Positions 1 to 64,000 of a DNA stretch of 64,000 nt are shown in pieces. Positions within the stretch are counted from its first letter, which is position 1; every line of letters starts with the position of its first letter. Under the pieces are notes generated by a model. That model had not been told where the DNA came from. It saw only the letters and a program-made list of their open reading frames with translations, and made no database searches. Origin of the DNA: Minisyncoccia bacterium (lineage in GTDB: Bacteria; Patescibacteriota; Minisyncoccia; Phycocordibacterales; CAJBRS01). Location of the stretch: assembly GCA_038215155.1 (NCBI GenBank), contig JBBQRF010000001.1, forward strand, positions 54,042-118,041, given 5' to 3'. Made by a program: the position numbers and the translations under genes.

Positions 1-309
1 CTTTGCTCGAGTATCCACTTTGTGAGGCGTGATTTTTATCAGTCTTCTTTTAGTTAAGTCACTAGTCATGTTAGTAACGTAAGGAGCTTCCACGCCTAAG
101 ATATCTGCCGCATCACTAGGTTTAATCCCCTCCTCAAACTCACACAAGAGTCCTAAGAGGGCCCAACGTACTGGACCGATTTCTAGCTCGTTAAGATAAA
201 GTGTAGTGTTTTGGTGAAGGATTCGATAAGCTTTCGTCTGAAGTAGCCCTACTTTGTAGGTAGTATTGTTCTTTGCTAGCAGTTTCATTTTTTTCATCAT
301 ATCTTTCAT
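1..309 (-). CDS. MarR-family transcriptional regulator, partial (C-terminus lies beyond the left edge)
   Basis: Absent from the ORF track because it runs off the window. My reverse translation from the ATG at 309 (in-frame alternatives at 300/297/288) gives MKDMMKKMKLLAKNNTTYKVGLLQTKAYRILHQNTTLYLNELEIGPVRWALLGLLCEFEEGIKPSDAADILGVEAPYVTNMTSDLTKRRLIKITPHKVDTRAK. This is a winged-helix MarR pattern with the typical D-x-R-x-K wing. Confidence 0.7.
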   Translation of the reverse strand, partial: MKDMMKKMKLLAKNNTTYKVGLLQTKAYRILHQNTTLYLNELEIGPVRWALLGLLCEFEEGIKPSDAADILGVEAPYVTNMTSDLTKRRLIKITPHKVDTRAK

Positions 310-335
310 TGTTCTATACTACTACCGAACACTTT

Positions 336-794
336 TTAAGGCATTAATACCGTGTCAATAATGTGGGTAACTCCATTTGAAGAAATTACATCCGCTATTA
401 CTACTTTTGCATCGTTAATCCATACTCCCCCATCATTTTTGGTAATTTTAAGATCCTTTCCATTTACGGATTTTACCATCTGCTCCCCTTCCTTGAGATC
501 ACCAGCTTTCCAGGCGCCGGATACCACATGATAGGTTAAGATGGATGTTAATTTTTCTTTATTTTCAGGCTCAATCAGCGTTTCTACTGTCCCCTCGGGA
601 AGCTTTTTAAAGGCTTCGTTTGTAGGGGCAAATACGGTGAAAGGCCCGGCGCCTGATAATGTCTCTACTAAATCCGCTGCTTTTACTGCTGCAACCAAAG
701 TAGTGACGTTATTCGCTTGAACGGCGTTCTCTACAATATTTTTTGAGGGATACATCATGGCTCCCCCGACCATTATTCCATTTTCTTCTTGCAT
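336..794 (-). CDS. fasciclin (FAS1) domain protein
   Basis: 152-aa ORF with FAS1 hallmarks: TVFAPTNEAFKKLP, LTYHVV, and C-terminal GVTHIIDTVLMP. Confidence 0.85.
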   Translation of the reverse strand: MQEENGIMVGGAMMYPSKNIVENAVQANNVTTLVAAVKAADLVETLSGAGPFTVFAPTNEAFKKLPEGTVETLIEPENKEKLTSILTYHVVSGAWKAGDLKEGEQMVKSVNGKDLKITKNDGGVWINDAKVVIADVISSNGVTHIIDTVLMP

Positions 795-1020
795 ATATTT
801 ATTTTGATTAGATTTAATAACACTCGACCTATAACTAATTATAGTTAAGTCGCTTAAGTATATATTAAACCTAATTTAAATGCAAGGGTGCTAGTTCTAT
901 TTAGGAGATTATTTGTGTCTCTTTGCGTTCTTGATCCCTAGTCGTTTTTTGGTTTTTTTTGAACGTGATGTTTTGTTGCGAATATCTACTGATTTTCGTT
1001 TAGCCATAAAATAATGAATT

Positions 1021-1071
1021 TAAATAAATAAAAACTGCCGCCGCACTCTAAAACTACTTTCGCGGCGGCAG
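1021..1071 (-). terminator. rho-independent terminator downstream of csp
   Basis: GC-rich stem ctgccgccgc (1035-1044) pairs with gcggcggcag (1062-1071). On the minus strand it is followed by a T-rich run (revcomp of taaataaataaaaa). It starts 8 nt after the csp stop. Confidence 0.7.
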
Positions 1072-1078
1072 TTCGCTA

Positions 1079-1276
1079 TTAAGCTTTTGTAACGTTCTTG
1101 GCAGCCGGTCCTCGGTCTGTATCTTCTACTTCAAAGTTCACTGCATCTCCTTCTCGGAGTTCAGCAAAAGTTGTGCCACTGACGCTCTCTGAATGAAAGA
1201 AAAGGTCCTTAGCTTCGCCCTCGCGAGAGATAAAACCAAATCCTCGATCAGTCAATTTTTTGATTGTTCCAGTCAT
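1079..1276 (-). CDS. csp: cold-shock protein (CspA family)
   Basis: 65 aa, a single cold-shock domain with RNP1-like GFGFI and RNP2-like FFHSE motifs. Confidence 0.95.
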   Translation of the reverse strand: MTGTIKKLTDRGFGFISREGEAKDLFFHSESVSGTTFAELREGDAVNFEVEDTDRGPAAKNVTKA

Positions 1277-1333
1277 TGTTTTTTTGTTTAAAATGTATAA
1301 AGCGACCCTTTCTTAAAAAGAAATTAAAAATAA

Positions 1334-1567
1334 TTACTCCGCTCGAGTTCGCAGCCAGTCAATTACGTGCTTTCTGTGTCTGTCCGTTGTCCAACGATCC
1401 CCGTCTTTAAAGAGCGATTGATGCTCGCTTTTAAATTGGTGGAGATTGCTGAGGGTAACCCGTGGGAAACTTTCTGGCACGTTGGAGTTGTAGAAATTCT
1501 GAAATTCATTAATCGAGAGCAGTATCTCGCTAGGGTTTATTTTAGGAGTTTTTGTCATATTAATCAA
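1334..1567 (-). CDS. hypothetical 77-aa protein between the helicase and csp
   Basis: ORF overlaps the helicase stop by 8 nt and is co-directional with the flanking genes. I recognise no motif. Confidence 0.5.
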   Translation of the reverse strand: MINMTKTPKINPSEILLSINEFQNFYNSNVPESFPRVTLSNLHQFKSEHQSLFKDGDRWTTDRHRKHVIDWLRTRAE

Positions 1568-2702
1568 TGAAGGTTAAGGCCTTACCTTTCTTGTTTCCTC
1601 GCCCTGTGCGGCCGATTCGGTGAATATAATCGTCGTTAGTAGCCGGTAAATCAAAATTGATGACGTGGGAAATATTATCTATATCCAAGCCTCGGGCAGC
1701 TACATCCGTCGCCACCAGCACCTGTATATGGTTTTCTTTGAAAAGTTTTAAAGCTCTCTGTCGCTGACTATGATTCTTATTACCGTGGATAGAATCAGAT
1801 TTGAAGCCTCTTTTGCCTAGTATCTGAGAGAGATTTTCCACTCCCCTTTTTGTGCGTCCAAAGATTAGCACTTTTGTAAGCTCTTTTTGGTTTAGTAAAT
1901 CGTGTAGAAGTTCGGTCTTGTTTTGACTTCGGCCGACTCTAATAACGTCCTGCTCCACATTTTTAGCGGTATCTTGGCTTTTGACAGAAATTCGCACTGC
2001 TTCATGCAAGAACTCGTGAATTAATTTATCAATCTCCGGTGAAAGAGTGGCGGAAAAAAATAAAGTCTGTCGCTTCTTTGGCATGGCGCCCATGATAATT
2101 CTCATATCATTGATAAAGCCCATGTCGAGCATTCGATCTGCTTCATCTAAGACAATGGTATTGAAATTAGCTGGACGAATGAGGTGGCGGTTAATCAAGT
2201 CTTTTAATCGTCCCGGCGTACCAATAATAAAATTATTCTTGTATTTTAATTCTCTAATCTGTGGGCCAATAGGCGCTCCTCCCACGCAACAAACAGAAAA
2301 GATTTTCATGCCAGAGGCAAAATCTTTTAGTTCGCTCTGAATCTGAATAGCTAGTTCTCTAGTTGGCACAATAATCATTATTTCCTCCGCCCTATTTAAG
2401 AGAACTTTATTAATTAGAGGAATGATAAAAGCGGCTGTTTTACCAGTGCCTGTGTTGGCGATACCTACCAGGTCTGACCCTTCGAGGATACGACCAATAG
2501 CCCGATCCTGGATGGGAGTCGGCATCGTATACTTTTTATTGACGATAGATTTTTTCAGGATTTGCTCAATCTTGAAATCTTCAAATCGATGTTCAGGTTT
2601 GAAATGCTCCGCTTCTTCCGTAATAACGGCTTTATTGATGAATTTTGCAAAATTGATCTTTTCAGTCTTTCCCTTGAACTTCCGTGGATATTTCTTATAC
2701 AT
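1560..2702 (-). CDS. DEAD-box ATP-dependent RNA helicase
   Basis: Q-motif region (TPIQ), Walker A ANTGTGKTAAF, PTRELA, DEAD (VLDEADRMLDMGF), SAT, HRIGRTGR. Confidence 0.95.
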   Translation of the reverse strand: MYKKYPRKFKGKTEKINFAKFINKAVITEEAEHFKPEHRFEDFKIEQILKKSIVNKKYTMPTPIQDRAIGRILEGSDLVGIANTGTGKTAAFIIPLINKVLLNRAEEIMIIVPTRELAIQIQSELKDFASGMKIFSVCCVGGAPIGPQIRELKYKNNFIIGTPGRLKDLINRHLIRPANFNTIVLDEADRMLDMGFINDMRIIMGAMPKKRQTLFFSATLSPEIDKLIHEFLHEAVRISVKSQDTAKNVEQDVIRVGRSQNKTELLHDLLNQKELTKVLIFGRTKRGVENLSQILGKRGFKSDSIHGNKNHSQRQRALKLFKENHIQVLVATDVAARGLDIDNISHVINFDLPATNDDYIHRIGRTGRGNKKGKALTFID

Positions 2703-2759
2703 TTTTCGATAACTCTCACTCGAAAGTTTAGAAAAACTAAGGAGAATCGTTATAGCCCT

Positions 2760-2788
2760 ATATTACTAGAGAAACCGGAATACGTCAA
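2760..2788 (-). promoter_or_regulatory. sigma70-like promoter for the helicase/csp unit
   Basis: On the minus strand: TTGACG (2783-2788), 17 nt, TAATAT (2760-2765). It sits directly after the upstream terminator and about 57 nt before the helicase ATG. Confidence 0.5.
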
Positions 2789-2790
2789 GG

Positions 2791-2825
2791 AAAACGCCGC
2801 ACGCCCATGGGCGCGCGGCGTTTTC
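2791..2825 (-). terminator. hairpin terminator after the 2849-3556 gene
   Basis: aaaacgccgcacgccca pairs with tgggcgcgcggcgtttt (17-bp stem, one mismatch). A and T tracts on both sides make it potentially bidirectional. Confidence 0.65.
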
Positions 2826-2848
2826 ACTAAAACTTAGTTTCGATCTGG

Positions 2849-3556
2849 TTATCTTCGAAAGATTTTGAAAAACCAGCCGAAGAGACTAACTCCACTTGCA
2901 TGAGCGTCGATGAAAGCTTGTAAGGATGCTTGCTCTCTAACCAATACTTGAATTTGAGTGTTCAATTCTGCCTTTATAGCAACGTCAGTAGAAGAAGCAG
3001 CTAAAGCTCTTAATTGATTGATGGTTACTGTGGTGTTGGCTACCGCTGCTCTAAGGAGACTTAAACTAGTTTCATCTGTTCCAAAAAAGAAAACATGAAG
3101 TCGGCCTTGTCCTTCAAGATGGGACATTGCCGCAACAGTGCTTGAGCTTGAATGATCTTGATCTTCAGCAATGACACGAACCTTGGCTCCTATTCCTTTA
3201 TCGTGATCAGCAATATTAAGGAGATGCTGAACGAAACTAGCAACAACGCTTCGGTGCATGTCAGCACTTTCCTCACCCTGTGTTTCTACATCATTATCAT
3301 TCTTATCTTCGTTTCGTACCGTGGTAGTACTAGAATTATGTCCCGACACTTCGTCGCGTTCTCCACGATCTTTATGGCGAGAGTTTAAGTCACCATCAGC
3401 ATCTATTTCTTCAGAGGTATTTGCAGAATCTTCACCATTAGTAATCTTTAGTTGTGAATTCACGGAGGTTCGGAAATTTGTTTCCGCAAAAGCAAAACTG
3501 GAACTTATCAAACTAAGCATAAGGGCTAGGGATAAGAAAAGACTTGTTTTTTTCAT
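2849..3556 (-). CDS. secreted hypothetical protein
   Basis: N-terminal signal peptide MKKTSLFLSLALMLSLISSSFAFA, an acidic low-complexity middle and a helical C-terminus. No recognisable family. Confidence 0.6.
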   Translation of the reverse strand: MKKTSLFLSLALMLSLISSSFAFAETNFRTSVNSQLKITNGEDSANTSEEIDADGDLNSRHKDRGERDEVSGHNSSTTTVRNEDKNDNDVETQGEESADMHRSVVASFVQHLLNIADHDKGIGAKVRVIAEDQDHSSSSTVAAMSHLEGQGRLHVFFFGTDETSLSLLRAAVANTTVTINQLRALAASSTDVAIKAELNTQIQVLVREQASLQAFIDAHASGVSLFGWFFKIFRR

Positions 3557-3687
3557 GTTTAATATTTAATTAGTTATTAATAAATAAATCGGATAATACC
3601 CTCTACATCATAGCAGACGTATCGTCACAATCACTCTTACACACCCTCCTCTTTCAAAACGGCTTATTGTATGCTTATATTTAATTT

Positions 3688-5028
3688 ATGAAATCTTATT
3701 TACATTCATTGGGCAAGTGGCCGATCTGGCATAATTACAGTCCTACAGAATGGGTCTTAATAAGTGTCGGCGCACTTGCATTATTTTATATTGCTCTAAA
3801 TTTTTTTACATCTTTTGGAGATCAGACTCCTCCTCCTAAAATTGACTCTTCTGTCAGCTTAAATGATATCGGCCAATTTGAGGAAACTTTAGCGCATGCT
3901 GTAAATTCCAATATTTATGATATGCCTTCCGATTCGGTAAAAATATTAACTAATGGTGGTGAATTCCTGCCCGACTTATTGTCTGAAATCCAAACGGCAA
4001 AAAGTTCAATTTCAATCACCGATTATATTTGGGACGGTGGCAGTTTCGGCAACACATTATTTGAAGCATTAATTAAGAAAGCTCAGGAAGGGGTAGAGGT
4101 CAAAGTGCTGGTTGACGGGACTGGTGGGCATAAGGCAGATACAGACCTAATTAAAAAACTAGAACAGGCCGGAGGCAAGTTCGCTCGATTTCGTCCTGTC
4201 AGGTGGTGGAATTTAAATCGTATTGATCGCCGAACCCATGTACGAGATTTTGTCATTGATAATAAAACTGCCTATGTGGGAGGCATTGCTATTTCCGATT
4301 TATGGCTTGGAGATGCCACCACTTCCAAATCTTGGCATGATTTTATGTTTAAGTCGGGTGGATTATTAGCAGATCAATCCGCCAAGATTTTTAATGTAAT
4401 GTGGAGCAACACTACTGGAGAAATTTTACAAACATCATCCAACACAGAACTTGGTGGGAAACTAGCTCCAAAAGGCTCTAGTTTTGTCCCACTATTCAGT
4501 GTCCCCTCACCTGATATGTCTCACAATATGGAACATTTCATTTGGCTTTCAATGGGTGCAGCTGACCACTCCATCCATATTGAAAATCCATATCTTGTGC
4601 CGAGTAAATCTTTGCTTCAGATGCTGGAAAATAAAGCTCGAGAAGGTGTGGACGTAAAAATTATTGTCCCGGGGAAAAACACCGATGCTAAATACACTAG
4701 GTGGGCTACCCAGTCTTTCTACTCAGAGTTATTAAAGGCGGGGGTAAGAATTTTTGAATACCAACCTTCCCGTATACATGCCAAAATTATGGTGTTTGAT
4801 AATAAATGGAGCATTGTAGGGTCAGCTAACCTAGACAATCGTTCCAGTCAGATTAACCTAGAGTATGTAGTAGGTATTGCAGATCCTAAATTTGCCACTA
4901 ATTTAGAAGATAAGTTTCAAGAGGATTTAACCAAGACCAAAGAGATTACCAAGGAGAATTGGAAAGGTACCTCAACATTCAAACTTCCTTTTGAATTAGT
5001 TTCTAAAATATTTATTAAGCAATACTAA
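3688..5028 (+). CDS. phospholipase D / cardiolipin synthase family protein
   Basis: N-terminal TM segment. Two PLD repeats: the second has a canonical HKD motif (HAKIMVFDNKWSIVGSANLDNRS), the first is degenerate (HVRDFVIDNKTAYVGGIAISD). Confidence 0.85.
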   Translation: MKSYLHSLGKWPIWHNYSPTEWVLISVGALALFYIALNFFTSFGDQTPPPKIDSSVSLNDIGQFEETLAHAVNSNIYDMPSDSVKILTNGGEFLPDLLSEIQTAKSSISITDYIWDGGSFGNTLFEALIKKAQEGVEVKVLVDGTGGHKADTDLIKKLEQAGGKFARFRPVRWWNLNRIDRRTHVRDFVIDNKTAYVGGIAISDLWLGDATTSKSWHDFMFKSGGLLADQSAKIFNVMWSNTTGEILQTSSNTELGGKLAPKGSSFVPLFSVPSPDMSHNMEHFIWLSMGAADHSIHIENPYLVPSKSLLQMLENKAREGVDVKIIVPGKNTDAKYTRWATQSFYSELLKAGVRIFEYQPSRIHAKIMVFDNKWSIVGSANLDNRSSQINLEYVVGIADPKFATNLEDKFQEDLTKTKEITKENWKGTSTFKLPFELVSKIFIKQY

Positions 5029-5083
5029 AGTTATCACAGAGTAGTTGATTTTACCGCGGTTATTACTTACCATATCACTAGAT

Positions 5084-5431
5084 ATGGACTCTTCTGATTC
5101 TTACGATACGTTATTAAGTATTCTATTCGATATAGGTGGTGCGATGGTAGTTTTTCTCAGCATCTATGGTGCTGTCATGGGTTGTCGAAAATACATTTGT
5201 GGAAGGTGTTTCCTGCCCTTTGTGCGAAGATATTGGCATTCGGGCCCCGTTTTCCACTCGTACCCTGACGAAAAAGATAATTATATCTACACTCGGCATA
5301 ATTTGATGAAGGAGTGTCGGCGACCACAATGTAGATACCGTAACGCATTGGATACCTATGAGGTGCCGTCAGAGACCGATGAGTTTTTGGAGCACATAAG
5401 TGTGCATAGTATGGAGACGGAAACATGGTGA
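5084..5431 (+). CDS. hypothetical membrane-anchored Cys-rich protein
   Basis: The ORF-track frame starts at 5045 (TTG); the first ATG is at 5084 (MDSSDSY...). One TM segment (FDIGGAMVVFLSIYGAVMG) is followed by CxxxxCxxC ... CxxxxC. The plus-strand orientation is supported by the terminator at 5524-5555. No SD sequence seen. Confidence 0.35.
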   Translation: MDSSDSYDTLLSILFDIGGAMVVFLSIYGAVMGCRKYICGRCFLPFVRRYWHSGPVFHSYPDEKDNYIYTRHNLMKECRRPQCRYRNALDTYEVPSETDEFLEHISVHSMETETW

Positions 5432-5535
5432 TAATTATAAGTGGTTTACTCGTAGTACTTCTCTGTTTAAGTTGGTTCCTCTTGTTCCTCTGGATCAAGC
5501 TATGTAAGAGTACCCAGGAATTTAATCTCGACTGA
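5425..5535 (+). CDS. 36-aa single-TM mini-protein
   Basis: My translation: MVIIISGLLVVLLCLSWFLLFLWIKLCKSTQEFNLD. Its ATG overlaps the upstream stop (ATGGTGA). The terminator stem begins inside its last codons. Confidence 0.3.
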   Translation: MVIIISGLLVVLLCLSWFLLFLWIKLCKSTQEFNLD

Positions 5536-5555
5536 AGGTGGTCGAGATTTTTTAT
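5524..5555 (+). terminator. rho-independent terminator
   Basis: aatctcgac (5524-5532), loop tgaaggtg, gtcgagatt (5541-5549), then TTTTTAT. Confidence 0.65.
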
Positions 5556-6038
5556 CTATGATAGAAGTGTTTTTAGAAGATTTTCAATATCAAGTGGCAA
5601 GGTTACCATCTCCACCTCGCCATCATTGTTAACTTTCCATTCAGATCTAGGGCGGTCTGCATAAAGTTCTATTCCGTTACCATCTGGATCATTAAGATAA
5701 ATAGCTTCTGAAACTCCATGATCAGATGCGCCCGCTAGAGGATAATTTACATCGATTAATTTCTGCAGAGTGTGCGCCAGTTCTTTTCTACTGGGATACA
5801 AAATAGCCGTATGATATAAACCGGTGTGGCCGCTCGGTGCTGGTGTGCCCCCCAAACTCTCCCAGGTGTTGAGCCCAATGTGGTGATGATAACCACCCGC
5901 CGAAAGAAAGACGGCTTCTTTTCCGTAGCGAGCAGTCACTTCAAAACCAAGCATGTCTCGATAAAAACCGAGAGCTCGCTCTAGATCGGCCACTTTTAAA
6001 TGTACGTGGCCGATCGTTACATCCCTATGAACCCCCAT
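5556..6038 (-). CDS. VOC (glyoxalase/bleomycin-resistance/extradiol dioxygenase) family protein
   Basis: 160 aa. GHVHLKVADLERALGFYRDMLGFE plus a second half-domain ending GNGIELY, typical of the VOC fold. Confidence 0.85.
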   Translation of the reverse strand: MGVHRDVTIGHVHLKVADLERALGFYRDMLGFEVTARYGKEAVFLSAGGYHHHIGLNTWESLGGTPAPSGHTGLYHTAILYPSRKELAHTLQKLIDVNYPLAGASDHGVSEAIYLNDPDGNGIELYADRPRSEWKVNNDGEVEMVTLPLDIENLLKTLLS

Positions 6039-6667
6039 TATTGAGTCAGAGTAAACTGGACAATATTGCTAGTGCCATTTTTATTTATGACGCTGACAGA
6101 ATAAGTTCCCGGAGTTAATCGAATGGCAGTAATACCGACGCAAGCCCCTGCATCGCTACAGAGAATGCCCGAAGGGCCACTAGCCGGTACGATAAAAGTC
6201 AGCGTTTTGCCATTGGTCGAACCGCTAGTACTAATTACATTATCTGCAGATCCATCCTTATGGTGTCGCCCGCCTGAAGTGCCGAATGTGATTTGATTCG
6301 AGCGGCGATCAAAATTTAGACCCGTAATTGTTACTTCAGTGCCTGCATTTCCGCTCGATGGCTTTAGAGAAGTAATTTGCGGCTTGGAAGTCACAGTCGT
6401 TGCTGTTGTGGTGGAAGTGGTTGTAGAAGAAGTAATTGAGGTAGTAGAGGTAGAATTTGAAGTTGAATCAATTACTATCACTGGTTTGGCAGATGCGCGG
6501 TGGGAAATATTTCCGACGACGACAGAAGAAGTTTCCGCCATGCTTAAGACGTCAGCAGTCTTTTGATATTGAACGCCTAGATAAAAAGTTAAAATTGGTA
6601 ATAGCAAAATAAAGACAATTAGTGCTGCTAAACGTGAGTACCAGGTATATTCATTCCATTGAATCAT
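6038..6667 (-). CDS. membrane-anchored protein with a Ser/Thr-rich linker and an IPT/TIG-like domain
   Basis: N-terminal TM segment, a long S/T run (TSNSTSTTSITSSTTTSTTTATTVTS), then ITSLKPSSGNAGTEVTITGLNF, which resembles an IPT/TIG beta-sandwich. Confidence 0.7.
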   Translation of the reverse strand: MIQWNEYTWYSRLAALIVFILLLPILTFYLGVQYQKTADVLSMAETSSVVVGNISHRASAKPVIVIDSTSNSTSTTSITSSTTTSTTTATTVTSKPQITSLKPSSGNAGTEVTITGLNFDRRSNQITFGTSGGRHHKDGSADNVISTSGSTNGKTLTFIVPASGPSGILCSDAGACVGITAIRLTPGTYSVSVINKNGTSNIVQFTLTQ

Positions 6668-6704
6668 AATAATTTGTGGTTAATAGTAATTCAAATATTA
6701 TATC

Positions 6705-7844
6705 TTATTTTTTATTTTCATAGTATTTCTGTCCATGAAGTTTTTCTGGCAATAAATCTTCTTTAGTATAGCGATCGTATCCTTTATGATAACCGAGATC
6801 TTTCATTAATTTAGTCGGGGCATTGCGAATCTTGAGAGGAACAGGCAGATTGCCAAATTTCCTGACGTCTACCAACGCTCGGCCGTATGCTTCGTATGAT
6901 GCCTTGGACTTTGGTTGACGGCATAAATAAACGGTGCCGTCAGCCAAATTAATAGCACATTCCGGCAAACCAATAACTTCTACTGCTTTAAAAACTTCGT
7001 TCGCCACTACTAATGCAGTAGGGTTGGCCTGCCCGACATCCTCCGATGCAAAAATAACCATTCGTCGTGCAATGAATTTAGGCTCCTCCCCTGACTCAAT
7101 CATTCGTGCCAAGTAATAAAGCGCTGCATCGGGCTGACCGGCGCGCATGCTCTTAATAAAGGCGCTAATAGTGTTGTAGTGTTCATCCCCTTTCTTATCA
7201 AAGCGTAGAAATTTATTTTGCATAGTCTCGGCCAAAGTCTCCAGCGTAATTTCTTCATATAATTTTGAAACTGCCTCGAGCATGGTAATAGCTTGCCGAG
7301 CATCTCCGTTTGCCATAGCTACCAACCACTCTTTCGCTTTATTAGAAAGTTTTAACTTTGTCCGATCAATTATCTTAAACATCTCATTCTCACTTAATTC
7401 ATTCAGTACAAAAACGCGACAACGGCTAAGTAGGGCTGGTATCACTTCAAAACTCGGATTTTCTGTAGTCGCCCCAATTAAAGTAATATCGCCACTCTCC
7501 ACATAAGGCAAAAGAAAATCCTGCTGAGTCTTATTGAAACGATGAATCTCATCTAAAAATAAAAGTTTTGGCTTCGAGAGTAAGGTTTTCTTTCCCAACA
7601 ATTGTTTAATATCTTCCTTGCCTGCCGAAACTGCGGAAAGATGATGGAATTCCACATCCAATGCGGCCGCATATATTTTAGCCAGGGTAGTTTTACCTAC
7701 ACCGGGTGGACCCCATAAAATAAAAGAGAAAAGGTGCTTTTCTTGTATAGCCATGCGCAACGGCTTATTGGGGGCCACCAAATGACCTTGCCCAACAAAT
7801 TCCTTTAGACTGCGAGGTCTAATGCGGGAAGCTAACGGTTCCAT
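6705..7844 (-). CDS. rarA: replication-associated recombination protein A (AAA+ ATPase)
   Basis: RPRSLKEFVGQ, Walker A WGPPGVGKTTLA, Walker B LFLDEIHRFNK, and the C-terminal MgsA domain (DAALYYLARM, FASEDVG). SD-like AGAGGAG lies 9 nt upstream. Confidence 0.9.
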   Translation of the reverse strand: MEPLASRIRPRSLKEFVGQGHLVAPNKPLRMAIQEKHLFSFILWGPPGVGKTTLAKIYAAALDVEFHHLSAVSAGKEDIKQLLGKKTLLSKPKLLFLDEIHRFNKTQQDFLLPYVESGDITLIGATTENPSFEVIPALLSRCRVFVLNELSENEMFKIIDRTKLKLSNKAKEWLVAMANGDARQAITMLEAVSKLYEEITLETLAETMQNKFLRFDKKGDEHYNTISAFIKSMRAGQPDAALYYLARMIESGEEPKFIARRMVIFASEDVGQANPTALVVANEVFKAVEVIGLPECAINLADGTVYLCRQPKSKASYEAYGRALVDVRKFGNLPVPLKIRNAPTKLMKDLGYHKGYDRYTKEDLLPEKLHGQKYYENKK

Positions 7845-8017
7845 AGCAAGGCACTCCTCTTTAGAACAAAGAAAGAGTCACTAGCTTGTTATGAAACTTC
7901 AGAAAGATCTGGAAGTGATTAGCAAAGCGATGTTTCGCTCGTTTTAATCGCTTCTCCTTTGTTTGATAATCGTAATACATCATATTATTTAAGACGTGAA
8001 TAGTTAATAAACCTTAC

Positions 8018-8587
8018 TTAGTATTTTCTAATGACTGCCCGGACGATTGCCGCAATTCTCATTTGATACTGGGGATAAATATTTGAATATTTCTTATTGG
8101 CTGGCTCGAGATAGGCCTGTCCACCCTTATCGTAGCGTAGGTATTTCATTGTCCATCCTCCATCGACTTCAGCAATGACGATATCGCCTGCTTTAGCCGT
8201 ACCTTTTCGATCCACTAGGACCATGTCCCCTTCTTCAATGTGAGCTTCAATCATGGAGTCACCTTTTACCTCTAAAAGATAGGAAGAATCTTTATTTTCC
8301 ACTAAAAAATCTTCTAAATTCAAAGTATTATCCTTGATCTCATCAGCTGTCTCGGGAATACCGGCTTCCACTACTCCTAATAAAGGAATTTCATTAAAGA
8401 TGTTGTTGAGAGTAATTCTCCCCATCGCATCCTTGTTCAAAACCTCTTCTTCTACCAGGCGATTAATTAATTTAAAAACAGCATTCTTAGATTTGAAGCC
8501 GAGAAGATTCATAATCTCTTTATAGCCTGGCAAGCGGCCGTGTTTTTGATAGAAAGCGACAATTTTATCTTTGTATTCTATTTTCAT
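8018..8587 (-). CDS. lexA: LexA repressor (S24 peptidase)
   Basis: N-terminal winged HTH. S24 catalytic region with GDSM (VKGDSMIEAHI) and a downstream Lys (TMKYL). Confidence 0.9.
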   Translation of the reverse strand: MKIEYKDKIVAFYQKHGRLPGYKEIMNLLGFKSKNAVFKLINRLVEEEVLNKDAMGRITLNNIFNEIPLLGVVEAGIPETADEIKDNTLNLEDFLVENKDSSYLLEVKGDSMIEAHIEEGDMVLVDRKGTAKAGDIVIAEVDGGWTMKYLRYDKGGQAYLEPANKKYSNIYPQYQMRIAAIVRAVIRKY

Positions 8588-8588
8588 A

Positions 8589-8798
8589 TTAGAAAAGGGT
8601 TAGGCCAAAATTGCTACTAAGTTTCTGCCCCAGCCACGAACTCCCTTCGCTTTGAAGACGGTTGAACCGTGATAGTAATATCTTGTGACGAGTGGAAAGA
8701 TTCCTATATCCTCGACCTTCAATAATAGCCAGATCAATCTGCTCATTTAGCTTGTCTAATTCATAGCGGATTCTTGTTAATAAGGCGTTTTTTGACAT
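8589..8798 (-). CDS. 69-aa SOS-box-controlled small protein, first gene of the lexA operon
   Basis: MSKNALLTRIRYELDKLNEQIDLAIIEGRGYRNLSTRHKILLSRFNRLQSEGSSWLGQKLSSNFGLTLF. I trimmed the start to the ATG at 8798 because the longer track ORF runs through a promoter and a terminator. Its stop is 1 nt from the lexA ATG (TAAtATG). Confidence 0.5.
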   Translation of the reverse strand: MSKNALLTRIRYELDKLNEQIDLAIIEGRGYRNLSTRHKILLSRFNRLQSEGSSWLGQKLSSNFGLTLF

Positions 8799-8804
8799 GA
8801 ATAT

Positions 8805-8834
8805 ATTATAGGTGAACGATAGTTCACCTGTCAA
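8805..8834 (-). promoter_or_regulatory. consensus sigma70 promoter of the small-ORF/lexA operon
   Basis: On the minus strand: TTGACA (8829-8834), 18 nt, TATAAT (8805-8810), 6 nt, ATG (8798). This geometry predicts a leaderless transcript. Confidence 0.7.
8810..8829. promoter_or_regulatory. SOS (LexA) box, GAAC-N4-GTTC type
   Basis: Perfect 8+8 palindrome AGGTGAAC-gata-GTTCACCT that fills the -35/-10 spacer. Its core matches the Gram-positive Cheo-box GAAC-N4-GTTC. Confidence 0.6.
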
Positions 8835-8865
8835 ATAGATGGCTGTGGATAACTTTGAAAAAGCA

Positions 8866-8893
8866 AAAGGTCCTGCGCAAGCGCAGGACCTTT
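8866..8893 (-). terminator. rho-independent terminator after the 8911-9240 gene
   Basis: aaaggtcctgcgc / gcgcaggaccttt (13-bp stem, 2-nt loop), followed on the minus strand by TTTTGCTTTTT. Confidence 0.7.
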
Positions 8894-8910
8894 GAATCAA
8901 AACTAACTAA

Positions 8911-9240
8911 TTATCGGAAGAATCCTTCGATTTCCTCGCGAATGTCCTCGACGGTACTGAGATCAGCAACTCCGTCGCTCAAAAAGCGAACGGCTCGAGA
9001 AGATCCATTTTCACCACTACCGACGCGGTGAAAGCGACCATTCGTGATTACTACCTTTCGAACTGTTATCACGGATACTGACAGTCCTTTCATATTTTCT
9101 TTTTGCTGATTTCGCGCCGAACGAGGACCATCAAGGATTTGATCTTTGAACGGAACGACAGATTTAGGTTTATTTGAAGTACTTTTTCTGGCAGCCTTCT
9201 GGTTTTTGCCTTTTCGAGATGGAGTAATTTTTCCAGCCAT
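8911..9240 (-). CDS. hypothetical basic 109-aa protein
   Basis: Track ORF trimmed to MAGKITPSRKGK... (ATG at 9240; 9249 and 9291 are alternatives). Followed by a strong terminator. No family recognised. Confidence 0.45.
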   Translation of the reverse strand: MAGKITPSRKGKNQKAARKSTSNKPKSVVPFKDQILDGPRSARNQQKENMKGLSVSVITVRKVVITNGRFHRVGSGENGSSRAVRFLSDGVADLSTVEDIREEIEGFFR

Positions 9241-9274
9241 TCTAAACATACAATACCAGGTAAATAGGAAATAG

Positions 9275-9505
9275 TCAATGGCTCTGGACAATACCTCGGA
9301 TGAAATTGAGAAGTAATAGAAAATCTTGCCAAATTATTTTAGTCAGTCCCCATACGTAGATGAAAAAATCTCGAACTGATTGCTTGGCCAAGAGACCGCT
9401 TAAACTAATATTTAAAAAATGAATAATGAGCAGAGCAATAATTAAGACGACAATGATTTGAATGATGCCTTGTTTATTTGGTCGTTTTTTCATTGACAAA
9501 GACAT
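9275..9505 (-). CDS. small hypothetical membrane protein
   Basis: 76-aa ORF with a TM segment (IIQIIVVLIIALLIIHF). It overlaps the asnB stop. An alternative start is MKKRPNK at 9493. Confidence 0.4.
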   Translation of the reverse strand: MSLSMKKRPNKQGIIQIIVVLIIALLIIHFLNISLSGLLAKQSVRDFFIYVWGLTKIIWQDFLLLLNFIRGIVQSH

Positions 9506-11321
9506 TATACCAAAGGGCGAGAAGGTAGAGAACGTATATTTTCCTAGAATTATCCGCTTTTTTGTTAAGGTGATTTTCGGAAAGCTGGCGAATATATTTC
9601 AGACTAAATTTAGTTGAAATATATTCATTTTCGACAATTGTACTTAAAATTTCCTTGGCCGTAGTTTCATTTTGGAGCCAGTTGCGGATTGGTGTTGGGA
9701 AGCCGAGTTTTTTGCGGCCTGCTGTCTCCTTGGGCAGGATGCTTTCAAATGCCTTGCGCAAAATGTATTTGGTTTGACCATTTTTGTATTTCAATTCTTC
9801 AGGAATGCGTCCGGATATTTTAGCAATTTCAATGTCAAGAAAAGGCACACGTAGCTCCAGTGAATTAGCCATTGTCATCTTATCTGCTTTGGCCAAGATG
9901 TCGCCTGGCAGCCAAGTATTTATATCGATGAATTGCATTTTGGCAGAATCGAGCTGAATTTTCACTTGATCATAGACGGGGTTTAGATCTAGTTTCTCGT
10001 TAGGATTGGCTTTCCATAGTTCGGCAATTTCTTCAGGGTGAAAGATGTAAGCATTGCCAATGTAGCGTTCTCGGATAGGAATGAGAACGCGATTCAAATA
10101 ATTTTTGCCGTAGAAATTCAAAGGTAGATGAGCAAAAAAGTGGATGAGTGATTTGGGTAGCCATTTTAATTTATTAAGGGCAAATGGTTCGCGATAAATA
10201 TTGTAGCCGCCAAATAGTTCATCACTTCCCTCGCCCGAAAGCACCACCTTGACGTGCTTTCGGGCTTCTCTAGCCAAGAAGTAAAGCGCCACCGCTGAGG
10301 GGTCGGCGACCGGCTCGTCGAAATGCCATACCACTTTAGGCATTTCTTGGAAATATTCTTCTGGCGAAATATTAATTTCAGTGTGATCAGTACCTAGAAG
10401 ATCGGCCATTATTTTAGCTTCACTCTGCTCGCTGACTTCTTCAAATCCAATGGTGAATGTTTTGAGATTTCCGCCTTGCTCTTTGCGAACTTTACTCATC
10501 ATGGCAACAATGATGGCGCTATCAATACCGCCAGACAGAAAGGCACCCACGGGAACATCAGCAATCATATGAGCCCGTACTGAGTTTTCAATTCCTTCTT
10601 GAATTTCCTTTTTTAGTAGGATCTCATCAATATTTTTTTCCCGAAACTGATAACCCCAATATTTCTCCTCTTTAATACTTTGGTCGGCTAAATTGATCTT
10701 TAAAAAGTGACCGGGTAAAAGTTTGTGAATATTGCGAAAAAAAGTTTCTTTTAAAGGATTGTATTGGTAAGAAAGATAGTTATAGATGGCGCGCTCATTT
10801 AATTCCGGTTTAAAATCTGGATGAAGGAGCAGGCACTTCATCTCTGAAGCAAATCCTTTCAACTTCCAATCGTCAAAATAATAATAAAGTGGCTTAATAC
10901 CGAAATAATCTCGCGCGACGAACATCTCGTCGCGCCCTAAATCATAAATAGCAAAAGTGAACATTCCTCGAAGTCGGAGTAGCATTTCTTCGCCGTGTTG
11001 CTCATATAAGTGAATTAGAGTTTCAGTATCGCTTTCTGTTGTAAGAGTGTGTCCTTGCAGTATTAATTCTTCTCGAAGTTCCCGATAATTGTAGATCTCA
11101 CCATTAAATACAATACAAATAGTTTTATTTTCATTCCAGATCGGTTGATCGCCAGTGGAAAGATCTATAATGCTCAAGCGCCGCATACCGATAGAAGCTT
11201 TCGGGCCATCAAAAAAACCATCATCGTCAGGCCCGCGATGATGAATTCTCTCAACCATTTCTCTAATTATCTTTTCTTTGTTTGGAGTGTTTGCTCCGAC
11301 GATTCCAGCAATGCCGCACAT
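9474..11321 (-). CDS. asnB: asparagine synthase (glutamine-hydrolysing)
   Basis: N-terminal MCGI nucleophile (class-II amidotransferase) and the synthetase-domain PP-loop SGGIDSA. Confidence 0.9.
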   Translation of the reverse strand: MCGIAGIVGANTPNKEKIIREMVERIHHRGPDDDGFFDGPKASIGMRRLSIIDLSTGDQPIWNENKTICIVFNGEIYNYRELREELILQGHTLTTESDTETLIHLYEQHGEEMLLRLRGMFTFAIYDLGRDEMFVARDYFGIKPLYYYFDDWKLKGFASEMKCLLLHPDFKPELNERAIYNYLSYQYNPLKETFFRNIHKLLPGHFLKINLADQSIKEEKYWGYQFREKNIDEILLKKEIQEGIENSVRAHMIADVPVGAFLSGGIDSAIIVAMMSKVRKEQGGNLKTFTIGFEEVSEQSEAKIMADLLGTDHTEINISPEEYFQEMPKVVWHFDEPVADPSAVALYFLAREARKHVKVVLSGEGSDELFGGYNIYREPFALNKLKWLPKSLIHFFAHLPLNFYGKNYLNRVLIPIRERYIGNAYIFHPEEIAELWKANPNEKLDLNPVYDQVKIQLDSAKMQFIDINTWLPGDILAKADKMTMANSLELRVPFLDIEIAKISGRIPEELKYKNGQTKYILRKAFESILPKETAGRKKLGFPTPIRNWLQNETTAKEILSTIVENEYISTKFSLKYIRQLSENHLNKKADNSRKIYVLYLLALWYNVFVNEKTTK

Positions 11322-11339
11322 GAAATAAGTATAACGGAT

Positions 11340-12650
11340 TTATTGAGTGGGGCCACTATAGCCCGGTAGATATAACAATGGGTCGAGATAGCCGTTGACG
11401 GCGGCAATCGGCAGGCGATAGATTCGATTGCCACAAACTTTACTTGGTAGATCTTTCATTTGGACACCGGCGGAGGCATAGACACTTAAATGAAGATGGG
11501 GGCCTGTAGCGTAGCCCGTCGAACCACTATAACCTATAATGTCTCCGCGATGGACTTGCTGGCCTTCACGCACAGAAATTACCGAAAGATGCCCATATGT
11601 GGTGGCTAAACCATTATAGTGCCTAATAAATACATAGCGTCCAAATGAAGCACCCGGACAAACTAAATCTGTATCCGTTGCTCCTTCCACTGCGCCATCG
11701 GCTACTGCTTTTACGGGGGTTCCGATACTAACTCCAAAATCTACTCCGTTATGAGAGCCTGACACATACAGCCGCGCAGAAGCATTAGTAACGCCAAAAA
11801 GTTGGGTAACTCTTACTTTATCCAATGGCCAACTTAAAACACCCGAACCAGCCTTTGGTAAAGTAGAAGGATCTAATTTAAATTTTAATTGCGACTCATA
11901 ATCATATAGTTCTTTTTCAAAGGCCGCTTTTTTAGCTTGTTTATCAGAAATAGTTTGCTGATAAATTTTTTCTTGATTTTTTGTCTCAGTTAATAACTGC
12001 CGCTGTTGTTGTTGGTTATAAAGCACTACTTTTTCTTGATCACTTAGCTGTTTTTGGTAGATCTGTAAATTGTTTTTCTCGACGGTGGTAGAGGCTTGAT
12101 CCTTCTCCAGTCCAGCTTTTAGAGTTTTCAAACCAAGAACTCTTTCGCGGACGCTACTCTGAAAAGTAATAATATTCTGAACATCGTTCCAGATATCTCC
12201 CAAATTTTTTCGACTAAGAATGGATGTGACTATGCTTTCTGAATCAGTTTGTTGAATTTTTCGCATGGCTTCGGCCAGGGCGCCTTGTCCAGTATGAATA
12301 TTTTTTGTTTTATCGCCTATTTGAATATTTAGTTTTTGAATATCCAAATTTGCAACATCAATTTTGGTTTGAGTTATTTTAATACTGGCGTCCAGCTTTT
12401 TTTGAGTAGCTTGAAGGGAAAGAATGGCTTTTTGCAAACTTTTAGCTTGAGCTGTGGTTTTATCAGCCAAGGCCTGGTATTGAGCAATCTCCTTTTCCAA
12501 TTGAGCGATATTGGCATTCCGTTGATTAATCTGGGCCTGCAGATCAGAAATGTCGTCAGCATGGGCTGCTCGAAAAATGACGAGCAGCAAAATAAAAACC
12601 AATACTGAAGATCTAATTAAGGAAGATAATTTAAATTTTTTTAATAGCAT
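11340..12650 (-). CDS. M23-family peptidoglycan metalloendopeptidase with an N-terminal coiled coil
   Basis: Start trimmed to MLLKKFKLSS (signal/TM). Long coiled-coil region. C-terminal M23 motifs HNGVDFG and GPHLHLSVY. Confidence 0.85.
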   Translation of the reverse strand: MLLKKFKLSSLIRSSVLVFILLLVIFRAAHADDISDLQAQINQRNANIAQLEKEIAQYQALADKTTAQAKSLQKAILSLQATQKKLDASIKITQTKIDVANLDIQKLNIQIGDKTKNIHTGQGALAEAMRKIQQTDSESIVTSILSRKNLGDIWNDVQNIITFQSSVRERVLGLKTLKAGLEKDQASTTVEKNNLQIYQKQLSDQEKVVLYNQQQQRQLLTETKNQEKIYQQTISDKQAKKAAFEKELYDYESQLKFKLDPSTLPKAGSGVLSWPLDKVRVTQLFGVTNASARLYVSGSHNGVDFGVSIGTPVKAVADGAVEGATDTDLVCPGASFGRYVFIRHYNGLATTYGHLSVISVREGQQVHRGDIIGYSGSTGYATGPHLHLSVYASAGVQMKDLPSKVCGNRIYRLPIAAVNGYLDPLLYLPGYSGPTQ

Positions 12651-13992
12651 TATCAATTCTGCGCAAAGTTTCTTCTTTCCCAAAAATTTCAGCAAGTGTG
12701 AATGGGTCAGGTGATTTCTCTTGTCCGGAAAGACAGTAGCGCATAGCCCATAGTACCAGACCTCTACCCTTTTCTTCTGCATACGGCCAAACGGCCTCCT
12801 TTATGTTTAGCTGATTAAAAGGCTCTGAAAGTGGCTCTAAAAGGGCTTTTAGACGGCCTAAAATGGGCTTTAAAGCTTCTAAAGTGACTTCCTGACCCTT
12901 TCTTTGTTTGGGCGGGCACAGAAGATTTTCGGCTGAATATTTGGGATCACTAAAAAAGTATTTGAACTCTGTCTGCGCCATCTCAGTGACCTCGCCAAAG
13001 GTGGAAAGCCGTTCTCGAAGGAGAGGCAAAATTTTCGGTAGCATTAGAGAAAATTTTGCTGAATTCTTAATATCTTCCGGTAAAAATTCTATTACTTTAT
13101 CTTTAAATTCCTCATCCGACAGGAGTCTCATATGTTCCTTATTAATCCATTTTAATTTAACCATATCAAAAATAGCTCCACTTTTTTGTACTCGATCCAG
13201 ACTGAATTCTCCAATCAATTCTTCCATAGAAAATATTTCCTGTTCAGTCCCTGGATTCCATCCTAACAGAGCAAGATAATTAATCAGTGCTTGAGGCAAG
13301 AAGCCTTGGTCTCGATAATCAAATACACTAACAGCGCCATGACGTCCGGAAAATTTAGATCGGTCTGCCGCTAAAATCATTGGGAAGTGCGCATAAATCG
13401 GTCTTGGCGCACTAATTGCCTCCTGGATCAAGATTTGGCGTGGAGTATTGGAAATATGATCTTCCCCTCGCAATACATGCGTAATGCCCATTTCAAAATC
13501 ATCTACCACTACAGTTAGATGATAGAGCGGGTCATCAATACCGCGAGCTATGACAAAGTCTTTCAATTCAGTTGTGTCGAACTCAACTTCTCCTCGAATC
13601 AGATCTAAGAATTTTATTTTTTTATTAGGATTACGAAAACGAACTACCTCTTTCATTTCCCCGGAGGCGTCTTTCGCCGGCTCCGGGGAAATGTACGCCA
13701 CTCCACCCTCAATCATTTTTTGCAAATATTTTTTATACTCACCCGTTCTTTCCGATTGCCGGAACGGCCCTTGATCATATGAAATCCCGAGCCACTTTAA
13801 ACTTTCGATGATAACATCTTCGAACTCCTTTTTAGATCGCTCTTTGTCAGTATCTTCCAACCGAAAAACCATCTCTCCGCCATTCTTGCGAGTAAATAAA
13901 AAATTAAAGAGTGCCGTGCGAGCCCGACCAATATGAAGAAAGCCAGTCGGGCTCGGCGGGAAGCGAGTTATTATTTTTGGTTCATCGCTCAT
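12631..13992 (-). CDS. gltX: glutamate--tRNA ligase
   Basis: Start trimmed to MSDEPKIITRFPPSPTGFLHIGRART (HIGH-type motif), 1 nt after the murG stop. Class-I GluRS body. Confidence 0.9.
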   Translation of the reverse strand: MSDEPKIITRFPPSPTGFLHIGRARTALFNFLFTRKNGGEMVFRLEDTDKERSKKEFEDVIIESLKWLGISYDQGPFRQSERTGEYKKYLQKMIEGGVAYISPEPAKDASGEMKEVVRFRNPNKKIKFLDLIRGEVEFDTTELKDFVIARGIDDPLYHLTVVVDDFEMGITHVLRGEDHISNTPRQILIQEAISAPRPIYAHFPMILAADRSKFSGRHGAVSVFDYRDQGFLPQALINYLALLGWNPGTEQEIFSMEELIGEFSLDRVQKSGAIFDMVKLKWINKEHMRLLSDEEFKDKVIEFLPEDIKNSAKFSLMLPKILPLLRERLSTFGEVTEMAQTEFKYFFSDPKYSAENLLCPPKQRKGQEVTLEALKPILGRLKALLEPLSEPFNQLNIKEAVWPYAEEKGRGLVLWAMRYCLSGQEKSPDPFTLAEIFGKEETLRRIDNAIKKI

Positions 13993-13993
13993 A

Positions 13994-15121
13994 CTAGCTT
14001 TGATGCTCCAGCCCCAAAGTGATAATTTTCGCTGCAATTTTTCGCGCGGCGTCGAGCTTAGCAAAATTTTTGGCCGCCGTGCGCATCTTCTCATAAATGT
14101 CTGGGTTATCCAGTATTCGACGTACTTCCGATAATAAAATCTCAGGAGTCAGATTGTCCTGCTCAATAACTATTGCTGCGCCCGAACGAGCATAAGCATA
14201 CGCATTGTGTCTCTGGTCATGGCTCACTTTTTCAGGAATTGGAATCATGATACTAGGCAATCCCCAAGCTGCAATTTCAAATAGCGATGAGCCACTTCGA
14301 GAAATCACTAATTTGCTTGCCCCTGCTGACATTCGCATAGCCAAATCATTTAAATAATCGTAGGGCTTATATCTTTCTGGGTGAGGACTCTTCTCCAGGA
14401 TAACCTTAGCCCGACCCTTCACCTCTTTTAAATTTTTAGGCCCAGTCTGATGAATAACTTGGTATTTTTCTAAAAGTCCTGGTAAAGCATCTAGAATTTT
14501 TTCGTTTATCGCCTGTGCGCCTTGAGAACCGCCTAAGACTAAAATGGTTGGCAGATCTTTTTGTAAATTTAAAAATTCGTAAGAACCCTCAGTGGCTGGA
14601 ATGATAATTTCTTTGCGAATGGGATTGCCAGTATAAACGACTTTTTCTTCCGGAAAACAGTTAGCGGTTTCAGGATATGAAATGGCCACCGCCTTAGCAA
14701 ATTTTCCTGCCCAAGCATTTGTTTTGCCTGGTACCGTATCAGATTCGTGAATAATTACCGGTATTTTCAAAAGTTTAGCCGCGAAGAGTACCGGAAAGCT
14801 AGTGTATCCACCCTTACCAAAGACTACGTCGGGATAGATCCAAAAAACCTTCCAAAGGGAGAGCACCACTCCCCATGCTGTTTTAAATATGTCAAAAAAA
14901 TTTAATATGGAATGATAGCGACGAATCTTGCCGGCCTCTATCTTCCTATAATTAATATCGTGATCAAAAAGGATCTGACTGGAATATGGAGTGGGAGCTA
15001 AATAATAAATTTTCGCTTCCAAGAGTTTTTCTTCGCGCATTAAACTGCGCAGCTCTTCAGCTACCGCAATTAATGGATAGAAGTGTCCACCCGTACCTCC
15101 TCCGCAAAATACAATTTTCAT
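13994..15121 (-). CDS. murG: undecaprenyldiphospho-muramoylpentapeptide beta-N-acetylglucosaminyltransferase
   Basis: N-terminal GGGTGGHFYP, a GT28 two-domain layout, and position next to ftsW/mraY. Confidence 0.9.
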   Translation of the reverse strand: MKIVFCGGGTGGHFYPLIAVAEELRSLMREEKLLEAKIYYLAPTPYSSQILFDHDINYRKIEAGKIRRYHSILNFFDIFKTAWGVVLSLWKVFWIYPDVVFGKGGYTSFPVLFAAKLLKIPVIIHESDTVPGKTNAWAGKFAKAVAISYPETANCFPEEKVVYTGNPIRKEIIIPATEGSYEFLNLQKDLPTILVLGGSQGAQAINEKILDALPGLLEKYQVIHQTGPKNLKEVKGRAKVILEKSPHPERYKPYDYLNDLAMRMSAGASKLVISRSGSSLFEIAAWGLPSIMIPIPEKVSHDQRHNAYAYARSGAAIVIEQDNLTPEILLSEVRRILDNPDIYEKMRTAAKNFAKLDAARKIAAKIITLGLEHQS

Positions 15122-15123
15122 AA

Positions 15124-16224
15124 TTAGATAACTTTAAGATTTTGAGAACGCGAAACGTTTAGGATGATGCCGACCTCGGCCAAAGTAAAAAATAGGGCCG
15201 TTCCGCCGTGACTAATAAAAAGTAAAGGGATGCCCGAAACCGGCAAAATGCCGAGCATTGAGGCAATATTGACGAAAGACTCGGCTAATATCAGTATAAC
15301 AAGTCCTATGACGAGCAGTCTACCGAAGAGATCTGTCGTGCGTGAAGCAATCCGAAGACCTCGAAATGTAAAGAATAAAAATAGGAAAATGATTAAGGAG
15401 CCTCCAATGAAACCGAATTCTTCAGCGGCCACAGCAAAAATGGAATCTCCAATTGGTTCAGGGAGATAATTGAATTTTTGAATACTTTGTCCAAAACCTC
15501 TGCCGGTAATTTGTCCCGTGCCTATGGCAATCTGCGATTGTTGAATCTGGTAGCCGCTACCCTGAGCATCATTAGCGGGGTGAATGAAAGTGTCTATTCG
15601 CTGTTTAATGTAGGGTCGGGAAAAATATAGAACTCCCACGCCAAGAATACCGATGGCTCCTAAAATAAAAATATCTCGCCATCGGCACCCCGCAACTACA
15701 AACATTGAGAGTCCAGCAATGAATATGACCCCAAAAGTGGCTGTATCAGGCTCAGACAGAATAAGTGCAGCGGCAATAGCTACTAGAATGGCAAACGGGA
15801 TAGTGCCGTGTTTAAGAGTGGTGACTTTTTGCTTTACGCCAGAAAGCCAAGCGGCAAAATAAATAACAAAGCCTACTTTAAAAATCTCTGCGGGTTGAAA
15901 AGAAAAATTTCCAACATCTACCCAACGGCGAGCGCCCCCAAATTTCATTCCAATATGAGGAATGAAAACTAAGATAACAGCAAAAATTGAAGCGATAAAA
16001 ATAAAAAGCGAATACTTTCGCCAAACCTTATATGGAATTCTGCTATTAATAAAACAGGCAATGGAGCCGCCGATAATGCCTAAAACTATTTGGTTGATTA
16101 AAACCGAGCGAAAGGTATTTCCTTTACCAGCAAGAAGTCCGAGTGATGCAGAGCTAAAAATAAAAAGTCCCGCAATGACTAAAATGAAAGTAGAAATTAA
16201 AAATGGCTTATCAACGGTTTTCAT
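15124..16224 (-). CDS. ftsW: SEDS-family peptidoglycan polymerase (FtsW/RodA)
   Basis: About 10 TM helices and conserved FtsW/RodA segments (QPAEIFK, LPEPIGDSIFA). Sits between mraY and murG. Confidence 0.85.
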   Translation of the reverse strand: MKTVDKPFLISTFILVIAGLFIFSSASLGLLAGKGNTFRSVLINQIVLGIIGGSIACFINSRIPYKVWRKYSLFIFIASIFAVILVFIPHIGMKFGGARRWVDVGNFSFQPAEIFKVGFVIYFAAWLSGVKQKVTTLKHGTIPFAILVAIAAALILSEPDTATFGVIFIAGLSMFVVAGCRWRDIFILGAIGILGVGVLYFSRPYIKQRIDTFIHPANDAQGSGYQIQQSQIAIGTGQITGRGFGQSIQKFNYLPEPIGDSIFAVAAEEFGFIGGSLIIFLFLFFTFRGLRIASRTTDLFGRLLVIGLVILILAESFVNIASMLGILPVSGIPLLFISHGGTALFFTLAEVGIILNVSRSQNLKVI

Positions 16225-17279
16225 TAGCTAATGATGGCGATCATGGCGCCGATTAATGCAAAAACGAACGAAATAATCCAAAAGCGCATAGTCACCTTAT
16301 AGGAAGGCCAGCCCAATGCTTCAAAATGGTGATGAAGCGGAGCAACTATAAATACCTTACGATTAAAATAGACTTTAGAAATCCGCTGAATAATTACGGA
16401 AAGTGAGGTAATAAAAAGAGGAAAAGCGATCAGGGGTAATACTAAAACGGAATTAGTTAGGAAAGCTATGATAGAAAGAGTAACCGTTAAGCCAAGCATA
16501 CCTGTCTCACCCATGTAGAAGCGAGCCGGCGGAATATTAAACCAAAGAAAAGCCAGTATTCCACCAGTGATTACTGCGCAAAAAGCCGCCAGGTCAATTT
16601 GGTGATGAACGAAGGCAATAATCATGTAAGCGCCGAAAGAAGATGCCATTACTCCCCCAGCCAATCCATCAATTCCATCGATCACTGATCCGGAGAAGAC
16701 GGCCAGCATGACTATGATGAAAAATGGAATAAAAGAAAGTCCGAGATTAACGTCTTGCCAAAATGGTACATGGACGGTAACTGTCTGCAGCTTAAAGAAA
16801 AACCACCATGCCCCGATGGACCCTAAAAAAAGAACTATTAATACCCGGAGTCTTCGATTCAGGCCGTCACTAAATTGAATATTCTTGCTGTAAATTTGTA
16901 ATAGATCGTCTACCAAACCAACAATAGAAGCAAAGATTAAAGTGAAAAGTGGCAATAGGGTTTGATTTTGGCTAAGAAAGTTTAATTTAATATTTAGCTT
17001 GCTGGGAAAGACAAAGGAATTAATGGAGAGCAATAAAGTAGTAATTAAGACAGAGAGCCAGACAATTACTCCGCCTATTCGAGGAGTGGAGGTCTCCCCT
17101 TGGTGATTATGAATCTTTTGAAATTCCGGAGTGACCACGTCCTTGTTTGCGGCACTTCTCGAGCGGTTTTTCCACATTCTCCGTGAGTAAAGGATGTTAG
17201 AGATGCTGGGAGTAATTAACAAACCGATGAAAAAAGATAATAGAGCGGGCAGAAAAACCTTTACAGTACTTAGTAACAT
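16224..17279 (-). CDS. mraY: phospho-N-acetylmuramoyl-pentapeptide transferase
   Basis: Polytopic membrane protein with MraY motifs (GLVDDLL, IDGIDGLAGG, APLHHHFE). Confidence 0.9.
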   Translation of the reverse strand: MLLSTVKVFLPALLSFFIGLLITPSISNILYSRRMWKNRSRSAANKDVVTPEFQKIHNHQGETSTPRIGGVIVWLSVLITTLLLSINSFVFPSKLNIKLNFLSQNQTLLPLFTLIFASIVGLVDDLLQIYSKNIQFSDGLNRRLRVLIVLFLGSIGAWWFFFKLQTVTVHVPFWQDVNLGLSFIPFFIIVMLAVFSGSVIDGIDGLAGGVMASSFGAYMIIAFVHHQIDLAAFCAVITGGILAFLWFNIPPARFYMGETGMLGLTVTLSIIAFLTNSVLVLPLIAFPLFITSLSVIIQRISKVYFNRKVFIVAPLHHHFEALGWPSYKVTMRFWIISFVFALIGAMIAIIS

Positions 17280-17304
17280 AGGAAAATTATACTAAAAAAG
17301 GGCA

Positions 17305-18261
17305 TCATTGTCGTATTAAATAGGCCCGAGTAGAGGAAGCCAGTTTTAAGGTGTCACTAAAGCGTCCATCGGCCGTTGATCCTAAGACTGTAATAATTAT
17401 AGGGTGATTAAGGCTGGGACTGTACACAATGGTCAAATTACCTCCCGCGAGCAAGGTGTATCCTGTTTTAGAGGCAATGATGCCAGACAAACGAGTTATG
17501 TCTCGATCGGTGTTAATTCCAGTGTGATTAATACCATCAAGAGAGGTAAATTTAAAAGTATGATGCCGGGTGACTGATAAAATATCGGGTCGATTCATCA
17601 AAATGTAGTGCATTAATTGGCTCACTTCTTTAGCCGAGCCAATGGCGCCAGGGGTAGTTTGATTAATATCCAAACCGCTTTCGTTATTAAAATGAAGAGT
17701 AGAAAGATTGAGGGTGGCTGCTTTATCGTTCATTTCACTAACAAAAGAAATAGTTGAGGAAGCAGCCGCAAGAGCAATGGCATTCGCCCCATCATTAGAA
17801 GAAACTAGTAAAGTAAAATCTCTCAAGTCTTTAAAACGCCAAGCCTCATTAGCTATTAAATTATTACTTCCTTCGAGTGCTAATGAAGAGGTCGAAACAA
17901 TTACTTGGGTCTCGTCTTTCAAAATTTCTGAAGCCAACAATGCCGTCATTAGTTTTGCGATGGAGGCGAGCGGAAGTGCTACATTGGCATTTTTTTCGTA
18001 AATGACTTTATTTGTAGTAATGTCTAGAACATAAACAGCTCGCGCCTGAAGCTTAAGAGAATTAAACGATTCTGAAGTGTCGGTTACGGGCTGCGACAAG
18101 GCCTGAGCAATGGTAGACGAACTAGCTAAGGTAGATGTAGCGATATTGGAAGAATTGATTGTAAATTTTCTCGAAGGTAAGTATCCAATAATGAAAAGAA
18201 AAACAATCACTAGGATTGCAATAATCCATTTTTTTGCAGGGGTAATATTAGGCTTACTCAT
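17305..18261 (-). CDS. D-alanyl-D-alanine carboxypeptidase (S11 penicillin-binding protein)
   Basis: Signal anchor, SxxK (SIAKLMT), SxN (SSNDGA) and KTG (SKTGYT). Confidence 0.8.
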   Translation of the reverse strand: MSKPNITPAKKWIIAILVIVFLFIIGYLPSRKFTINSSNIATSTLASSSTIAQALSQPVTDTSESFNSLKLQARAVYVLDITTNKVIYEKNANVALPLASIAKLMTALLASEILKDETQVIVSTSSLALEGSNNLIANEAWRFKDLRDFTLLVSSNDGANAIALAAASSTISFVSEMNDKAATLNLSTLHFNNESGLDINQTTPGAIGSAKEVSQLMHYILMNRPDILSVTRHHTFKFTSLDGINHTGINTDRDITRLSGIIASKTGYTLLAGGNLTIVYSPSLNHPIIITVLGSTADGRFSDTLKLASSTRAYLIRQ

Positions 18262-18826
18262 TCTGGATCTCTTGATTTTCTTCTATCACTTCCTTTGCTT
18301 CTGCCTCCTCTTTAAATTCTGTTAGTTTAGAGATGACATTTTGGTATTCCGGCACTTCCTCAATGCGACTTGCTCCGAGATATGACAAAAGATCAAAGGT
18401 GGGCTTGTATAGGAAACTTCGTTCATCTTTTGGATTGGTTACTTTTTCTACCAGGCCCCTAATAAGCAAATTCCTTAAAATAAACGTAGAATTAACTCCT
18501 CTAATAAAATCTATTCCGCGCCGAGTGATAGGCCCTTTGTATAAAATGACGGAAAGAGTTTCGAGCCCGGCCTTGCCTAAGTCTTTAGTTAATTCCTCTT
18601 TAGTCAAATCCTCTATTAGCTTAGAGTTTTCTGGGGAGGTACCTAACAGTACTTCGTCCTCCTTTCGCATTAATACTAATCCCCTGCCTTTGAGATTATT
18701 TTCTAATGTAGAAAGCGCCGTCTCCACTTCGGCTTGATCCTTTTTTAGAATGTCGGTGAGCCGTTTAATCGAGAGCGGCTCGCCCTTCCAAAACAATATT
18801 GCTTCAATTTTTTGTTCTAAATTCAT
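18254..18826 (-). CDS. scpB: segregation and condensation protein B
   Basis: IEAILFWKGEPLSI and GLETLSVILYKGPITRRGIDFIRG winged-helix repeats. Directly follows scpA. Confidence 0.85.
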   Translation of the reverse strand: MNLEQKIEAILFWKGEPLSIKRLTDILKKDQAEVETALSTLENNLKGRGLVLMRKEDEVLLGTSPENSKLIEDLTKEELTKDLGKAGLETLSVILYKGPITRRGIDFIRGVNSTFILRNLLIRGLVEKVTNPKDERSFLYKPTFDLLSYLGASRIEEVPEYQNVISKLTEFKEEAEAKEVIEENQEIQNE

Positions 18827-19561
18827 TTAATTATATTTTGGGACACTAACATTTTGAGTTTCCATATGAATATCCTCAAAAAGAGCGCTCTGGGTGACAT
18901 CGATAATACCTTGCTTTACTAATTCAAGCATGGCTAGAAAACTAACAATGACGTTTATCTTGTCTTCCTTACTAATTTTTGTAAATTCACGGAAACTCAT
19001 TTTTAATGAATTCTGAATACGTTTAGTGAGGCTATCTATCATTTCCTCTAGGCTAATGACTTTTTCAACGATCTTTTTTGGTAAGATCTCCGTTTTTGGC
19101 AGATTTGCTAAAAGAGACTGCATAGCTATCACCAGAGTTTTCATTGATAGATCATGGGCTGGTGAAAAAACTGGATTTATAATCTTAGATGTGGACTTTG
19201 GGAAAATTATTTTCCTGCCGAAATGTTCTCGTAAACTTGCGGTGGCTTCTCGAAGGATTTTATAAACTCGCAATCTTTCTTGGAGCTCTTCGATACTCAT
19301 TTCTTCTTCTTCTGAAAGATTGAGGGCCGGCAATAAAGATTTGGATTTAATTAGCACTAAAGTGGAGGCAATTAAAATGAAATTAGCGCTGTCCGGAATA
19401 GAAAATTGAGGTAATTTCTTCAGATACTCCAAATAATCATCAGTCACTTTGGCCAGGGAGATATCGTTAATCAAGAACTTGCGCTTCTCAATTAAGCTCA
19501 ACAGAAGATCTAAAGGGCCTTCAAATTGTTCGGTTTTAATGGCAAAAGCAGTTTTTTCCAC
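18827..19561 (-). CDS. scpA: segregation and condensation protein A
   Basis: N-terminal FEGPLDLLLSLIEKRK motif and C-terminal winged helix (FLAMLELVKQG). Confidence 0.85.
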   Translation of the reverse strand: MEKTAFAIKTEQFEGPLDLLLSLIEKRKFLINDISLAKVTDDYLEYLKKLPQFSIPDSANFILIASTLVLIKSKSLLPALNLSEEEEMSIEELQERLRVYKILREATASLREHFGRKIIFPKSTSKIINPVFSPAHDLSMKTLVIAMQSLLANLPKTEILPKKIVEKVISLEEMIDSLTKRIQNSLKMSFREFTKISKEDKINVIVSFLAMLELVKQGIIDVTQSALFEDIHMETQNVSVPKYN

Positions 19562-19579
19562 AAGCTAATTATATAGTAG

Positions 19580-19610
19580 AAATAGGGGCGGGCGAAGCCC
19601 GCCCCTATTT
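19580..19610 (-). terminator. rho-independent terminator after the ABC exporter
   Basis: aaataggggcgggc / gcccgcccctattt (14-bp stem, gaa loop), 2 nt after the stop at 19612. The T-run is part of the 3' arm. Confidence 0.75.
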
Positions 19611-19611
19611 C

Positions 19612-21429
19612 TTAATCTTCTGCCTCTTCCTCCTCAATTGCTTTATCCTCCGAATCGGTAACGATAAAACCACCGGCCTGTAAATTCCATAGCTTCTGAT
19701 AAAGTCCGCCATCATTTTGGAGTAATGTCTGATGAGTCCCTTCTTCTACAATTTTGCCATTTTCTACTACTACGATTCTATCCATCTTTTGGATAGTGGA
19801 GAGTCTGTGAGCGATGACAATAACTGTTTTTCCTATCATTAATTTATCCAATGCATCTTGAATTAATTGTTCTGAATGTGAATCAAGACTTGATGTGGCT
19901 TCATCGAGTACCAAGATCGGTGCATTCTTAAGAATAGCGCGAGCAATGGCCACCCGTTGACGTTCTCCTCCTGAAAGTTTAATTCCTCGCTCCCCTACGT
20001 AAGTTTCATATTTTTTCGGCAAGCTCTCAATGAACTCATCGCAATGAGCGAGGCGAGCCGCCGCAATAACCTCGTCATCGGAGGCATCCCGACGGCCATA
20101 CCTAATATTTTCCATTAGAGTTCGATGAAAAAGGATTGGATCTTGCGGTACTAAACTAATATTTTTATGCAGACTTTGCTGAGTGACGGTCTGAATATTT
20201 TGCTCATCCACAATAATTTCTCCTTCTTTAACATTATAAAGACGGAGCAACAGTCGAACAAAGGTAGATTTCCCTGCACCGGACGGGCCGATCAAGGCCA
20301 CTTTTTCGCCGCTCACAATCTTTAGATTAACCTCATCCAACACCTTTCTGTTCTCATTAAAACTGAAAGATAAATTTTTAAATTCTACTTCCCCTTTAGT
20401 AACAGTTAGCTCCTTTGCCTGCGGCGCATCCTGAATTTCTTGGGGTAATTCTAAAATTTCCACCATTTCCTTAGCATCAGCAAAGGCTTGATAGAAATCC
20501 TTTACAACGCTACTAAAGCTCCATAATCGATAACCTAGCCCTAGGACGTAGGTCTCAAATAAAACAAATGTTCCCAAGCTAATCTGACCGTTGGCCCATA
20601 GCCGAATGGAAAAATAAAAAATAAAAAACTCCATGAAAACAATAAACAGCATTTGAATTGCGTTCATCGTGTCATCTAAAGTGGCGACAAATAGACCAAT
20701 CTTCTGCTGATCATTGGTAACGCTTTTAAATCGATCATCTTCAAAACGCTCGCCGGTGAAAAGCTGGATTGTGTTGTGGTTAGTGATATTGTCGGAGAGC
20801 ACTGCCGATGATCGAGTATCTGCCTCCGCTTTTTGCAGATCATATTTTAATTTAAATCGAGCAAAGAAGTAATTAAAATTTAAAAATAAAATCATCCAAA
20901 TAATAATGACCCATCCAATAGTGTGGTTAATACTGAAGACAATTATAATAGTTCCGACAATACGAATACTGATTGGCAAGAGATTGAAAGTAATTCGATC
21001 CACTAGCCGCTCAAAGGCTCGAGCGTACCTACCAATTTTTTGCGTTAACGAACCGGTGAAATTATTGGCAAAAAAAGTGTATGAATGACGAATTAAATAC
21101 TCAAAGGCATTTTGTCGAAGAAGAGTTGATCCTTTAGTTTGGAAGCGGTCTATGGAAAATTGACCGTATTGCGAAAAGAGCCAATCCAATAAATTCAACA
21201 ATAGAATTATGAGAATGATCTTAGAAAGAAGAGGTACGGCGGCTAATCTGTCCGGAGAGCCATCAAGAATATTAAAGAAGTTTCTGTATTGGAGTGGAAT
21301 GAATAAGGCAATGATGGTTGGTAGAATGCCTCCTAAAATCGTTGAGACAAACCAAAAAGGCAAGCTCTTCACTACCTGCCAATACGAGCCTATCACCTGC
21401 TTTATTCCTATTTTGGGGTATTTAGTCAT
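19612..21429 (-). CDS. ABC exporter, fused permease/ATPase (MsbA-like type I)
   Basis: Six-TM N-terminal domain, Walker A GPSGAGKST, signature LSGGERQR, Walker B LVLDEATS. Confidence 0.9.
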   Translation of the reverse strand: MTKYPKIGIKQVIGSYWQVVKSLPFWFVSTILGGILPTIIALFIPLQYRNFFNILDGSPDRLAAVPLLSKIILIILLLNLLDWLFSQYGQFSIDRFQTKGSTLLRQNAFEYLIRHSYTFFANNFTGSLTQKIGRYARAFERLVDRITFNLLPISIRIVGTIIIVFSINHTIGWVIIIWMILFLNFNYFFARFKLKYDLQKAEADTRSSAVLSDNITNHNTIQLFTGERFEDDRFKSVTNDQQKIGLFVATLDDTMNAIQMLFIVFMEFFIFYFSIRLWANGQISLGTFVLFETYVLGLGYRLWSFSSVVKDFYQAFADAKEMVEILELPQEIQDAPQAKELTVTKGEVEFKNLSFSFNENRKVLDEVNLKIVSGEKVALIGPSGAGKSTFVRLLLRLYNVKEGEIIVDEQNIQTVTQQSLHKNISLVPQDPILFHRTLMENIRYGRRDASDDEVIAAARLAHCDEFIESLPKKYETYVGERGIKLSGGERQRVAIARAILKNAPILVLDEATSSLDSHSEQLIQDALDKLMIGKTVIVIAHRLSTIQKMDRIVVVENGKIVEEGTHQTLLQNDGGLYQKLWNLQAGGFIVTDSEDKAIEEEEAED

Positions 21430-21507
21430 TCTAAAGACAAAGAAAACCAGGGCATTGCCTGGATTTAATTTAGCTTAACACTGAAAGGAGGTTAAATCAA
21501 AAGCTAT

Positions 21508-22899
21508 TTATTTTTTGCGAATATCAATACCGAGCTCTTTTAATTGATCATTTGACACCTCGCTCGGCGAATTCATCATTAAATCCCTACCTTCTCCAGT
21601 TTTAGGAAAAGCAATAACTTCACGAATGTTTGGTTCGTTTTCTAGAATCATCATTAAGCGGTCGAAGCCCCAAGCAATGCCGCCATGAGGTGGAGTGCCC
21701 ATGCGAAAGGCTTGGAGCATATGACCAAAGTTCTTTTCCACGCTAGCACTGTCGTATCCCATAATTTCAAAGACGGAGATTAGGGCGGCGGCATTATGAT
21801 TGCGGATACTGCCGCCGCCAATCTCGTATCCGTTAAGCACTACGTCATATTGTGAAGTTAGAATTTCACCGATATTTTCTTTATTTTTTAGCCATTCTTG
21901 ATGCTCTTCTCTGGCTCCGGAAAATGGATTGTGAGTGAATGTCCAACCACCATTGTCAGTCTTCTCAAAAAATGGAAAATCAATGACCCAACAAAAAGCT
22001 AGCAGATTCTTGTCCTCTTTATCTTTTCGTAAATCAGGTCGGTCAGTCTGGTATTTTTCCATAGCTTCCTTATATGTAATTCGGGGAAAAGGAATTTCTT
22101 GAATGCGTTTTTCCGGATAATTATTTTTCACTACCTCTACCAAAATATCTTCATTTAAAGCCATCACATCTTTCTGTTTTACAAAACTCATCTCCAAATC
22201 AAGTTGGGTAAATTCCGGCTGCCGATCCCCCCGAGTATCTTCATCCCGCATACATTTAGCAAATTGAAAATATCGCTCGATTCCCGCCGCCATTAATAGT
22301 TGTTTGTATTGTTGCGGTGATTGCGGTAGAGCATAGAAATGGCCTGGGTCTGAGCGTGAAGGCACAATATAATCGCGAGCGCCTTCGGGTGTAGATTTAG
22401 TCAGAATAGGCGTTTCAATCTCAGTAAAATTTTTAGCGGCTAGGTAATCTCGAATAAATTTAATGATCTTGTGCCGGTTGCGAATATTTTTCTGCATCCT
22501 CGGCCGGCGCAAATCAAGGTAGCGGTATTTCAAGCGATTTTCCTCCCCTATTTCATGACCGTCGCTCCCCACGTCAATCGGTGGAGTCTCTGCTTCGTTT
22601 AATACAGTAATAGAAAGGATTTCTAGCTCAATGTCCCCGTTTTGTTTTTCCGCTTGAATATTTTTCTCCGGTCGCGGATTAACTTTTCCGAGAACCTCCA
22701 CTACCCATTCAGACCGAACCTTCTCGCCGATTTCGTGCGCTTCACTTTTTGGCAAAATAACTCCCTGAACATAGCCAGTCATGTCTCGGAAATCTAAAAA
22801 TATTAATTTGCCCTGATCACGACGAATATCAACCCATCCGCTAATGGAAACTTCCTTACCGATATTCTCTTTTAAATCTTTAATGAAAATTCGTGTCAT
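21508..22899 (-). CDS. aspS: aspartate--tRNA ligase (bacterial type, lacking the insertion domain)
   Basis: OB-fold N-terminus. Class-II motifs FYALPQSPQQYKQLLM, QFAKCMRDED, GGGSIR, and C-terminal AFPK. Confidence 0.9.
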   Translation of the reverse strand: MTRIFIKDLKENIGKEVSISGWVDIRRDQGKLIFLDFRDMTGYVQGVILPKSEAHEIGEKVRSEWVVEVLGKVNPRPEKNIQAEKQNGDIELEILSITVLNEAETPPIDVGSDGHEIGEENRLKYRYLDLRRPRMQKNIRNRHKIIKFIRDYLAAKNFTEIETPILTKSTPEGARDYIVPSRSDPGHFYALPQSPQQYKQLLMAAGIERYFQFAKCMRDEDTRGDRQPEFTQLDLEMSFVKQKDVMALNEDILVEVVKNNYPEKRIQEIPFPRITYKEAMEKYQTDRPDLRKDKEDKNLLAFCWVIDFPFFEKTDNGGWTFTHNPFSGAREEHQEWLKNKENIGEILTSQYDVVLNGYEIGGGSIRNHNAAALISVFEIMGYDSASVEKNFGHMLQAFRMGTPPHGGIAWGFDRLMMILENEPNIREVIAFPKTGEGRDLMMNSPSEVSNDQLKELGIDIRKK

Positions 22900-23856
22900 T
22901 TAATATAATTTTACACCGACCCTGTCGCGAACGAGTTCCATCTTGGCTTTCGCTCGTTCGCGAGCTTTTTCTCCACCCGCTCTTAATATTTCTAATACTT
23001 CTTCTTTGCGACTCTCCCAATTTTGCCGCTTTTCTCTTAGTGGACTAACGAAAACAATAATATCATTAGCCAGAGCTTCCTTAAGAATCTGGTACTTTCC
23101 TTTATTTTGCGAGTAAAGGGCGTCGAGCTCGGCATTTGGTTTAAATAAATTATGAATGGCTCGAACATTCACGGGCACATCAGTGCCTGAGTCAGTAACA
23201 ATACTCATTACAGATTTTCGGACTTCCTCGTCAGAGGCAAAAAGTGGAATGGTATTATTGTAACTCTTGCTCATTTTCTCTCCATCAATTCCTGGCACCG
23301 TTTGCACCGCCGCTAAAATGAGCGGCTCAGGAAGCTTAAAAGTCTGGCCAAATATTCGATTAAATTTCTCTGCTGTGTCTCGCGCATATTCAACGTGCTG
23401 TTTTTGATCGCTTCCCACTGGCACAATATCTGGATCATAAATTAAGATATCGGTGGCCATGAGCATTGGGTAGTTAAAAGTGCCAACACTTACTTCCTTG
23501 TCCTTAGCGATGGCATCCTTGTATGCGTGGGCGCGCTGAAGGTACGGCATGGTAGTAATAGTGTCAAAAATCCAAGTGAGCTCAGTGTGCTCCGAGATAT
23601 CAGATTGCTTAAAGAGAGTGACTTTGGTGGGATCGAGCCCAATAGCTAAATAATCCAGCATTATTCCAAGGATATTTTCTCGCATTTCTTCGGCATTTTG
23701 AATGAAGTTTAAAGCGTGATAATCAGCAATCATGACAAAACACTCATACTGATCCTGCATTTCCACAAATTGGCGCATGGCCCCGAAGTAATTACCAATA
23801 TGAGGGCGGCCGGTCGGTTTTACACCGGAGAGCATAATTTTCTTTTCAGCAGACAT
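22900..23856 (-). CDS. trpS: tryptophan--tRNA ligase
   Basis: SGVKPTGRPHIGNYFGA (HIGH-type) and KMSKS. About 318 aa, typical of TrpRS. Confidence 0.9.
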   Translation of the reverse strand: MSAEKKIMLSGVKPTGRPHIGNYFGAMRQFVEMQDQYECFVMIADYHALNFIQNAEEMRENILGIMLDYLAIGLDPTKVTLFKQSDISEHTELTWIFDTITTMPYLQRAHAYKDAIAKDKEVSVGTFNYPMLMATDILIYDPDIVPVGSDQKQHVEYARDTAEKFNRIFGQTFKLPEPLILAAVQTVPGIDGEKMSKSYNNTIPLFASDEEVRKSVMSIVTDSGTDVPVNVRAIHNLFKPNAELDALYSQNKGKYQILKEALANDIIVFVSPLREKRQNWESRKEEVLEILRAGGEKARERAKAKMELVRDRVGVKLY

Positions 23857-23983
23857 TACTAAAATAATAGCAAAAAGCAGACGGTTTTAGAAATTCCAGC
23901 ATGTATGACTAAGAGAGATGAAGGCTGCCTAACTATACTTACCAAAACAATCTACACAAGAAATATAATGTTAATATATTAAT

Positions 23984-24559
23984 ATGGCATTATTTTTTAT
24001 TATCCCAGGATATGGCGAAAGTCCCAATGGCAAGGCGTATCGAAAAATTGCCTTGGCTGCTAAAAAGAAAGGTCATATCCCTGTGCCAATTGAAGTAGAT
24101 TGGAGAAAAAACAAATCAATGTCTTTGTATGTTAAAGAGACTAAGCAAAAAATTCGAACATCCTTAAAAAATCAAAAAGACAAAGATATTCAAATTCTCG
24201 GGTTTTCTTTTGGGGCCTATATAGCGGCTCTATTGACTCGTAAGTATTACTTTCAAAAAATATATTTTTGTTCGATGTCACCCTACTTTAAGGATGACTT
24301 TTCTGCAATTCCAACCGAGTGGAAAAAAAAATTAGGTAAAAAAATGCTACAAAGTCTGCAAAAATACAAATTTCCAACAACTTCAAAATGCTCCGCGGTA
24401 TTTCTGGTGGGCAAAAAAGAACCTCCTATTTCAATCAATCGATTTCACAAATCTTACAGACAATGGAGAGGAAGAAAGAAAAAATTTATTATCGAAAAGT
24501 CTGATCATGATATTGGCAATGCTGCATATTTAAAAAAAGTTTTGGAGGTAATAAATTAA
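23984..24559 (+). CDS. small alpha/beta-hydrolase-like protein
   Basis: GFSFGA nucleophile elbow (GxSxG) and C-terminal SDHD. 191 aa. Confidence 0.5.
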   Translation: MALFFIIPGYGESPNGKAYRKIALAAKKKGHIPVPIEVDWRKNKSMSLYVKETKQKIRTSLKNQKDKDIQILGFSFGAYIAALLTRKYYFQKIYFCSMSPYFKDDFSAIPTEWKKKLGKKMLQSLQKYKFPTTSKCSAVFLVGKKEPPISINRFHKSYRQWRGRKKKFIIEKSDHDIGNAAYLKKVLEVIN

Positions 24560-24582
24560 AAAAGCACCTAAACATTAGATGC

Positions 24583-25533
24583 TCACTCTTTTACTTTATC
24601 TTGCAATAGAGATAGATGAAATTTGGTGATTTCATCACCTCGCTTCTGGTTAAAAAATCCATACCAGTCGCCGCAAGGATTGAAGTCAATCAAAATCAGC
24701 TGTCCTTCTTTGGTTAGCAGAAATTCAGGACTAGCAAAAGATAGGTTTAGCTTTTTAAGCAAGATTTTGCATGCATCCTTCACACTGGTCGCAAGCTGAA
24801 AATTCTTCCAATTAAGTCTGTCGAACTTCTTTGTGGAGGCATTTCTTTTTTGTATTTTACTTAATACGCTCGCGCAGACTGCCCAACACTTATCTTCGGT
24901 AATGTGAGTCCTGACGTGATAAGAAGTATCAATCAGTTCCTGCCACTGCCACAGCAACCCATCCTCAACTATTTTCGGATTCAGGATACATTCACGTGTA
25001 ATCGTGACTTCCTTCGAGTAGCTTCTCTTATTGGAAATCATGAAAGAATGTCCCAGACTTTTTTTACACAGAATTGTAGGGGACAATCGAGTTGGAGGTA
25101 ACATTCCATTAATGCAAAATGAGGGGACCAGTAATCCACTTTTCTGAGCTTGATCCAGTAGGAATATCTTCGAATCTCCATTGGAAATGCGTTGGGGTGT
25201 TCCTGGAAACCATTGGTTCGGGAACAACCTACCTAATTCCTCTAGAAATTGACCCAGAACATACCTATAAACTTGAGGAAACGAGTATTTGGAATTAAGC
25301 ATTAAAGCGCTATCGGCTCGAATTGGAGCTGATGCGTAAAAAATCGGTCGATTTATAGGTCGCAGCTGATAATAGCAGACTGTCTTTTTATCGACATATC
25401 CAAAGGATAATTCACCTCGGATCGAGTGAATATCTATAATATGGATTGGCAAACCAAAATGTGGAGCTAATCTTTGAAGAGCGACCAAGTGTGGATCCAC
25501 CGAACTAACCCGACTCGATATGACAAAGATCAT
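24583..25533 (-). CDS. ATP-grasp protein resembling RiPP (graspetide, MdnC/MvdD-type) maturases
   Basis: Three features resemble MdnC as I remember it: the N-terminal MIFVISS...D start, a central K..LLDQAQKSGLLVP segment, and C-terminal LNLSFASPEFLLTKEGQLILIDFNPCGDWYGF (compare MdnC LNYGAIDMIVTPDERYIFLEINPVGEFFWLE). An HMM search is needed to confirm. Confidence 0.55.
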   Translation of the reverse strand: MIFVISSRVSSVDPHLVALQRLAPHFGLPIHIIDIHSIRGELSFGYVDKKTVCYYQLRPINRPIFYASAPIRADSALMLNSKYSFPQVYRYVLGQFLEELGRLFPNQWFPGTPQRISNGDSKIFLLDQAQKSGLLVPSFCINGMLPPTRLSPTILCKKSLGHSFMISNKRSYSKEVTITRECILNPKIVEDGLLWQWQELIDTSYHVRTHITEDKCWAVCASVLSKIQKRNASTKKFDRLNWKNFQLATSVKDACKILLKKLNLSFASPEFLLTKEGQLILIDFNPCGDWYGFFNQKRGDEITKFHLSLLQDKVKE

Positions 25534-25553
25534 AAATTTCCTTCCTAAGGAGG

Positions 25554-25589
25554 TAAAAAAAGAAGCGTAGAGACTAGCCCTACGCTTCT
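25554..25589 (-). terminator. hairpin plus T8 between the 39-aa ORF and the ATP-grasp gene
   Basis: On the minus strand: agaagcgtag, 9-nt loop, ctacgcttct, then TTTTTTTT. It ends 20 nt before the ATP-grasp ATG, so ATP-grasp expression needs read-through. Confidence 0.7.
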
Positions 25590-25594
25590 CTAAT

Positions 25595-25714
25595 TTAGCC
25601 GCAAAAATGCTTGGTGGGGCGTCGAACTTTCTTGCTCATCTCTTGGATGAGTTGCTCCTTCGAGCCTTCCAACACTCCTAACTTCCGCATTTTTCTGCAC
25701 ATGAGCTTTTTCAT
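25595..25714 (-). CDS. unannotated 39-aa ORF (candidate precursor peptide)
   Basis: My translation: MKKLMCRKMRKLGVLEGSKEQLIQEMSKKVRRPTKHFCG. GGAGGT lies 3-4 nt before the ATG. It sits between the kinase stop and the ATP-grasp gene and is followed by a terminator hairpin. Confidence 0.45.
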   Translation of the reverse strand: MKKLMCRKMRKLGVLEGSKEQLIQEMSKKVRRPTKHFCG

Positions 25715-25810
25715 GATACCTCCGTGTTTTTTATTTTAAGAACAGCTCAGCACACGCTGGATGCTCTAAAAGTAGATTACTTAATGGATTATTTTTGTCA
25801 ATGGAAGTCC

Positions 25811-27409
25811 TTATGCTGCTGGCAGTTCTACCCAAAATGTAGATCCTTTCCCGGTTCCTTCTGATTCTGCCCAAATGCGGCCTTTGTGAGCTTCCACAAT
25901 TTCCTTGGCGATGAAGAGGCCGTAGCCGGTGCTGTTGACGTTGACCTTGGTGGATTCTTTGCCACGACCACCTTCAGTAAAGAGCCGTTTCTTATCTTCT
26001 TCGGTAATGCCCACACCCGTGTCTTTTATACTAAAAAATATTTTCCCATCTTTTTTAGCCAATGAGATTTTCAAGCCACCCTTCAGGGTGTATTTAATAG
26101 AGTTATCAATCAGATTCCCCACGACATGTTGACTGAGTTGATCTCGATCGCCAATGGTGGTGAAATCGACATCTCCCGGAATAATAGTCTCCAATGTCAG
26201 ATTTTTATTTCGAGCCTCCTTTGTGTGTCCCTCAATCTGATCAACGACTACTTTTCGGAAATCAAAAGACTCTCGTTTATATGTAACTGTTCCCTTCTTT
26301 AAGTTAGCGGCGCTTAAGATACTCATTACTGTCTCTACTCCCTCCTGATTATCTCTAAGCCCTTCTTTGGCGACAGATTTAATAGAATCAGGAGTCTCAC
26401 CAAAATCCCCTTCAAGTATTCCAGCAAAAGCAGCCTTACTCTTGGTCAAGTATCCCTTGATTTGATGGCTGACGAAATGAATCAGACCTTCCTGGCGGTC
26501 ATTGGCAAGTTGTAATTCACTGGCCAAATGTTCAATCTTCTCGCGCTGCTCTACCTCGCGCAAAACTCCTCGAATGAGATTGATTCCAAAAATTAAAACT
26601 AAAATAAAAATACTGCTTCGAAATATAATTAATGAAGCAGTATTGGCAAAGATTATTTCGATAAAACTTACGAGAGCTAAGAAAAAAGTAATTATTGCAG
26701 TGCTAACCACTTTTACATTAAATAAATGATGTCGAGCTATGGCATAGGCGGTAAAAAGAACAAATGGAAAAACGAAAAGGGCGCTCAGGGGTATGAACCT
26801 TGTGTTGTTTAATAGCGTAGGAAAAATTAAATTAAAAACAATTATCAAAGTAAACATGATGCTCACGCCCGAAAGCAAAAGAGTAAATTGTTTTCTTTCG
26901 ATTCCGCCTGCTATACCTCTTTTTTTTACCATTAAGAAAATCCCGTTTCCTACTAAAGACACTGCTAATATTACAAACAACAAAATACCGGGTGCTGCTA
27001 TGGGTTGCGACACAGTGCCTAATGGTGCCGCTTTAATACCAGAATAGACAAAAGGAGTCAACGTTAACAAAGCAGTGCCCAAAACAGCGAGCTTTAAATG
27101 TCTTCTATATTTAGAGGTAAATGTAAACGTGGTGTTAGGAAAGACAGACATAAGCTTATAAAAAAAATATGCCTGAAAAATAGCAAAAAATAACACTAAT
27201 TTAATCAGAAACAAGACTAATGAAATATTGGCAACTTGGTAGTTTAAATAACTTACGACTCCCCATAACATAGTGCTAACAGAAAAACCCAAAAAGTATT
27301 TATTTGTGATGCTTTTTGGGTTACTAAAATAAATTACCGAGCCCAAAATTCCCGTACTTGCAACGACAAAACCAACAGACAAAAGATCAAAATTATGGAA
27401 CGAAGACAT
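25811..27409 (-). CDS. sensor histidine kinase with a polytopic N-terminal domain
   Basis: About 8 TM helices, then a coiled coil, an H-box (FVSHQIKGYL) and HATPase_c N/G boxes (NLIDNSIKYT, DTGVGI, GYGLFIAKEIV). Confidence 0.85.
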   Translation of the reverse strand: MSSFHNFDLLSVGFVVASTGILGSVIYFSNPKSITNKYFLGFSVSTMLWGVVSYLNYQVANISLVLFLIKLVLFFAIFQAYFFYKLMSVFPNTTFTFTSKYRRHLKLAVLGTALLTLTPFVYSGIKAAPLGTVSQPIAAPGILLFVILAVSLVGNGIFLMVKKRGIAGGIERKQFTLLLSGVSIMFTLIIVFNLIFPTLLNNTRFIPLSALFVFPFVLFTAYAIARHHLFNVKVVSTAIITFFLALVSFIEIIFANTASLIIFRSSIFILVLIFGINLIRGVLREVEQREKIEHLASELQLANDRQEGLIHFVSHQIKGYLTKSKAAFAGILEGDFGETPDSIKSVAKEGLRDNQEGVETVMSILSAANLKKGTVTYKRESFDFRKVVVDQIEGHTKEARNKNLTLETIIPGDVDFTTIGDRDQLSQHVVGNLIDNSIKYTLKGGLKISLAKKDGKIFFSIKDTGVGITEEDKKRLFTEGGRGKESTKVNVNSTGYGLFIAKEIVEAHKGRIWAESEGTGKGSTFWVELPAA

Positions 27410-27424
27410 TTGTGTAAAATTATA

Positions 27425-28453
27425 TCAGTTTTTTAAAACGTCTGAAACCGAAAGACGCGGACTATGTGGTTGCGAAGTGATTGCGCGGCCTACTCGAAAT
27501 ATAAATTGACTATGAAAACCGGGCTTTATAAAAAAATTTAATTTTTCTCGATAATTCGGAGACAAGATGGGTGCTGCCCATACTGCCGTTTTTAAATTGA
27601 ATTGTTCTGCAATTAAGGCGATTCTTTCATAGCATTCCCCCACCTTTATCCAATCAACTTTTGTATCCGTCATGGAACTTAACAAAATATAAGCTGGAGT
27701 ACCGTCAGTGAGTATTTTTAAAGTCGAAGACTTATTAAGGCGATCCATATTAAAAAATTTTACTAAATTAGGAACAATAAAAGATGGTAATAGAGGTATA
27801 CCCATCCCAAATGCAGGGATACCAATTTTGGATTTTGTTATATTATTTTTCACATATGGACTGAGTTCTCGTCGAAATTTTGAATTGTCCATTAATTCTA
27901 TATTTGAACTAACTATTATATCCGCAATTCCCTCTTTATCTGTATGGCCGTCAACAACGTTTATATTCATCTTAGGATTATCCAACTGAGAAAGTGCTTC
28001 TCTAAATTCTATAGAAAGTGGCTCCCTATGATAATTACTACGATTTACAGATCTTTTTACAATTGAAAAAATCAAGTGAGAAGAATTTTTTCGTATTGCG
28101 GTTTCGTCGAAACGAATGATGGCGACTAGATTTTCATGTATTGCATCAGGAAGATAAGAGACGTCGTATGATAGGCCGTAGTAATCTGCGGCTACACGTA
28201 TGTTTTCGATAGCACACCCCAAATTCATCAATAATAATCTATTATCAGGGTCACCCACCTTTAATTTTCGGAGAGAATTTTGGTAAATAAAAATACTTTG
28301 GTCGCGTATTTCAAAAATCCATGGCTGACTGTTATGACTCGAGGGCGCTAGAACTGCAAAATTAATTAGGAAATGTAATTTTTCTTTCCACGTGCGGCAC
28401 TCTTCGTATTTAGCAAAGTCAATGTCCCAAGGTTTATAATTTTCCTTTTCCAT
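27425..28453 (-). CDS. Acg-type nitroreductase-fold (FMN) protein
   Basis: Start trimmed to MEKENYKPW (28453), 4 nt after the upstream stop. APSSHNSQPWIFEI motif. About 340 aa, the two-lobed nitroreductase size typical of the Acg family. Confidence 0.8.
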   Translation of the reverse strand: MEKENYKPWDIDFAKYEECRTWKEKLHFLINFAVLAPSSHNSQPWIFEIRDQSIFIYQNSLRKLKVGDPDNRLLLMNLGCAIENIRVAADYYGLSYDVSYLPDAIHENLVAIIRFDETAIRKNSSHLIFSIVKRSVNRSNYHREPLSIEFREALSQLDNPKMNINVVDGHTDKEGIADIIVSSNIELMDNSKFRRELSPYVKNNITKSKIGIPAFGMGIPLLPSFIVPNLVKFFNMDRLNKSSTLKILTDGTPAYILLSSMTDTKVDWIKVGECYERIALIAEQFNLKTAVWAAPILSPNYREKLNFFIKPGFHSQFIFRVGRAITSQPHSPRLSVSDVLKN

Positions 28454-28457
28454 ATAA

Positions 28458-30023
28458 TTATTTTTTAACCCACCGTTGTTTGCCTTGTGAATTAAAATAT
28501 TTTGAATGTTGGTAAGGCCACCCAATAATTAACGGAATTACTTTTGAGGGTTCGGTTGAATAAAGATAAGCATATTCTGAATTGTGAGTTCGCAAACCCA
28601 GTATTATAGATTCGGTAATTTGTTTTTTTAATTTGGGATTCCAGCGTATTCCTTTTTTAAGTTCAACGTGTATTTCCAGTATTCTATCCATTTTTTTGTT
28701 CTCACGTTTCATCATGGTAGCCTTTCCTGTTAGATAGCGATTTAAAGGATAGCTGTCGATAATAGACCTAATTTCCTCCGGATAAATGTTTGCACCTCTA
28801 AAAACCATACCTAAGTCTGACCGTGCATAGACATAAACAAAGGGCAACTTTAATATTTGATCAAATATTTTATATTTTAAAATTTCCTTCTCGATACTAA
28901 TTCCACTTTTTTTTAACTTTCTCATCATTTCGTCATAAGTAATCACACCCCCAAGATCTGCAAACTCGTAACGAATAAGCGGAATAGAAGAGCCATAATT
29001 AGTGGCTACTACTTTTTTTCCAACCTCCTCAAAAAAAATACTTTGCGGGTAATATTGACCTATTGTCGGAATATTGGTGGCATGTGGAAAGATGGATAAA
29101 AAAACTTTCGGATTTTCATTGGCAATTTTTCGGATTAAGTTAGACAAGGATGTTTCATGCGCAATCGTTCCTTGTTCAACGGTACCGTAAATATTGATAA
29201 TATCGTTTAAAGGGTTTTTTAACCCAGATTTTTTGACAATATAATTGCGGAATTCCTCGGAATACCCTTCCGCAGCAGTTAAAATACGTAAATTATGTTT
29301 AGACCAATGAATGCCTGCCTCCTTTCCACTATCTAAAATATCTTTTATGAAAGGTGGGTAGCCCATCAAGATAACTTGATCATAAAAAGGAGCGAACTTT
29401 TTAAACGACTGAAGATATAACTCTTTGTTTGTGCCGACCGGTACAAGTGTAAAATCATAACCTTTCTGGGCAATTTTGTTGAAATTCTTGTAGGTAAAGA
29501 TGCCGCCAATCCAAATACCAAGTCCAAAGCCCACTATGCCTAGGGTGCGCTTCTTATCTAATTCAAATTGATTGATTAAAAAAATCTCCGATGCGTGCTC
29601 ATATTGACGATCGTGGTCCTCATCGCGCGGAAAGAAAAAAGGCTCACCAGTAGATCCTGAAGTGGCTGAGATTGTCGTTGCCACGGAGACATCTCGATTT
29701 GGAAAAAGGTCAAGATAATCGTGGCTACGGAGATAAGCGTCCTTTGAAAGAAGCGGTAGTTTATGAAAATCCTTGATAGTGGAAATCCGTCCCTTGAATC
29801 CTTGTTTTCTAATAAATTGGCGATAGGCGGGAACGGTTTCGTAAACATACTTAAATAAATTTATAGCCATATTTTCCCCCTGCCTCTTCCAATATGCTGC
29901 GGGCCGTCTTTTGTAATATGCCAAAGATTTCTCAATCTTGGGAGGAACGAAGTGGGCAAATTTATTTTTCTTTTTGGGGCTAGGCATAGGAATTAAAAAT
30001 CTTTTCGGCCATGATATTGGCAA
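28458..30023 (-). CDS. PaaK / coenzyme-F390-synthetase-like adenylate-forming enzyme
   Basis: P-loop-like SATSGSTGEPFFFPR and the overall length and layout of the phenylacetate-CoA ligase family. The start is uncertain: 30023, 29987 (8-nt overlap with the upstream stop) or 29870. Confidence 0.75.
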   Translation of the reverse strand: MPISWPKRFLIPMPSPKKKNKFAHFVPPKIEKSLAYYKRRPAAYWKRQGENMAINLFKYVYETVPAYRQFIRKQGFKGRISTIKDFHKLPLLSKDAYLRSHDYLDLFPNRDVSVATTISATSGSTGEPFFFPRDEDHDRQYEHASEIFLINQFELDKKRTLGIVGFGLGIWIGGIFTYKNFNKIAQKGYDFTLVPVGTNKELYLQSFKKFAPFYDQVILMGYPPFIKDILDSGKEAGIHWSKHNLRILTAAEGYSEEFRNYIVKKSGLKNPLNDIINIYGTVEQGTIAHETSLSNLIRKIANENPKVFLSIFPHATNIPTIGQYYPQSIFFEEVGKKVVATNYGSSIPLIRYEFADLGGVITYDEMMRKLKKSGISIEKEILKYKIFDQILKLPFVYVYARSDLGMVFRGANIYPEEIRSIIDSYPLNRYLTGKATMMKRENKKMDRILEIHVELKKGIRWNPKLKKQITESIILGLRTHNSEYAYLYSTEPSKVIPLIIGWPYQHSKYFNSQGKQRWVKK

Positions 30024-31068
30024 TAATATTAGGCGCGGTATTTTCTTTTTTGCTTTTTCTTAAAATATTTTGAAGGGTGTTAGGGATTTCCAACACTTGT
30101 TTTAGTACTTTATTTTCACGATATGTCTTATTCTTAAATTCATCGAAAACAGCAATGAGGCCGCCGGCATTAATGACGTAGTCGGGCGCGTATAGAATAT
30201 CCAATTTGTGGAGCAGTACTCCGATATTTTCATTGGCTAATTGGTTGTTGGCACTACCGGCTATGATTTTAGCTCTAATTTCGGTAATAGTCATTGAGCT
30301 AAGGGAGCCGCTCAGGGCACACGGAGAGAAGACGTCGACATTTTGTTTATGAATTTCTTCCGGCTTTACTATAATCACTTTTGGAAATTTGCGGCGGCAA
30401 AGAGCAATGGCTTTTGGATCGATGTCAGCTCCATAAATTTTCCCCGCTTCAATTCCAGATTTCTTCATTTCTTTCTCAATCAAGGTAAGAAGGGCGTTTC
30501 CAACCTTACCTAACCCTTGGATAGCGAAACTCCTTCCTTCAAAAGAGGTATTGCCATAAATCTCTTTTAAGCAAACTTTTATTGATTCGAAAATGCCGAC
30601 TGCTGTTAAAAAGGTGGCATTGTCATTGAAACCGACTATTTGATTTTTAGCAGCCTTCATTGAATTGAGGTCGCGTCTAAAGACGCCGGCATCCGTCCCG
30701 GTGACGAAGTGAGTAGAGAGAAAGGCTACTTTTTCGGCGTAACTTCTGAAGAGCTCCTTTCGCTTTTTTTCATCTCTATTCCCCACCTTATCAATGATCA
30801 CTCCCTTGGCGCCGCCACAATCAAGTCCTGCCATGGCGGATTTATATGACATAAGGCGAGATAAGCGAAGAGCATCCTGAAGTGCCTCGTTCAGTGAGCC
30901 GTATTGCCACAAACGTGTAGCGCCGAAAGATGGAATGGAAGGATTAGAACGATGAATAACAATAAATCCTTCTAGTCCGGAAGCTTCATCCTGAAGGTAG
31001 GCCACGAAACGATGATCATCAAACTCTGAAAAATCCTTTATGCTTTTTTCAGCTAAAAAGTCGGGCAT
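29980..31068 (-). CDS. Glu/Leu/Phe/Val dehydrogenase-family protein (Leu/Phe-DH-like)
   Basis: Catalytic-lysine region MSYKSAMAGLDCGGAKGVI and the NAD Rossmann motif IQGLGKVGNAL. About 360 aa, as in LeuDH/PheDH. Confidence 0.8.
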   Translation of the reverse strand: MPDFLAEKSIKDFSEFDDHRFVAYLQDEASGLEGFIVIHRSNPSIPSFGATRLWQYGSLNEALQDALRLSRLMSYKSAMAGLDCGGAKGVIIDKVGNRDEKKRKELFRSYAEKVAFLSTHFVTGTDAGVFRRDLNSMKAAKNQIVGFNDNATFLTAVGIFESIKVCLKEIYGNTSFEGRSFAIQGLGKVGNALLTLIEKEMKKSGIEAGKIYGADIDPKAIALCRRKFPKVIIVKPEEIHKQNVDVFSPCALSGSLSSMTITEIRAKIIAGSANNQLANENIGVLLHKLDILYAPDYVINAGGLIAVFDEFKNKTYRENKVLKQVLEIPNTLQNILRKSKKENTAPNIIANIMAEKIFNSYA

Positions 31069-31073
31069 AGTGT

Positions 31074-32153
31074 TTAAGCGTGAGTTGAATGAGTAATGTC
31101 TGTGGGTGAAATATAACTTCGAATATCTAAATCAGTACTTTCTCCAGAGACGACTTTCTTCAGCATGGCAGTTACGACGACGCCGCCTAAAATTGCGGCG
31201 GAGCCAAGCTGAGGCCAAGAAACAAGTTCCTTGGAAATTACACGGGGTACAGCCATCATCATGTTGGGGTCCACTTTGTCGGGTCCTCCGACAATATCTC
31301 CGATAATCATTTTGCCCGCCATTTCTTTAGTGAAAGGGCCAGCAGCCAATTTCTTTTTAAAATATTCGACGTCTTTGCCCCATATCTTGGTGTTGCCTAA
31401 ATCGTATCTTTCAACATGGAGAACTACGCCGTCGCCATTATCGGTCACCATTAATACGGCTTTTTTATATTTTATGGCAAGGAGGCGGGCATGAATTTTA
31501 AATGGCATATCATCAATTTCCTCAACAATGCAGTCAATCTTCCCCGCTTTCAATAATTCTTCTAAGTTATCTTCGTTTACGCCATCTTTCAATAACGTTA
31601 CTTCCGCAAAAGGATTGTCTTCGTAGATGCGGCGAGCGGCAATGATGGTCTTGTTGATACCTATCTGATGAGCACCTGCTAAGATTCTGTTTAAATTAGT
31701 GGTGTCGAGCTCGTCGAAATCAGCTAAGACGATCTTATTTGAGATTCCAGCTTGAGTCATGACGAAAGCAATGTTAGAGCCAACACTCATTCCAAGGACA
31801 GCTACTTTATAATCCCGTAATTTTTTCTGAAGATCGGGTGATATTAGTCCGTCGTTTCTGTTAGTCTTCAGGCGATAGTAGTTGTCGGCTTTAACTGTTT
31901 TGATTAAATGATGATTCCATGGGAAATAAACGTGAATAAAATCGTCCTTTTTATCATCGGTGTATTTTTTGAAGTCATCGGTCTTGTAGACTTCTTCTTT
32001 GTCTTGGCCGATGAATGAATGATTATCAATAAAGAACAATTCTTTTAGCTGACGATCAAAAGCGTCAACAACAGTGATATAGGAGTGCTGATTTAGAAAT
32101 TCTTCTACCTTCTCCGAGCTTTCAAAATAAAGCGGTTTTTCAGAAGTGTCCAT
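31074..32153 (-). CDS. ThiF/E1-like adenylyltransferase with an approximately 110-aa N-terminal extension
   Basis: KVAVLGMSVGSNIAFVMTQAGISNKIVLADFDELDTTNLNR matches the ThiF/MoeB Rossmann plus NLxR motif. There is only one Cys, so no CxxC zinc pairs. It resembles the N-terminal half of Rv1355c-family proteins as I remember them. Confidence 0.75.
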   Translation of the reverse strand: MDTSEKPLYFESSEKVEEFLNQHSYITVVDAFDRQLKELFFIDNHSFIGQDKEEVYKTDDFKKYTDDKKDDFIHVYFPWNHHLIKTVKADNYYRLKTNRNDGLISPDLQKKLRDYKVAVLGMSVGSNIAFVMTQAGISNKIVLADFDELDTTNLNRILAGAHQIGINKTIIAARRIYEDNPFAEVTLLKDGVNEDNLEELLKAGKIDCIVEEIDDMPFKIHARLLAIKYKKAVLMVTDNGDGVVLHVERYDLGNTKIWGKDVEYFKKKLAAGPFTKEMAGKMIIGDIVGGPDKVDPNMMMAVPRVISKELVSWPQLGSAAILGGVVVTAMLKKVVSGESTDLDIRSYISPTDITHSTHA

Positions 32154-32273
32154 ATAGATATTATATAACAGATATAAAATAATGGCTCGGACGGGGATAA
32201 TCCGCTATAGATGATACAATGCGTCTTAAATTTATCAATGATAATTATCTCACAAGTATATACTTATAAAGAT

Positions 32274-32789
32274 CTAGTCTTTCCTTTTAAAAATAAACCT
32301 AATAATATGCCAAAATTTAACTTCCCCTCTCATGGTCTTACCATATCCCTCGGTGACGGATTTTTCGATGAGAGATAGGTTAAGAGAATCAATACAAGGA
32401 AGGATTTCCGGAAGATCGAAAAATGACATATTTTTATTGCCCATCCACTCGTCATGGGGACCGAAAAGGCTGAAATACATTACTCCATTAAGAGCTAATC
32501 CCTTTGACATATTAGCCAATATTTTCTTGACCTTTTCTTTATCGGAAATGAAAGAGAGGGTGTTATTGCAGATAATAACATTATATTTTTCAGGTTCGAT
32601 GTGAAAGTTCGTTATATCTGTTCTAATTGCTGATCTATATTCACTCCGAACATCTACGGAAATGACTTTGTAACCAAGTTTTTTAAAATACTCGGAATCA
32701 TCACCTGCTCCACACCCTAGATCAAGCATGTTACCGCTGTCTTTGATCAAGTCGAGCTCGATCATTTTGTTTATATAATGTTTTACCAT
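32274..32789 (-). CDS. small class-I SAM-dependent methyltransferase (TehB-like size)
   Basis: Motif I LDLGCGAGDD, an acidic residue after beta-2 (ISVDV), and NNTLSF. 171 aa. Confidence 0.8.
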   Translation of the reverse strand: MVKHYINKMIELDLIKDSGNMLDLGCGAGDDSEYFKKLGYKVISVDVRSEYRSAIRTDITNFHIEPEKYNVIICNNTLSFISDKEKVKKILANMSKGLALNGVMYFSLFGPHDEWMGNKNMSFFDLPEILPCIDSLNLSLIEKSVTEGYGKTMRGEVKFWHIIRFIFKRKD

Positions 32790-32804
32790 TTTGCTTATTT
32801 AAAA

Positions 32805-32843
32805 AATTGCCCGTACTACTTGTTATGGTGAGCACGGGCAATT
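32805..32843 (-). terminator. hairpin plus T-run between the Cys-tail protein gene and the methyltransferase gene
   Basis: aattgcccgt (32805-32814) pairs with acgggcaatt (32834-32843) across a 19-nt loop, followed on the minus strand by TTTT(TT). The large loop lowers confidence. Confidence 0.45.
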
Positions 32844-32860
32844 GAGTGGTTATAGACAGA

Positions 32861-33376
32861 CTACGTGTTGGCGCAGTTGTGGCAACTCTTGCAGGACATA
32901 CATGAACCACAATCGCCACTTGGTTCTCCGGAATTACCCCAATTTTCGGAGATGACACCGAAAGTTGAGACTGCGACTGATGCCGCATTCAGGACTTTCC
33001 CTTCAAGTGATTCTCCACGACGACGCGGGCGATGATGGATGAAACGTCCAAATCTGGTTAAGCAAAACTCCTCGTAATCCAGAGTGAACAGGATGAAGTT
33101 ATGCCACATCTCATCAATCTTCGGTGGAGGAGCTATGGGCGTCGTGTTGGTAGCGCAGAGATACAAATATAGTTTTGTATCCTCGAAGCAGTGTACTGCA
33201 TCCTCTTCTTTCCATCCGTACTTATCCACCATGCGATGAATCAACGGAAGGAAAATGAATGCCAGAACATACTTAAGATCGACTCGAGACGCTGACTGAT
33301 CGTTAATCTCTCTGTCTTCTTTATCGGCCCGTGTACGCTTCGCACCCGTTTTAGGGGGTACAGCTATTGTTTTCAT
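32861..33376 (-). CDS. DUF1399/GRDP-like domain protein with a C-terminal CxxCxxCxxCxxC tail
   Basis: WKEEDAVHCFEDTKLYLYL...IDEMWHNFILFTLDYEEFC...FGRFIHHRP matches my memory of the W..A...Y.RFL / D..WH.HiL.T..Y..fC / HH.P family. The last 18 aa are GDCGSCMSCKSCHNCANT (checked codon by codon, 32864-32917). Confidence 0.6.
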   Translation of the reverse strand: MKTIAVPPKTGAKRTRADKEDREINDQSASRVDLKYVLAFIFLPLIHRMVDKYGWKEEDAVHCFEDTKLYLYLCATNTTPIAPPPKIDEMWHNFILFTLDYEEFCLTRFGRFIHHRPRRRGESLEGKVLNAASVAVSTFGVISENWGNSGEPSGDCGSCMSCKSCHNCANT

Positions 33377-33428
33377 AATGAACCTTTCTTTTTTGTGTGT
33401 TCGATTTGAGTTAACACAATCTGGAATT

Positions 33429-33456
33429 AGTATAATAAAGAAAAGTGATAAGTCAA
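33429..33456 (-). promoter_or_regulatory. candidate promoter of the Cys-tail protein gene
   Basis: On the minus strand: TTGACT (33451-33456), 16 nt, TATACT (33429-33434), about 50 nt upstream of the ATG at 33376. Confidence 0.45.
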
Positions 33457-33614
33457 GTAGTTATTAGAGGCTGGGGTATTTATTAGCTTAGCTTCATAAA
33501 AAAGGATTCTGACCCCTTAATGACGTTTTTTCTGCTTTAGCTTTAGCTGGAGGCATTTAGTGTTTAACTTTTACTATAAGAATCCTCATTTACAAGGTTT
33601 TTTCATTTCACCTG

Positions 33615-33644
33615 TTAGACATTTTCAGTGGCAAACCTTATCAT
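33615..33644 (+). promoter_or_regulatory. candidate promoter of the M16 protease gene (leaderless geometry)
   Basis: TTAGAC (33615-33620), 18 nt, TATCAT (33639-33644), 6 nt, ATG (33651). Confidence 0.4.
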
Positions 33645-33650
33645 GTGTAA

Positions 33651-34859
33651 ATGAAAGAATTTCATCTGGAAGACATTCCTGTACGGTTTCACCAAAAAAA
33701 AGATGCTCCAATTTATATCAGAGTTCAGTTTTTGGCTGGAAGTCGCTTTGACGAAAAGGAAGGTACTGCCCACTTTCTAGAACATATGATGTGCGCAGGC
33801 AGCCAAAAATTTACCACCAAGAATTTATTGGCTGAATACATAGAAGCTGTGGGTGGAAATTTCGCCTTAAGCACTAGTAGTGATTATATTAATATTGATA
33901 TCCAGGTTCCGACAAAAGATGAGATGAAGATTGCGGTGGTGATATTAGATGAAATGGTGAATCATTCGCTTTTTGAGCCCGCAACCTTAGAGACTGAGAG
34001 GGGCTCAATCTTGTCCGAACAAGTTATAGCCAAAAATGCACAACGTTCTTATATTCATACAGTATTCAAGAAATTAGCCTATCAAAAAACTGATATTGCA
34101 AAAAATGTCCTCGGAACCAAGGAGTCTGTGATGACTATAACCACGGAGGATCTAAAAAAACACAGGACCAAATATATCCATAGGCAGACTTTAAAAATCT
34201 TAGTTGTGGGAGATATTAGTGAGGAAGAACTCATAAAGGAAATGCGAGGTATAAATTGGGCAACTGGTCCATGTTTTATCGTGGTTAATTTACCCATAGT
34301 AGCAAATCAATTATTTGTCCTTGAAATTTATAATTCAAAAGAGGCTACCCTTCGAGCCGGTTTTAGATTAAGTACTTTTGATATTAAGAATCGAATCTGT
34401 GGGGATATTCTCGCGGAGTTTTTAGGCAGTAGTCGAAGTGGCATTTTAAGTCAAGAACTGCGATATAAAAGAGGTCTGATCTATTCCGCTTCCGCACACC
34501 ATTTTCAATCGATTGATGGGGGTACTTTTTCTGTTACTACCTCCACCGAGGTTAAAAATTTTGCCGAAGTTTTGTCCGTCATTAAACAGATCATAGAAGA
34601 TCTGATCGCTCAGGGAATTCCCGCCTCCACATTGAAATATATAAAATCTAAAATATTAAAATCTATGAAAATAGATTTACAGACCTCTAAAGCTTGGGTG
34701 AATTATATTGAGAATTATGATTTAGAAGAAACAAGCAGATACTTAGAGGATATAAGTGAAGGGGATATAAAAAATTATATCAATCAAAATTTTGCTATAG
34801 ATAAATTTTTTGTGGCCGTGTGCGGTCCAGAAGATCTTAGGATGATTTTAGAAAAGTAG
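33651..34859 (+). CDS. M16 (pitrilysin/insulinase) family zinc peptidase
   Basis: Inverted zinc motif HFLEHM (HxxEH) with a downstream Glu (LETERGSILSE). 402 aa with two M16 lobes. Confidence 0.85.
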   Translation: MKEFHLEDIPVRFHQKKDAPIYIRVQFLAGSRFDEKEGTAHFLEHMMCAGSQKFTTKNLLAEYIEAVGGNFALSTSSDYINIDIQVPTKDEMKIAVVILDEMVNHSLFEPATLETERGSILSEQVIAKNAQRSYIHTVFKKLAYQKTDIAKNVLGTKESVMTITTEDLKKHRTKYIHRQTLKILVVGDISEEELIKEMRGINWATGPCFIVVNLPIVANQLFVLEIYNSKEATLRAGFRLSTFDIKNRICGDILAEFLGSSRSGILSQELRYKRGLIYSASAHHFQSIDGGTFSVTTSTEVKNFAEVLSVIKQIIEDLIAQGIPASTLKYIKSKILKSMKIDLQTSKAWVNYIENYDLEETSRYLEDISEGDIKNYINQNFAIDKFFVAVCGPEDLRMILEK

Positions 34860-34889
34860 CCCCCAACATTTAAGTTGAGAGGCTAGTCT

Positions 34890-35006
34890 TCAGCTGGGAT
34901 CGTGATCGGGACCGCTCGAATCGTGGCTAGAATCGCCACAGGAACCATCGTTGCAGTCGCTACAATCATCAGCTTTCTGGGAGACCATGATGTTTATATT
35001 TAGCAT
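34890..35006 (-). CDS. unannotated 38-aa acidic Cys/Asp/Ser-rich ORF
   Basis: My translation: MLNINIMVSQKADDCSDCNDGSCGDSSHDSSGPDHDPS. AAAGGAGGT lies 3-4 nt before the ATG. It is 61 nt downstream of the membrane-protein gene and convergent with the M16 gene. Confidence 0.45.
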   Translation of the reverse strand: MLNINIMVSQKADDCSDCNDGSCGDSSHDSSGPDHDPS

Positions 35007-35067
35007 AGTACCTCCTTTCTAAGGTGAATGCTAAACTTTTTTATTAAAAAAGCAACTCCTTTAAAAT

Positions 35068-35460
35068 TTAAATAAAATACAAATAAACTATAGGCAAAAT
35101 AACAGCTAGAAATGGATAATACCCTTTTAGAATGTATTGATTGACTAAGGCTGGTGTGGCATAGACGTTGGCCCCGGGCAAAATACTGTAAAAAACAAAG
35201 GTAGCTAAAATTAGGAGTAGCAGGGCGCCGAGAATATTTGCCAGAGTTTGCCGGCGACCAAGATACCCTACCGTTACATATCTCTGGATTACTAAGTAAC
35301 AGAAAATGAAAATTAGAATGTAAACAATGGCTCGCACAAAAAAGTGGCCAGAGGATGTGCTGCCGAAGGAGTCAATTCTTTTTAATAAACTGCTTGGAAT
35401 TGAATACCAGAGCAGGGTGGTGGGATAAAAAGAGAGGATAAGATTAAGAATTATGTTCAT
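35068..35460 (-). CDS. hypothetical 4-TM membrane protein
   Basis: 130 aa with four hydrophobic helices. No family recognised. Confidence 0.6.
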   Translation of the reverse strand: MNIILNLILSFYPTTLLWYSIPSSLLKRIDSFGSTSSGHFFVRAIVYILIFIFCYLVIQRYVTVGYLGRRQTLANILGALLLLILATFVFYSILPGANVYATPALVNQYILKGYYPFLAVILPIVYLYFI

Positions 35461-35541
35461 CTAAAATATTTTATCACACTTCTAATGCAAACTTGACTTA
35501 TTTATGAGAGGGTCCAAGATGGAAAAAGCCCTATAAAACCC

Positions 35542-36054
35542 ATGAACCTTTACAAAAGAATGCAAGTGGAAAATGCTTATCAGAATTCCAAAAAACTTAG
35601 GCAGAATCTTCCTGTGAATGCACAAATTACCTTGGTAGGAGGATGTTTTGATCTACTGCACGTAGGCCATATCCACCTTCTAAAATACGCAGCTTCGTTG
35701 GGAAATTTGGTTATTGTAGCTGTACTTTCGGACTCCTACATTCGTTCCTATAAAGGAGGGGTGCGGCCGATCATTTCGGAAGAAGACCGCCTTAGTTTAC
35801 TGGCTAGTATTAGATTTGTGGACTTTGCCTACATTTCTGATATTAGTACTACACACCCCAAGACTCTAAAATTTCTGCAGCCAGATCTTATGGTGTTTGA
35901 ACAGTCACCAACCAATGATTTAAGGATGAATGTTCGGCTGAAAAATATCTTTAACTTCTCTCCTAAGACAAAAATATTATTCCTACCTCGTTATAAGAAA
36001 GAGAACATTTCAACGGGCAGCATTATTAGTAGGATCCAAGATATTGAAAGCTAA
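35542..36054 (+). CDS. cytidylyl/adenylyltransferase-like (HxGH nucleotidyltransferase) protein
   Basis: GGCFDLLHVGHIHLL, the (T/H)xGH motif of the glycerol-3-phosphate cytidylyltransferase / RfaE-II / FAD-synthetase class. Confidence 0.8.
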   Translation: MNLYKRMQVENAYQNSKKLRQNLPVNAQITLVGGCFDLLHVGHIHLLKYAASLGNLVIVAVLSDSYIRSYKGGVRPIISEEDRLSLLASIRFVDFAYISDISTTHPKTLKFLQPDLMVFEQSPTNDLRMNVRLKNIFNFSPKTKILFLPRYKKENISTGSIISRIQDIES

Positions 36055-36611
36055 GCGAGCGGTAGCATTTTTTCGGCTCGAAGTAAGAAAAAATGATCAC
36101 GCCATATGTTGAAACAGGTGTTGTAAAATTTTACTTCACCTTTTTTAACTTTCTCTCTTTGATCTTCCAAGAGTGTTAGCGCCTCCGAAAAAGGGAACCA
36201 CTTAAGGTAAACTCCTATGTCTTTTTCGTTCGAAGTAAGTGCGGGAGTGCCTTTCGAAAGTGCAGTGGCAAAATAAGCGATTGTGATGCAGTGCTTAGCG
36301 TCACGAATACGAAAATCTTCGCTCACTCCAATTTCTCTAGTGAGTTCAACCTCTAACCCTGTTTCCTCTCTACATTCTCGCTTTACCCCTTGAATTATAT
36401 TTTCGCCATTTTCTATTCCACCACCTGGTAATAGGAAAAACGAATGAATTCGGTTTCCAATCAAAGCAATTTGATTATTGTCGTTGAAGATCACCGCTTT
36501 CCCGGTAATCCGATCTTTCCAAACAGGGTCCGGAGTGCTCAAAACTTCTGGAAAAATATCCTTGTCTCTTAAAGTCATCAGAATTTTTAGAGGGTTGGTA
36601 GAGATAATCAT
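36051..36611 (-). CDS. NUDIX hydrolase
   Basis: Nudix box GGGIENGENIIQGVKRECREETGLE. Confidence 0.85.
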   Translation of the reverse strand: MIISTNPLKILMTLRDKDIFPEVLSTPDPVWKDRITGKAVIFNDNNQIALIGNRIHSFFLLPGGGIENGENIIQGVKRECREETGLEVELTREIGVSEDFRIRDAKHCITIAYFATALSKGTPALTSNEKDIGVYLKWFPFSEALTLLEDQREKVKKGEVKFYNTCFNIWRDHFFLLRAEKMLPLA

Positions 36612-36662
36612 TCATTCTAATTTACTATAGAAACGACCGCAAACCAAAAGAAAGGATTAAAT

Positions 36663-37331
36663 GTGAAGAAACCCCGCATAATACTTTGTCGACATGCCGA
36701 ATCCATGGAGGATGTGGACAATAGTATATACAACTTGTTGGAAGACCTCCAAATTCCGTTGACTGATAAAGGCTTGATTCAGGCGAGGAATTTTGGAGCA
36801 TTCCTGGCGCAACTCTTACAAGGTAACCAAAATGTACATTTTTACACCTCCCCAGGGGTACGTAATGTCCAAACTTTGAAAAGCGTTCTACCACAACTAC
36901 CCGATAATATAAACATTCAGACTAATATTGAACCTCTTTTGGTAAAACAGAATTGGGGAAAAATATCTGGTCAGGATAGAGGGGAGATTGAGGCAGATCG
37001 CTATAGAATCGGAGTGTTGCGCTACGATTTTCCGCAAGGAGAAACGATAGCTAGTTTAATTGATAGATTGTCACGATTTATCATTAAAATTACCGCCTTA
37101 CAAAGGCGAAAAGAAGAAGATTTGGTGGTCTTTTCCCACGGTTTCGAGTTTCGCATTATTCTGATGCTAATCTTAGGCTGGAATGAAGAAAAGTTTGAAT
37201 CATTTAGCAATCTAAATAATTGTGAATACCGTATTCTGACCCAACAAGAGGATAAGTCCTATACGCTCAATACTCCACTTCGTAGACACGGCCAGCCCGT
37301 AACTAGAATTATGAACGCGAAAAAGAGGTAG
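36663..37331 (+). CDS. histidine phosphatase (phosphoglycerate-mutase-like) family protein
   Basis: N-terminal RHAES (RHG-type) motif and C-terminal SHG. GTG start with AAAGGA 6 nt upstream. Confidence 0.8.
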   Translation: MKKPRIILCRHAESMEDVDNSIYNLLEDLQIPLTDKGLIQARNFGAFLAQLLQGNQNVHFYTSPGVRNVQTLKSVLPQLPDNINIQTNIEPLLVKQNWGKISGQDRGEIEADRYRIGVLRYDFPQGETIASLIDRLSRFIIKITALQRRKEEDLVVFSHGFEFRIILMLILGWNEEKFESFSNLNNCEYRILTQQEDKSYTLNTPLRRHGQPVTRIMNAKKR

Positions 37332-37332
37332 G

Positions 37333-37370
37333 TACGCCACCATCAAAACAGGTGGCGTTTTTTATTTTTA
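37333..37370 (+). terminator. rho-independent terminator
   Basis: tacgccacc / ggtggcgt stem followed by TTTTTTATTTTT, immediately after the stop at 37331. Confidence 0.7.
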
Positions 37371-37421
37371 GATCATGCTAAAATGGTCTGGGTGGGCGTA
37401 ACTGGTTTAAATACTAAATAG

Positions 37422-38495
37422 TTATATTCCTTCTTTTTTTAATTCCTCTACTAATTTTCTACTTTCTTTGGAAAGCTTTTTTGGTAAGTCGATTTTGATT
37501 CGAATCATTAAATCACCACGATGATTATGGCGGTCGGTCGGTACGCCTTTACCTTTTACTCTGAGAATCTCGCCAAAAGTAATGCCTGCCGGGATTTTAA
37601 CAGTTACTTTTCCATCCAGTGTTTCAATCAGGTACTCGTTTCCTAAGAGTGAGTCGGTTAATTTAATATTTTGATCCATGTAAAGATTAATTCCCTCTTT
37701 TTTAAAGACAGGGTGGGGACGAACGCGAATTTTAACATAGAGATCTCCAGGGGTGCCATTTCCAATGGCTTCACCTTCACCAGTCATACGGATCATTTCA
37801 CCGTTATTGATGCCGGCGGGAATTCCAATTGGAATTTCTACTTGTTTTCGTTCTACTCCTTCGCCTTTGCAATTCCTACATTTCACTTTAGGTATCTCAC
37901 CTTTGCCATGGCAAGTGGGACAAGTTATGACGCTATTGAAGACACCAAGAAAGGAACGGCGGGATTCATTGACTTGCCCCTGCCCATTGCAGGTAGCGCA
38001 GGTTTCCATACCAGAGCCAGGTTCCCCGCCTGTTCCATGACAAATGCTGCAAGTCGAGGTCTTGGTGAGCAATACCTTTTTCTCAGTGCCAAAGACGGAT
38101 TCGCTGAAAGGAATTTCTAAATCAATGGTGATGTCACGCCCACGGCGGCTTTGCCGCCGTGGGCGCCCTCCACCAAAAAAATCACCGAAAATATCTCCCA
38201 GGTCAAAGTCCTGAAATTGGCTAGGGTCAAAACCCTGACCACTAAAGTCGAAGCCGCCAAAACCTCCCGATTGGCCGGCGCCACCGGCTCCCGCATCTCC
38301 ATACATATCGTATTGAGCGCGCTTTTTATCATCAGAAAGCACGCTGTAAGCTTCACTCGCTTCTTTAAATTTAGCGGCATCACCTCCTCCTTTGTCGGGG
38401 TGATATTTATGAGCGATGGTTCGGAAAGCCTTTTTAATTTCCTCTTTAGTCGCCTTGCGATCTATTCCGAGGATTTTGTAATAGTCTTTAGACAT
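37422..38495 (-). CDS. dnaJ: molecular chaperone DnaJ
   Basis: J-domain with HPD (KYHPDKG), a G/F-rich region, and four CxxCxGxG zinc-finger repeats. Confidence 0.95.
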   Translation of the reverse strand: MSKDYYKILGIDRKATKEEIKKAFRTIAHKYHPDKGGGDAAKFKEASEAYSVLSDDKKRAQYDMYGDAGAGGAGQSGGFGGFDFSGQGFDPSQFQDFDLGDIFGDFFGGGRPRRQSRRGRDITIDLEIPFSESVFGTEKKVLLTKTSTCSICHGTGGEPGSGMETCATCNGQGQVNESRRSFLGVFNSVITCPTCHGKGEIPKVKCRNCKGEGVERKQVEIPIGIPAGINNGEMIRMTGEGEAIGNGTPGDLYVKIRVRPHPVFKKEGINLYMDQNIKLTDSLLGNEYLIETLDGKVTVKIPAGITFGEILRVKGKGVPTDRHNHRGDLMIRIKIDLPKKLSKESRKLVEELKKEGI

Positions 38496-40402
38496 TATTT
38501 CGTCTCAGCATCTCGTACATTTCCGTCGGTAGTTCCATCTGTTCCGCTAGCTTGATCACTTCCTGGCGCTCCGGGCTCTGAATTTGTTCCGGCCTGTTGA
38601 TTGGCTTTATTCATCGCTTTACCAATTTTAGACATTTCCGACGAAAGTTCTTCCGTAGCTTTTTTAACCGCCTCAATATCTGTTCCATCTTTCACTCCTT
38701 TCAAGGCTGTAATTTTAGCTTCAACAGAAGACTTTATATCTACCGGCACTTTCTCTCCTCCATCTTTAAGTGCCTTTTCTGCAGCGTAGAGAAGCTGCTC
38801 AGCGGTATTCTTGACATCGGCTTCCTCCCGCTTCTTTTCATCTTCCACTTTATTGGCCTCAGCATCTTTCTGCATCTTTTCAATCTCATCTTTGGAAAGA
38901 CCGGAGCTTCCTTGAATGGTAATTGATTGCTCTTTTCCGCTTGCCTTGTCTTTGGCTTTGACATTGAGAATTCCGTTAGCGTCGACATCAAAGGAAACTT
39001 CAACCTGAGGCATACCCCGAGGAGCCGGTGGAATGCCATCTAGGATAAAGCGACCAAGAGATTTATTATCTTTCGACATGGCCCGTTCTCCTTGCACTAC
39101 ATGGATTTCGACTGAAGTTTGGTTATCAGCAGCAGTAGAAAAGATTTGTGAACGAGAAGTTGGGATAGTAGTATTTCGGTCAATTAATTTTGTGGCTACA
39201 TTACCCATAGTCTCAATTCCTAGGGAAAGAGGAATGACGTCAAGCAAGAGCAGGTCTTTAACATCTCCGGAAAGTATTCCTCCTTGAATGGCGGCGCCAA
39301 GAGCCACTACCTCGTCGGGATTAACGGTCATGTTTGGATCCTTGCCGAAATATTTTTTGACCTCTTCCTGAATCTTCGGCATGCGTGTCTGACCTCCCAC
39401 CAAAATGATTTCGTTTATTTCTCCAAGTTTGAAAGGTGATGCTTCAAGTGCGCGCTTAGTGATTTGCATGGCACGGTCAATAAATTCAGCGGTGAGCTCT
39501 TCTAACTTTGCCCGAGTCATTTTAATGAGTAGGTGTTTTGGGCCATCGCTGCCAGAAGTAATGAATGGAATGTTAATCTCCGTCTCCACTGCAGTTGAAA
39601 GTTCAATCTTTGCTTTCTCAGCTGCTTCATCCAATCGCTGTTTAGCTAAAGGATCAGTTAATAGATCAATCCCCTGCTCTTTTTTGAATTCATCAGCAAG
39701 CCACTGAATAATCTTCTGATCAATATCTTTTCCCCCGAGATGAGCATCTCCATCAGTGGACTTTACTTCAATGACGTCGCCGCCTACTTCCAGAATAGAT
39801 ATATCGAAAGTCCCACCTCCAAAGTCGAAGACGGCAATTTTTTCGTCCTTTTTTTTCTCAAAACCATAAGCGAGTGCTGCGGCTGTTGGTTCGTTAATAA
39901 TTCTCATTACCTCTAGCCCCGCAATCTTGCCGGCGTCTTTCGTTGCTTGTCGCTGGGAGTCATTAAAGTAGGCCGGCACGGTGATGACGGCTTGGGTAAT
40001 TTTCTCACCTAAACGAGCTTCGGCGTCTGCCTTTAATTTCTGCAGAATCATGGCAGAAATTTCTTCAGGTCTTAAGTATTTATCACCCATTTTTACTTCA
40101 ATTCCACCGCTTGCGCTTTTTTTTGTTTCGAACGGCACTACTTTGGTATCTTTCTGAACGGCTGGCTCATCAAAAGTATGACCAATGAAGCGCTTAATTT
40201 GAAAGATAGTGTTGTGCGGATTAGTGACGGATTGGCGTTTAGCCAAAAGGCCGACTAATTTTTCTTTAGTTTTTGATTCAGCAACAATGGATGGAGTGGT
40301 CCGAGCGCCTTCCGCATTTTCAAGAATTTTTGGGGAGCCTGCCTCCATTACCGCCACGGCAGAATTTGTGGTACCGAGATCGATACCGATAATTTTAGAC
40401 AT
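38495..40402 (-). CDS. dnaK: molecular chaperone DnaK (Hsp70)
   Basis: [26 protein letters not shown]. 635 aa. Confidence 0.97.
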
Positions 40403-40446
40403 AATTTTAAATAGTTAACCTAGTAATCAACTGCTTCCTGCTTTGA

Positions 40447-40809
40447 TTAGGCATTAGGTCCTCTAGTTTTTTGAGTGGAAAAAAATTCTGCTTCTCTAAA
40501 TATATTTAAAAAATATGGAGATGGAACAAGGCGAAGTGTTGAGGTTTGATTAGAAATTGTAGAATTTCCGGCAAGGAGGTAAGTCTTCGCCGAAATATCT
40601 TCCTCGACAATGAGGAAGATATTTCGGCTCTTTAATTCATCTTTCTGGGCGAGGAGAATTTGATACTCCTGTGCTGTCAGGGCCTTTTCTCCGAGAATGG
40701 AGAGCTTTCTGTCCTGATTAAATACAAAAAATGAGGCATGCCATCTACCTTTAGTCCTTGAAACTAAGATGCCCGCTTGCTGATTCTGTTTTTTAATTAA
40801 TTCCAACAT
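40447..40809 (-). CDS. hypothetical 120-aa protein inserted between grpE and dnaK
   Basis: The ORF starts 3 nt after the grpE stop and ends 44 nt before dnaK. No motif recognised. Confidence 0.5.
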   Translation of the reverse strand: MLELIKKQNQQAGILVSRTKGRWHASFFVFNQDRKLSILGEKALTAQEYQILLAQKDELKSRNIFLIVEEDISAKTYLLAGNSTISNQTSTLRLVPSPYFLNIFREAEFFSTQKTRGPNA

Positions 40810-40812
40810 GTA

Positions 40813-41376
40813 TTATTCAAAAACTTTGACTAAGGCCGGCCTCAGAACTCTTTCTCTCATTTTATAACCCTTTTGGAGAACTTCGGCAATAGTTTGGCTA
40901 GTAGCGCTCTCATTTAGAGGAACCGAGGCGATGGCCTGATGGAAATTGGGATCAAAAGTATCGCCAATTTCTCCATAAGCTAGAACTCCGCTTCTCGTAA
41001 GAATTGAACGAAGCTGCTGGTCAATTCCCTCCATTCCATTCGCCCATTCCTTTGGGACGCCCTGATCCTCCTTCATCTTACTGATGGCGACATCAAAACT
41101 ATCTAAAACCGGCAGAATTTCCTCAATTAACTTTGCTGAAGCGTACAAGAGATGCTCTGTGTTTCTTTCCTCGTCTCTCTTTCGAGCATTAATGAATTCG
41201 GCCTTGTCTCTTTGCCAATTATCAAGATATTTTTGCTTTTCCGCTACCGCCTCCTTCAATTTCAGACGAAGCTTTTTCACGACATCTTTTCCCACCACTT
41301 CTTCCCCGTCCTCGTTAGTCTCAACGATTTCTTCTTCTACTTCTTCATTGATTGATTTTGTATCTTTATCAGACAT
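40813..41376 (-). CDS. grpE: nucleotide exchange factor GrpE
   Basis: Acidic N-terminus, long helix (YLDNWQRDKAEFINARKR), and C-terminal beta domain (FDPNFHQAI...GY..RERVLRPALVKV). Confidence 0.9.
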   Translation of the reverse strand: MSDKDTKSINEEVEEEIVETNEDGEEVVGKDVVKKLRLKLKEAVAEKQKYLDNWQRDKAEFINARKRDEERNTEHLLYASAKLIEEILPVLDSFDVAISKMKEDQGVPKEWANGMEGIDQQLRSILTRSGVLAYGEIGDTFDPNFHQAIASVPLNESATSQTIAEVLQKGYKMRERVLRPALVKVFE

Positions 41377-41438
41377 TTTTTTATTGGGCGAAACAAAAGA
41401 ACTTCTTTTGCGAAGCCCTCGAGAAAAATCTATCTTTA

Positions 41439-41846
41439 CTATCTCTTACTCCACTGCGGAGCCTTGCGAGCTTTCTTCAAGCCGAACTTACGTCTTTCTT
41501 TACTTCGGGGATCTCTTTTCAAATAACCCTCTTTTTTTAAAGTAGTTCTGAGTTCTTTATCATATTCTATGAGCGCCCGAGATAGGCCATGGCGAAGAGC
41601 ACCTGCCTGAGAACTAATGCCTCCTCCTTTCAGTTTAACAGTAATTTTAAACTTCCCTGTTAAACCTGCTTTATTTAGCGGATTAGTAACCGTCATTCGT
41701 AAAGCAGCGGTTGGAAAATAAGACTCTAAGGCGCGATCATTGACCAGATACGATTGCTTACTCTCTGGAGTAATTCGGACTCGCGCGACGGATGTTTTGC
41801 GGCGACCGACAGCTTCAATATATTTTGTTGTAAGAGTGGTAGACAT
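41439..41846 (-). CDS. rpsI: 30S ribosomal protein S9
   Basis: GRRKTSVARV..., GGGISSQAGALRHGLSRAL, and C-terminal KKARKAPQWSKR. Confidence 0.95.
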   Translation of the reverse strand: MSTTLTTKYIEAVGRRKTSVARVRITPESKQSYLVNDRALESYFPTAALRMTVTNPLNKAGLTGKFKITVKLKGGGISSQAGALRHGLSRALIEYDKELRTTLKKEGYLKRDPRSKERRKFGLKKARKAPQWSKR

Positions 41847-41849
41847 TGA

Positions 41850-42194
41850 TTAATCTGAAATAATTAATTGCTTGAGCATTTTAGCCCGAAGTTTATTCGA
41901 TGGCAACATTCCGTGCACAGCTTTCCGAAAGACTTCCTTGTATCCCTTAGTGGTTATCATTTTTTCTAGAGTTATTTTACTTTGGCCGCCCGGAAAACCA
42001 GAATATTTCTGATAAATCTTACCAGTGCGTTTCTTCGCATCAATATTAGCGGATGAGGCGTTGATTATGCGAACTGTCTGTTCCGGAATACGATGTCGTG
42101 CAAAATCCACTCTATTTTTTCCCATTAAAACACTGGCAGCTTCTGATGCTACCCGTCCCAATCTTTTGTTTTTTGCGTCAATTGTGTGTTCCAT
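41850..42194 (-). CDS. rplM: 50S ribosomal protein L13 (short form, 114 aa)
   Basis: LGRVASEAASVLMGK, YSGFPGG, AVHGMLP. Both termini are shorter than E. coli L13 as I remember it. Confidence 0.9.
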   Translation of the reverse strand: MEHTIDAKNKRLGRVASEAASVLMGKNRVDFARHRIPEQTVRIINASSANIDAKKRTGKIYQKYSGFPGGQSKITLEKMITTKGYKEVFRKAVHGMLPSNKLRAKMLKQLIISD

Positions 42195-42214
42195 AATCAG
42201 TCTTCAATATTCCA

Positions 42215-42565
42215 TTAAACTAATTCGATTTGAGCCATTTTACTCCCATCACCCATTCGGCGAGCCAATCGAGTAATCCGTGTATACCCTCCCTTACGAG
42301 TTTCGTATCTTACACCAATATCTTTAAAAAGTTTAGTGACGGCACGATTTTGGCCAATCCTACTAGCCACTAACCGGCGTGCAGCGATATTATCAGTTTT
42401 ACTCTTAGAAATTATCTTTTCAATATAAGGGCGCAGCTCTTTGGCTTTAGCTTCAGTGGTCACAATTTTCTCATCCCGAATAAGAGAGACAGCCATTGTC
42501 TTCATCAGGGCCGTTCGACCCTTTCTTTTCAATCCTAATTTTCGGTTGGAATTATGGTGGCGCAT
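42215..42565 (-). CDS. rplQ: 50S ribosomal protein L17
   Basis: MRHHNSNRKLGLKRKGRTALMKTMAVSLIRDEKIVTTEAKAKELR, the canonical L17 N-terminus. Confidence 0.9.
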   Translation of the reverse strand: MRHHNSNRKLGLKRKGRTALMKTMAVSLIRDEKIVTTEAKAKELRPYIEKIISKSKTDNIAARRLVASRIGQNRAVTKLFKDIGVRYETRKGGYTRITRLARRMGDGSKMAQIELV

Positions 42566-42569
42566 TTTA

Positions 42570-43544
42570 TTATCCTTTTAAAGACATTTCATTACTCTCT
42601 AAAACTTTTTTTATTTCATCCACTCCTTTCGCTCCTAATCCCTCAATTTCTAAAATATCTTTCTCTTTCTTCTTGCCTAATCCACCAAGTGTTCGAACAT
42701 TGCCAGCAATTAAGGCATTAATAGTGCGTTGTGAAAGATCCAGAGATTCGATTCTAGTTTTCAATAAATCCTCATGGTCTTCCTTTTTTTCCGAATTAGT
42801 TGCCTCAGTTGGAGAAGCCGTTTCTTTGTGATGAATTAAAATCTCTTCCTCTTCTTTAAAGCCCACAATGGCTTTCAACTGATTAATCATAATCTCAATT
42901 GATTTCTCGAGTGCGTCCTTTGGAGAGACCGTGCCGTCAGTTTCGATAAAAATCTTTAAGCGATTGAAGTCAGTACGATTACCTACTCGCATATGATCAA
43001 CATCGTAATTCACTCGTTTGATAGGGCTAAATGGGGCGTCTAGGGCAATAGTACCAATCTCCACCTTGTCCTTTTGTAAGCTTTCCTTGGATAAATAGCC
43101 GATGCCTTTTTCCACAGTTAACTCCATGTTAATTTCGCCACTTTTGTCCGTTAACTCAGCAATGTATTGGTCTCCATTCATAATTTTAGCCTGTCCCGGT
43201 ACTTTAATATCGGAAGCGGTAATTTTCTTAGGTCCCTTGATCTTTAGGGTAAGAACTTGTGGTTCATCGGATAGTAGCTCAATACGTACTTTCTTTAGAT
43301 TTAAAATTATATTAATGACATCTTCTTTCACTCCAGGAATGGTGGAGAACTCGTGACTAACACCGTCAATTTTTACAGCAGTGATAGCGGAACCCGGCAG
43401 AGAAGATAGAATAATGCGGCGCAAGGAATTACCTAAAGTATGTCCGTAACCCGGATATAAACCGTCAATTTCAAATGTCCCTTGAAAACCACTTTCAGTA
43501 ACAATGCGAGGTTTGGAAGGTAATAATACGTTGTAATCAGACAT
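42570..43544 (-). CDS. rpoA: DNA-directed RNA polymerase subunit alpha
   Basis: GYGHTLGNSLRRILLSS-type N-terminal domain and a C-terminal domain with the helix-hairpin-helix LDLSQRTINALI. Confidence 0.95.
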   Translation of the reverse strand: MSDYNVLLPSKPRIVTESGFQGTFEIDGLYPGYGHTLGNSLRRIILSSLPGSAITAVKIDGVSHEFSTIPGVKEDVINIILNLKKVRIELLSDEPQVLTLKIKGPKKITASDIKVPGQAKIMNGDQYIAELTDKSGEINMELTVEKGIGYLSKESLQKDKVEIGTIALDAPFSPIKRVNYDVDHMRVGNRTDFNRLKIFIETDGTVSPKDALEKSIEIMINQLKAIVGFKEEEEILIHHKETASPTEATNSEKKEDHEDLLKTRIESLDLSQRTINALIAGNVRTLGGLGKKKEKDILEIEGLGAKGVDEIKKVLESNEMSLKG

Positions 43545-43560
43545 AAAAATATTTTAATAA

Positions 43561-44172
43561 TTATCGTTTATAAAATTCCAAAACAGCTCCGAGATCAAAA
43601 AGTAAACTCTGACCTTGAAGCTGGGGTACTCCTTTAATTTCCCCTTTATTTTCTTTAATGTTGAATGAAAGCCAAGCTGGCAATGTTTCCCCGGCCATTT
43701 TCTCTTCTAGCTCGGCAAAAATCTTCTTGTCTTTACTTCCCTCTCTAATACTAATTAATTCACCTACTCTCACTTGATATGAGGGAATGGTGACACGCTG
43801 ACCATTGACGCTGATATGACCATGAGAAACCATTTGACGTGCAGCGGAACGAGTCTTGGTCAAACCTATTCGGTATACGACGTTATCTAATCGCTGCTCT
43901 AATAAAACAAAGAGGCGTTCCTGTGGGGGAACTTTAGTATTTTTGCTAAGAATTTTATTTACATAATTGCCAAATTGCTTCTCGGAAACTCCGTAAGAAA
44001 AACGTGCTTTCTGCTTTTCAATTAATTGCTGCCCGAAGTCACTTCTAGGACGAGGGCGGCCCATGTTCTTAGACTTCTTCTCCGCTCCCGCTTTAAACTT
44101 AGCGGTTTGAGTTTTTTCAAATATTGGAGCTCCTAGACGGCGAGCAATTTTAAATTTTGGGCCTATTTTCAT
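43561..44172 (-). CDS. rpsD: 30S ribosomal protein S4
   Basis: S4 N-terminal region plus an S4 RNA-binding domain (RLDNVVYRIGLTKTRSAARQMVSHGHISVNG). Confidence 0.95.
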   Translation of the reverse strand: MKIGPKFKIARRLGAPIFEKTQTAKFKAGAEKKSKNMGRPRPRSDFGQQLIEKQKARFSYGVSEKQFGNYVNKILSKNTKVPPQERLFVLLEQRLDNVVYRIGLTKTRSAARQMVSHGHISVNGQRVTIPSYQVRVGELISIREGSKDKKIFAELEEKMAGETLPAWLSFNIKENKGEIKGVPQLQGQSLLFDLGAVLEFYKR

Positions 44173-44181
44173 ATTTTTATA

Positions 44182-44610
44182 TTAAACGCGACGTGGCTTC
44201 TTTGGTTTCGGACCATTATGTGGAACTGGAGTAACGTCTTTAATGGAAGTGATGGCAATTCCTTTTGATACGAAGCCACGGATAGACGATTCTCGGCCAG
44301 AACCGACCCCCTTTACTACCACGGCGACCTCCTTTAATCCCATAGTCAGGGCCTTGCCTCCGACAGTTTCCCCTACCTTGGCCGCGGCAAATGGAGTGCC
44401 TTTTTTGGCACCCTTAAAGCCTAAAGCTCCACTTGATGACCAAGTAAGACTATTTCCTTTTGGATCAGTCAAAACTACCTTTGTATTATTATAGGTGGAC
44501 TGAACATATAAAATGCCATTGTCCACTCGCTTTTTAGATAATACAGCAGGAGCAGCTTTTGCGCCTTCTGTGTCACCTTCACCTTTTTTTACAATTCGTT
44601 TCTTACCCAT
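44182..44610 (-). CDS. rpsK: 30S ribosomal protein S11
   Basis: GILYVQSTYNNT, GFKGAKKGTPFAA, and C-terminal DVTPVPHNG. Confidence 0.95.
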   Translation of the reverse strand: MGKKRIVKKGEGDTEGAKAAPAVLSKKRVDNGILYVQSTYNNTKVVLTDPKGNSLTWSSSGALGFKGAKKGTPFAAAKVGETVGGKALTMGLKEVAVVVKGVGSGRESSIRGFVSKGIAITSIKDVTPVPHNGPKPKKPRRV

Positions 44611-44646
44611 TGTTCGTGTTGTATTAATTATTGGATGACTAATTTA

Positions 44647-45024
44647 TTATTTTTTGGTCTCTTTCTTACGACCGGTGCCCATGGTTTTCTTCGCTCCTTT
44701 AAGAGTGCGGGCATTGGTCTTGGTTCGCTGCCCCCGCGCTGGTAGTCGTTTAGTATGGCGGCTGCCTCGATAAGACTTAATATCTTTCAATCGTTTAATA
44801 TTGGCTGAAACTTCTCGCTTCAAATCCCCTTCAATTTTAAATTGCTCAATAATGCGGCGAATTTCATTTTCCTGCTCTACCTTCAAGTCCTTGGCTTTAG
44901 CTCCATACTCTATTTTGGCTTGATCTAAAATATCATGAGCTCGAGGACGGCCAATACCATATAGAGTAGTTAGCCCAATCTCAAGTCTTTTATTATCTGG
45001 AATGGTGATACCTAATATACGCAT
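44647..45024 (-). CDS. rpsM: 30S ribosomal protein S13
   Basis: MRILGITIPDNKRLEIGLTTLYGIG ... YRGSRHTKRLPARGQRTKTNART. Confidence 0.95.
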   Translation of the reverse strand: MRILGITIPDNKRLEIGLTTLYGIGRPRAHDILDQAKIEYGAKAKDLKVEQENEIRRIIEQFKIEGDLKREVSANIKRLKDIKSYRGSRHTKRLPARGQRTKTNARTLKGAKKTMGTGRKKETKK

Positions 45025-45029
45025 AATAT

Positions 45030-45146
45030 TTAGCCTTGACGTTGCTTGTGGCGAGGATTCGCCTTACAAATAATATAAACATAGCCCTTTCGGCGGACCA
45101 CCTGGCATTTCGGACACATTTTCTTTACTGATGCTTTTACTTTCAT
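45030..45146 (-). CDS. rpmJ: 50S ribosomal protein L36
   Basis: Too short for the ORF track. My translation is [38 protein letters not shown], a canonical L36 with a CxxC...C...H zinc ribbon. Confidence 0.9.
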
Positions 45147-45228
45147 TGGGATTTAAAATTACCGACAAAAAAACAACCCTCATCCTCTTTTTATATTTTT
45201 CTGAAACTAGGACGTGGGCGTGACTTTC

Positions 45229-45450
45229 TTAAAATCTTTTTACTATCCTCCCCCTTCCTCCGTATGGATCAAGCTCAAGTTGAACCTTATCTCCAATTAA
45301 AACTCTGATTCGATTTAGTCTCATCCGACCACCTAGATAAGCTAGAATTTCCTCTTCCTTGTCATCGAGTTTTATTCGAAACAAGGTATTGGGTAAGGCC
45401 TCCGTGACTACTCCTGTAGCCGTTGGCACTTTTTCTTTGCGGTTATCCAT
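45229..45450 (-). CDS. infA: translation initiation factor IF-1
   Basis: 73 aa with an S1-like OB fold: [18 protein letters not shown]...[22 protein letters not shown]. Confidence 0.95.
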
Positions 45451-45487
45451 TAGTTGGTCTGAGTCATCAAATTAAATCAGTTTTCCT

Positions 45488-45517
45488 ATCATAACAGCAA
45501 TCGGCTATACCCGTCAA
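45488..45517 (-). promoter_or_regulatory. candidate promoter of the infA-rpmJ-rpsM... unit
   Basis: On the minus strand: TTGACG (45512-45517), 18 nt, TATGAT (45488-45493), in the 71-nt gap upstream of infA. Confidence 0.4.
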
Positions 45518-45521
45518 GCTA

Positions 45522-46832
45522 TTAAGGGTTTACCGTTTCCACCTTGATACTGGCCGCTTTACTAGGAAACGACCAGCGCCAGAAAGGCTTAAAGACTACC
45601 TCGGCTTTTTTAATGGAGGCGTAGTTGGCGAGGACTGTGGAAAGATCGCTTCGAGATATACCTTTCAGGTCATTTTTTAACTTATCCACATCCACCACTG
45701 ATACAACAGCTAATTGTCCTTCTAATTTGAAACTGAGCTGGTTGGGAGATTTAGGATCATATCCTTTTGGATCTGTGAAATTAAAGGTTAAATTTTCAAT
45801 TCCTGAAAAACTACTGCTAGCTAAGCTAATAGAAAAAGCATTGGCGAGATATTTAGATATTTGATTTTTGTCCAAGACGACAGCATAGGCGGTGGCACTT
45901 TCTTTTACGGTGACTTTTTTGTCCGTACTAGTGCCATTGCCGAGAGGGGTAAAAATAATTGTTAGAGCATTTGGATAGAGGATAAAGTTATCGGGTTTTT
46001 GGCTGTTGGCTTGCGCGAGTATTTCCGCGCGCAAGTTTGATTCAATTTGTGTTTTAGCAACTGCTAAGTCAGCGGCGGAAACAGTCTTGCGCGTACCGAC
46101 GAAGCCACCGGAGAGTGGAGTTTTGGATCGAGCGTAAAAACCCTGGGCCTTTGGAGTGCCTTGAAAACCAGGAATAGTAAAATCTTTTAAACCAACATTA
46201 TATTCTTCTCCGGGTGCATCGGCATAGAGAGTGGCTTCGGCAGTACCTGGAGTAATTTTTCCATTGACCGTAGCTTGTCCTGGGACTGTAACGTCTTTAT
46301 CTATTCTAAATATCAATCCTTCTGGTGTTTTAAAACGCGTGGTGGCTATCAGAGTTTGAGGTTGGCTATTGTAGTTATTGTAAATAATAATATCTCCTGA
46401 CGCCTTGTCGCTTCCTGTTGTATCACCACTGGAAGGCGCTTCTGCTTTCCCCTCTTTCTCCAAAGTAATAACGGCATAAGGCATTGCTCCGTTCGCTGCA
46501 TTTGGATCGCCAATAATAGTTTGATTGACGTTAACGTTCTGACTGTTGGGTGTAACTTTTACATCAGCCCCGGCAAATAGATAAGAAATACCAAAAAATA
46601 AAAATATAATGGCTATTAGCACTAAAGACCATAGACCCGCTCGGCGGGTGCGGTCATTTCTGGGAGCGCTATCGTCGACTGTCCTATTGACCACCGGAGG
46701 GTCGATCGATCTTTCTGGAGCAGGTGCGGGCGCCGGAGAAACCTCCGCTTTTACTCTTCGCGGCGCAGATAAAGGAATATCTCGAATGGATCTTCTTTGA
46801 GGTGGAGTAATGTCTTGAAATTGATTAGCCAT
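45522..46832 (-). CDS. hypothetical single-pass membrane protein with a large extracytoplasmic domain
   Basis: 436 aa: a Pro/Arg-rich cytoplasmic N-terminus, one TM segment (LWSLVLIAIIFLFFGISYLFAG), and a beta-rich remainder. No family recognised. Confidence 0.55.
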   Translation of the reverse strand: MANQFQDITPPQRRSIRDIPLSAPRRVKAEVSPAPAPAPERSIDPPVVNRTVDDSAPRNDRTRRAGLWSLVLIAIIFLFFGISYLFAGADVKVTPNSQNVNVNQTIIGDPNAANGAMPYAVITLEKEGKAEAPSSGDTTGSDKASGDIIIYNNYNSQPQTLIATTRFKTPEGLIFRIDKDVTVPGQATVNGKITPGTAEATLYADAPGEEYNVGLKDFTIPGFQGTPKAQGFYARSKTPLSGGFVGTRKTVSAADLAVAKTQIESNLRAEILAQANSQKPDNFILYPNALTIIFTPLGNGTSTDKKVTVKESATAYAVVLDKNQISKYLANAFSISLASSSFSGIENLTFNFTDPKGYDPKSPNQLSFKLEGQLAVVSVVDVDKLKNDLKGISRSDLSTVLANYASIKKAEVVFKPFWRWSFPSKAASIKVETVNP

Positions 46833-46845
46833 AACTTATTTAATA

Positions 46846-48009
46846 TTAACCTAACTTGTTCGGCTTAAAAAGGGTTTGCTGCACAAAAATGCCAATACTC
46901 GCTAAGGACGAATCGAGTTGTTTTTTATTAAAATCGATGAATTCTACGAAATCCAGGGCGGAAACGACCCGTACATTACTTGAATTCGCCCCAAAAGAAA
47001 ATTGACTGAGATCTTCTCGTTTAAAGATGTTGGAGAAAAGGGACTCCATTTGGTTTTGGCTAATAAGATACGATGAAGTCGGCAAAGAAACCCCTCCCGA
47101 AAGTACCGTAAGGGCAGAGGTTAAGTTTTGCTGCCATTCTTTTTCAAATTCAGAAATAATTTTTACGATTTTCTCATTTATACCTTTTTCTACATTTCCT
47201 TGTTTGTAAAGTTTTATTAAAGAGGCGGCCACTGCTGGGCTAACTCTCATATCACCTTGCATTAGATCTAATAACTTTGAAAAACCGATGGGTACCGAAA
47301 TGGTCTCGTGCAAAACATTTTTCTTTATTAGTGAAATTTCCGTCACTAACCCCGTAACGTTTAACAATAGAAAGTCATTTGCTTCTTTTAAAACGTCGCG
47401 AATGGCTACAAAAGAAACGAGTGCCAGGGTGTTGATGTGGACTCGCTGATATGGCAGGTGGGTTGAAATATTTTTTTGAAGAGCATTTATAAATCTTTTC
47501 TCGCCAAAACTTTGGACGACAGAAATATTTATGGTGTTTGCTTTCTTATTTAACGGCGCAGCGGTAACATATCCATTCAAGGAAATATCAATTATTTTAT
47601 TTTCCAATAATACGAGTTCCTCTGGATAATTTTTAAGGTTCTCTTTTTCACCGTTTGACAGCAGACTTTCAATTGTCTCTTCTTTTACGGTAAGGGGCTG
47701 TTCCGATGTCGTCTTAAAGGTCTTAGTCCAAGAATGATACCAGGGTGAAGCCACCACAACGAAAATATCGCTTATTTTGTGAGGATCAAGTTGATTCTCC
47801 TGGAGGTGTTTAGCCATTTTCTGGGTAATCTTGTCCAGGCGACGCAGGATTGCGCCCTCAAGCTCCACCTTTCCGAGGTTGGAATCGGCCGTCAGCTCTT
47901 CTATTTCTATATTTAATATTTTAGGAACTTCTAAATAAGGATAAGTTACTAAGGCACTTTTCACTAAACTGTCGCCAATATAAAAGAGAAGAGCGTGCCT
48001 ATCATTCAT
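46846..48009 (-). CDS. hypothetical protein, possibly actin-like (FtsA/PilM-type ASKHA fold)
   Basis: 387 aa. The N-terminal LLFYIGDSLVKSALV and mid-protein LLLNVTGLVTEISLIKKN...SVPIG loosely resemble the phosphate-1/-2 motifs of FtsA/PilM. This similarity is weak. Confidence 0.45.
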   Translation of the reverse strand: MNDRHALLFYIGDSLVKSALVTYPYLEVPKILNIEIEELTADSNLGKVELEGAILRRLDKITQKMAKHLQENQLDPHKISDIFVVVASPWYHSWTKTFKTTSEQPLTVKEETIESLLSNGEKENLKNYPEELVLLENKIIDISLNGYVTAAPLNKKANTINISVVQSFGEKRFINALQKNISTHLPYQRVHINTLALVSFVAIRDVLKEANDFLLLNVTGLVTEISLIKKNVLHETISVPIGFSKLLDLMQGDMRVSPAVAASLIKLYKQGNVEKGINEKIVKIISEFEKEWQQNLTSALTVLSGGVSLPTSSYLISQNQMESLFSNIFKREDLSQFSFGANSSNVRVVSALDFVEFIDFNKKQLDSSLASIGIFVQQTLFKPNKLG

Positions 48010-48035
48010 GAGAGTATTATAAACTGCTTAAATTA

Positions 48036-49805
48036 TTAATCCAAGACGGCCTTGATACGGCGCACTCCAGCAGAAACTGCTTCTTCTTTTATAATTTTAA
48101 AATGGCCAAGAACGCCTGTCTCGTTCACGTGTGGTCCTCCACAAAATTCGCGACTAAAGTAGCCGGTGTTTTCGTTGCCAATAGAATAAACTTTTACCGT
48201 TTGGTCATATTTTTCTCCAAAAGCGTGAACGGCGCCGGTTTTTAAAGCCTCTTCCTTAGACATTTCCGTGAAAGAAACTGGTAAATTGGCTTTTATTTTT
48301 TCGTTTACTAGGTTCTCTATTTTTTGTTTTTGCTCCTCTGTTAGTTTTCCTTGATGAGCAAAATCGAAACGTAATCGTTCGGGAGTAATATTACTTCCCT
48401 TTTGCACTATGCCATTTCCTAGCACTTCTCGGAGAGCGGCGTTTAAAAGATGCGTTGCCGTGTGATATTTTAATGATTTTTCGCTAGTGTCGGCGAGGCC
48501 GCCCTTAAATTTTTGGGCGGCGCCTTGGCGAGAAAGTGCTTGATGTTTTTCTAAGGCACTTTTAAAACCAGCGCTGTCGACTGTTAGACCCTTTTCTTTG
48601 GCTAACTCTTCAATCATCTCTAGCGGAAAACCAAAACTGGAGAAAAGAATAAAAGCTTCTTCTGCGGAGATGTGAGTAGTAGTTAGTTTTTCAAATTCGC
48701 GGAGACCCCTTTCCAGGGTATGACGAAATTTCTGCTCCTCCTTATCAATCTCACTTTTAATTAATTCTGCGACGGCTTTTACTTCAGGATAAATATCTTG
48801 ATACATTTCGATTGCAGTTTGGCTAATCCATAAGAGCGAGCCATGCTTCATGGCGAGTTTGTCCGCCTGAAGCATGGCTCGCCGAATTAATCTTCGTAAA
48901 ACATATCCTCGATCGGTGTTAGAGGGCGTGATTCCGTCAGCGATAATAAAAACTGAAGTGCGCAAATGATCTGCCAATATTCTTTTGGCTCTTTCATTAT
49001 CAAGTGTGGTGAATTCATTAATTTTATTTAAAATCGGAAGAAATAAATCGGTAGCAAAAATATTATCAGTTTTTTGAATGACAGTAGCTAATCGTTCCAG
49101 CCCCGCTCCCGTGTCAACGTTTTGCTGACTAAGCTTCCCTACCACCTTTCCATCCTTTTTTAAAAATTGCATAAAAACGTCATTCCAAACCTCAATGATC
49201 TGTTGATCTTTGTCCGCCTTCTGAAATTCTTCCATAGTTAAAATTCCCAGACCTTTCTCTGAAATATCGTAAAACATTTCCGTGTCAGGACCACACGGAC
49301 CATTATCTCCCACGCTCCACCAGTTTGTTTCAGCGCCCATATAATAAATGCGCTCTGCCGGCACTCCCGTATTCTTCCAAATTTCATATGACTCTGTGTC
49401 TTTGGGGGCATTTTCATCTCCTTCAAAAACGGTTATATAAAGTCTCTCTGGATCGAGTGCTAGTCCTTCTTCCTTTGAAGTGAGAAATTCATAGCTCCAT
49501 TTTATCGCGTCTTCTTTAAAGTAATCTCCAAGAGACCAATTACCGAGCATTTCAAAGAAAGTGTCGTGAGTATTATCTCCTACTTCTTCAATATCCTGAG
49601 TGCGCACACACTTTTGAACATTTACTAAACGCTTACCCCTAGGATGTTTTTCACCTAAAAGATATGGCACTAGAGGCTGCATACCCGCCGTGTTAAAGAG
49701 GACTGTAGGATCATTTTCCGGCACCAAAAGTGCGGAAGGCAATATTTTATGTCCCCGTTTTTCGAAAAATTTTAGGAATCGCTCGCGAATTTCAGTGGAT
49801 GTCAT
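48036..49805 (-). CDS. alaS: alanine--tRNA ligase (lacking the C-Ala domain)
   Basis: FFEKRGH, class-II catalytic core, and editing-domain HxxxH (HTATHLL) and CxxxH (CGGPHV). It ends right after AGVRRIKAV. Confidence 0.9.
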   Translation of the reverse strand: MTSTEIRERFLKFFEKRGHKILPSALLVPENDPTVLFNTAGMQPLVPYLLGEKHPRGKRLVNVQKCVRTQDIEEVGDNTHDTFFEMLGNWSLGDYFKEDAIKWSYEFLTSKEEGLALDPERLYITVFEGDENAPKDTESYEIWKNTGVPAERIYYMGAETNWWSVGDNGPCGPDTEMFYDISEKGLGILTMEEFQKADKDQQIIEVWNDVFMQFLKKDGKVVGKLSQQNVDTGAGLERLATVIQKTDNIFATDLFLPILNKINEFTTLDNERAKRILADHLRTSVFIIADGITPSNTDRGYVLRRLIRRAMLQADKLAMKHGSLLWISQTAIEMYQDIYPEVKAVAELIKSEIDKEEQKFRHTLERGLREFEKLTTTHISAEEAFILFSSFGFPLEMIEELAKEKGLTVDSAGFKSALEKHQALSRQGAAQKFKGGLADTSEKSLKYHTATHLLNAALREVLGNGIVQKGSNITPERLRFDFAHQGKLTEEQKQKIENLVNEKIKANLPVSFTEMSKEEALKTGAVHAFGEKYDQTVKVYSIGNENTGYFSREFCGGPHVNETGVLGHFKIIKEEAVSAGVRRIKAVLD

Positions 49806-49807
49806 AA

Positions 49808-51043
49808 TTAAAAATTATATTGACCATTCCGGTAAATAACTTTTTGTTTACCGTTCTTTAAGTAAGCCGTGATGATGCGAGGGGTAGTGGTAATTATATC
49901 AGTATGAACAGAGGAACTATTGAAACCTAGCCTTTTCCAGTCAGTTTTGGTGTTTTTGGTGGAATTGCCGGAAAAACAATCGTGATAAGCATTGCCTAAA
50001 GCTAGATGGCTGTTACCATTTGGTCCACCAATATTTTCATCATAAAGGGTTTCGGCCATAAATTTACTAATGCGGGAAAAGCGCTTGTCTGTCATAGAAA
50101 ACTCTCCTATTTTATTGGCGTTTTTAGTGGCAATCATTTGCTTTAATAATTTTTCATTTTTCTTAGCTTTACTTTTTACCACTACTCCATTTTCAAACTC
50201 TAATTCAATACCGGTAATTAAGTTGCCGTATCGGTAAAGCGGCTGATTAAATTTAATCCAGCCATTCGTCCCTCTCCAATCAGGAGAAGTGAATAATTCA
50301 AAGCTGGGAATGTTTCGGCCACTCCCTCCATTCCATCGTCGTTTTTCGCCGATCTTAACCCACAAATCAACATCCTTTCCCAGAACGTGGAGGCGATCGA
50401 TTTCTAGCTTATTGAGTCTTTGACGGTATCGCTCTAAATCTTTAAATACCTCCTTCCATTTTTTGACTGGGTTTTTTTGATCAAGAAAGCAGGCGTTTAT
50501 AATTTCTTGCCAGTATTCTTCTAATGTGAGACCCGCTTCTTTTGCCATTGCTTCAGTACCATAGAGACCAATGGTCCAGGTAAATTTTCCTTTATTTTCT
50601 TTCTCGACAAACCACTCCGAGATTTTTTTTCTATATTCTCCGGCGCGCATGATTTTTTTCGGATCAACTGATGACAGAGCCTTCTTGTCGGTGTTGGCCA
50701 ATATGTGGACATTGTGATCAATTAGCTTTACAAATTCCCTCATAAATTTAGTAGGGGAAAACCGCAGCTGATGTTCCTCGGCGTAATGATAAAAATGATG
50801 TTCGAAACGATTGTCTTCATCGTTTGTGGCAATAAATTGATGGCGAACATGACCACCTTTTTTCCAAACCGCTTTGCATAGCTCTATATATAGAGGTTTC
50901 GCCGCTTCTTGCACTGATAATTGAACTACGTCTCCTTTTTTTATTCCCTTTCCGCTTCCTAAGGCAAAATTAATTAAAACATCTGCATACTTCTCCAAGA
51001 TTTTTTTCGGCGGAACATATTTACTAGATTTTTTATTAGCCAT
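49808..51043 (-). CDS. M29-family aminopeptidase (AmpS/PepS-like)
   Basis: 411 aa. The N-terminal LEKYADVLINFALG...KKGDVV and overall length resemble thermophilic-metalloprotease M29 proteins. Call made from memory. Confidence 0.7.
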   Translation of the reverse strand: MANKKSSKYVPPKKILEKYADVLINFALGSGKGIKKGDVVQLSVQEAAKPLYIELCKAVWKKGGHVRHQFIATNDEDNRFEHHFYHYAEEHQLRFSPTKFMREFVKLIDHNVHILANTDKKALSSVDPKKIMRAGEYRKKISEWFVEKENKGKFTWTIGLYGTEAMAKEAGLTLEEYWQEIINACFLDQKNPVKKWKEVFKDLERYRQRLNKLEIDRLHVLGKDVDLWVKIGEKRRWNGGSGRNIPSFELFTSPDWRGTNGWIKFNQPLYRYGNLITGIELEFENGVVVKSKAKKNEKLLKQMIATKNANKIGEFSMTDKRFSRISKFMAETLYDENIGGPNGNSHLALGNAYHDCFSGNSTKNTKTDWKRLGFNSSSVHTDIITTTPRIITAYLKNGKQKVIYRNGQYNF

Positions 51044-51638
51044 ATTTTTTCAAAATCTTAAAATCTTCTTTAAGCACTTCTTTTAGTGATTGGTTATAGA
51101 TAGAGGCGGCGGGATGGTATAGCGGTATGATGTTTATCTTGCCATAAGAAGTCACGGCCTCAAAATTTTTTCCATGCATTTGATTGATCGGCAAAAGTTC
51201 AGACTGGAGACTAAATTTATTCATAATATAAATCATGGAAAATCGACCGAGAGTGGCAATTACCCTTGGCTGAATAATATTAATTTGCCTATCTAGAAAT
51301 GGGCCATAAATTTCAATTTCCTCTGGCTGTGGATCGCGATTTTCTGGAGGGCGGTCCTTTACAATATTGGTAATGTAAACCTCCTCACGTTTCAGGCCTA
51401 TTTCTTCCAGCAGTTTGGTGAGGATTTTGCCGGACGCCCCGACAAAGGGGCGTCCACTCGCCGCCTCCGCCTTTCCTGGTGCCTCGCCAATAAACATAAT
51501 GGCGGCGTCATGATTTCCCTCACCTATCACGGGAAATACTTTATTTTTTATTCGCTCGGAATATAAAGGAGATTTATCTAAAGCCATGACTTCCTCTTTA
51601 ATTTTTTTTAAACCGTCGTCTTTAGCATTTAGGTTCAT
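51036..51638 (-). CDS. uracil-DNA glycosylase, family 4-like
   Basis: FIGEAPGKAEAASGRPFVGASGKIL (GEAPG motif) and C-terminal HPAA. It contains no Cys, so it cannot carry an Fe-S cluster. Confidence 0.8.
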   Translation of the reverse strand: MNLNAKDDGLKKIKEEVMALDKSPLYSERIKNKVFPVIGEGNHDAAIMFIGEAPGKAEAASGRPFVGASGKILTKLLEEIGLKREEVYITNIVKDRPPENRDPQPEEIEIYGPFLDRQINIIQPRVIATLGRFSMIYIMNKFSLQSELLPINQMHGKNFEAVTSYGKINIIPLYHPAASIYNQSLKEVLKEDFKILKKYG

Positions 51639-51642
51639 ATTT

Positions 51643-52248
51643 TTAAATTAGGGTCGCAAAAGAAAATCCGGGGAACTCTTCCTCTTCTAATTCCCCATCT
51701 TCGTTTTTGTAAATTTTAAAAAGAGACTCTTCTATTGGAATTACCATCGTTCCACCCACGCGCAAGCGATCAGCTATTTCTAGCGGTAGTTCTTCAGCTG
51801 TTGCCGAAACTAAAATTTTATCGAATTGGATAGTGTCGTCGTCATCTTCGGTGTTTATGATACTGGCCTGATGATATTTATAGCTAGCCAAATTTTCTTG
51901 ACCTAATTTCACTAATTCCGGAACAATCTCCAATCCTAAGACACTGCCCTCCGCTCCCACCATATTAGCCATAAGTGCTGTGGTCCAGCCGGAACCTGCT
52001 CCAATATCTAAAACTTCTTCATTTTTCTTGACATCTAAAAGTTCTAGCATGAAAGCCACAATGGTGGGCTGATTAATGGTTTGTCCGTAGCCAATGGGTA
52101 ATGCGTAGTCCTCATAAGCTTCGACCTTATAATCTTCTGCCACAAAATCTGCCCGATCTATTTCTTTAAATGCTCGACTAAGAAGCGGTAGTTCTAAAAC
52201 TTTAATATCACTTCTTAAATGTTCGTATAAATCTTCCCGACTATTCAT
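51643..52248 (-). CDS. pcm: protein-L-isoaspartate O-methyltransferase
   Basis: Start trimmed to MNSREDLY (52248), 1 nt after the upstream stop. GQTINQPTIVAFMLELL and VLDIGAGSGWTTALMA motifs. Confidence 0.85.
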   Translation of the reverse strand: MNSREDLYEHLRSDIKVLELPLLSRAFKEIDRADFVAEDYKVEAYEDYALPIGYGQTINQPTIVAFMLELLDVKKNEEVLDIGAGSGWTTALMANMVGAEGSVLGLEIVPELVKLGQENLASYKYHQASIINTEDDDDTIQFDKILVSATAEELPLEIADRLRVGGTMVIPIEESLFKIYKNEDGELEEEEFPGFSFATLI

Positions 52249-52249
52249 A

Positions 52250-53047
52250 TTAAAATAAACTGGCCTCTTTTGACTCCTGGCTCTCTTTAATTTTAGCCTG
52301 GAATGCCGCAGCGGCCTGGTTGCGATATAGGCAATATCCACAGTCATCATCTGGCTGAGGGGATTTTTCGGATAAAAGTGTAGCTTTAATGTCGTGTAAA
52401 ATTTTCTCGATCCACTTATCAGATCCTTCATACGGAATTAATTTCAGGTCAAATTCTAGCTTTGCATCAAATGCCTTGGCATCGACTTTGCCGTTTACGT
52501 ATACAAAATATGCGGTATTAGAAACCTCAAAACCATTTTGCCTAAATAACCATTGATAGACTTCTACTTGACGCTTGTATCCATCTTGCCACTCTGCATC
52601 AAGATTCACTTCACCTTCCTTGGCTGTCGCTTTATAATCAACAATTAACAATTCTTTATCTGGAGTAATCCAGACGTCATCAATTCCACCTCTGACAAAT
52701 AAATTAGTGGCGGGGTGGAGAAAACCGATACCGCGCGTGAAGGCATCTCGCCATTCTTCCATTTTCTCATGAGGGAAGGGCACTGCATCAAGGCCGTATT
52801 TCTCTACCAAAGGATGTTTAGTACCGTCCGCTCTATGTATATCGAATTCCTTTTTTAAAAGTCTGTCCACTGCAGAATTAAGAGTGAAGGGAAAAGGACG
52901 CGGTCGAGGAACGCCTAAGCGTTGCTCTAAATAAAAACAGCGCGGGCATTCCATGAATAAATCAATCTTAGAACGACTGATTCTGAAGGGTTCACTAGAG
53001 GATGGGTTAAAAAGTTGGCGCTTTTTTTCTTTATTATAGTGACTCAT
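52250..53047 (-). CDS. PD-(D/E)XK nuclease, RecB/Cas4-like with a CxxC...CxxC cluster
   Basis: GGIDDVW ... LIVDYKAT ... QVEVYQWL (D / D-x-K / QxxxY). N-terminal CPRC and C-terminal CGYC. Confidence 0.7.
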   Translation of the reverse strand: MSHYNKEKKRQLFNPSSSEPFRISRSKIDLFMECPRCFYLEQRLGVPRPRPFPFTLNSAVDRLLKKEFDIHRADGTKHPLVEKYGLDAVPFPHEKMEEWRDAFTRGIGFLHPATNLFVRGGIDDVWITPDKELLIVDYKATAKEGEVNLDAEWQDGYKRQVEVYQWLFRQNGFEVSNTAYFVYVNGKVDAKAFDAKLEFDLKLIPYEGSDKWIEKILHDIKATLLSEKSPQPDDDCGYCLYRNQAAAAFQAKIKESQESKEASLF

Positions 53048-53886
53048 TCGGCTGAGTATAACATGTTTATTTCCTCTAAAATATTACCTAATCTTGCTCC
53101 TTTTATTCCCATCATTTCGAGCCGCTGAGGGTCCTTTCTTAGGTCTTTACAGAGTACCGTTCCTTTAGAAATTAGCTGATTCTTCTCATCGTGAGTCACT
53201 GTGGTAAGACAAGTAATGGGATGTAAATCGCCGTCCTCAATCAATTGTTGAAGATTGCCTTTTTTTGGATAATTCCAGGCAACCATTTTTAATCCCTGAC
53301 ACTCACCGTAGTGAATGGCCGTCTCCGTGAATTTCGTGTTAGTTATAAGCCAACCTTCATCCAGATGCCGATCTTTTCCGTAATGAAAAAGGTTTGCCTT
53401 TAAATCATCGAATCGAGCTTTTACGTATAGGGCCACTTTTACATCCGTTTTGGGAGAAGTTTCATTATGAAATTTTATCTCAGACATAATCAGTTTTTCA
53501 TTGTTCCAAGCGACAACATCCACTTCATGCGGTACGCAACCTCCTAAAACTACTTGATCGGTTAAGGTCTCATATCCGCGAGACTTAAATATTTCGGCAA
53601 TATATCTCTCAAAAGGAAACCCGGTAGGCCCAAGATCGGCAATGGCTTTCTTCATGGAATAACGCACCGCCACCGGACGTCGTAATTTTTTCAGAAATTG
53701 AAAGGCGTGTTCATAAATAGACCGCGTGGTCATGCCGGCTTTTAGTTCTCCCTCAATCTGAGCAAAAACTTGGTCGACTAGCTCTGGAGAAGCCCCGGCC
53801 TCCTTTAATGAAGAGATTAATTTTCGAGGATCAAAGATTTCTCTTTCTCCATTGTTCTTAATAATTTCGATGCCGGTTTTATTCAT
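53044..53886 (-). CDS. ATP-cone domain fused to a PD-(D/E)XK (Mrr-like) endonuclease domain
   Basis: N-terminal ATP-cone (IIKNNGEREIFDPRKLISSL). C-terminal EVDVVA...MSEIKF (D...E-x-K). I prefer the start at MNKTGIE (53886); the track start is 53916. ATGA overlap with the downstream nuclease gene. Confidence 0.65.
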   Translation of the reverse strand: MNKTGIEIIKNNGEREIFDPRKLISSLKEAGASPELVDQVFAQIEGELKAGMTTRSIYEHAFQFLKKLRRPVAVRYSMKKAIADLGPTGFPFERYIAEIFKSRGYETLTDQVVLGGCVPHEVDVVAWNNEKLIMSEIKFHNETSPKTDVKVALYVKARFDDLKANLFHYGKDRHLDEGWLITNTKFTETAIHYGECQGLKMVAWNYPKKGNLQQLIEDGDLHPITCLTTVTHDEKNQLISKGTVLCKDLRKDPQRLEMMGIKGARLGNILEEINMLYSAE

Positions 53887-53893
53887 TTGATTA

Positions 53894-54976
53894 TTATACT
53901 CTGTTTGCTGATTCAATTATGCCACCCCCGAGACAGGTTTCGCCATCGTAGATCACCAAGGACTGACCACTGGAAAGGCCCTCCTGAGGATTTTTGAATT
54001 TAATGTGAAAATGCTTGTTTTTTTTGCTTAGAAGTAACGGTTGTTTTTCCTGCCGATAGCGAATGCGGCCTAAAAGAGCCGGCTTAGTTGGCTCTTTTAG
54101 GCCGACCCAATTTACTTCTGTTAAATAGCATTCTTTTGCGGCTAGCTTTTCCCTCTTTATCTGCTCCTTATTTGAAACTATCAGAATATTTTTTGCAATA
54201 TCTTTTTTTATGACGTAATAGGGGCTCGAGTGATTGTTTTTCTTTTTAATCTCAAAACCATGTCGTTGACCAATAGTGTAAAAAAAGGCTCCATCATGTT
54301 GACCGATTACTTCTCTTTTCTCATTCATTACTCTCCCCTTTTTTTCCTTGAGGAAGTTTTTTAAAAAAGTCTTCATCTCAACCTTCCCAATAAAACAAAG
54401 ACCTTGGCTGTCTTTTTTATCAAAATTCGGCAAGTCAAATTTTTTAGCCATTTTTCGTACTTCCAACTTCTCAAAATCGCCTACTGGAAATAAAATATGA
54501 TTAAAGTCTTCTTTCTTCAATGACCACAGAAAATAACTTTGATCTTTTGATTTGTCTCGTCCCTCTAGGAGTTTCCCTCCTTGAATACGAGCGTAGTGAC
54601 CGGTGGCAATAAAATCGGCACCTTTTTTACGCGCCCAATCAAAAAAGGCACCAAACTTAATCTCTTTATTACACATTACGTCAGGATTGGGGGTGCGTCC
54701 TTTTTTATATTCCCTGATCATATAATCTACTACTTCTTTTTTGTACTCTCTCTCTAAATCCAAAGTCAAAAATGGAATCTTCAAATGAGCGGCCACTCGC
54801 ATGGCGTCGCGACGGTCTTCTTTCCAAGTACATTCGACAAAATCCGGCTGCCAGACTTTAATAAAAACACCCGTGACGTCATATCCTCCTTTCTTTAATA
54901 GGGCGGCAGAAACAGACGAGTCTACTCCCCCCGACATCCCTACAAAAACTTTTCTTTTAGAGATACTTCTTAACAT
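53894..54976 (-). CDS. mnmA: tRNA 2-thiouridine(34) synthase
   Basis: PP-loop VGMSGGVDSSVSA, the catalytic Cys regions, and C-terminal barrel. Confidence 0.9.
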   Translation of the reverse strand: MLRSISKRKVFVGMSGGVDSSVSAALLKKGGYDVTGVFIKVWQPDFVECTWKEDRRDAMRVAAHLKIPFLTLDLEREYKKEVVDYMIREYKKGRTPNPDVMCNKEIKFGAFFDWARKKGADFIATGHYARIQGGKLLEGRDKSKDQSYFLWSLKKEDFNHILFPVGDFEKLEVRKMAKKFDLPNFDKKDSQGLCFIGKVEMKTFLKNFLKEKKGRVMNEKREVIGQHDGAFFYTIGQRHGFEIKKKNNHSSPYYVIKKDIAKNILIVSNKEQIKREKLAAKECYLTEVNWVGLKEPTKPALLGRIRYRQEKQPLLLSKKNKHFHIKFKNPQEGLSSGQSLVIYDGETCLGGGIIESANRV

Positions 54977-55922
54977 TGGCTATATGCTCTTTTAAAGTGG
55001 TGGCGTAATGCATATTGCCGCTTTTATCAGAGATAAAATAATAGAAAGGTGTATCCGTGGGATAGAGGGCAGCAGTAATGGTATCTAACCCTGGATTGGA
55101 AATGGGAGTAGGGGGGAGACCCCGGTGTCTGTAAGTATTATATGGAGAATTAATTTTCAAATCAGCCGCCGTTAATTCTGCTGAACTTTTACCATTAATG
55201 TATTTGAACGTGGCGTCCACTTGAAGTGGAGTGCCGTCCGTAATTCTCTTCCACAAAATACCAGCCACAATCTTCCTATCGGCACTAGTCTTCGCCTCCC
55301 CCTCCAGAATGGAGGCCATAGTAATAATCTCATCCACCGAATGGGTAGATGAGGCCACTGCACCACTCAAGGTATTGATCTTCTGGTCAAAAGTATTCCG
55401 CATCATGGAAATTACCTCCGCAGGAGGCACTGTGGGAATAAAAAAATAAGTCTCGGGAAATAAATATCCTTCCTTGTCTGTAGCAAGATTTAAAAACTCT
55501 TCCTTATCAAATAAATTAAATCTATTTTTGTAAATATTAGCCATCTCTTTCACACTCACCCCTTCCGGAAGAGTTACCTTTATAGTAACGATGCCATAAT
55601 CTCCCTGGTTAATTCGACGAGCAACTTCAAACAAGCTATTGGAGTGCTGAAAAAGATAGTAACCCGCCACAACCTTATGTTCGCCCCCCATGAAAATCAC
55701 AAGATTAGTAAGCCAAAATGGAGAGCTAATGATTCCATTATTATAGAGTTCCCGCGCTACAGACTGAACACTTTGACCGCTCTCCACTCTAATTGTTGAG
55801 TCGGGCTTAAAATTAGAAGGCGTCTGAAAAAATATCTTAAAAAAAAGGAAAAGTAAAACACAAATAAATAATACTCCGTACAATCCCAGACGTTCTAAGA
55901 TTTTCAATATTTTTTCCCTCAT
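54957..55922 (-). CDS. mltG: endolytic murein transglycosylase MltG (YceG-like)
   Basis: N-terminal TM segment, TLPEG, ASILEGEA, and SPYNTYRHRGLPPTPISNPG. Confidence 0.85.
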   Translation of the reverse strand: MREKILKILERLGLYGVLFICVLLFLFFKIFFQTPSNFKPDSTIRVESGQSVQSVARELYNNGIISSPFWLTNLVIFMGGEHKVVAGYYLFQHSNSLFEVARRINQGDYGIVTIKVTLPEGVSVKEMANIYKNRFNLFDKEEFLNLATDKEGYLFPETYFFIPTVPPAEVISMMRNTFDQKINTLSGAVASSTHSVDEIITMASILEGEAKTSADRKIVAGILWKRITDGTPLQVDATFKYINGKSSAELTAADLKINSPYNTYRHRGLPPTPISNPGLDTITAALYPTDTPFYYFISDKSGNMHYATTLKEHIANVKKYL

Positions 55923-57151
55923 ATTGGAAGATTAGCCGGAGCGTCGGCTTTCTTAGCAGGCAATCGGTCAAAGCTAGGCGTGCCAGCCACTTCACCTGGG
56001 AAGTGAAAGATGGTGGCCAATTCTTCTGTTGTCATGATGAAGGGTTCGTGATGATCCATGAAAGGCGGCTCAAAAGCTCCGCGTTCTTTATAAGCGTCTA
56101 GCATGTGTTGCTCCATTCGATTTCGCCGCCTTCTCATAGTATTTTTAAATGGCGAAATCCAGCCAAAAAGTTTTACCATGTCTTTACCAAAATCATCATG
56201 GTCGGTAAACCATCCCAAGCTAATGCTGTTGAGATGGTCAGAGGAGTATTGTCTGAAACTGCCAATTAAGCCGCTAATGCCAAGATGATTATTGAAAATA
56301 TCCTCATGGGCAATATAGATACCGCGAATACAGCATTCAAATGGAAACTTAGCCAAATTTCTTTCCAAAACCATCATTACTTCTTGTTGGGCTTTGGTGG
56401 GGTTCGGGCGTCCTTTAGCTTCTTTGTCGGTGCTTTCAGTAGTTTCTTTTCTGATTTTCTGCACTTCGGCCTTCACTTCTTCTTTCCATTCTCGACTAGG
56501 ACCCTGGAGAACCCGGCCCTCTTTCCAACCTTCTTGTTTGTGAGCTTGAATAATTATTTGAATCCAGCCATATTCATTTTGGTGAAGAGATCCTAAATAT
56601 TCCAGGACAGAAGTAAATGGATCAATTTTAAATTCTTCTTTTGGATTTTCGTCCAAGCCGTAATCAATATAGGTTTTAATAGGATAGACATCCTCTTTCT
56701 TTTTCTTAAAATAGGTTCCCCACATCACCATCTCTTTACCGTGATCAATTATATGAGTGTAATCCTCCACCTCATGAACTTCTACGTTTGGATACTGGGC
56801 GTAAATTTGGGTCTCAATAATATTCTTCCAAGCAGAACGAGTGTAAATATAAAAATGAACCTTTCCTTCTAAAGAAACTAACTCTAAAGAAAACGAGGGG
56901 CGAACTTTGCCGTCAATATAAGTTTCCAAATAAGAGGCGGCTCCGGTTTGAAAAAGGGCAGTGAAGAAAATCTCCATGGCGGCGGGAGATTTAGTTATTT
57001 CTTTTGGTAATTTTAATTCTAAAAGAGTGTAGTTTTGTTTGGCCACAAATTTACTCCGAGTGTAACGGAGCCATAGACGCAAAAAAGCGTATCCCAGAAA
57101 AAGTGGAATACAGAAGACTAAAAGAACATAGACAGCATAAAAAACATTCAT
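55919..57151 (-). CDS. hypothetical membrane-anchored protein
   Basis: 410 aa with an N-terminal TM segment and LLELKLPKEITKSPAAMEIFFTALFQ. No assignable family. Confidence 0.55.
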   Translation of the reverse strand: MNVFYAVYVLLVFCIPLFLGYAFLRLWLRYTRSKFVAKQNYTLLELKLPKEITKSPAAMEIFFTALFQTGAASYLETYIDGKVRPSFSLELVSLEGKVHFYIYTRSAWKNIIETQIYAQYPNVEVHEVEDYTHIIDHGKEMVMWGTYFKKKKEDVYPIKTYIDYGLDENPKEEFKIDPFTSVLEYLGSLHQNEYGWIQIIIQAHKQEGWKEGRVLQGPSREWKEEVKAEVQKIRKETTESTDKEAKGRPNPTKAQQEVMMVLERNLAKFPFECCIRGIYIAHEDIFNNHLGISGLIGSFRQYSSDHLNSISLGWFTDHDDFGKDMVKLFGWISPFKNTMRRRRNRMEQHMLDAYKERGAFEPPFMDHHEPFIMTTEELATIFHFPGEVAGTPSFDRLPAKKADAPANLPI

Positions 57152-57177
57152 AACTATATTTTAACTGGAAAGAGGTA

Positions 57178-58206
57178 TTAGACCAAGTTGTATTTTCCCT
57201 CCTTGGTTTTCTTAAAGAATTTAGGATTCTGGAGATTGACCATAATGGTATTCTCCTTAACGTATCGCTCCTTCAAAACTTTCTCAATAATTTGCTCGCG
57301 AGTTAGTGGGCCGTTCTTTTCTAAAATCTTTTTAATGACGTCTTTTACTACACCGCTTAAGTACCCCCATTCTGATAGAGCATATAAACCACGGCCGACT
57401 AATACGAAACGTGGATCTTTAATCAATTCATTGTGAGTGGTAGCTACATGAGCTTTTTTGTGGAATAGATCAGTAACAATACGAGCTATTTCTTTAAAGT
57501 GAATTGGGGAGCCGTGTTTTCTCATGGCTAAAAAGGCATAATCACGGATGCCTTTAGTTTTAATGTTTGGAGATGATGCAATTCCCCATTCCTCTAGTGG
57601 ATTTTTTCCAATATTTTTAGAAATACCAAGCCAGCGTCTCAAAATTTCTTCATCCTTATAATGTTCTGAAACATCTTTGACGTGCTCTAAGAAAGAAGCA
57701 ATTAGTTCTGCTTCTGGAATGAGATCTTCATCAGAAAGATTTTTATAAAGCTTTCTCAAGGAGTCGTGGACTTTTTTGGAAAGATCTTCATCAACATACC
57801 AGCGATGCTTGAACTCATCATCCTCTTTGCGGCGCTTAAAAGCATCCCCCACTACCAACATGAAATTAACATGATTTTGAATTGAAGAATCTTTTGACAG
57901 GTTATTTAAAAAATCTTCTTCCGCTACAATGCCGCCCATCTGATGAAGAACGGATTCTAATTCTTCAAAGTCTGCTTTCTCCTCTTTAATGGCGTCCGAT
58001 TTGCGAATATTAATTAATCCAGAATTTTCAATTTGGCGCACCCTCTCTCGAGTAATACCGTAATGTTCGCCGATGGCTTCTAGGGTCATCTTTTCCGGAT
58101 CTTTTCCTAGGCCATAGCGTTTAATAAGCACCTCACGGGCACGTTCAGGCAAGCTCTGAAGCAGGCGTTTGGTGGTCTGTTTCGGCTTGAATTTAAGAAG
58201 ATTCAT
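57178..58206 (-). CDS. sigma-70 region-4 HTH plus HARE-HTH domain protein (not a complete sigma factor)
   Basis: N-terminal LPERAREVLIKRYGL...TLEAIGEHYGITRERVRQIENSGL matches region 4.2. C-terminal AFLAMRKHGSPIHFKEIARIV...DPRFVLVGRGLYALSEW resembles the HARE-HTH of the RNAP delta subunit. No region-2 motifs. Confidence 0.6.
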   Translation of the reverse strand: MNLLKFKPKQTTKRLLQSLPERAREVLIKRYGLGKDPEKMTLEAIGEHYGITRERVRQIENSGLINIRKSDAIKEEKADFEELESVLHQMGGIVAEEDFLNNLSKDSSIQNHVNFMLVVGDAFKRRKEDDEFKHRWYVDEDLSKKVHDSLRKLYKNLSDEDLIPEAELIASFLEHVKDVSEHYKDEEILRRWLGISKNIGKNPLEEWGIASSPNIKTKGIRDYAFLAMRKHGSPIHFKEIARIVTDLFHKKAHVATTHNELIKDPRFVLVGRGLYALSEWGYLSGVVKDVIKKILEKNGPLTREQIIEKVLKERYVKENTIMVNLQNPKFFKKTKEGKYNLV

Positions 58207-58288
58207 ATGATTACATCATTTTTATCATAATATGGGTATAAGTCAAGGTGAGGGGCACTTGAATGGCTAAAAATGGCCATAAAGTAGC

Positions 58289-60649
58289 CTAAATTACAAT
58301 ATTTAATAATCTGCCCGGCACGTAGATTATTTTCTTAGGTTCCGTTTTTCCCAGCCATTTAGCCATTTCTGGCAGCCCTTTTGCCGCTAAAAAAACCGCC
58401 TCCTGCTCAGAATCGGCGCTCATTTTAACCAAACCGCGCATCTTGCCGTTTATCTGAATGACGATGTTTGACTCTTCCTCAGTAATTAATTGCGGATTAT
58501 GTGCAGGCCATTTTTCGGCAAAAATCGAGGTAGAATGTCCGCACTTTTCCCAAAGTTCTTCGGAGAGGTGTGGGCAAAACGGGGCAAGGATTATTAAAAA
58601 TCTTTCAAAATCCAATTGATTAATCTCGGAAACTTTATCAAATTGATTACCTAGAATCATTAAGGTTGAGACGGCAGTATTAAAATGCATTGATTCAATA
58701 TCCTCCCCTACTTTCTTAATAGTTTTTTCTAATAGGGATTTTGTTTCCTTATCGGTTGTTTTAGTATTAACTTTTTCAAATTGCTTCCATATTTTTTCCA
58801 CAAAACGACGCGGGCCGAGAATTCCGTCTGTACTCCACTTCACAGCCTGATCGAACGGCCCCATGAACATTTCATAAAGACGAAAAGTATCAGCGCCAAA
58901 AGTATTCACCACATCGTCTGGATTAATAACATTTCCGCGTGATTTAGACATCTTTTCACCATCCGGAGCCAAAATAAATCCGTGGGAAGTGCGTTTTTGA
59001 TACGGTTCATTGACTGGCGAGACGCCAATGTCGAATAAAAATTTATTCCAAAAGCGCGAGTAAAGCAGGTGCAAAGTCGTATGTTCCATTCCTCCGTTAT
59101 ACCAATCCACTGGCATCCACTTTTTTAATTTCTCCGGATCAGCTAGAGCGTTCGTATTTTCAGGATCAATGTAGCGCAGAAAATACCAGCTTGAGCCCGC
59201 CCAATTTGGCATGGTATCGGTTTCCCGCTTTGCTTCCCCTCCACATTTTGGACAAGTAATATTCACCCACTCGGAAATGACAGCGAGCGGAGATTCGCCA
59301 CTATCAGTAGGATGATAATTTTCTACCTCAGGAAGCTCGACAGGTAGATCTTTCTCAGGCACGGGCACCGTCCCGCATTTAGCGCAGTGAATTATGGGGA
59401 TCGGCTCTCCCCAATACCTTTGGCGGGAGAAAATCCAATCACGAAGTTTGTAGGTGGTTTTCATTTTACCCCCGACTAAATCTACTAATTCTTCCTTTAC
59501 TTCTTGGATTGAGTGCCCGGAAAAATTTTCAGAATTAATTAATTTGGATCCGTCTATTACTTCCTTGGTGGGCAATGTGTACTTTTTAGCAAATTGTCCA
59601 TCTCGCTCATCGTGAGCAGGCACGGCCATGATAGCGCCAGTGCCATAGTGCGGCAGGACGTAATCCGCCACAAAGACGGGGATGCGTTCCTTAGTGGCAG
59701 GATTGATAGCCTTAATTCCTTTTAATTCCACTCCTGTTTTTTCCTTACTAAGCGATGTTCGCTCAATTTCTGTGGTTGCTTTAGATTTTTGAAGATAGGA
59801 ATTTACCTTATCTTTATTTTCTATTGTTTCGCGTTTAAGAAACTCCTCAACAAAAAAGTGCTCCGGGGAAAGCACTAAATAGGTCGCCCCGTAAATAGTT
59901 TCGGGGCGACTAGTAAAAACAATGATGGACGCTTCTTCCCCCTCGATGTTAAATTTAATTTCTGCTCCTTCGCTGCGGCCAATCCAATTTTTCTGCTGTA
60001 ATTTAATCTGAGGGGAATAATCTACCGTATCTAAATCTTTATCAAGGCGCTCTGCGTATTTAGTTATAGCCAGAATCCACTGTTCTTTCTCTCTCTTTTC
60101 CACGGCTGTGCCGCATCTCTCGCATTTACCATTTATCACCTCTTCGTTGGCCAAGCCAGTCTTATCTTTCGGACACCAATTAATAATGGCCTTAGCCTTA
60201 TAACCCAGACCATGTTTATAAAGTTGCAAGAAGATCCATTGAGTCCATTTATAATATTTTGGATCTGTCGTATTAATTTCGCGAGACCAATCGAAAGAAG
60301 TGCCGAGAAGCTTAATCTGCCGGCGAAAATTATCAGTATTGTTTTTCGTCACTTCGGCAGGCGAAATGCCAGTCTTAATAGCGTAATTTTCCGTGGGTAA
60401 GCCGAAGGCGTCCCACCCTATAGGATAGAGGACGTTAAACCCTTCCAAACGCTTCTTTCGAGCAATGATATCCATGCCAATGTAAGGACGTGGATGACCG
60501 ACGTGAAGGCCATCTCCGGAAGGATACGGAAATTCAACTAAGGCGTAGAACTTTGGATTAGAGCTATTATCGTCTGTTTTATAGAGTTGTTTTTCTTCCC
60601 AAATTTTTTGCCATTTTTCTTCAAGCTTTTTGTGATCGTATTGATCCAT
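58289..60649 (-). CDS. leuS: leucine--tRNA ligase
   Basis: FPYPSGDGLHVGH (HIGH), KMSKSRGN, and the CP1 editing domain. 786 aa. Confidence 0.95.
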   Translation of the reverse strand: MDQYDHKKLEEKWQKIWEEKQLYKTDDNSSNPKFYALVEFPYPSGDGLHVGHPRPYIGMDIIARKKRLEGFNVLYPIGWDAFGLPTENYAIKTGISPAEVTKNNTDNFRRQIKLLGTSFDWSREINTTDPKYYKWTQWIFLQLYKHGLGYKAKAIINWCPKDKTGLANEEVINGKCERCGTAVEKREKEQWILAITKYAERLDKDLDTVDYSPQIKLQQKNWIGRSEGAEIKFNIEGEEASIIVFTSRPETIYGATYLVLSPEHFFVEEFLKRETIENKDKVNSYLQKSKATTEIERTSLSKEKTGVELKGIKAINPATKERIPVFVADYVLPHYGTGAIMAVPAHDERDGQFAKKYTLPTKEVIDGSKLINSENFSGHSIQEVKEELVDLVGGKMKTTYKLRDWIFSRQRYWGEPIPIIHCAKCGTVPVPEKDLPVELPEVENYHPTDSGESPLAVISEWVNITCPKCGGEAKRETDTMPNWAGSSWYFLRYIDPENTNALADPEKLKKWMPVDWYNGGMEHTTLHLLYSRFWNKFLFDIGVSPVNEPYQKRTSHGFILAPDGEKMSKSRGNVINPDDVVNTFGADTFRLYEMFMGPFDQAVKWSTDGILGPRRFVEKIWKQFEKVNTKTTDKETKSLLEKTIKKVGEDIESMHFNTAVSTLMILGNQFDKVSEINQLDFERFLIILAPFCPHLSEELWEKCGHSTSIFAEKWPAHNPQLITEEESNIVIQINGKMRGLVKMSADSEQEAVFLAAKGLPEMAKWLGKTEPKKIIYVPGRLLNIVI

Positions 60650-60654
60650 CCCCC

Positions 60655-61251
60655 TTATTCATTTTTAAACTTTTTCACCCCAACCCAAATTAACGCGGCC
60701 AGCGCTACCCCAAGAATTACTACTCTTAGCAAATTTTGAGCTTCACCCCAATATCGGACCGCAGCAATTACTAATGAAAGCACGCCACCTAATGACAATC
60801 CCATAGTAACTATGCCGGCCACTCTCCAGAATATAGCCACCAGTATCGAAATAATACCTAAACTGATTAAGATGGTGAAAACATTTCTCTCATATATTTT
60901 TCTAGTATCCTCAAATTTATTACGGCAAGAATAATCGGGATCACAATAGCCAGTAACGGTTGGATTCGCTAATTTAGCGGGAGAAACTGCGGGAGCAGTA
61001 GGAGCGTTGGGAATTTGCTGAGGATAGACGTTTTCCGTCCACTGACCTCCAACATTTATACACTGATCTCGAGTGGCGGGTTGGATATTAACTTGTCGAG
61101 TCGGGCAAAAATTTTGATAGTTAGGCGCCTTGTAAAAAAGTGATAGCGAATAATTAAAAAATAAATTTAATAATATAACTATGCCGATGATAATTGACCA
61201 TTTCAGAACGCGAGAAGGTTTTTGTGATTCCATATACTCAAATTCTGCCAC
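60655..61251 (-). CDS. hypothetical membrane protein
   Basis: 198 aa with one N-terminal and two or three C-terminal TM helices around a Cys-containing loop. GTG start at 61251, or ATG at 61233. Confidence 0.55.
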   Translation of the reverse strand: MAEFEYMESQKPSRVLKWSIIIGIVILLNLFFNYSLSLFYKAPNYQNFCPTRQVNIQPATRDQCINVGGQWTENVYPQQIPNAPTAPAVSPAKLANPTVTGYCDPDYSCRNKFEDTRKIYERNVFTILISLGIISILVAIFWRVAGIVTMGLSLGGVLSLVIAAVRYWGEAQNLLRVVILGVALAALIWVGVKKFKNE

Positions 61252-61260
61252 AGAATAGTG

Positions 61261-61294
61261 AAAATAAAAAGCCCTCGAATTTCTAAGAGGGCTT
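61261..61294 (-). terminator. rho-independent terminator about 170 nt downstream of ychF
   Basis: aagccctc / gagggctt stem (61269-61276 / 61287-61294), followed on the minus strand by TTTTTATTTT. Confidence 0.7.
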
Positions 61295-61466
61295 GAGAAT
61301 GTGAAGGACGAAGCAGATGATAAGACCTGAAACAGGACAGGTCATGGTTAAAAGAACTGGAAGAGAAAAAATTTTTCCCTTCCAAGGCATTTCAGACGAT
61401 AGTAAGGTCGGTTCAATCATGTACAGTTCTAGACTATTTTGAAATTAATACAAGTGTGTTAATTTG

Positions 61467-62573
61467 TCAAATTTTAAACTCAATGACATCCCCATCCTGG
61501 ACGATGTAATCTTTGCCTTCTGTGCGAAGAAGGCCTTTCTCCCGTGCGGCGCCGAAGGAGCCGCACGTCAACAAATCTTGCCAATTAATCACTTCCGCTC
61601 GAATAAACTTCTCGCGGAAGTCGCCGTGGATGGCCGCGCCCGCTTCTGGCGCGGCCGATCCACTCTTAATAGTCCATGCCCGCGTCTCATCTTCTCCGGT
61701 TGTAAAATATGTCATCAATCCTAAGGTCTCATAACTTTTTTGTATAAGACCTTGAATACCGTCATCTCCCCCATTGAGCTCTTTACGAAAAGTGGCCTTC
61801 TCTTCTCCTTCAAAATCCTTTAAATCATCTTCAATTTTAGCGTCGATAATAACGTAGTCTGCTTTTTCCACCTTAAAAAATTCTAATAACTTATTGTATC
61901 GCTCGTCCTTCTCTTCATCTAAATTCCTTCCCCCGGCCTTCTTATTCAAACCGTAGAGGATTTTTTTCATTGTTAAAAGGTTCAGAAGTTTTACCGGTGC
62001 CAATTCCTCGTCGCTTAAATCTGCCTTTCGAGCCAAATCTCCTTTTTCCAAAATCTCTAAAACTTTTAAAATGGCCTGATATTCGGCGATTATTTTTTTA
62101 TCTCCTTTTTTTGCCTCTTTCTCAAGATTTCCGGCCCGCTTCTTGACGGTTTCTGTATCGACTAAAATCAACTCTAAATTTATTACCTCAATATCTCCAA
62201 GTGGATCAATATTGTTATTAACATGGATAATATTTTGATCTTCAAAAATACGCACCACTTCCAAGATAGCGTCTACTTCTCTAATATGGCTTAAGAATTT
62301 ATTTCCCAGACCTTCCCCTTTAGAGGCGCCCTTTACGAGTCCGGCAATATCCACAAATTCCACAACTGCGGGAATGGTTTTTTTGGATTTAGAGAATTCG
62401 CTTAGATTCCACAACCGCTTATCGGGCACCGCCACCACACCCACAGAGGGATCGATAGTAGCGAATGGATAATTAGCAGCCAAAACACTTTGGCGCGTTA
62501 GCGCATTGAAAAGAGTAGATTTACCAACATTTGGAAGGCCCACTATTCCGATTGTAAGTTTTGTAATGGACAT
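61467..62573 (-). CDS. ychF: redox-regulated ribosome-binding ATPase YchF
   Basis: GIVGLPNVGKSTLFNALT, the coiled-coil insert, and a C-terminal TGS domain (DFEKGFIRAE-like FREKFIRAEV). Confidence 0.95.
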   Translation of the reverse strand: MSITKLTIGIVGLPNVGKSTLFNALTRQSVLAANYPFATIDPSVGVVAVPDKRLWNLSEFSKSKKTIPAVVEFVDIAGLVKGASKGEGLGNKFLSHIREVDAILEVVRIFEDQNIIHVNNNIDPLGDIEVINLELILVDTETVKKRAGNLEKEAKKGDKKIIAEYQAILKVLEILEKGDLARKADLSDEELAPVKLLNLLTMKKILYGLNKKAGGRNLDEEKDERYNKLLEFFKVEKADYVIIDAKIEDDLKDFEGEEKATFRKELNGGDDGIQGLIQKSYETLGLMTYFTTGEDETRAWTIKSGSAAPEAGAAIHGDFREKFIRAEVINWQDLLTCGSFGAAREKGLLRTEGKDYIVQDGDVIEFKI

Positions 62574-62600
62574 AGATGATAATGTTTTTGTAAGGAATTA

Positions 62601-63443
62601 TTAAGCTTTGATAAATAGATAATTAGACTCAATCTCCTGTTGGAGAATAAAATGATTGGTGGCAAGTAATTGCTTTACTTCCTTATCTTTTCTATCACTT
62701 ATTTCTAGCATTATACAACAACCTTTTTGCATCATTTCTAAGATCTCCGTCATCCCTGAGAGCGCTTCGTATTCAAATCCTTCTACATCAATTTTAACAA
62801 AACTGATTTTATTAGGAGATATACCGCATTCTCTTATAATGTGATCTCCTGTATTCATGTGAACGACATTTTTCATATCCCACCCTGGATTATTGCTATC
62901 TATTCCAACAATCCTCCCACCACCCAAATGATTAGAATTTGTCTCAAATTCTACGTCTCGCTCTGCGTCCCCTACCGCTAATTGTTTAAGAATGGCTGAG
63001 TTACCAATATTGTTTAGATTAATATTCTCTTTAAGCAACGCGTAGGTGTATGGATTTGCCTCCACGGATATAGATTTTTGATAGCCTTTTGCGTGGGCTA
63101 ATATCGTATATCTTCCGATATTTGCGCCCAAATCAAGAAAAGTCTCCTTATTTTTAGAAATCTCAAGCCAGGGTATTAAACGACCTTCAAAATACTCGGA
63201 AGAAATTGTTATGGAGTCATTAAAAGGTTTAACCACAAAAATTCCTATTTTATTTTTTATGATAAATTTATTTTCAGGAAAAGGAGAAAATAAATATTTT
63301 ATAGCCTTCCCCAGCCAGGGCAATTTTCTTAGAAAAATATGACTAATATATGAAGCGGAAAATAAAAAATAGAAAAGCAGTCTTGAACCTTTAATAATTT
63401 CCGTATGAAAAATTATATTATAAACTTCTTCTAATTTTTTCAT
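62601..63443 (-). CDS. FkbM-family methyltransferase with an N-terminal TM segment
   Basis: FLDLGANIGRYT and FVKIDVEGFEYEAL, typical FkbM motifs. Confidence 0.75.
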   Translation of the reverse strand: MKKLEEVYNIIFHTEIIKGSRLLFYFLFSASYISHIFLRKLPWLGKAIKYLFSPFPENKFIIKNKIGIFVVKPFNDSITISSEYFEGRLIPWLEISKNKETFLDLGANIGRYTILAHAKGYQKSISVEANPYTYALLKENINLNNIGNSAILKQLAVGDAERDVEFETNSNHLGGGRIVGIDSNNPGWDMKNVVHMNTGDHIIRECGISPNKISFVKIDVEGFEYEALSGMTEILEMMQKGCCIMLEISDRKDKEVKQLLATNHFILQQEIESNYLFIKA

Positions 63444-63471
63444 ATATGGAAATGTTTTCGCTCAGGCCGCT

Positions 63472-63978
63472 TCAAAGCGATGGATTGGGATTGAGAGACC
63501 GAAAAGTCAGTGGTCGGAAAATAATGCCGACTGGAGATTGAAATTTGGTTTGTTCCGGAGTCCAAGTAGAACATTGCGCAAGGATCTTCTGATCCAGATT
63601 AAGGGGAGCATCCGGTGCTTGATGTGCATTTTGAAATTCCATTTTCGAGACAACTACTCCATCAGTTCCCGTCCAAAGATAGACTTTGTCGGAAGTACCA
63701 ATAATATGAGTTTCGTAAGAATTATTCTGGGTGGTCACTTTTATATCCCCTCTCATTTGTCCATCACCAAAATAGAAATTGCCTTTTACTTCTGCGGTGG
63801 CACTCTTAAATGTGCACTTTGAATTTTTATTTTCCAAAAGCTTTCGCAGGGAAGTAGTGGTGGATGTTGAATTTTTTACCACGGAATGAGGATGGTTTAA
63901 AGAATAAATAACTCCCCAGATTAAAAGAATTAGTAAAACGATTATCGCTCCTATCGCAACATAAGAAGAATTTTTCAT
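63472..63978 (-). CDS. hypothetical signal-anchored protein
   Basis: 168 aa with an N-terminal TM segment (YVAIGAIIVLLILLIWGVIY). No family recognised. Confidence 0.5.
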   Translation of the reverse strand: MKNSSYVAIGAIIVLLILLIWGVIYSLNHPHSVVKNSTSTTTSLRKLLENKNSKCTFKSATAEVKGNFYFGDGQMRGDIKVTTQNNSYETHIIGTSDKVYLWTGTDGVVVSKMEFQNAHQAPDAPLNLDQKILAQCSTWTPEQTKFQSPVGIIFRPLTFRSLNPNPSL

Positions 63979-64000
63979 TTAGCTTTTTTGCCCAGCCGAT

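Follow-up and report, generated by a model that had tools for sequence, protein, structure and literature searches.

A five-gene operon on the minus strand (32153..25811) of a 64,000-nucleotide stretch of the Minisyncoccia bacterium contig JBBQRF010000001.1 (the window) probably directs the synthesis, and perhaps the sensing, of a small molecule derived from an amino acid. The genes encode, in order, a ThiF-like protein, an ELFV-family dehydrogenase, a PaaK-like ligase, a nitroreductase and a 7TM histidine kinase (Table 1), and the module they form is conserved in Patescibacteria, which are tiny and uncultured (candidate phyla radiation bacteria of the Parcubacteria/Paceibacteria type). We propose, at a probability of about 0.45, that it specifies a pathway to a small molecule, akin to the oxazolone pathways OxzAB, TyzACB and TrzAS but differently constructed; we infer both its product and its signalling role from the genes.

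Organization and conservation of the operon

Operon structure is supported by the gene junctions, which overlap or span just 4–15 nt, together with the strong terminator-like site past the kinase gene. The ligase ATG at 29987 (giving 509 aa) overlaps the stop codon of the dehydrogenase gene, the nitroreductase ATG at 28453 (342 aa) lies 4 nt past the ligase stop, and the kinase start is 15 nt after the oxidase stop. The ligase and nitroreductase starts are probably internal, both proteins being shorter than the longest open reading frames, and two database gene calls (P0121 and P0241) have exactly these lengths. The end coordinates given in the original prediction are exact, but it left out the kinase, the fifth gene of the operon. 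The stem of the closing hairpin is 14 bp long, 6 of its pairs being G-C, and a T-run comes after it; this is the strongest terminator-like site found by consensus scan in the 24–34 kb interval. The promoter-like site matches at 10 of 12 positions and lies in a 120-nt gap 5′ of the ThiF-like gene, although it is weak evidence, as promoter-like sites in the region are no more numerous than the shuffled expectation.

Table 1. Positions of operon genes, flanking genes and candidate signals in the window.
Feature	Coordinates	Strand	Basis or remark
ThiF-like protein, predicted ATP-dependent adenylase/cyclase, 359 aa, stand-alone, TrzS/Rv1355c N-half type	31074..32153	-	NF005901
ELFV-family amino-acid dehydrogenase, 362 aa, Leu/Trp/Phe-dehydrogenase type	29980..31068	-	Pfam
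PaaK-fold adenylate-forming ligase, 509 aa, divergent Patescibacteria family	28458..29987	-	AF2 model and Foldseek
Acg-type flavin-dependent oxidase, nitroreductase superfamily, 342 aa	27425..28453	-	NF047509
Histidine kinase, N-terminal 7TM region, 532 aa, last operon gene	25811..27409	-	Pfam
Intrinsic-terminator-like hairpin closing the five-gene operon	25559..25591	-	consensus scan only
Promoter-like site upstream of the ThiF-like gene	32211..32238	-	TTGATA-16-TATCAT
171-aa protein, Cys-rich C-terminal tail	33376..32861	-	upstream, loosely associated
Small SAM methyltransferase	32789..32274	-	upstream, loosely associated

The same set of genes is found in dozens of independent metagenomic loci, in some of which the order is permuted (L013, L014, L015, L054 and L089) or the flanks differ (L004 and L005), and the association is not due to chance. 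Among 75 non-redundant ThiF-like loci, 24 have at least 5.5 kb on both sides; in these the ThiF-like gene is accompanied by an amino-acid-deaminating enzyme (dehydrogenase or aminotransferase) in 23, by the ligase in 22, by the kinase in 19 and by a flavin oxidase in 17, with no oxidase nearby in the other seven. The ligase and dehydrogenase, which had been taken to interrupt a ThiF–nitroreductase pair, are in fact integral to the cassette, the ligase being tied to the ThiF-like gene more closely than the oxidase is. Two distant loci, L098 and L099, contain the ligase, ThiF-like and kinase genes only, without oxidase or dehydrogenase, and in L098 a YcaO-SagB-M16 cluster adjoins the trio. Judging by these two loci and the seven without an oxidase, the core can do without desaturation, and its product may differ from an unsaturated oxazolone.

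Membership of the two upstream genes in the system is uncertain. In L001 a homologue of the 171-aa protein is encoded inside the cassette, and in L027 one lies beside it together with a methyltransferase, but the protein is found near the cassette in only three of about 75 loci. A methyltransferase gene lies between the oxidase and kinase genes in L100, and Stieleria clusters also carry one (PMC12479983). An M16 peptidase gene and a weak homologue of RiPP-type ATP-grasp enzymes are also situated near the operon, the ATP-grasp gene past its terminator.

The ThiF-like protein and the flavin oxidase

The ThiF-like protein groups with Rv1355c-like sequences and not with MoeB, ThiF or TcdA, a placement based on NCBIfam models and unnamed relatives. 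There are several lines of evidence. First, it scores 193.6 bits (E 5e-57) against the Rv1355c-family model NF005901, over model positions 24–326 of 722, and at most 68 bits against the best ThiF/MoeB/TcdA model; the Pfam ThiF domain gives 71 bits, and PRK14851 and PRK14852, both models of ThiF–nitroreductase fusions named 'hypothetical protein', give 63 and 41 bits. Second, it has the N-terminal domain of about 100 aa that is a feature of the family. Its landmarks are YFPWNHHLIKTV from residue 76, YRLKTNRNDGLISPDLQ from residue 93 and NLNR from residue 153, and it contains a single cysteine (C208) and no CxxC pair, so that the initial description of this 359-aa protein (N-terminal extension, NLNR, one Cys, no CxxC) holds on the sequence. 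Third, D214, the counterpart of the catalytic Asp217 in M. smegmatis TrzS (PMC12856293), does not vary among 34 fused ThiF-oxidase proteins or among the Patescibacteria homologues; the N-terminal extension has conserved residues as well (P78, W79, R99, N100 and Q109). Fourth, the nearest relatives outside Patescibacteria (31–40% identity, aligned over the whole protein including the extension) comprise both stand-alone forms and ThiF-oxidase fusions, and the fused relatives P0382 and P0385 score 452 and 443 bits on NF005901. The AF2 model (pLDDT 90.7) has the E1/ThiF fold, with MccB and PaaA among its structural neighbors. The enzyme is likely to be an adenylase/cyclase acting on a small-molecule carboxylate.

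The nitroreductase, the third gene downstream of the ThiF-like gene, contains SSHNSQPW as first described and is of the Acg type, not the NfsA/NfsB type. It fits the Acg-family model NF047509 at 197.1 bits (cut-off 199) over model positions 2–319 of 319, and the C-terminal half of NF005901 at 70.3 bits; for its orthologues in L014 and L015, the Acg-family model gives 205 and 227 bits, and the best PDB sequence match is Acg (2ymv). The two-lobed shape attributed to it is suggested by the full-length coverage of the Acg model and by conserved arginines in the second half. The motif APSxxNxQPW and the residues R134, R138, R320 and R333 are also retained in the oxidase halves of fused proteins; identity is 28–31% to those of P0401 and P0406 and 18–22% to TrzS-type oxidases. 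The nitroreductase gene co-occurs with the ThiF-like gene. Most sister loci have a TrzS-type oxidase where the window has the Acg type; the two types share one cassette slot, and both are also found fused to this type of ThiF protein (with the Acg type in P0401, P0406, P0438 and P0451). We propose the Acg-type oxidase as a candidate C-alpha/C-beta desaturase.

The original prediction was of a split form of Rv1355c, a protein it regarded as having no demonstrated function. The second part is out of date, the function having become known between 2021 and 2025: OxzB, the founding member, was characterized in 2021 (bioRxiv 10.1101/2020.06.11.147165), Rv1355c is TrzS, an N-acyl tryptazolone (oxazolone) synthetase in which an ATP-dependent cyclase is fused to a flavin oxidase (PMC12856293), and OxzB, TyzB/TyzC and TrzS all convert N-acyl amino acids to oxazolones (bioRxiv 10.1101/2020.06.11.147165, PMC10404671, PMC12856293). 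The first part is sustained by homology to both halves of the fusion, but the oxidase in the window is not of the Rv1355c type, and the split architecture is itself already known from TyzB and TyzC (PMC10404671) and from Thalassotalea and Stieleria clusters (PMC12479983).

Comparison with these systems shows both likenesses and differences. The window ThiF-like protein matches the N-terminal half of Rv1355c in mycobacterial TrzAS (Rv1356c–Rv1355c), a match that takes in the N-terminal extension as well as the catalytic Asp, and the flavin oxidase, encoded in the same operon, is of the same superfamily subgroup; ATP-dependent cyclization followed by O2-dependent desaturation would be expected to apply in the window too. 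However, the window encodes the domains as two proteins whose genes are separated by two others, there is a PaaK-fold ligase, an amino-acid dehydrogenase and a 7TM histidine kinase instead of a TrzA-like acyltransferase, and the host is a Patescibacterium and not an actinomycete. TyzACB (Rv2336–Rv2338c; PMC10404671) has the same split at the level of architecture, with a stand-alone ThiF-like cyclase and a stand-alone flavin oxidase of ~340–370 aa, and the ThiF, nitroreductase and NasY clusters of Thalassotalea, Massilia and Stieleria (PMC12479983) are split as well; in both groups a methyltransferase is sometimes adjacent, as in the window. These clusters always include an N-acyl-amino-acid synthase using acyl-CoA or acyl-ACP, whereas the window operon has none and the constant partner is the ligase. 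OxzAB of Pseudoalteromonas rubra (bioRxiv 10.1101/2020.06.11.147165) likewise applies a ThiF domain and a nitroreductase-fold oxidase to a small molecule, with the same chemistry, but OxzB is a fusion paired with the acyltransferase OxzA. The mycobacterial Acg proteins (Acg, Rv3131 and Rv3127 of the M. tuberculosis dormancy regulon; 2YMV), with which the window oxidase shares its full-length model, have no known substrate or ThiF partner, whereas the window enzyme belongs to a ThiF cassette.

The dehydrogenase, ligase and histidine kinase

The original idea that the additional enzymes might hint at the chemistry was correct and proved productive. The dehydrogenase has the Pfam domains ELFV_dehydrog_N and ELFV_dehydrog, scores 256 bits on the ScyB Trp-dehydrogenase model (cut-off 600), and matches LeuDH (217 bits), TrpDH (192) and PheDH (121) in the PDB, with GluDH at 57 or below. 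Its pocket motif TGTD resembles those of TrpDH (TGQD) and PheDH (TGPD); among 54 cassette dehydrogenases, 52 have TGxD. Elsewhere the slot is occupied by a HisC-like aminotransferase (TIGR01141, 238 and 231 bits), by a short-chain dehydrogenase (a single locus) or, in L027, by an FlxA-type tyrosine ammonia-lyase (NF053541, 605 bits). Since three of the four occupant types (dehydrogenase, aminotransferase and ammonia-lyase) deaminate amino acids, the slot would yield a deaminated carboxylic acid, and we propose that the ELFV dehydrogenase is the source of a 2-oxo acid.

The ligase has no hits in a Pfam search and scores only 47.6 bits on PaaK (TIGR02155) and 26.7 bits on FlxY. Its AF2 model (pLDDT 87.4) matches PaaK1 (2y27; E 3e-22, TM 0.74), BT_0428, AjiA1, ClxA and HCL in Foldseek, and across 33 homologues the P-loop T109-S-G-S-T-G114 and the C-terminal K503 show little or no variation. 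A deaminating enzyme feeding a PaaK-fold ligase has a characterized precedent in FlxA/FlxY (tyrosine ammonia-lyase and PaaK-like 4-coumarate-CoA ligase; PMC3992019), and in two PaaK-type ligases, NatL2 and ClxA, the adenylate is coupled directly to a nucleophile and CoA is not involved (NatL2, AjiA1 and ClxA: PMC7204872, PMC12519233), although sequence identity is very low (15–18%). We propose that the ligase is an acid-activating, N-acylating enzyme, and it is rather probable that the deaminated acid is its substrate. As no N-acyl-amino-acid synthase is present, amide formation by the ligase is a supposition, and a CoA thioester could equally be its product.

The kinase has HisKA_7TM and HATPase_c domains and nine partly overlapping hydrophobic segments (about 7–8 TM), and H315, N432, N436, DxGxG (463–467) and GxG (495–497) are conserved in 40 homologues. 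It adjoins the ligase and ThiF-like genes in the distant loci L098 and L099, and no response regulator was found within the 64-kb window. Such adjacency is insufficient as proof of product sensing, and the kinase is a speculative candidate for a sensor of the pathway product.

Proposed pathway and alternatives

A pathway can be proposed in five steps. The ELFV dehydrogenase would oxidatively deaminate a hydrophobic, probably aromatic, amino acid to a 2-oxo acid, which the PaaK-fold ligase would adenylate and then use to N-acylate an amino acid. In the third step the ThiF-like enzyme would adenylate the carboxylate of the resulting amide, and ring closure by the amide oxygen would give a 5(4H)-oxazolone, as in TrzS, TyzB and OxzB, a step for which the homology is established and the substrate presumed. 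The Acg-type oxidase would desaturate C-alpha/C-beta with O2, as do TyzC and the TrzS oxidase domain, a function suggested by the shared oxidase slot and the fused relatives. Finally, and most speculatively, the co-transcribed 7TM histidine kinase might sense the product or a related signal. By analogy with the characterized systems the product may be an oxazolone, an assignment we make tentatively.

The same enzymes could have another outcome. The ligase product might be an acyl-CoA or acyl-adenylate, and a second carboxylate might be activated by the ThiF-like enzyme for intermolecular amide or ester coupling, with no ring closure, giving a linear pseudo-dipeptide or N-acyl dehydro-amino acid. 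We regard this as unlikely but the strongest of the alternatives: the trio of ligase, ThiF-like protein and kinase persists without the oxidase, producers of N-acyl dehydrotyrosine have ThiF and nitroreductase genes with no oxazolone observed (PMC12479983), oxazolones readily hydrolyze to the open dehydro form (PMC12856293), and the nucleophiles used by ThiF-like enzymes are many and diverse (PMC12596934). Nonetheless, all three characterized members of this ThiF clade cyclize, and the cassette has no conserved second enzyme to supply an acceptor.

It is improbable that the two carboxylate-activating enzymes instead follow a cyclodipeptide route, the ligase forming a dipeptide-like amide, the ThiF-like enzyme closing it head-to-tail to a diketopiperazine and the oxidase acting like AlbA, a cyclodipeptide desaturase of the nitroreductase family (cited in bioRxiv 10.1101/2020.06.11.147165), as the cassette oxidases are of Acg or TrzS type and not AlbA type, and the variable first enzyme strips an amino group, which speaks for one building block being an acid and not an amino acid. 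Marginally less probable still is a RiPP or E1-like system, in which the ThiF-like protein adenylates a peptide C-terminus, for example that of the Cys-rich 171-aa protein, and the oxidase resembles a SagB-type azoline dehydrogenase. The genes around the operon (the Cys-rich-tailed protein, methyltransferase, M16 peptidase and ATP-grasp homologue), the 171-aa homologues in L001 and L027, the YcaO-SagB-M16 neighborhood of L098 and the structural kinship with MccB and PaaA are in keeping with it; however, the 171-aa protein is rare near cassettes, the window operon has no YcaO, the ATP-grasp gene is beyond the terminator, and the ThiF-like protein fits the small-molecule TrzS clade far better than other models. 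Ordinary primary metabolism, with a MoeB/ThiF sulfur-carrier adenylyltransferase among unrelated neighbors, is very improbable despite the Pfam ThiF domain and JGI annotations as 'molybdopterin/thiamine biosynthesis adenylyltransferase', with which many database annotations agree, as ThiF, MoeB and MoeZ models give only 35–68 bits against cut-offs of 152–647 bits, the CxxC zinc site is missing, ThiS, MoaD and rhodanese genes were not found near the ThiF-like gene, and the neighbors are conserved despite permuted orders.

We favor the oxazolone-related pathway for this Patescibacteria module, and if the kinase does sense the product, the module would be a synthase-plus-receptor unit.

A five-gene operon headed by a ThiF-like gene

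The ThiF-like gene is the first of five head-to-tail genes (32153..25811) whose junctions are tight throughout. The ThiF-like stop and the dehydrogenase start are 5 nt apart, the dehydrogenase stop is overlapped by the ligase ATG, and gaps of 4 nt and 15 nt separate the ligase stop from the nitroreductase ATG and the nitroreductase stop from the kinase ATG. Because of these junctions, together with a terminator-like hairpin after the kinase and a promoter-like site before the ThiF-like gene, the five genes are assigned to one operon. With these starts the ligase and the nitroreductase are as long as their identical counterparts in the database, P0121 and P0241. The original prediction recognized four of these genes and overlooked the kinase, and its descriptions of the sequence are all correct: the ThiF-like protein contains YFPWNHHLIKTV from residue 76, YRLKTNRNDGLISPDLQ from residue 93 and NLNR from residue 153, with one cysteine (C208) and zero CxxC motifs, and SSHNSQPW is present in the nitroreductase, encoded by the third gene downstream.

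Locations of the operon genes, flanking genes and features of related loci (coordinates without a prefix refer to the window; L numbers denote related loci)
Feature	Location	Strand	Remarks
ThiF-like protein	32153..31074	minus	359 aa; first gene of operon
ELFV-family amino-acid dehydrogenase	31068..29980	minus	362 aa; second gene
PaaK-like ligase	ATG at 29987	minus	509 aa; third gene
Nitroreductase-fold protein (flavin oxidase)	ATG at 28453	minus	342 aa; fourth gene
Histidine kinase, 7TM N-terminal region	27409..25811	minus	532 aa; fifth gene
Terminator-like hairpin	25591..25559		14-bp stem, 3′ of kinase; consensus scan only
Promoter-like site	within 120-nt gap upstream of ThiF-like gene		consensus scan only
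SAM methyltransferase	32274-32789	minus	small; after 171-aa protein
171-aa Cys-rich protein	32861-33376	minus
M16-family peptidase	33651-34859	plus	both Pfam halves
316-aa protein	24583-25533	minus	just beyond operon terminator
Terminator-like hairpin of 316-aa protein gene	24584..24562
DnaK and DnaJ; TrpRS and AspRS (opposite sides of cassette)	21508-23856, 37422-40402		cassette backbone
Homologue of 171-aa protein	L001:15538-16179		inside cassette
Homologue of 171-aa protein, with methyltransferase	L027:5788-6976		beside cassette
Aromatic amino-acid ammonia-lyase	L027:1524-3119		between ThiF-like gene and ligase
Alpha/beta-hydrolase and NDH2-like flavoprotein	L037:9848-13113		follow ThiF-like gene
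YcaO, SagB-type nitroreductase, M16 peptidase and 60-aa Cys-rich peptide	L098:40-3706	minus	adjoin ligase-ThiF module
TrmB-family transcription regulator	L014:7555-7995
TrmB-family transcription regulator	L015:5908-6690
TrmB-family transcription regulator	L039:12615-13436

The relationship to the mycobacterial Rv1355c family that had been suggested for the ThiF-like protein is borne out by the NCBIfam scan, in which it scores 193.6 bits (E 5e-57) against positions 24–326 of the 722-position Rv1355c model NF005901 and no more than 68 bits on every ThiF, MoeB, MoeZ or TcdA model; this placement rests on curated HMMs and database relatives. The NF005901 equivalog cut-off of 476 bits is set for the complete protein of about 720 aa with both domains fused and is not reached by the separate polypeptides of the window (70.3 bits for the oxidase); the fused relatives P0382 and P0385 score 452 and 443 bits. 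The cyclase domain is of the Rv1355c/TrzS type found in oxazolone synthetases and includes the N-terminal extension, whose residues P78, W79, R99, N100 and Q109 are also conserved across 34 fused proteins. D214 occurs without exception both in these 34 fused relatives (there at positions 200–252) and in the homologues from Patescibacteria and, from the alignment to the fused relatives, would be the counterpart of the ATP-site Asp217 of M. smegmatis TrzS. A MoeB- or ThiF-like function in primary metabolism is rejected on the basis of scores of 35–68 bits against cut-offs of 152–647, the lack of CxxC and the gene context, and no small ubiquitin-like (ThiS/MoaD) gene is present among the called neighbors in the window or in the related loci inspected.

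In the predicted structure (pLDDT 90.7) an alpha/beta domain of some 100 residues, modeled with confidence, comes before the E1/ThiF core. Its structural neighbors are ThiF, MoeB, MccB, UBA5 and PaaA; the MccB alignments are the longest (310–328 columns), and only these could reach past the ThiF core of about 270 columns. The top structural match is PDB 9egb (E 9e-13, released 2025), AclA of Tenacibaculum discolor with substrate, which may be another small-substrate ThiF-like enzyme. By sequence the best solved relative is TcdA (39 bits), which also makes an oxazolone ring, on tRNA (PMC12596934). Stand-alone homologues with 56–69% identity number in the hundreds, and their named sources, like those of the ligase and oxidase homologues, are Parcubacteria, Paceibacterota, Kaiserbacteria or Patescibacteria. 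A search of 1.84 billion representatives, exhaustive and run without a profile, returned 518 clusters at E ≤1e-30; relatives beyond the Patescibacteria clade have 31–40% identity and align over the full query length, N-terminal extension included. Of the best 150 relatives, 102 are stand-alone proteins (300–460 aa) and 39 are at least 650 aa long.

Conserved partners of the ThiF-like gene

A total of 100 related loci were collected, among them 80 from a metagenome scan with an alignment and three from a single-protein scan of genome contigs, and were scored with HMMs built from homologue sets. Reduction at 95% identity leaves 75 ThiF-like genes that are non-redundant, and the census was taken over the 24 loci whose flanks extend for 5.5 kb or more in each direction. 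A PaaK-like ligase lies near the ThiF-like gene in 22 of the 24, an ELFV dehydrogenase in 20, an aminotransferase in three (either of the latter two in 23), a 7TM histidine kinase in 19 and a flavin oxidase in 17. The association goes beyond inherited synteny alone, because the gene order is permuted and the flanks differ. ThiF-like gene, dehydrogenase and oxidase share one strand in L013 with the ligase divergent; L014 has the order oxidase-dehydrogenase-ligase-ThiF-kinase; the ligase is inverted in L054; the oxidase is in first position in L089; and L004 and L005 have differing flanks. Distant relatives at 35–40% identity to the ThiF-like protein of the window retain the module, in the order dehydrogenase-ligase-ThiF-oxidase-kinase in L096 and as ligase-ThiF-kinase only in L098 and L099. 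The deepest core is ligase, ThiF-like gene and kinase, with oxidase and dehydrogenase as frequent accessories, rather than the ThiF-oxidase machine interrupted by two genes that was originally envisaged.

The cassette is split up in one genome type, with a divergent aminotransferase adjoining oxidase-methyltransferase-kinase in L100 and a ThiF-like gene followed by an alpha/beta-hydrolase in the near-identical contig L037. There the hydrolase and an NDH2-like flavoprotein replace the usual partners, and the 654-aa protein P0403 is a fusion of the ThiF type with an alpha/beta-hydrolase; the two sequences would point to a further, undescribed variant of ThiF-based pathways.

The ligase has no match in the Pfam scan, matches the FlxY model weakly and does not reach the PaaK equivalog TIGR02155 (47.6 bits against a cut-off of 646). 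An AlphaFold model from 33 homologues (pLDDT 87.4) retrieves PaaK1 (2y27; E 3e-22, TM 0.74) with Foldseek, with further fold matches to BT_0428, AjiA1, ClxA and 2-hydroxyisobutyryl-CoA ligase. The P-loop T109-S-G-S-T-G114 and the C-terminal K503, the likely equivalent of PaaK Lys422, are conserved in the 33 homologues. Judged by the structural family features of this model, the ligase is a PaaK-fold adenylate-forming enzyme, of a family that has over 1,500 homologues in the database but is not covered by a Pfam model. There are PaaK-type precedents for CoA-independent coupling in NatL2 and ClxA (PMC7204872, PMC12519233), and the family is a candidate CoA-independent N-acylating biocatalyst; the enzyme may instead form a CoA thioester rather than an amide.

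The slot occupied by the dehydrogenase is filled by four types of enzyme. The first is the dehydrogenase itself, which bears both ELFV Pfam domains and has as closest solved relatives leucine (217 bits), tryptophan (192) and phenylalanine (121) dehydrogenases, the glutamate dehydrogenases scoring at most 57. The second is an aminotransferase of class I/II that resembles HisC, in L005, L016, L017, L039 and L091 (TIGR01141 238 and 231 bits), and the third a short-chain dehydrogenase in L015. The fourth, in L027, is an aromatic amino-acid ammonia-lyase (Pfam 530 bits) whose best match is the flexirubin tyrosine ammonia-lyase FlxA (NF053541, 605 bits, versus 478 for histidine ammonia-lyase); with this lyase, the acyl unit used by L027 would be of the cinnamate type. 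FlxA feeds the PaaK-like 4-coumarate-CoA ligase FlxY (PMC3992019). Since three of the four slot enzyme types give a deaminated carboxylic acid from an amino acid, and in view of the FlxA-FlxY pairing and the weak FlxY match of the ligase, we infer that the dehydrogenase would deaminate its amino acid and supply the resulting 2-oxo acid to the ligase as substrate. A weak hint of an aromatic substrate comes from the pocket motif of the dehydrogenase, TGTD, which resembles those of tryptophan (5b37, TGQD) and phenylalanine (1c1d, TGPD) dehydrogenases; of 54 dehydrogenases from cassettes, 52 have TGxD. In leucine dehydrogenases this position is generally Ala.

The kinase invariably occupies an edge position in the cassette, and even the minimal L098 and L099 have kept it; its phospho-acceptor His315 and the N and G boxes are conserved in 40 homologues. 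Signaling through it has against it that no response regulator is found in the 64-kb window with the receiver domains of L014 as queries; stand-alone receivers follow the kinase in L030, L081, L083, L089 and L093. A TrmB-family transcription regulator lies beside the cassette in three lineages and may be an alternative regulator in one of these, L039, since that locus misses the histidine kinase.

The 171-aa protein has no Pfam or NCBIfam match and combines a conserved core, D-E-x-W-H-x-x-I-L...Y...C...F-G-x-F-x-H-H-x-P, with a Cys-rich C-terminal tail, GDCGSCMSCKSCHNCANT; its homologues in L001 and L027 have different Cys-rich tails. It could be metal-binding or precursor-like; a RiPP reading of this protein is ranked low. 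In L007 and L009 the ThiF-like gene is preceded by genes for proteins of 157–160 aa, but these span the membrane several times, are not related to the 171-aa protein and do not count as a conserved part of the cassette. The 316-aa protein has a weak likeness to RiPP-type ATP-grasp maturases (TIGR04187 42 bits, MvdC 38 bits), and in L018 a very weak homologue directly precedes the ThiF-like gene. The M16-family peptidase gene is divergent from that of the 171-aa protein, and the YcaO-SagB cluster adjoining the L098 trio, which encodes a 60-aa Cys-rich peptide (...CKSNKCQCSQCKSCSCRISS...), also ends with an M16 peptidase; the ligase-ThiF module of L098 lies between two HisKA_7TM proteins, one of them a GAF-containing kinase. 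The synteny of DnaK/DnaJ and TrpRS/AspRS around the cassette, a backbone conserved in Patescibacteria, is repeated in L007, L009–L011 and L013 and supports an origin of the window from a Paceibacteria-like organism.

Two classes of flavin oxidase in one slot

Oxazolone synthetase systems have a flavin-dependent oxidase that is either fused to the ThiF-like protein or encoded beside it, and the window shares this feature with an oxidase in the same operon. There are two classes of this oxidase among the related loci. Most sister-locus oxidases are missed by BLASTP and were recovered with a purpose-built HMM, whose scores are bimodal across loci; the NCBIfam models separate the two classes. TrzS-type oxidases are present in most sister loci, L004, L009, L013 and L024 among them, with 160–193 bits on the C-half of NF005901 and 195–248 bits on the C-half of PRK14851. 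A minority of the other loci share the Acg type with the window, L014 and L015, with 197–227 bits on the Acg-family model NF047509 and 65–82 on NF005901. The window oxidase itself scores 197.1 bits over positions 2–319 of the 319-position NF047509, 2 below the cut-off of 199, and its orthologues in L014 and L015 exceed it (205.1 and 226.8 bits). The reference for Acg features is the single chain of 2YMV, with two nitroreductase-like lobes, one FMN site and a lid; the sequence match of the window oxidase to 2ymv is just 25 bits, over residues 29–115. Judged by its NCBIfam scores, 70 bits on the NF005901 C-half versus 197 on the Acg model, it falls outside the FDO-A branch (subclusters A4, A8 and A23 of PMC10404671).

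Fused proteins occur with both classes: of 34 fused relatives with a detected oxidase domain, 29 have the TrzS type and five the Acg type. The motif APSxxNxQPW and R134, R138, R320 and R333 (window numbering) are common to the window oxidase and to fused oxidases of both types. Two fused proteins, P0401 and P0406, pass the cut-off of the Acg family; the window oxidase has 28–31% identity to their oxidase halves, versus only 18–22% to the TrzS-type oxidases. The operon therefore encodes a split form of a fusion, as originally predicted, but its fused counterpart is a ThiF-plus-Acg-type-oxidase protein and not Rv1355c itself. As the two types are interchanged in one slot, they presumably do the same job, and from the swap a specific hypothesis follows on the substrates of the Acg, Rv3131 and Rv3127 enzymes.

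Relationship to oxazolone synthetases and a possible role in signaling

Two premises of the original prediction have been overtaken by the literature. First, Rv1355c was said to have no demonstrated function, but it is now TrzS, an N-acyl tryptazolone synthetase that converts N-acyl tryptophan to N-acyl tryptazolone by ATP-dependent cyclization followed by O2-dependent desaturation, with Asp217 and Arg540 required for its two activities (PMC12856293); the family goes back to OxzB, its founding member, from Pseudoalteromonas rubra (bioRxiv 10.1101/2020.06.11.147165). Second, the implied novelty of the split form does not stand, as M. tuberculosis tyrazolones are made by the split TyzB (ThiF-like) and TyzC (FDO) (PMC10404671), and split ThiF and nitroreductase pairs lie beside N-acyl-amino-acid synthases in Thalassotalea, Massilia and Stieleria (PMC12479983). 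The supposedly orphan Rv1355c/MoeY family is thus the oxazolone synthetase family. The earlier finding is partly explained already; the ligase-ThiF-kinase module and the Acg/TrzS oxidase swap are new and testable, and the literature search turned up no publication that describes the cassette in Patescibacteria.

The cassette shares with the known systems a ThiF-like cyclase clade and presumably a similar way of working. It differs from them in the oxidase of the window, which is not of the FDO-A type, and in lacking the N-acyl-amino-acid synthase (OxzA, TyzA, TrzA or NasY) that supplies their substrate: no acyltransferase is found among the ten genes scanned (23984-34859) or in the Pfam listings of related loci, though a TyzA-like enzyme may lack a Pfam model. 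It adds a conserved ligase, a deaminating enzyme and a kinase, none of which is described for oxazolone synthetase systems. As to TOMM-type azole synthetases, Pfam and NCBIfam scans show no YcaO in the operon or its flanks, and a YcaO cluster is seen only beside the distant L098.

From comparative genomics and homology to characterized enzymes a pathway can be proposed. The dehydrogenase would convert an amino acid to a 2-oxo acid, which the ligase would adenylate and transfer to an amine, giving an N-acyl amino acid. The ThiF-like enzyme would adenylate the carboxylate of this product and close a 5(4H)-oxazolone ring, as do TrzS, TyzB and OxzB, and the Acg-type oxidase would desaturate C-alpha/C-beta; the kinase would sense the product or a related cue. 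The product that defines oxazolone systems is a 4-alkylidene-5(4H)-oxazolone derived from an N-acyl amino acid, and for the window it is proposed; oxazolones are destroyed by acids and by alcohols (PMC12856293). A weak point of the pathway is that an oxidase is missing from the vicinity in seven of the 24 full-flank loci and from the minimal trio.

At its broadest, the cassette would serve widely among Patescibacteria as a module of the autoinducer type: the PaaK-fold enzyme, as an amide ligase, would act together with the ThiF-like cyclase, and optionally a flavin oxidase, to turn amino acids into an azlactone- or oxazolone-type molecule without acyl-CoA, and the 7TM histidine kinase would be the receptor. 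We consider this tentative, with a probability of roughly one in five. If true, it would be the first candidate cell-cell signaling chemistry for the candidate phyla radiation, and the substrate class of the Acg family, part of the M. tuberculosis dormancy regulon, would be cyclized or N-acylated amino acids. Oxazolone-type chemistry probably extends to the Patescibacteria, organisms of minimal metabolism. Oxazolones have been speculated to be signals (PMC12856293), and a biosynthetic operon that closes with a dedicated 7TM kinase makes this idea directly testable.

Follow-up and report, generated by a model that had tools for sequence, protein, structure and literature searches.

Long-leader RiPP precursors of the NHLP and Nif11 types reportedly combine a protein-sized leader with a short, hypervariable and often Cys-rich core. 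These leaders have a GG cleavage motif at their end and are not known other than as substrates of separate LanM, rSAM or YcaO enzymes. In the plant BURP-domain autocatalytic peptide cyclases, which are copper-dependent eukaryotic proteins with CH motifs, a single polypeptide unites the core peptides with the domain that processes them. Methanobactin operons encode the precursor MbnA together with MbnB/MbnC, the TonB-dependent MbnT and a MATE exporter, and class II bacteriocin operons place the precursor gene before the immunity gene.

We compared with these systems a locus from a Minisyncoccia bacterium (Patescibacteriota), located in a window of 64,000 nt, i.e. the whole stretch of DNA that was analysed. 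Its gene of interest encodes a helical domain with a Cys-rich C-terminus and lies between a promoter-like site and a hairpin:

33429 to 33456, minus strand: sigma-70-type promoter-like site TTGACT-16-TATACT upstream of the PF27765 gene, matching 10/12 consensus positions
32861 to 33376, minus strand: PF27765 (UCP032817-like) coding sequence with Cys-rich C-terminal tail, 171 aa, stop codon counted in
32939 to 33277, minus strand: conserved helical domain of this protein, residues 34-146
32864 to 32917, minus strand: Cys-rich tail GDCGSCMSCKSCHNCANT, the proposed fused core peptide, last 18 codons, then TAG
32801 to 32843, minus strand: intrinsic-terminator/attenuator-like hairpin (32805-32843) with U-run (32801-32804), between the tail stop and the methyltransferase start

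The window protein (P0001) and all of its 34 homologues (E<=4e-20) carry PF27765 'UCP032817-like' in the precomputed Pfam annotation, the model being newer than the Pfam copy used for hmmscan. This family is very large, as its profile matches 12,708 cluster representatives at E<=1e-3 (clusters at 50% identity), and its all-helical domain proteins comprise 110-190 aa. The WH..IL.T..Y..FC / HH.P signature noted previously is present within the motif DExWHNFILFTxxYxxFC ... HHxP (WHNFILFT..Y..FC and HHRP in the window protein) and is invariant or nearly so: 29 diverse members, which represent five phyla, all share D88, W91, H92, F94-T98, Y101, H115 and P117, and R48, C105 and H114 are nearly invariant in PF27765. 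The accompanying label 'DUF1399/GRDP-like' was not confirmed. DUF1399/GRDP proteins (PF07173) resemble the window protein in a similar D..WH....L.....Y...C motif and in frequent Gly/Cys-rich C-termini, yet hmmscan returned no PF07173 match for the window protein (E<=10) or for 29 diverse members (E<=5), and membership was rejected on the negative result for these 30 proteins. The literature on DUF1399 covers plant GRDPs only, our search on the UCP032817-like family found no papers, and neither a solved structural relative nor a known fold relative of PF27765 was found. The invariant D, H and H, together with the nearly invariant C and H, suggest an active or metal site. Since D/H/H are invariant across phyla and all peptide types, such a site would fit better than a variable binding or immunity protein.

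The tail codons read GDCGSCMSCKSCHNCANT followed by TAG, in agreement with the 18 residues and five strictly spaced Cys originally reported. Five Cys at CxxC spacing occur only once across all six frames of the window, in comparison to a mean chance expectation of 0.005 (200 shuffles; Cys makes up 0.57% of long-ORF residues); the Cys run is not a product of chance. In the AF2 model of the window protein the tail is disordered (pLDDT below 50), and no docking onto the domain was seen. In the tail subfamily, conservation of C159 and C165 reaches at least 90%, and the remaining tail positions are hypervariable across PF27765, with differences in length, Cys number (2-8), spacing and motif class. 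Conservation of the Cys periodicity and of the terminal ANT, both raised in the preliminary description, was not borne out by the homologue alignment: strict CxxC spacing is confined to a small clade nearest to the window protein, and ANT is not kept even among the four closest homologues, whose ends include SSN, GDGG and NSQ. The last residue of the window tail is Thr, not Asn.

Tails of this kind have stand-alone counterparts. Among 131 distinct complete PF27765 ORFs, 54 have a Cys-rich tail without an upstream Cys-rich mini-ORF, 55 have the mini-ORF without a tail, 21 have neither and a single one has both (Fisher p 3e-18, kinship ignored), i.e. the two almost never occur together. The separate Cys/His-rich peptides are encoded directly upstream of PF27765 genes in Bacteroidota, Cyanobacteria and Gammaproteobacteria. 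Because their position, length and sequence are kept across genera and differences fall mostly at the third codon position, we take them to be real genes, and their products resemble precursors; no NCBIfam or Pfam family was found for them beyond sub-threshold Cys-rich look-alikes. Motifs are shared between both forms: of the 22 occurrences of CG[PD]GxC in 1.2 M six-frame residues, 15 are in PF27765 tails, the motif is also present in the upstream peptides of 3 loci, and CKSCHNCANT of the window resembles CSNCGHCKATL of Bacteroidota. In the split loci, the PF27765 gene is grouped with the enzymes past the hairpin and overlaps or directly adjoins the gene that follows, which codes for an S9 hydrolase, HlyD or the protein c2, whose end is PqqD-like. 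Two neighbours of ~300 aa, c2 and c8, were considered as MNIO/DUF692 and rejected, as Pfam identifies c8 as an S9 alpha/beta hydrolase and finds a weakly PqqD-like end in c2, for which NCBIfam and Pfam held no family either. Some stand-alone peptides carry double-glycine leaders and lie beside C39-ABC exporters and HlyD; in Gammaproteobacteria, Cyanobacteria and Flavobacterium the gene order is precursor, small helical cytoplasmic protein, PCAT and HlyD. In Bacteroidota, the stand-alone peptides have HC...HC dyads, and their genes have a TonB-dependent receptor as well as DUF4374 and ABC/DUF3526 transport genes as neighbours; some of the loci (L033, L049) also include a methyltransferase and a MATE exporter.

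The hairpin behaves in the same way in both layouts. At the window locus, the stem and T-run previously described ahead of the downstream enzyme genes fold with a dG of -21.5 kcal/mol (z -4.5; equal folding in 1/200 shuffles), and the stem consists of 15 base pairs broken by one unpaired base, with the U-run directly after. A simple terminator pattern scan overlooked it for no other reason than a loop longer than 8 nt. From the U-run to the methyltransferase ATG (32789) there are ~15 nt with no promoter-like site in between, and no terminator was found 3' of the methyltransferase gene. The gene's own TTGACT-16-TATACT promoter was likewise recovered, as a consensus match only, since 9 promoter-like sites in the region stand against 5.5 +/- 2.3 expected from shuffles. 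Across the family, folds of dG <= -12 within 60 nt 3' of the stop follow 95% of the stand-alone peptide genes and 85% of the fused-tail genes, in comparison to 5% of the domain genes in split loci and 34% of controls. The 60 nt past the stop have a median MFE of -19.8 where the peptide stands alone and of -19.0 in fused PF27765 genes, versus -6.9 when the PF27765 gene belongs to a split locus and -8.7 in controls (Mann-Whitney p 2e-18 and 4e-15). The hairpin after the tail is thus a family-wide feature and not a local accident, and in both layouts it is found where the Cys-rich coding sequence stops. An ordinary terminator behind a monocistronic gene would look no different.

Compared with the described systems, PF27765 proteins are like NHLP/Nif11 precursors in i) their conserved N-terminal domain with a hypervariable C-terminal core and ii) relatives exported by C39-ABC with HlyD. 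Unlike these leaders, the PF27765 domain is also free-standing on the enzyme side of the attenuator, has an invariant D/H/H and has no known RiPP maturase among the neighbours scanned. With BURP proteins it shares a substrate and a putative processing domain on one polypeptide, as well as split and fused forms in one family; no sequence or fold relation to PF27765, in which autocatalysis is hypothetical, was detected. The analogies originally drawn to SCIFF peptides and methanobactin did not hold as family memberships. SCIFF and other radical-SAM-matured peptides are alike in their Cys-rich C-terminal core with regular spacing, yet the window peptide is fused to a 150-aa domain, has no NCBIfam or Pfam match to SCIFF and has no adjacent radical SAM gene. 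Methanobactin is similar in its short Cys-containing precursor and in the TonB-dependent receptor, MATE exporter and methyltransferase near Bacteroidota split relatives, a context that suggests a metallophore; however, neither DUF692/MbnB nor MbnC is present among the window neighbours or the related loci scanned, and the precursors match no curated family. Our literature searches on DUF3526, DUF4374 with RiPP, GRDP with RiPP and cysteine-rich Patescibacteria RiPPs found nothing, and nothing relevant was found on RiPP metallophores in Bacteroidota.

Around the window gene, three further features have to be considered:

32274 to 32789, minus strand: small class-I SAM methyltransferase, 171 aa, Pfam Methyltransf_23/25/11, weak TehB
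32238 to 32211: promoter-like site preceding the ThiF gene
33651 to 34859, plus strand: divergently transcribed M16 (insulinase-type) peptidase, Pfam Peptidase_M16 and M16_C

The methyltransferase, for which no solved homologue was found at E<=1e-3, is the conserved gene that most often lies downstream of tail-bearing PF27765 genes (17 of the 40 fused loci with enough downstream sequence); it lies directly 3' in L001-L004, L007, L015, L017 and L046 and adjoins P0004. A GNAT gene is found downstream in 12/40 loci, some of which have the methyltransferase too, and all 12 have the tail CGASTNCQ; the accessory genes follow the tail type. Altogether, a methyltransferase, GNAT, S9 or M16 gene is located downstream in 24/40 fused loci and none of them in 16/40, and next to the nearest relative (L080) neither a methyltransferase nor a decayed copy was found. 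The system can therefore do without tailoring, and a plain ligand-binding role of the tail as an appendage is conceivable. The M16 peptidase is a possible, weakly supported associate of the tail locus: M16 homologues also adjoin the gene in L003 (PF27765, methyltransferase and M16 on the same strand) and L006, and with only 2-3 loci, this adjacency could be inherited synteny. In the Patescibacteria loci, neither a protease nor an exporter is linked with any consistency, which leaves release of the tail as something we infer, and the window locus itself has neither a receptor nor an exporter.

In the window, the PF27765 gene is followed co-directionally and at close spacing by the methyltransferase, ThiF, ELFV dehydrogenase, PaaK-like and nitroreductase genes; NCBIfam and Pfam also identify a histidine kinase and the M16 peptidase among the neighbours, and no YcaO. 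The preliminary description proposed that the tail may be a substrate of the methyltransferase, the ThiF/E1-like protein and the nitroreductase, by C-terminal adenylation or heterocyclisation/oxidation; the pathways of microcin C (MccA/MccB) and TOMMs (E1-like/YcaO/SagB) offer the parallel. The tight co-directional order fits this proposal, and so do the ThiF-like and nitroreductase proteins, which match the two halves of an Rv1355c-family fusion protein and therefore belong together. Nevertheless, genes for ThiF-like, ELFV dehydrogenase, PaaK-like and nitroreductase proteins lie beside PF27765 in none of ~150 related loci, including those of the closest tail-bearing relatives (P0004 and P0002), the sole exception (L081) being a second assembly of the same genome. 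Conversely, the cassette is 60-69% identical, and thus better conserved than PF27765, in many Patescibacteria that have neither PF27765 nor the methyltransferase, a promoter-like site precedes its ThiF gene, and the syntenic L008 has PF27765, GNAT and S9 genes at the same DnaK-DnaJ...HK position without it. The supposed co-variation of tail and cassette was thus not found, and both directions of gene context led us to reject ThiF and nitroreductase as tail-modifying enzymes; together with the dehydrogenase and the PaaK-like protein, they form an independent, housekeeping-like Patescibacteria cassette. The likeness to microcin C and TOMMs is limited to ThiF/E1-like and nitroreductase-fold genes downstream in the window genome only, in contrast to a missing YcaO, an Acg/Rv3131-type nitroreductase and a C-terminal Thr instead of Asn. 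We give this proposal almost no credence as a whole. Its methyltransferase stands as the commonest conserved downstream gene, and the RiPP idea is partly supported, in that the tail has the behaviour of a precursor or core peptide. No support was obtained for the assignment of the enzymes, because the cassette accompanies no tail in any other genome examined and occurs without one.

Two further explanations have to be weighed. The tail could be a permanent metal, Fe-S or redox appendage, metallothionein- or mini-rubredoxin-like, serving a metalloprotein, with nothing cleaved or modified; the stand-alone peptides would then be unmodified metal binders and the PF27765 protein a loading or chaperone factor. 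The two tail Cys at 90% conservation or above, the metal-uptake-like surroundings of the HC...HC peptides, the 16/40 fused loci without tailoring genes, a D/H/H set compatible with a metal site and the Patescibacteria loci without a conserved exporter or protease all agree with this. It is harder to reconcile with tails so variable in length, Cys number and spacing, which is unlike a defined cluster-binding site, with the many counterparts whose double-glycine leaders and C39 exporters indicate secreted products, with GNAT, methyltransferase and S9 genes recurring according to tail type, and with an attenuator-type layout parting peptide from enzymes in RiPP-operon fashion. We regard the appendage as rather unlikely, albeit worth keeping in mind. 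Still far less probable is that PF27765 is a bacteriocin immunity or self-protection protein and the Patescibacteria tails low-complexity extensions without specific function. The all-helical fold of 110-190 aa and the order of precursor, small helical protein, PCAT and HlyD do mimic class II bacteriocin loci; however, cross-phylum invariance of the D/W/H/Y/H/P motifs whatever the peptide type is unlike immunity proteins, as is the size of the family, it would be pointless to fuse a toxin to its own immunity protein, and neither the specific motifs common to tails and stand-alone peptides nor a hairpin that moves with the peptide would be expected.

Based on the exclusivity of fused and split forms and on the tracking hairpin, we interpret the tail as a fused, precursor- or core-like segment and the PF27765 domain as its dedicated partner, the only universal one that the tail has. 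Two generic RiPP traits are present as well: a conserved part with a short hypervariable C-terminal part in the family alignments, and the layout of precursor, attenuator hairpin and enzymes, with the hairpin at the peptide end in 85-95% versus 5-34% elsewhere. The domain is probably an enzyme; its catalysis, modification or cleavage of the tail, and any particular chemistry are what we infer, while the complementarity of tails and upstream peptides, the placement of the hairpin, the neighbour counts and the independence of the ThiF cassette are observed. It would recognise and act on the Cys-rich peptide in trans via the leader if split and in cis if tethered. The strong hairpin past the peptide-coding end would ensure more transcript for the peptide than for the downstream tailoring gene. 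The small SAM methyltransferase would be an optional tailoring enzyme, replaced by GNAT and/or S9 hydrolase in sister clades. The product would be a modified and/or metal-binding Cys-rich peptide, released or still attached, and ThiF, amino-acid dehydrogenase, PaaK-like protein and nitroreductase would form a separate cassette with its own promoter. That the window protein is such a fusion of an uncharacterised, probably metal-binding domain, a disordered linker and a counterpart of the stand-alone peptides, working by this mechanism, we are slightly more inclined to accept than to reject.

In a wider sense, the evidence points to a large, undescribed RiPP-like peptide-maturation system that works without the neighbouring ThiF and nitroreductase. 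More tentatively, and with doubt somewhat outweighing belief, PF27765 may mark a large undescribed class of Cys/His-rich peptides in Bacteroidota, Cyanobacteria, Proteobacteria and CPR, which a helical metalloenzyme of novel fold matures or loads with metal; the peptide would come from an upstream mini-gene (TonB-imported and metallophore-like, or PCAT-exported and bacteriocin-like) or be fused, giving a self-processing RiPP precursor. If true, a very large orphan family would gain a role, hundreds of unannotated genes for 30-60-aa peptides would be waiting in cultivable Bacteroidota, Cyanobacteria and Gammaproteobacteria, and the natural fused/split pair would identify substrate and partner without experiment. 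The HC...HC peptides beside TonB receptors could represent a new type of metallophore, and as several split-system hosts are cultivable, the hypothesis is directly testable. For the genome-reduced CPR bacteria, it would mean that they retain a peptide-maturation module.

The 171-aa window protein (P0001) and its homologues, here called F, were analyzed together with their gene neighborhoods. The comparison, made with our own scripts, covered 79 loci of species-representative genomes plus 72 metagenomic loci, with metagenome-assembled genomes as the source of many. The following elements belong to the window gene:

32861..33376, reverse strand: F gene, 171 aa, C-terminal end GEPSGDCGSCMSCKSCHNCANT followed by the stop codon
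33456..33429, reverse strand: promoter-like site TTGACT-16-TATACT upstream of the F gene
32805-32843, reverse strand: hairpin, followed by a U-run, between the F stop codon and the next gene

On recheck, everything that the preliminary description had stated about the sequence of tail, promoter and hairpin was correct. In all six frames of the window, no second run of five Cys at CxxC spacing exists. Cys accounts for 0.57% of the residues in long ORFs, and shuffling the window 200 times yielded a mean of 0.005 such runs. The hairpin (-21.5 kcal/mol, z = -4.5 versus dinucleotide shuffles) was passed over by a consensus terminator scan solely for its loop of >8 nt. The U-run is about 15 nt away from the start codon (ATG) of the following gene, and this interval contains no promoter-like site.

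Window F has no match in the local Pfam and NCBIfam copies even at E<=10, and precomputed annotations assign it and all 34 homologues to PF27765 (“UCP032817-like”), a model newer than our Pfam copy. Since none of 29 diverse F members matches the PF07173/DUF1399 HMM at E<=5, the earlier DUF1399/GRDP label is unsupported. The motif suggests a possible remote relation. We found no literature on PF27765, and a search for DUF1399 gave plant GRDP papers only. Across Patescibacteria, Bacteroidota, Cyanobacteria and Proteobacteria, D88, W91, H92, Y101, H115 and P117 are invariant and R48, C105 and H114 nearly so, a pattern that suggests a metal or active site.

The Cys-rich segment occurs either as a tail of F (fused loci) or as a separate upstream peptide (split loci). 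Among 131 distinct complete family ORFs, only one of the 55 with a Cys tail also has an upstream peptide (absent in 54), whereas tail-less F has it in 55 cases and lacks it in 21 (Fisher's test p = 3e-18, with counts that ignore kinship). Both forms also share sequence motifs: of 22 occurrences of CG[PD]GxC in 1.2 M six-frame residues of the loci, F tails account for 15, and upstream peptides of three loci contain it as well. The window end ...CKSCHNCANT is similar to ...CSNCGHCKATL of Bacteroidota, although this likeness is short.

The hairpin follows the same division, as seen after folding the 60 nt behind each stop codon, with other ORFs >=200 aa of the same loci as controls.

Minimum free energy (MFE) of the 60 nt after the stop codon
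After stand-alone peptide genes: n=57, median -19.8 kcal/mol, 95% at <=-12
After F, split loci: n=57, median -6.9 kcal/mol, 5% at <=-12
After F, fused-tail loci: n=53, median -19.0 kcal/mol, 85% at <=-12
After control ORFs >=200 aa: n=945, median -8.7 kcal/mol, 34% at <=-12

Mann-Whitney tests against the controls gave p = 2e-18 for stand-alone peptides and p = 4e-15 for fused F, again with counts that ignore kinship. A strong stem-loop tracks the point where the Cys-rich coding sequence ends, in whichever gene this lies, and because hairpin sequences vary from locus to locus, it is the position rather than the sequence that is conserved. At split loci, F is located on the enzyme side of the hairpin and in most cases overlaps the following gene or directly adjoins it. 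The layout of precursor, attenuator and enzymes proposed for the window extends to the whole F family (85-95% versus 5-34% with a strong fold). A hairpin behind a gene is compatible with plain termination, too.

F of Bacteroidota, Cyanobacteria and Gammaproteobacteria carries a helical extension (...YDxLGEETxxKWFxxYPxKYS...) in place of the Cys tail, and nearly all of these proteins are preceded by a small same-strand ORF, ending within ~100 nt, with a leader and a Cys/His-rich end.

Peptides encoded upstream of F
Terrimonas, Agriterribacter: MQNSEKKATLVAAIIALKAVGG-THCSNCGHCKATL
Flavobacterium: close variant THCSKCGHCTATL
Flavobacterium: ...ELLKISGG-IGCSGKWIGCGPGYCVGDCPANCLSHC...
Chryseobacterium, Kaistella: ...LKGIYGG-VACTAPPKPIVITQCYICTVT...
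Tolypothrix: ...LVEIVGG-...NCGPGSCHSACNSWCHNWC...
Alteromonas: ...LLDNVGG-AAALERGFCLEFCLELCFELCFDAV

Further variants of the THCSNCGHCKATL-type end are HCCGGSHCC, GHCGGHCGGSF and HCSGSTHC. Judged by their sequences, these mini-ORFs behave like real genes, because position and length are kept across genera and differences fall mostly at the third codon position (288 versus 178 and 156). At split loci, the genes behind F are i) c2 (~300 aa, weak PqqD-like end), then a TonB-dependent receptor, DUF4374 and ABC/DUF3526, ii) an S9 hydrolase, optionally accompanied by a C39-ABC exporter and HlyD, or iii) HlyD and the C39-ABC exporter directly. Among the curated NCBIfam and Pfam families, no match above threshold exists for any of the peptides or for c2.

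In the Bacteroidota loci L027-L069 and L114-L138 (e.g. L042:9799-16850), a 33-40-aa peptide ending HC..HC (THCSNCGHCKATL and variants) is followed by the hairpin, PF27765, c2, an ABC ATPase, the TonB-dependent receptor, DUF4374 and DUF3526 permeases. Such loci have the appearance of a metallophore-type peptide system, so far unannotated, in genera that can be cultivated; L033 and L049 additionally contain a MATE exporter and the methyltransferase family of the window. Chitinophagaceae and Sphingobacteriaceae versions of the locus repeatedly encode small membrane-anchored proteins (106-132 aa) with a His-rich stretch, a CxxC(E/D)(Y/F) motif and, conserved at the C-terminus, (R/K)GPP. The genes lie either ~500-900 nt upstream of F (L030, L031, L038, L041, L042, L047, L055, L056, L059, L061, L064, L069, L075) or downstream of c2 (L027, L035, L036), and the proteins have no Pfam or NCBIfam match. 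In Shewanella and Alteromonas (L052, L053, L063), F ends ...(A/S)GAA, is preceded by one or two aromatic-rich peptides with Cx3Cx3Cx3C cores (FCLEFCLELCFELCF, FCWEFCWEMCWSMCF) and is directly followed by HlyD and the C39-ABC exporter. Beside double-glycine Cys-rich precursors, cyanobacterial F loci (L050:10653-12848, L076:6926-8896) encode large proteins with a beta-lactamase fold, of which one has polyglycine-hydrolase-like BTRD1 repeats; these large proteins could be processing or immunity factors.

A Cys-rich tail is present in almost all proteins of the subfamily closest to window F, whose members are mostly from Patescibacteria. These tails are hypervariable, with 2-8 Cys among the final 30 residues and classes including CSCSNWCQCS, C(S/A)(P/G)STNCQ.., SCGPGVCGASTNCQ(S/G), CAPVACGHR and CGCxxACNxD, and only C159 and C165 are >=90% conserved. 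The strict CxxC periodicity (CxxC x4) is limited to the four closest sequences (P0001-P0004), and the terminal ANT is not conserved either, as P0002-P0004 end SSN, GDGG and NSQ. Additional Cys-rich inserts close to the N-terminus (e.g. CCGEPEC, CGCGECGCG) occur in P0003, P0004, P0014-P0016, P0019, P0027 and P0028. Two F domains are present in P0035 (341 aa) and two tandem F genes, each with a Cys tail, at L072:7527-8384; L012 has an extra, divergent F gene in the reverse orientation.

Genes downstream of fused F (40 loci with >=1.3 kb downstream sequence)
Small methyltransferase, same as in the window: 17/40
GNAT: 12/40, six of these also with methyltransferase
S9-type hydrolase: 4/40
M16 peptidase: 2/40
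None of these four: 16/40

All 12 GNAT-bearing loci carry the CGASTNCQ tail. F-GNAT modules with a nearly identical SCGPGVCGASTNCQ tail are found on contigs labelled Saccharibacteria or Paceibacterota as well as on large contigs labelled Sphingomonadaceae, Roseicyclus or Pseudomonadota (L009, L011, L012 compared with L008, L010, L014, L016, L018, L019), reflecting either horizontal module transfer or mislabelled bins.

Downstream of the window methyltransferase lies a ThiF cassette (ThiF-like, ELFV dehydrogenase, PaaK-like and nitroreductase genes):

32238..32211, reverse strand: promoter-like site TTGATA-16-TATCAT preceding the ThiF-like gene
27425-32153, reverse strand: ThiF cassette and following 7TM histidine kinase, relatives including L154 and L155

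Homologues of the four genes are absent beside F in the fetched loci except L081, which is the same genome in another assembly. Even the closest tail-bearing relatives lack the cassette, with HTH, F and methyltransferase at the P0004 locus and no methyltransferase at that of P0002 (L080), so that the tail does not co-vary with the ThiF-like and nitroreductase genes. The ThiF-like protein has 486 homologues, the closest 56-69% identical (Parcubacteria, Paceibacterota). Three other contexts show the order ThiF, ELFV dehydrogenase, PaaK-like (505-513 aa) and nitroreductase, sometimes with a histidine kinase next and in one case with an aminotransferase upstream of ThiF in place of the dehydrogenase; none contains PF27765 or the methyltransferase. 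Because the cassette exists without F elsewhere, has its own promoter-like site and is lacking in a syntenic genome (L008, DnaK-DnaJ...F-GNAT-S9...HK), it is an independent module that stands beside the F-methyltransferase pair by happenstance. The cassette is conserved in many Patescibacteria (56-69% identity), with an Acg/Rv3131-type nitroreductase and a PaaK-like ligase, and the two halves of the Rv1355c-family fusion protein are matched by its ThiF-like and nitroreductase members. The longest PaaK-like and nitroreductase ORFs overlap their upstream neighbors by 44 nt (29980-30023, reverse strand) and 68 nt (28458-28525, reverse strand), respectively; homologues are shorter (353 versus 366 aa for the nitroreductase), which makes start codons further downstream probable.

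Taken together, we slightly favor the interpretation that the tail represents a core peptide in fusion with a dedicated partner domain. F, as the universal component, would probably be catalytic or metal-dependent and work on the Cys-rich peptide, in split systems in trans via the leader, in the window protein in cis, where the tail may be modified or released; the methyltransferase would be an optional tailoring enzyme expressed through hairpin read-through. The tail/peptide complementarity, the shared motifs, the tracking by the hairpin, the neighbor counts and the separateness of the ThiF cassette are observed, and from them catalysis by F, the fate of the tail and the chemistry are inferred. 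The main rival, which we regard as rather unlikely, holds that the tail stays unmodified and serves as a metal- or redox-binding appendage, F being a metalloprotein or chaperone. HC...HC peptides beside TonB receptors and the 16 fused loci without tailoring genes fit such a role, whereas the hypervariable Cys number and spacing, counterparts with double-glycine/PCAT export and the fact that GNAT and methyltransferase genes follow the tail type argue against it. That F is an immunity protein appears improbable, given a motif invariant across phyla and the existence of fusions. The preliminary description had suggested the ThiF-like and nitroreductase enzymes as possible modifiers of the tail, which is very hard to reconcile with a co-occurrence that fails in both directions, the cassette occurring without F and F without the cassette.

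In functional terms, parallels to window F with its tail are seen in long-leader RiPP precursors (NHLP, Nif11) and in systems that fuse core and enzyme, plant BURP cyclases being one example; the Bacteroidota relatives resemble methanobactin-like metallophore operons. The system differs from SCIFF (no model match, no radical SAM gene), methanobactin (no DUF692 or MbnC among the neighbors scanned) and microcin C/TOMM (ThiF not co-inherited, no YcaO). The window protein belongs to an existing, uncharacterised Pfam family, for which the peptide link, the fused/split duality and the attenuator rule were not found in the curated libraries or literature searched. We rate the arrangement as RiPP-like logic around the signature protein F, and it may, as a tentative proposal, define a new class of peptide maturation.
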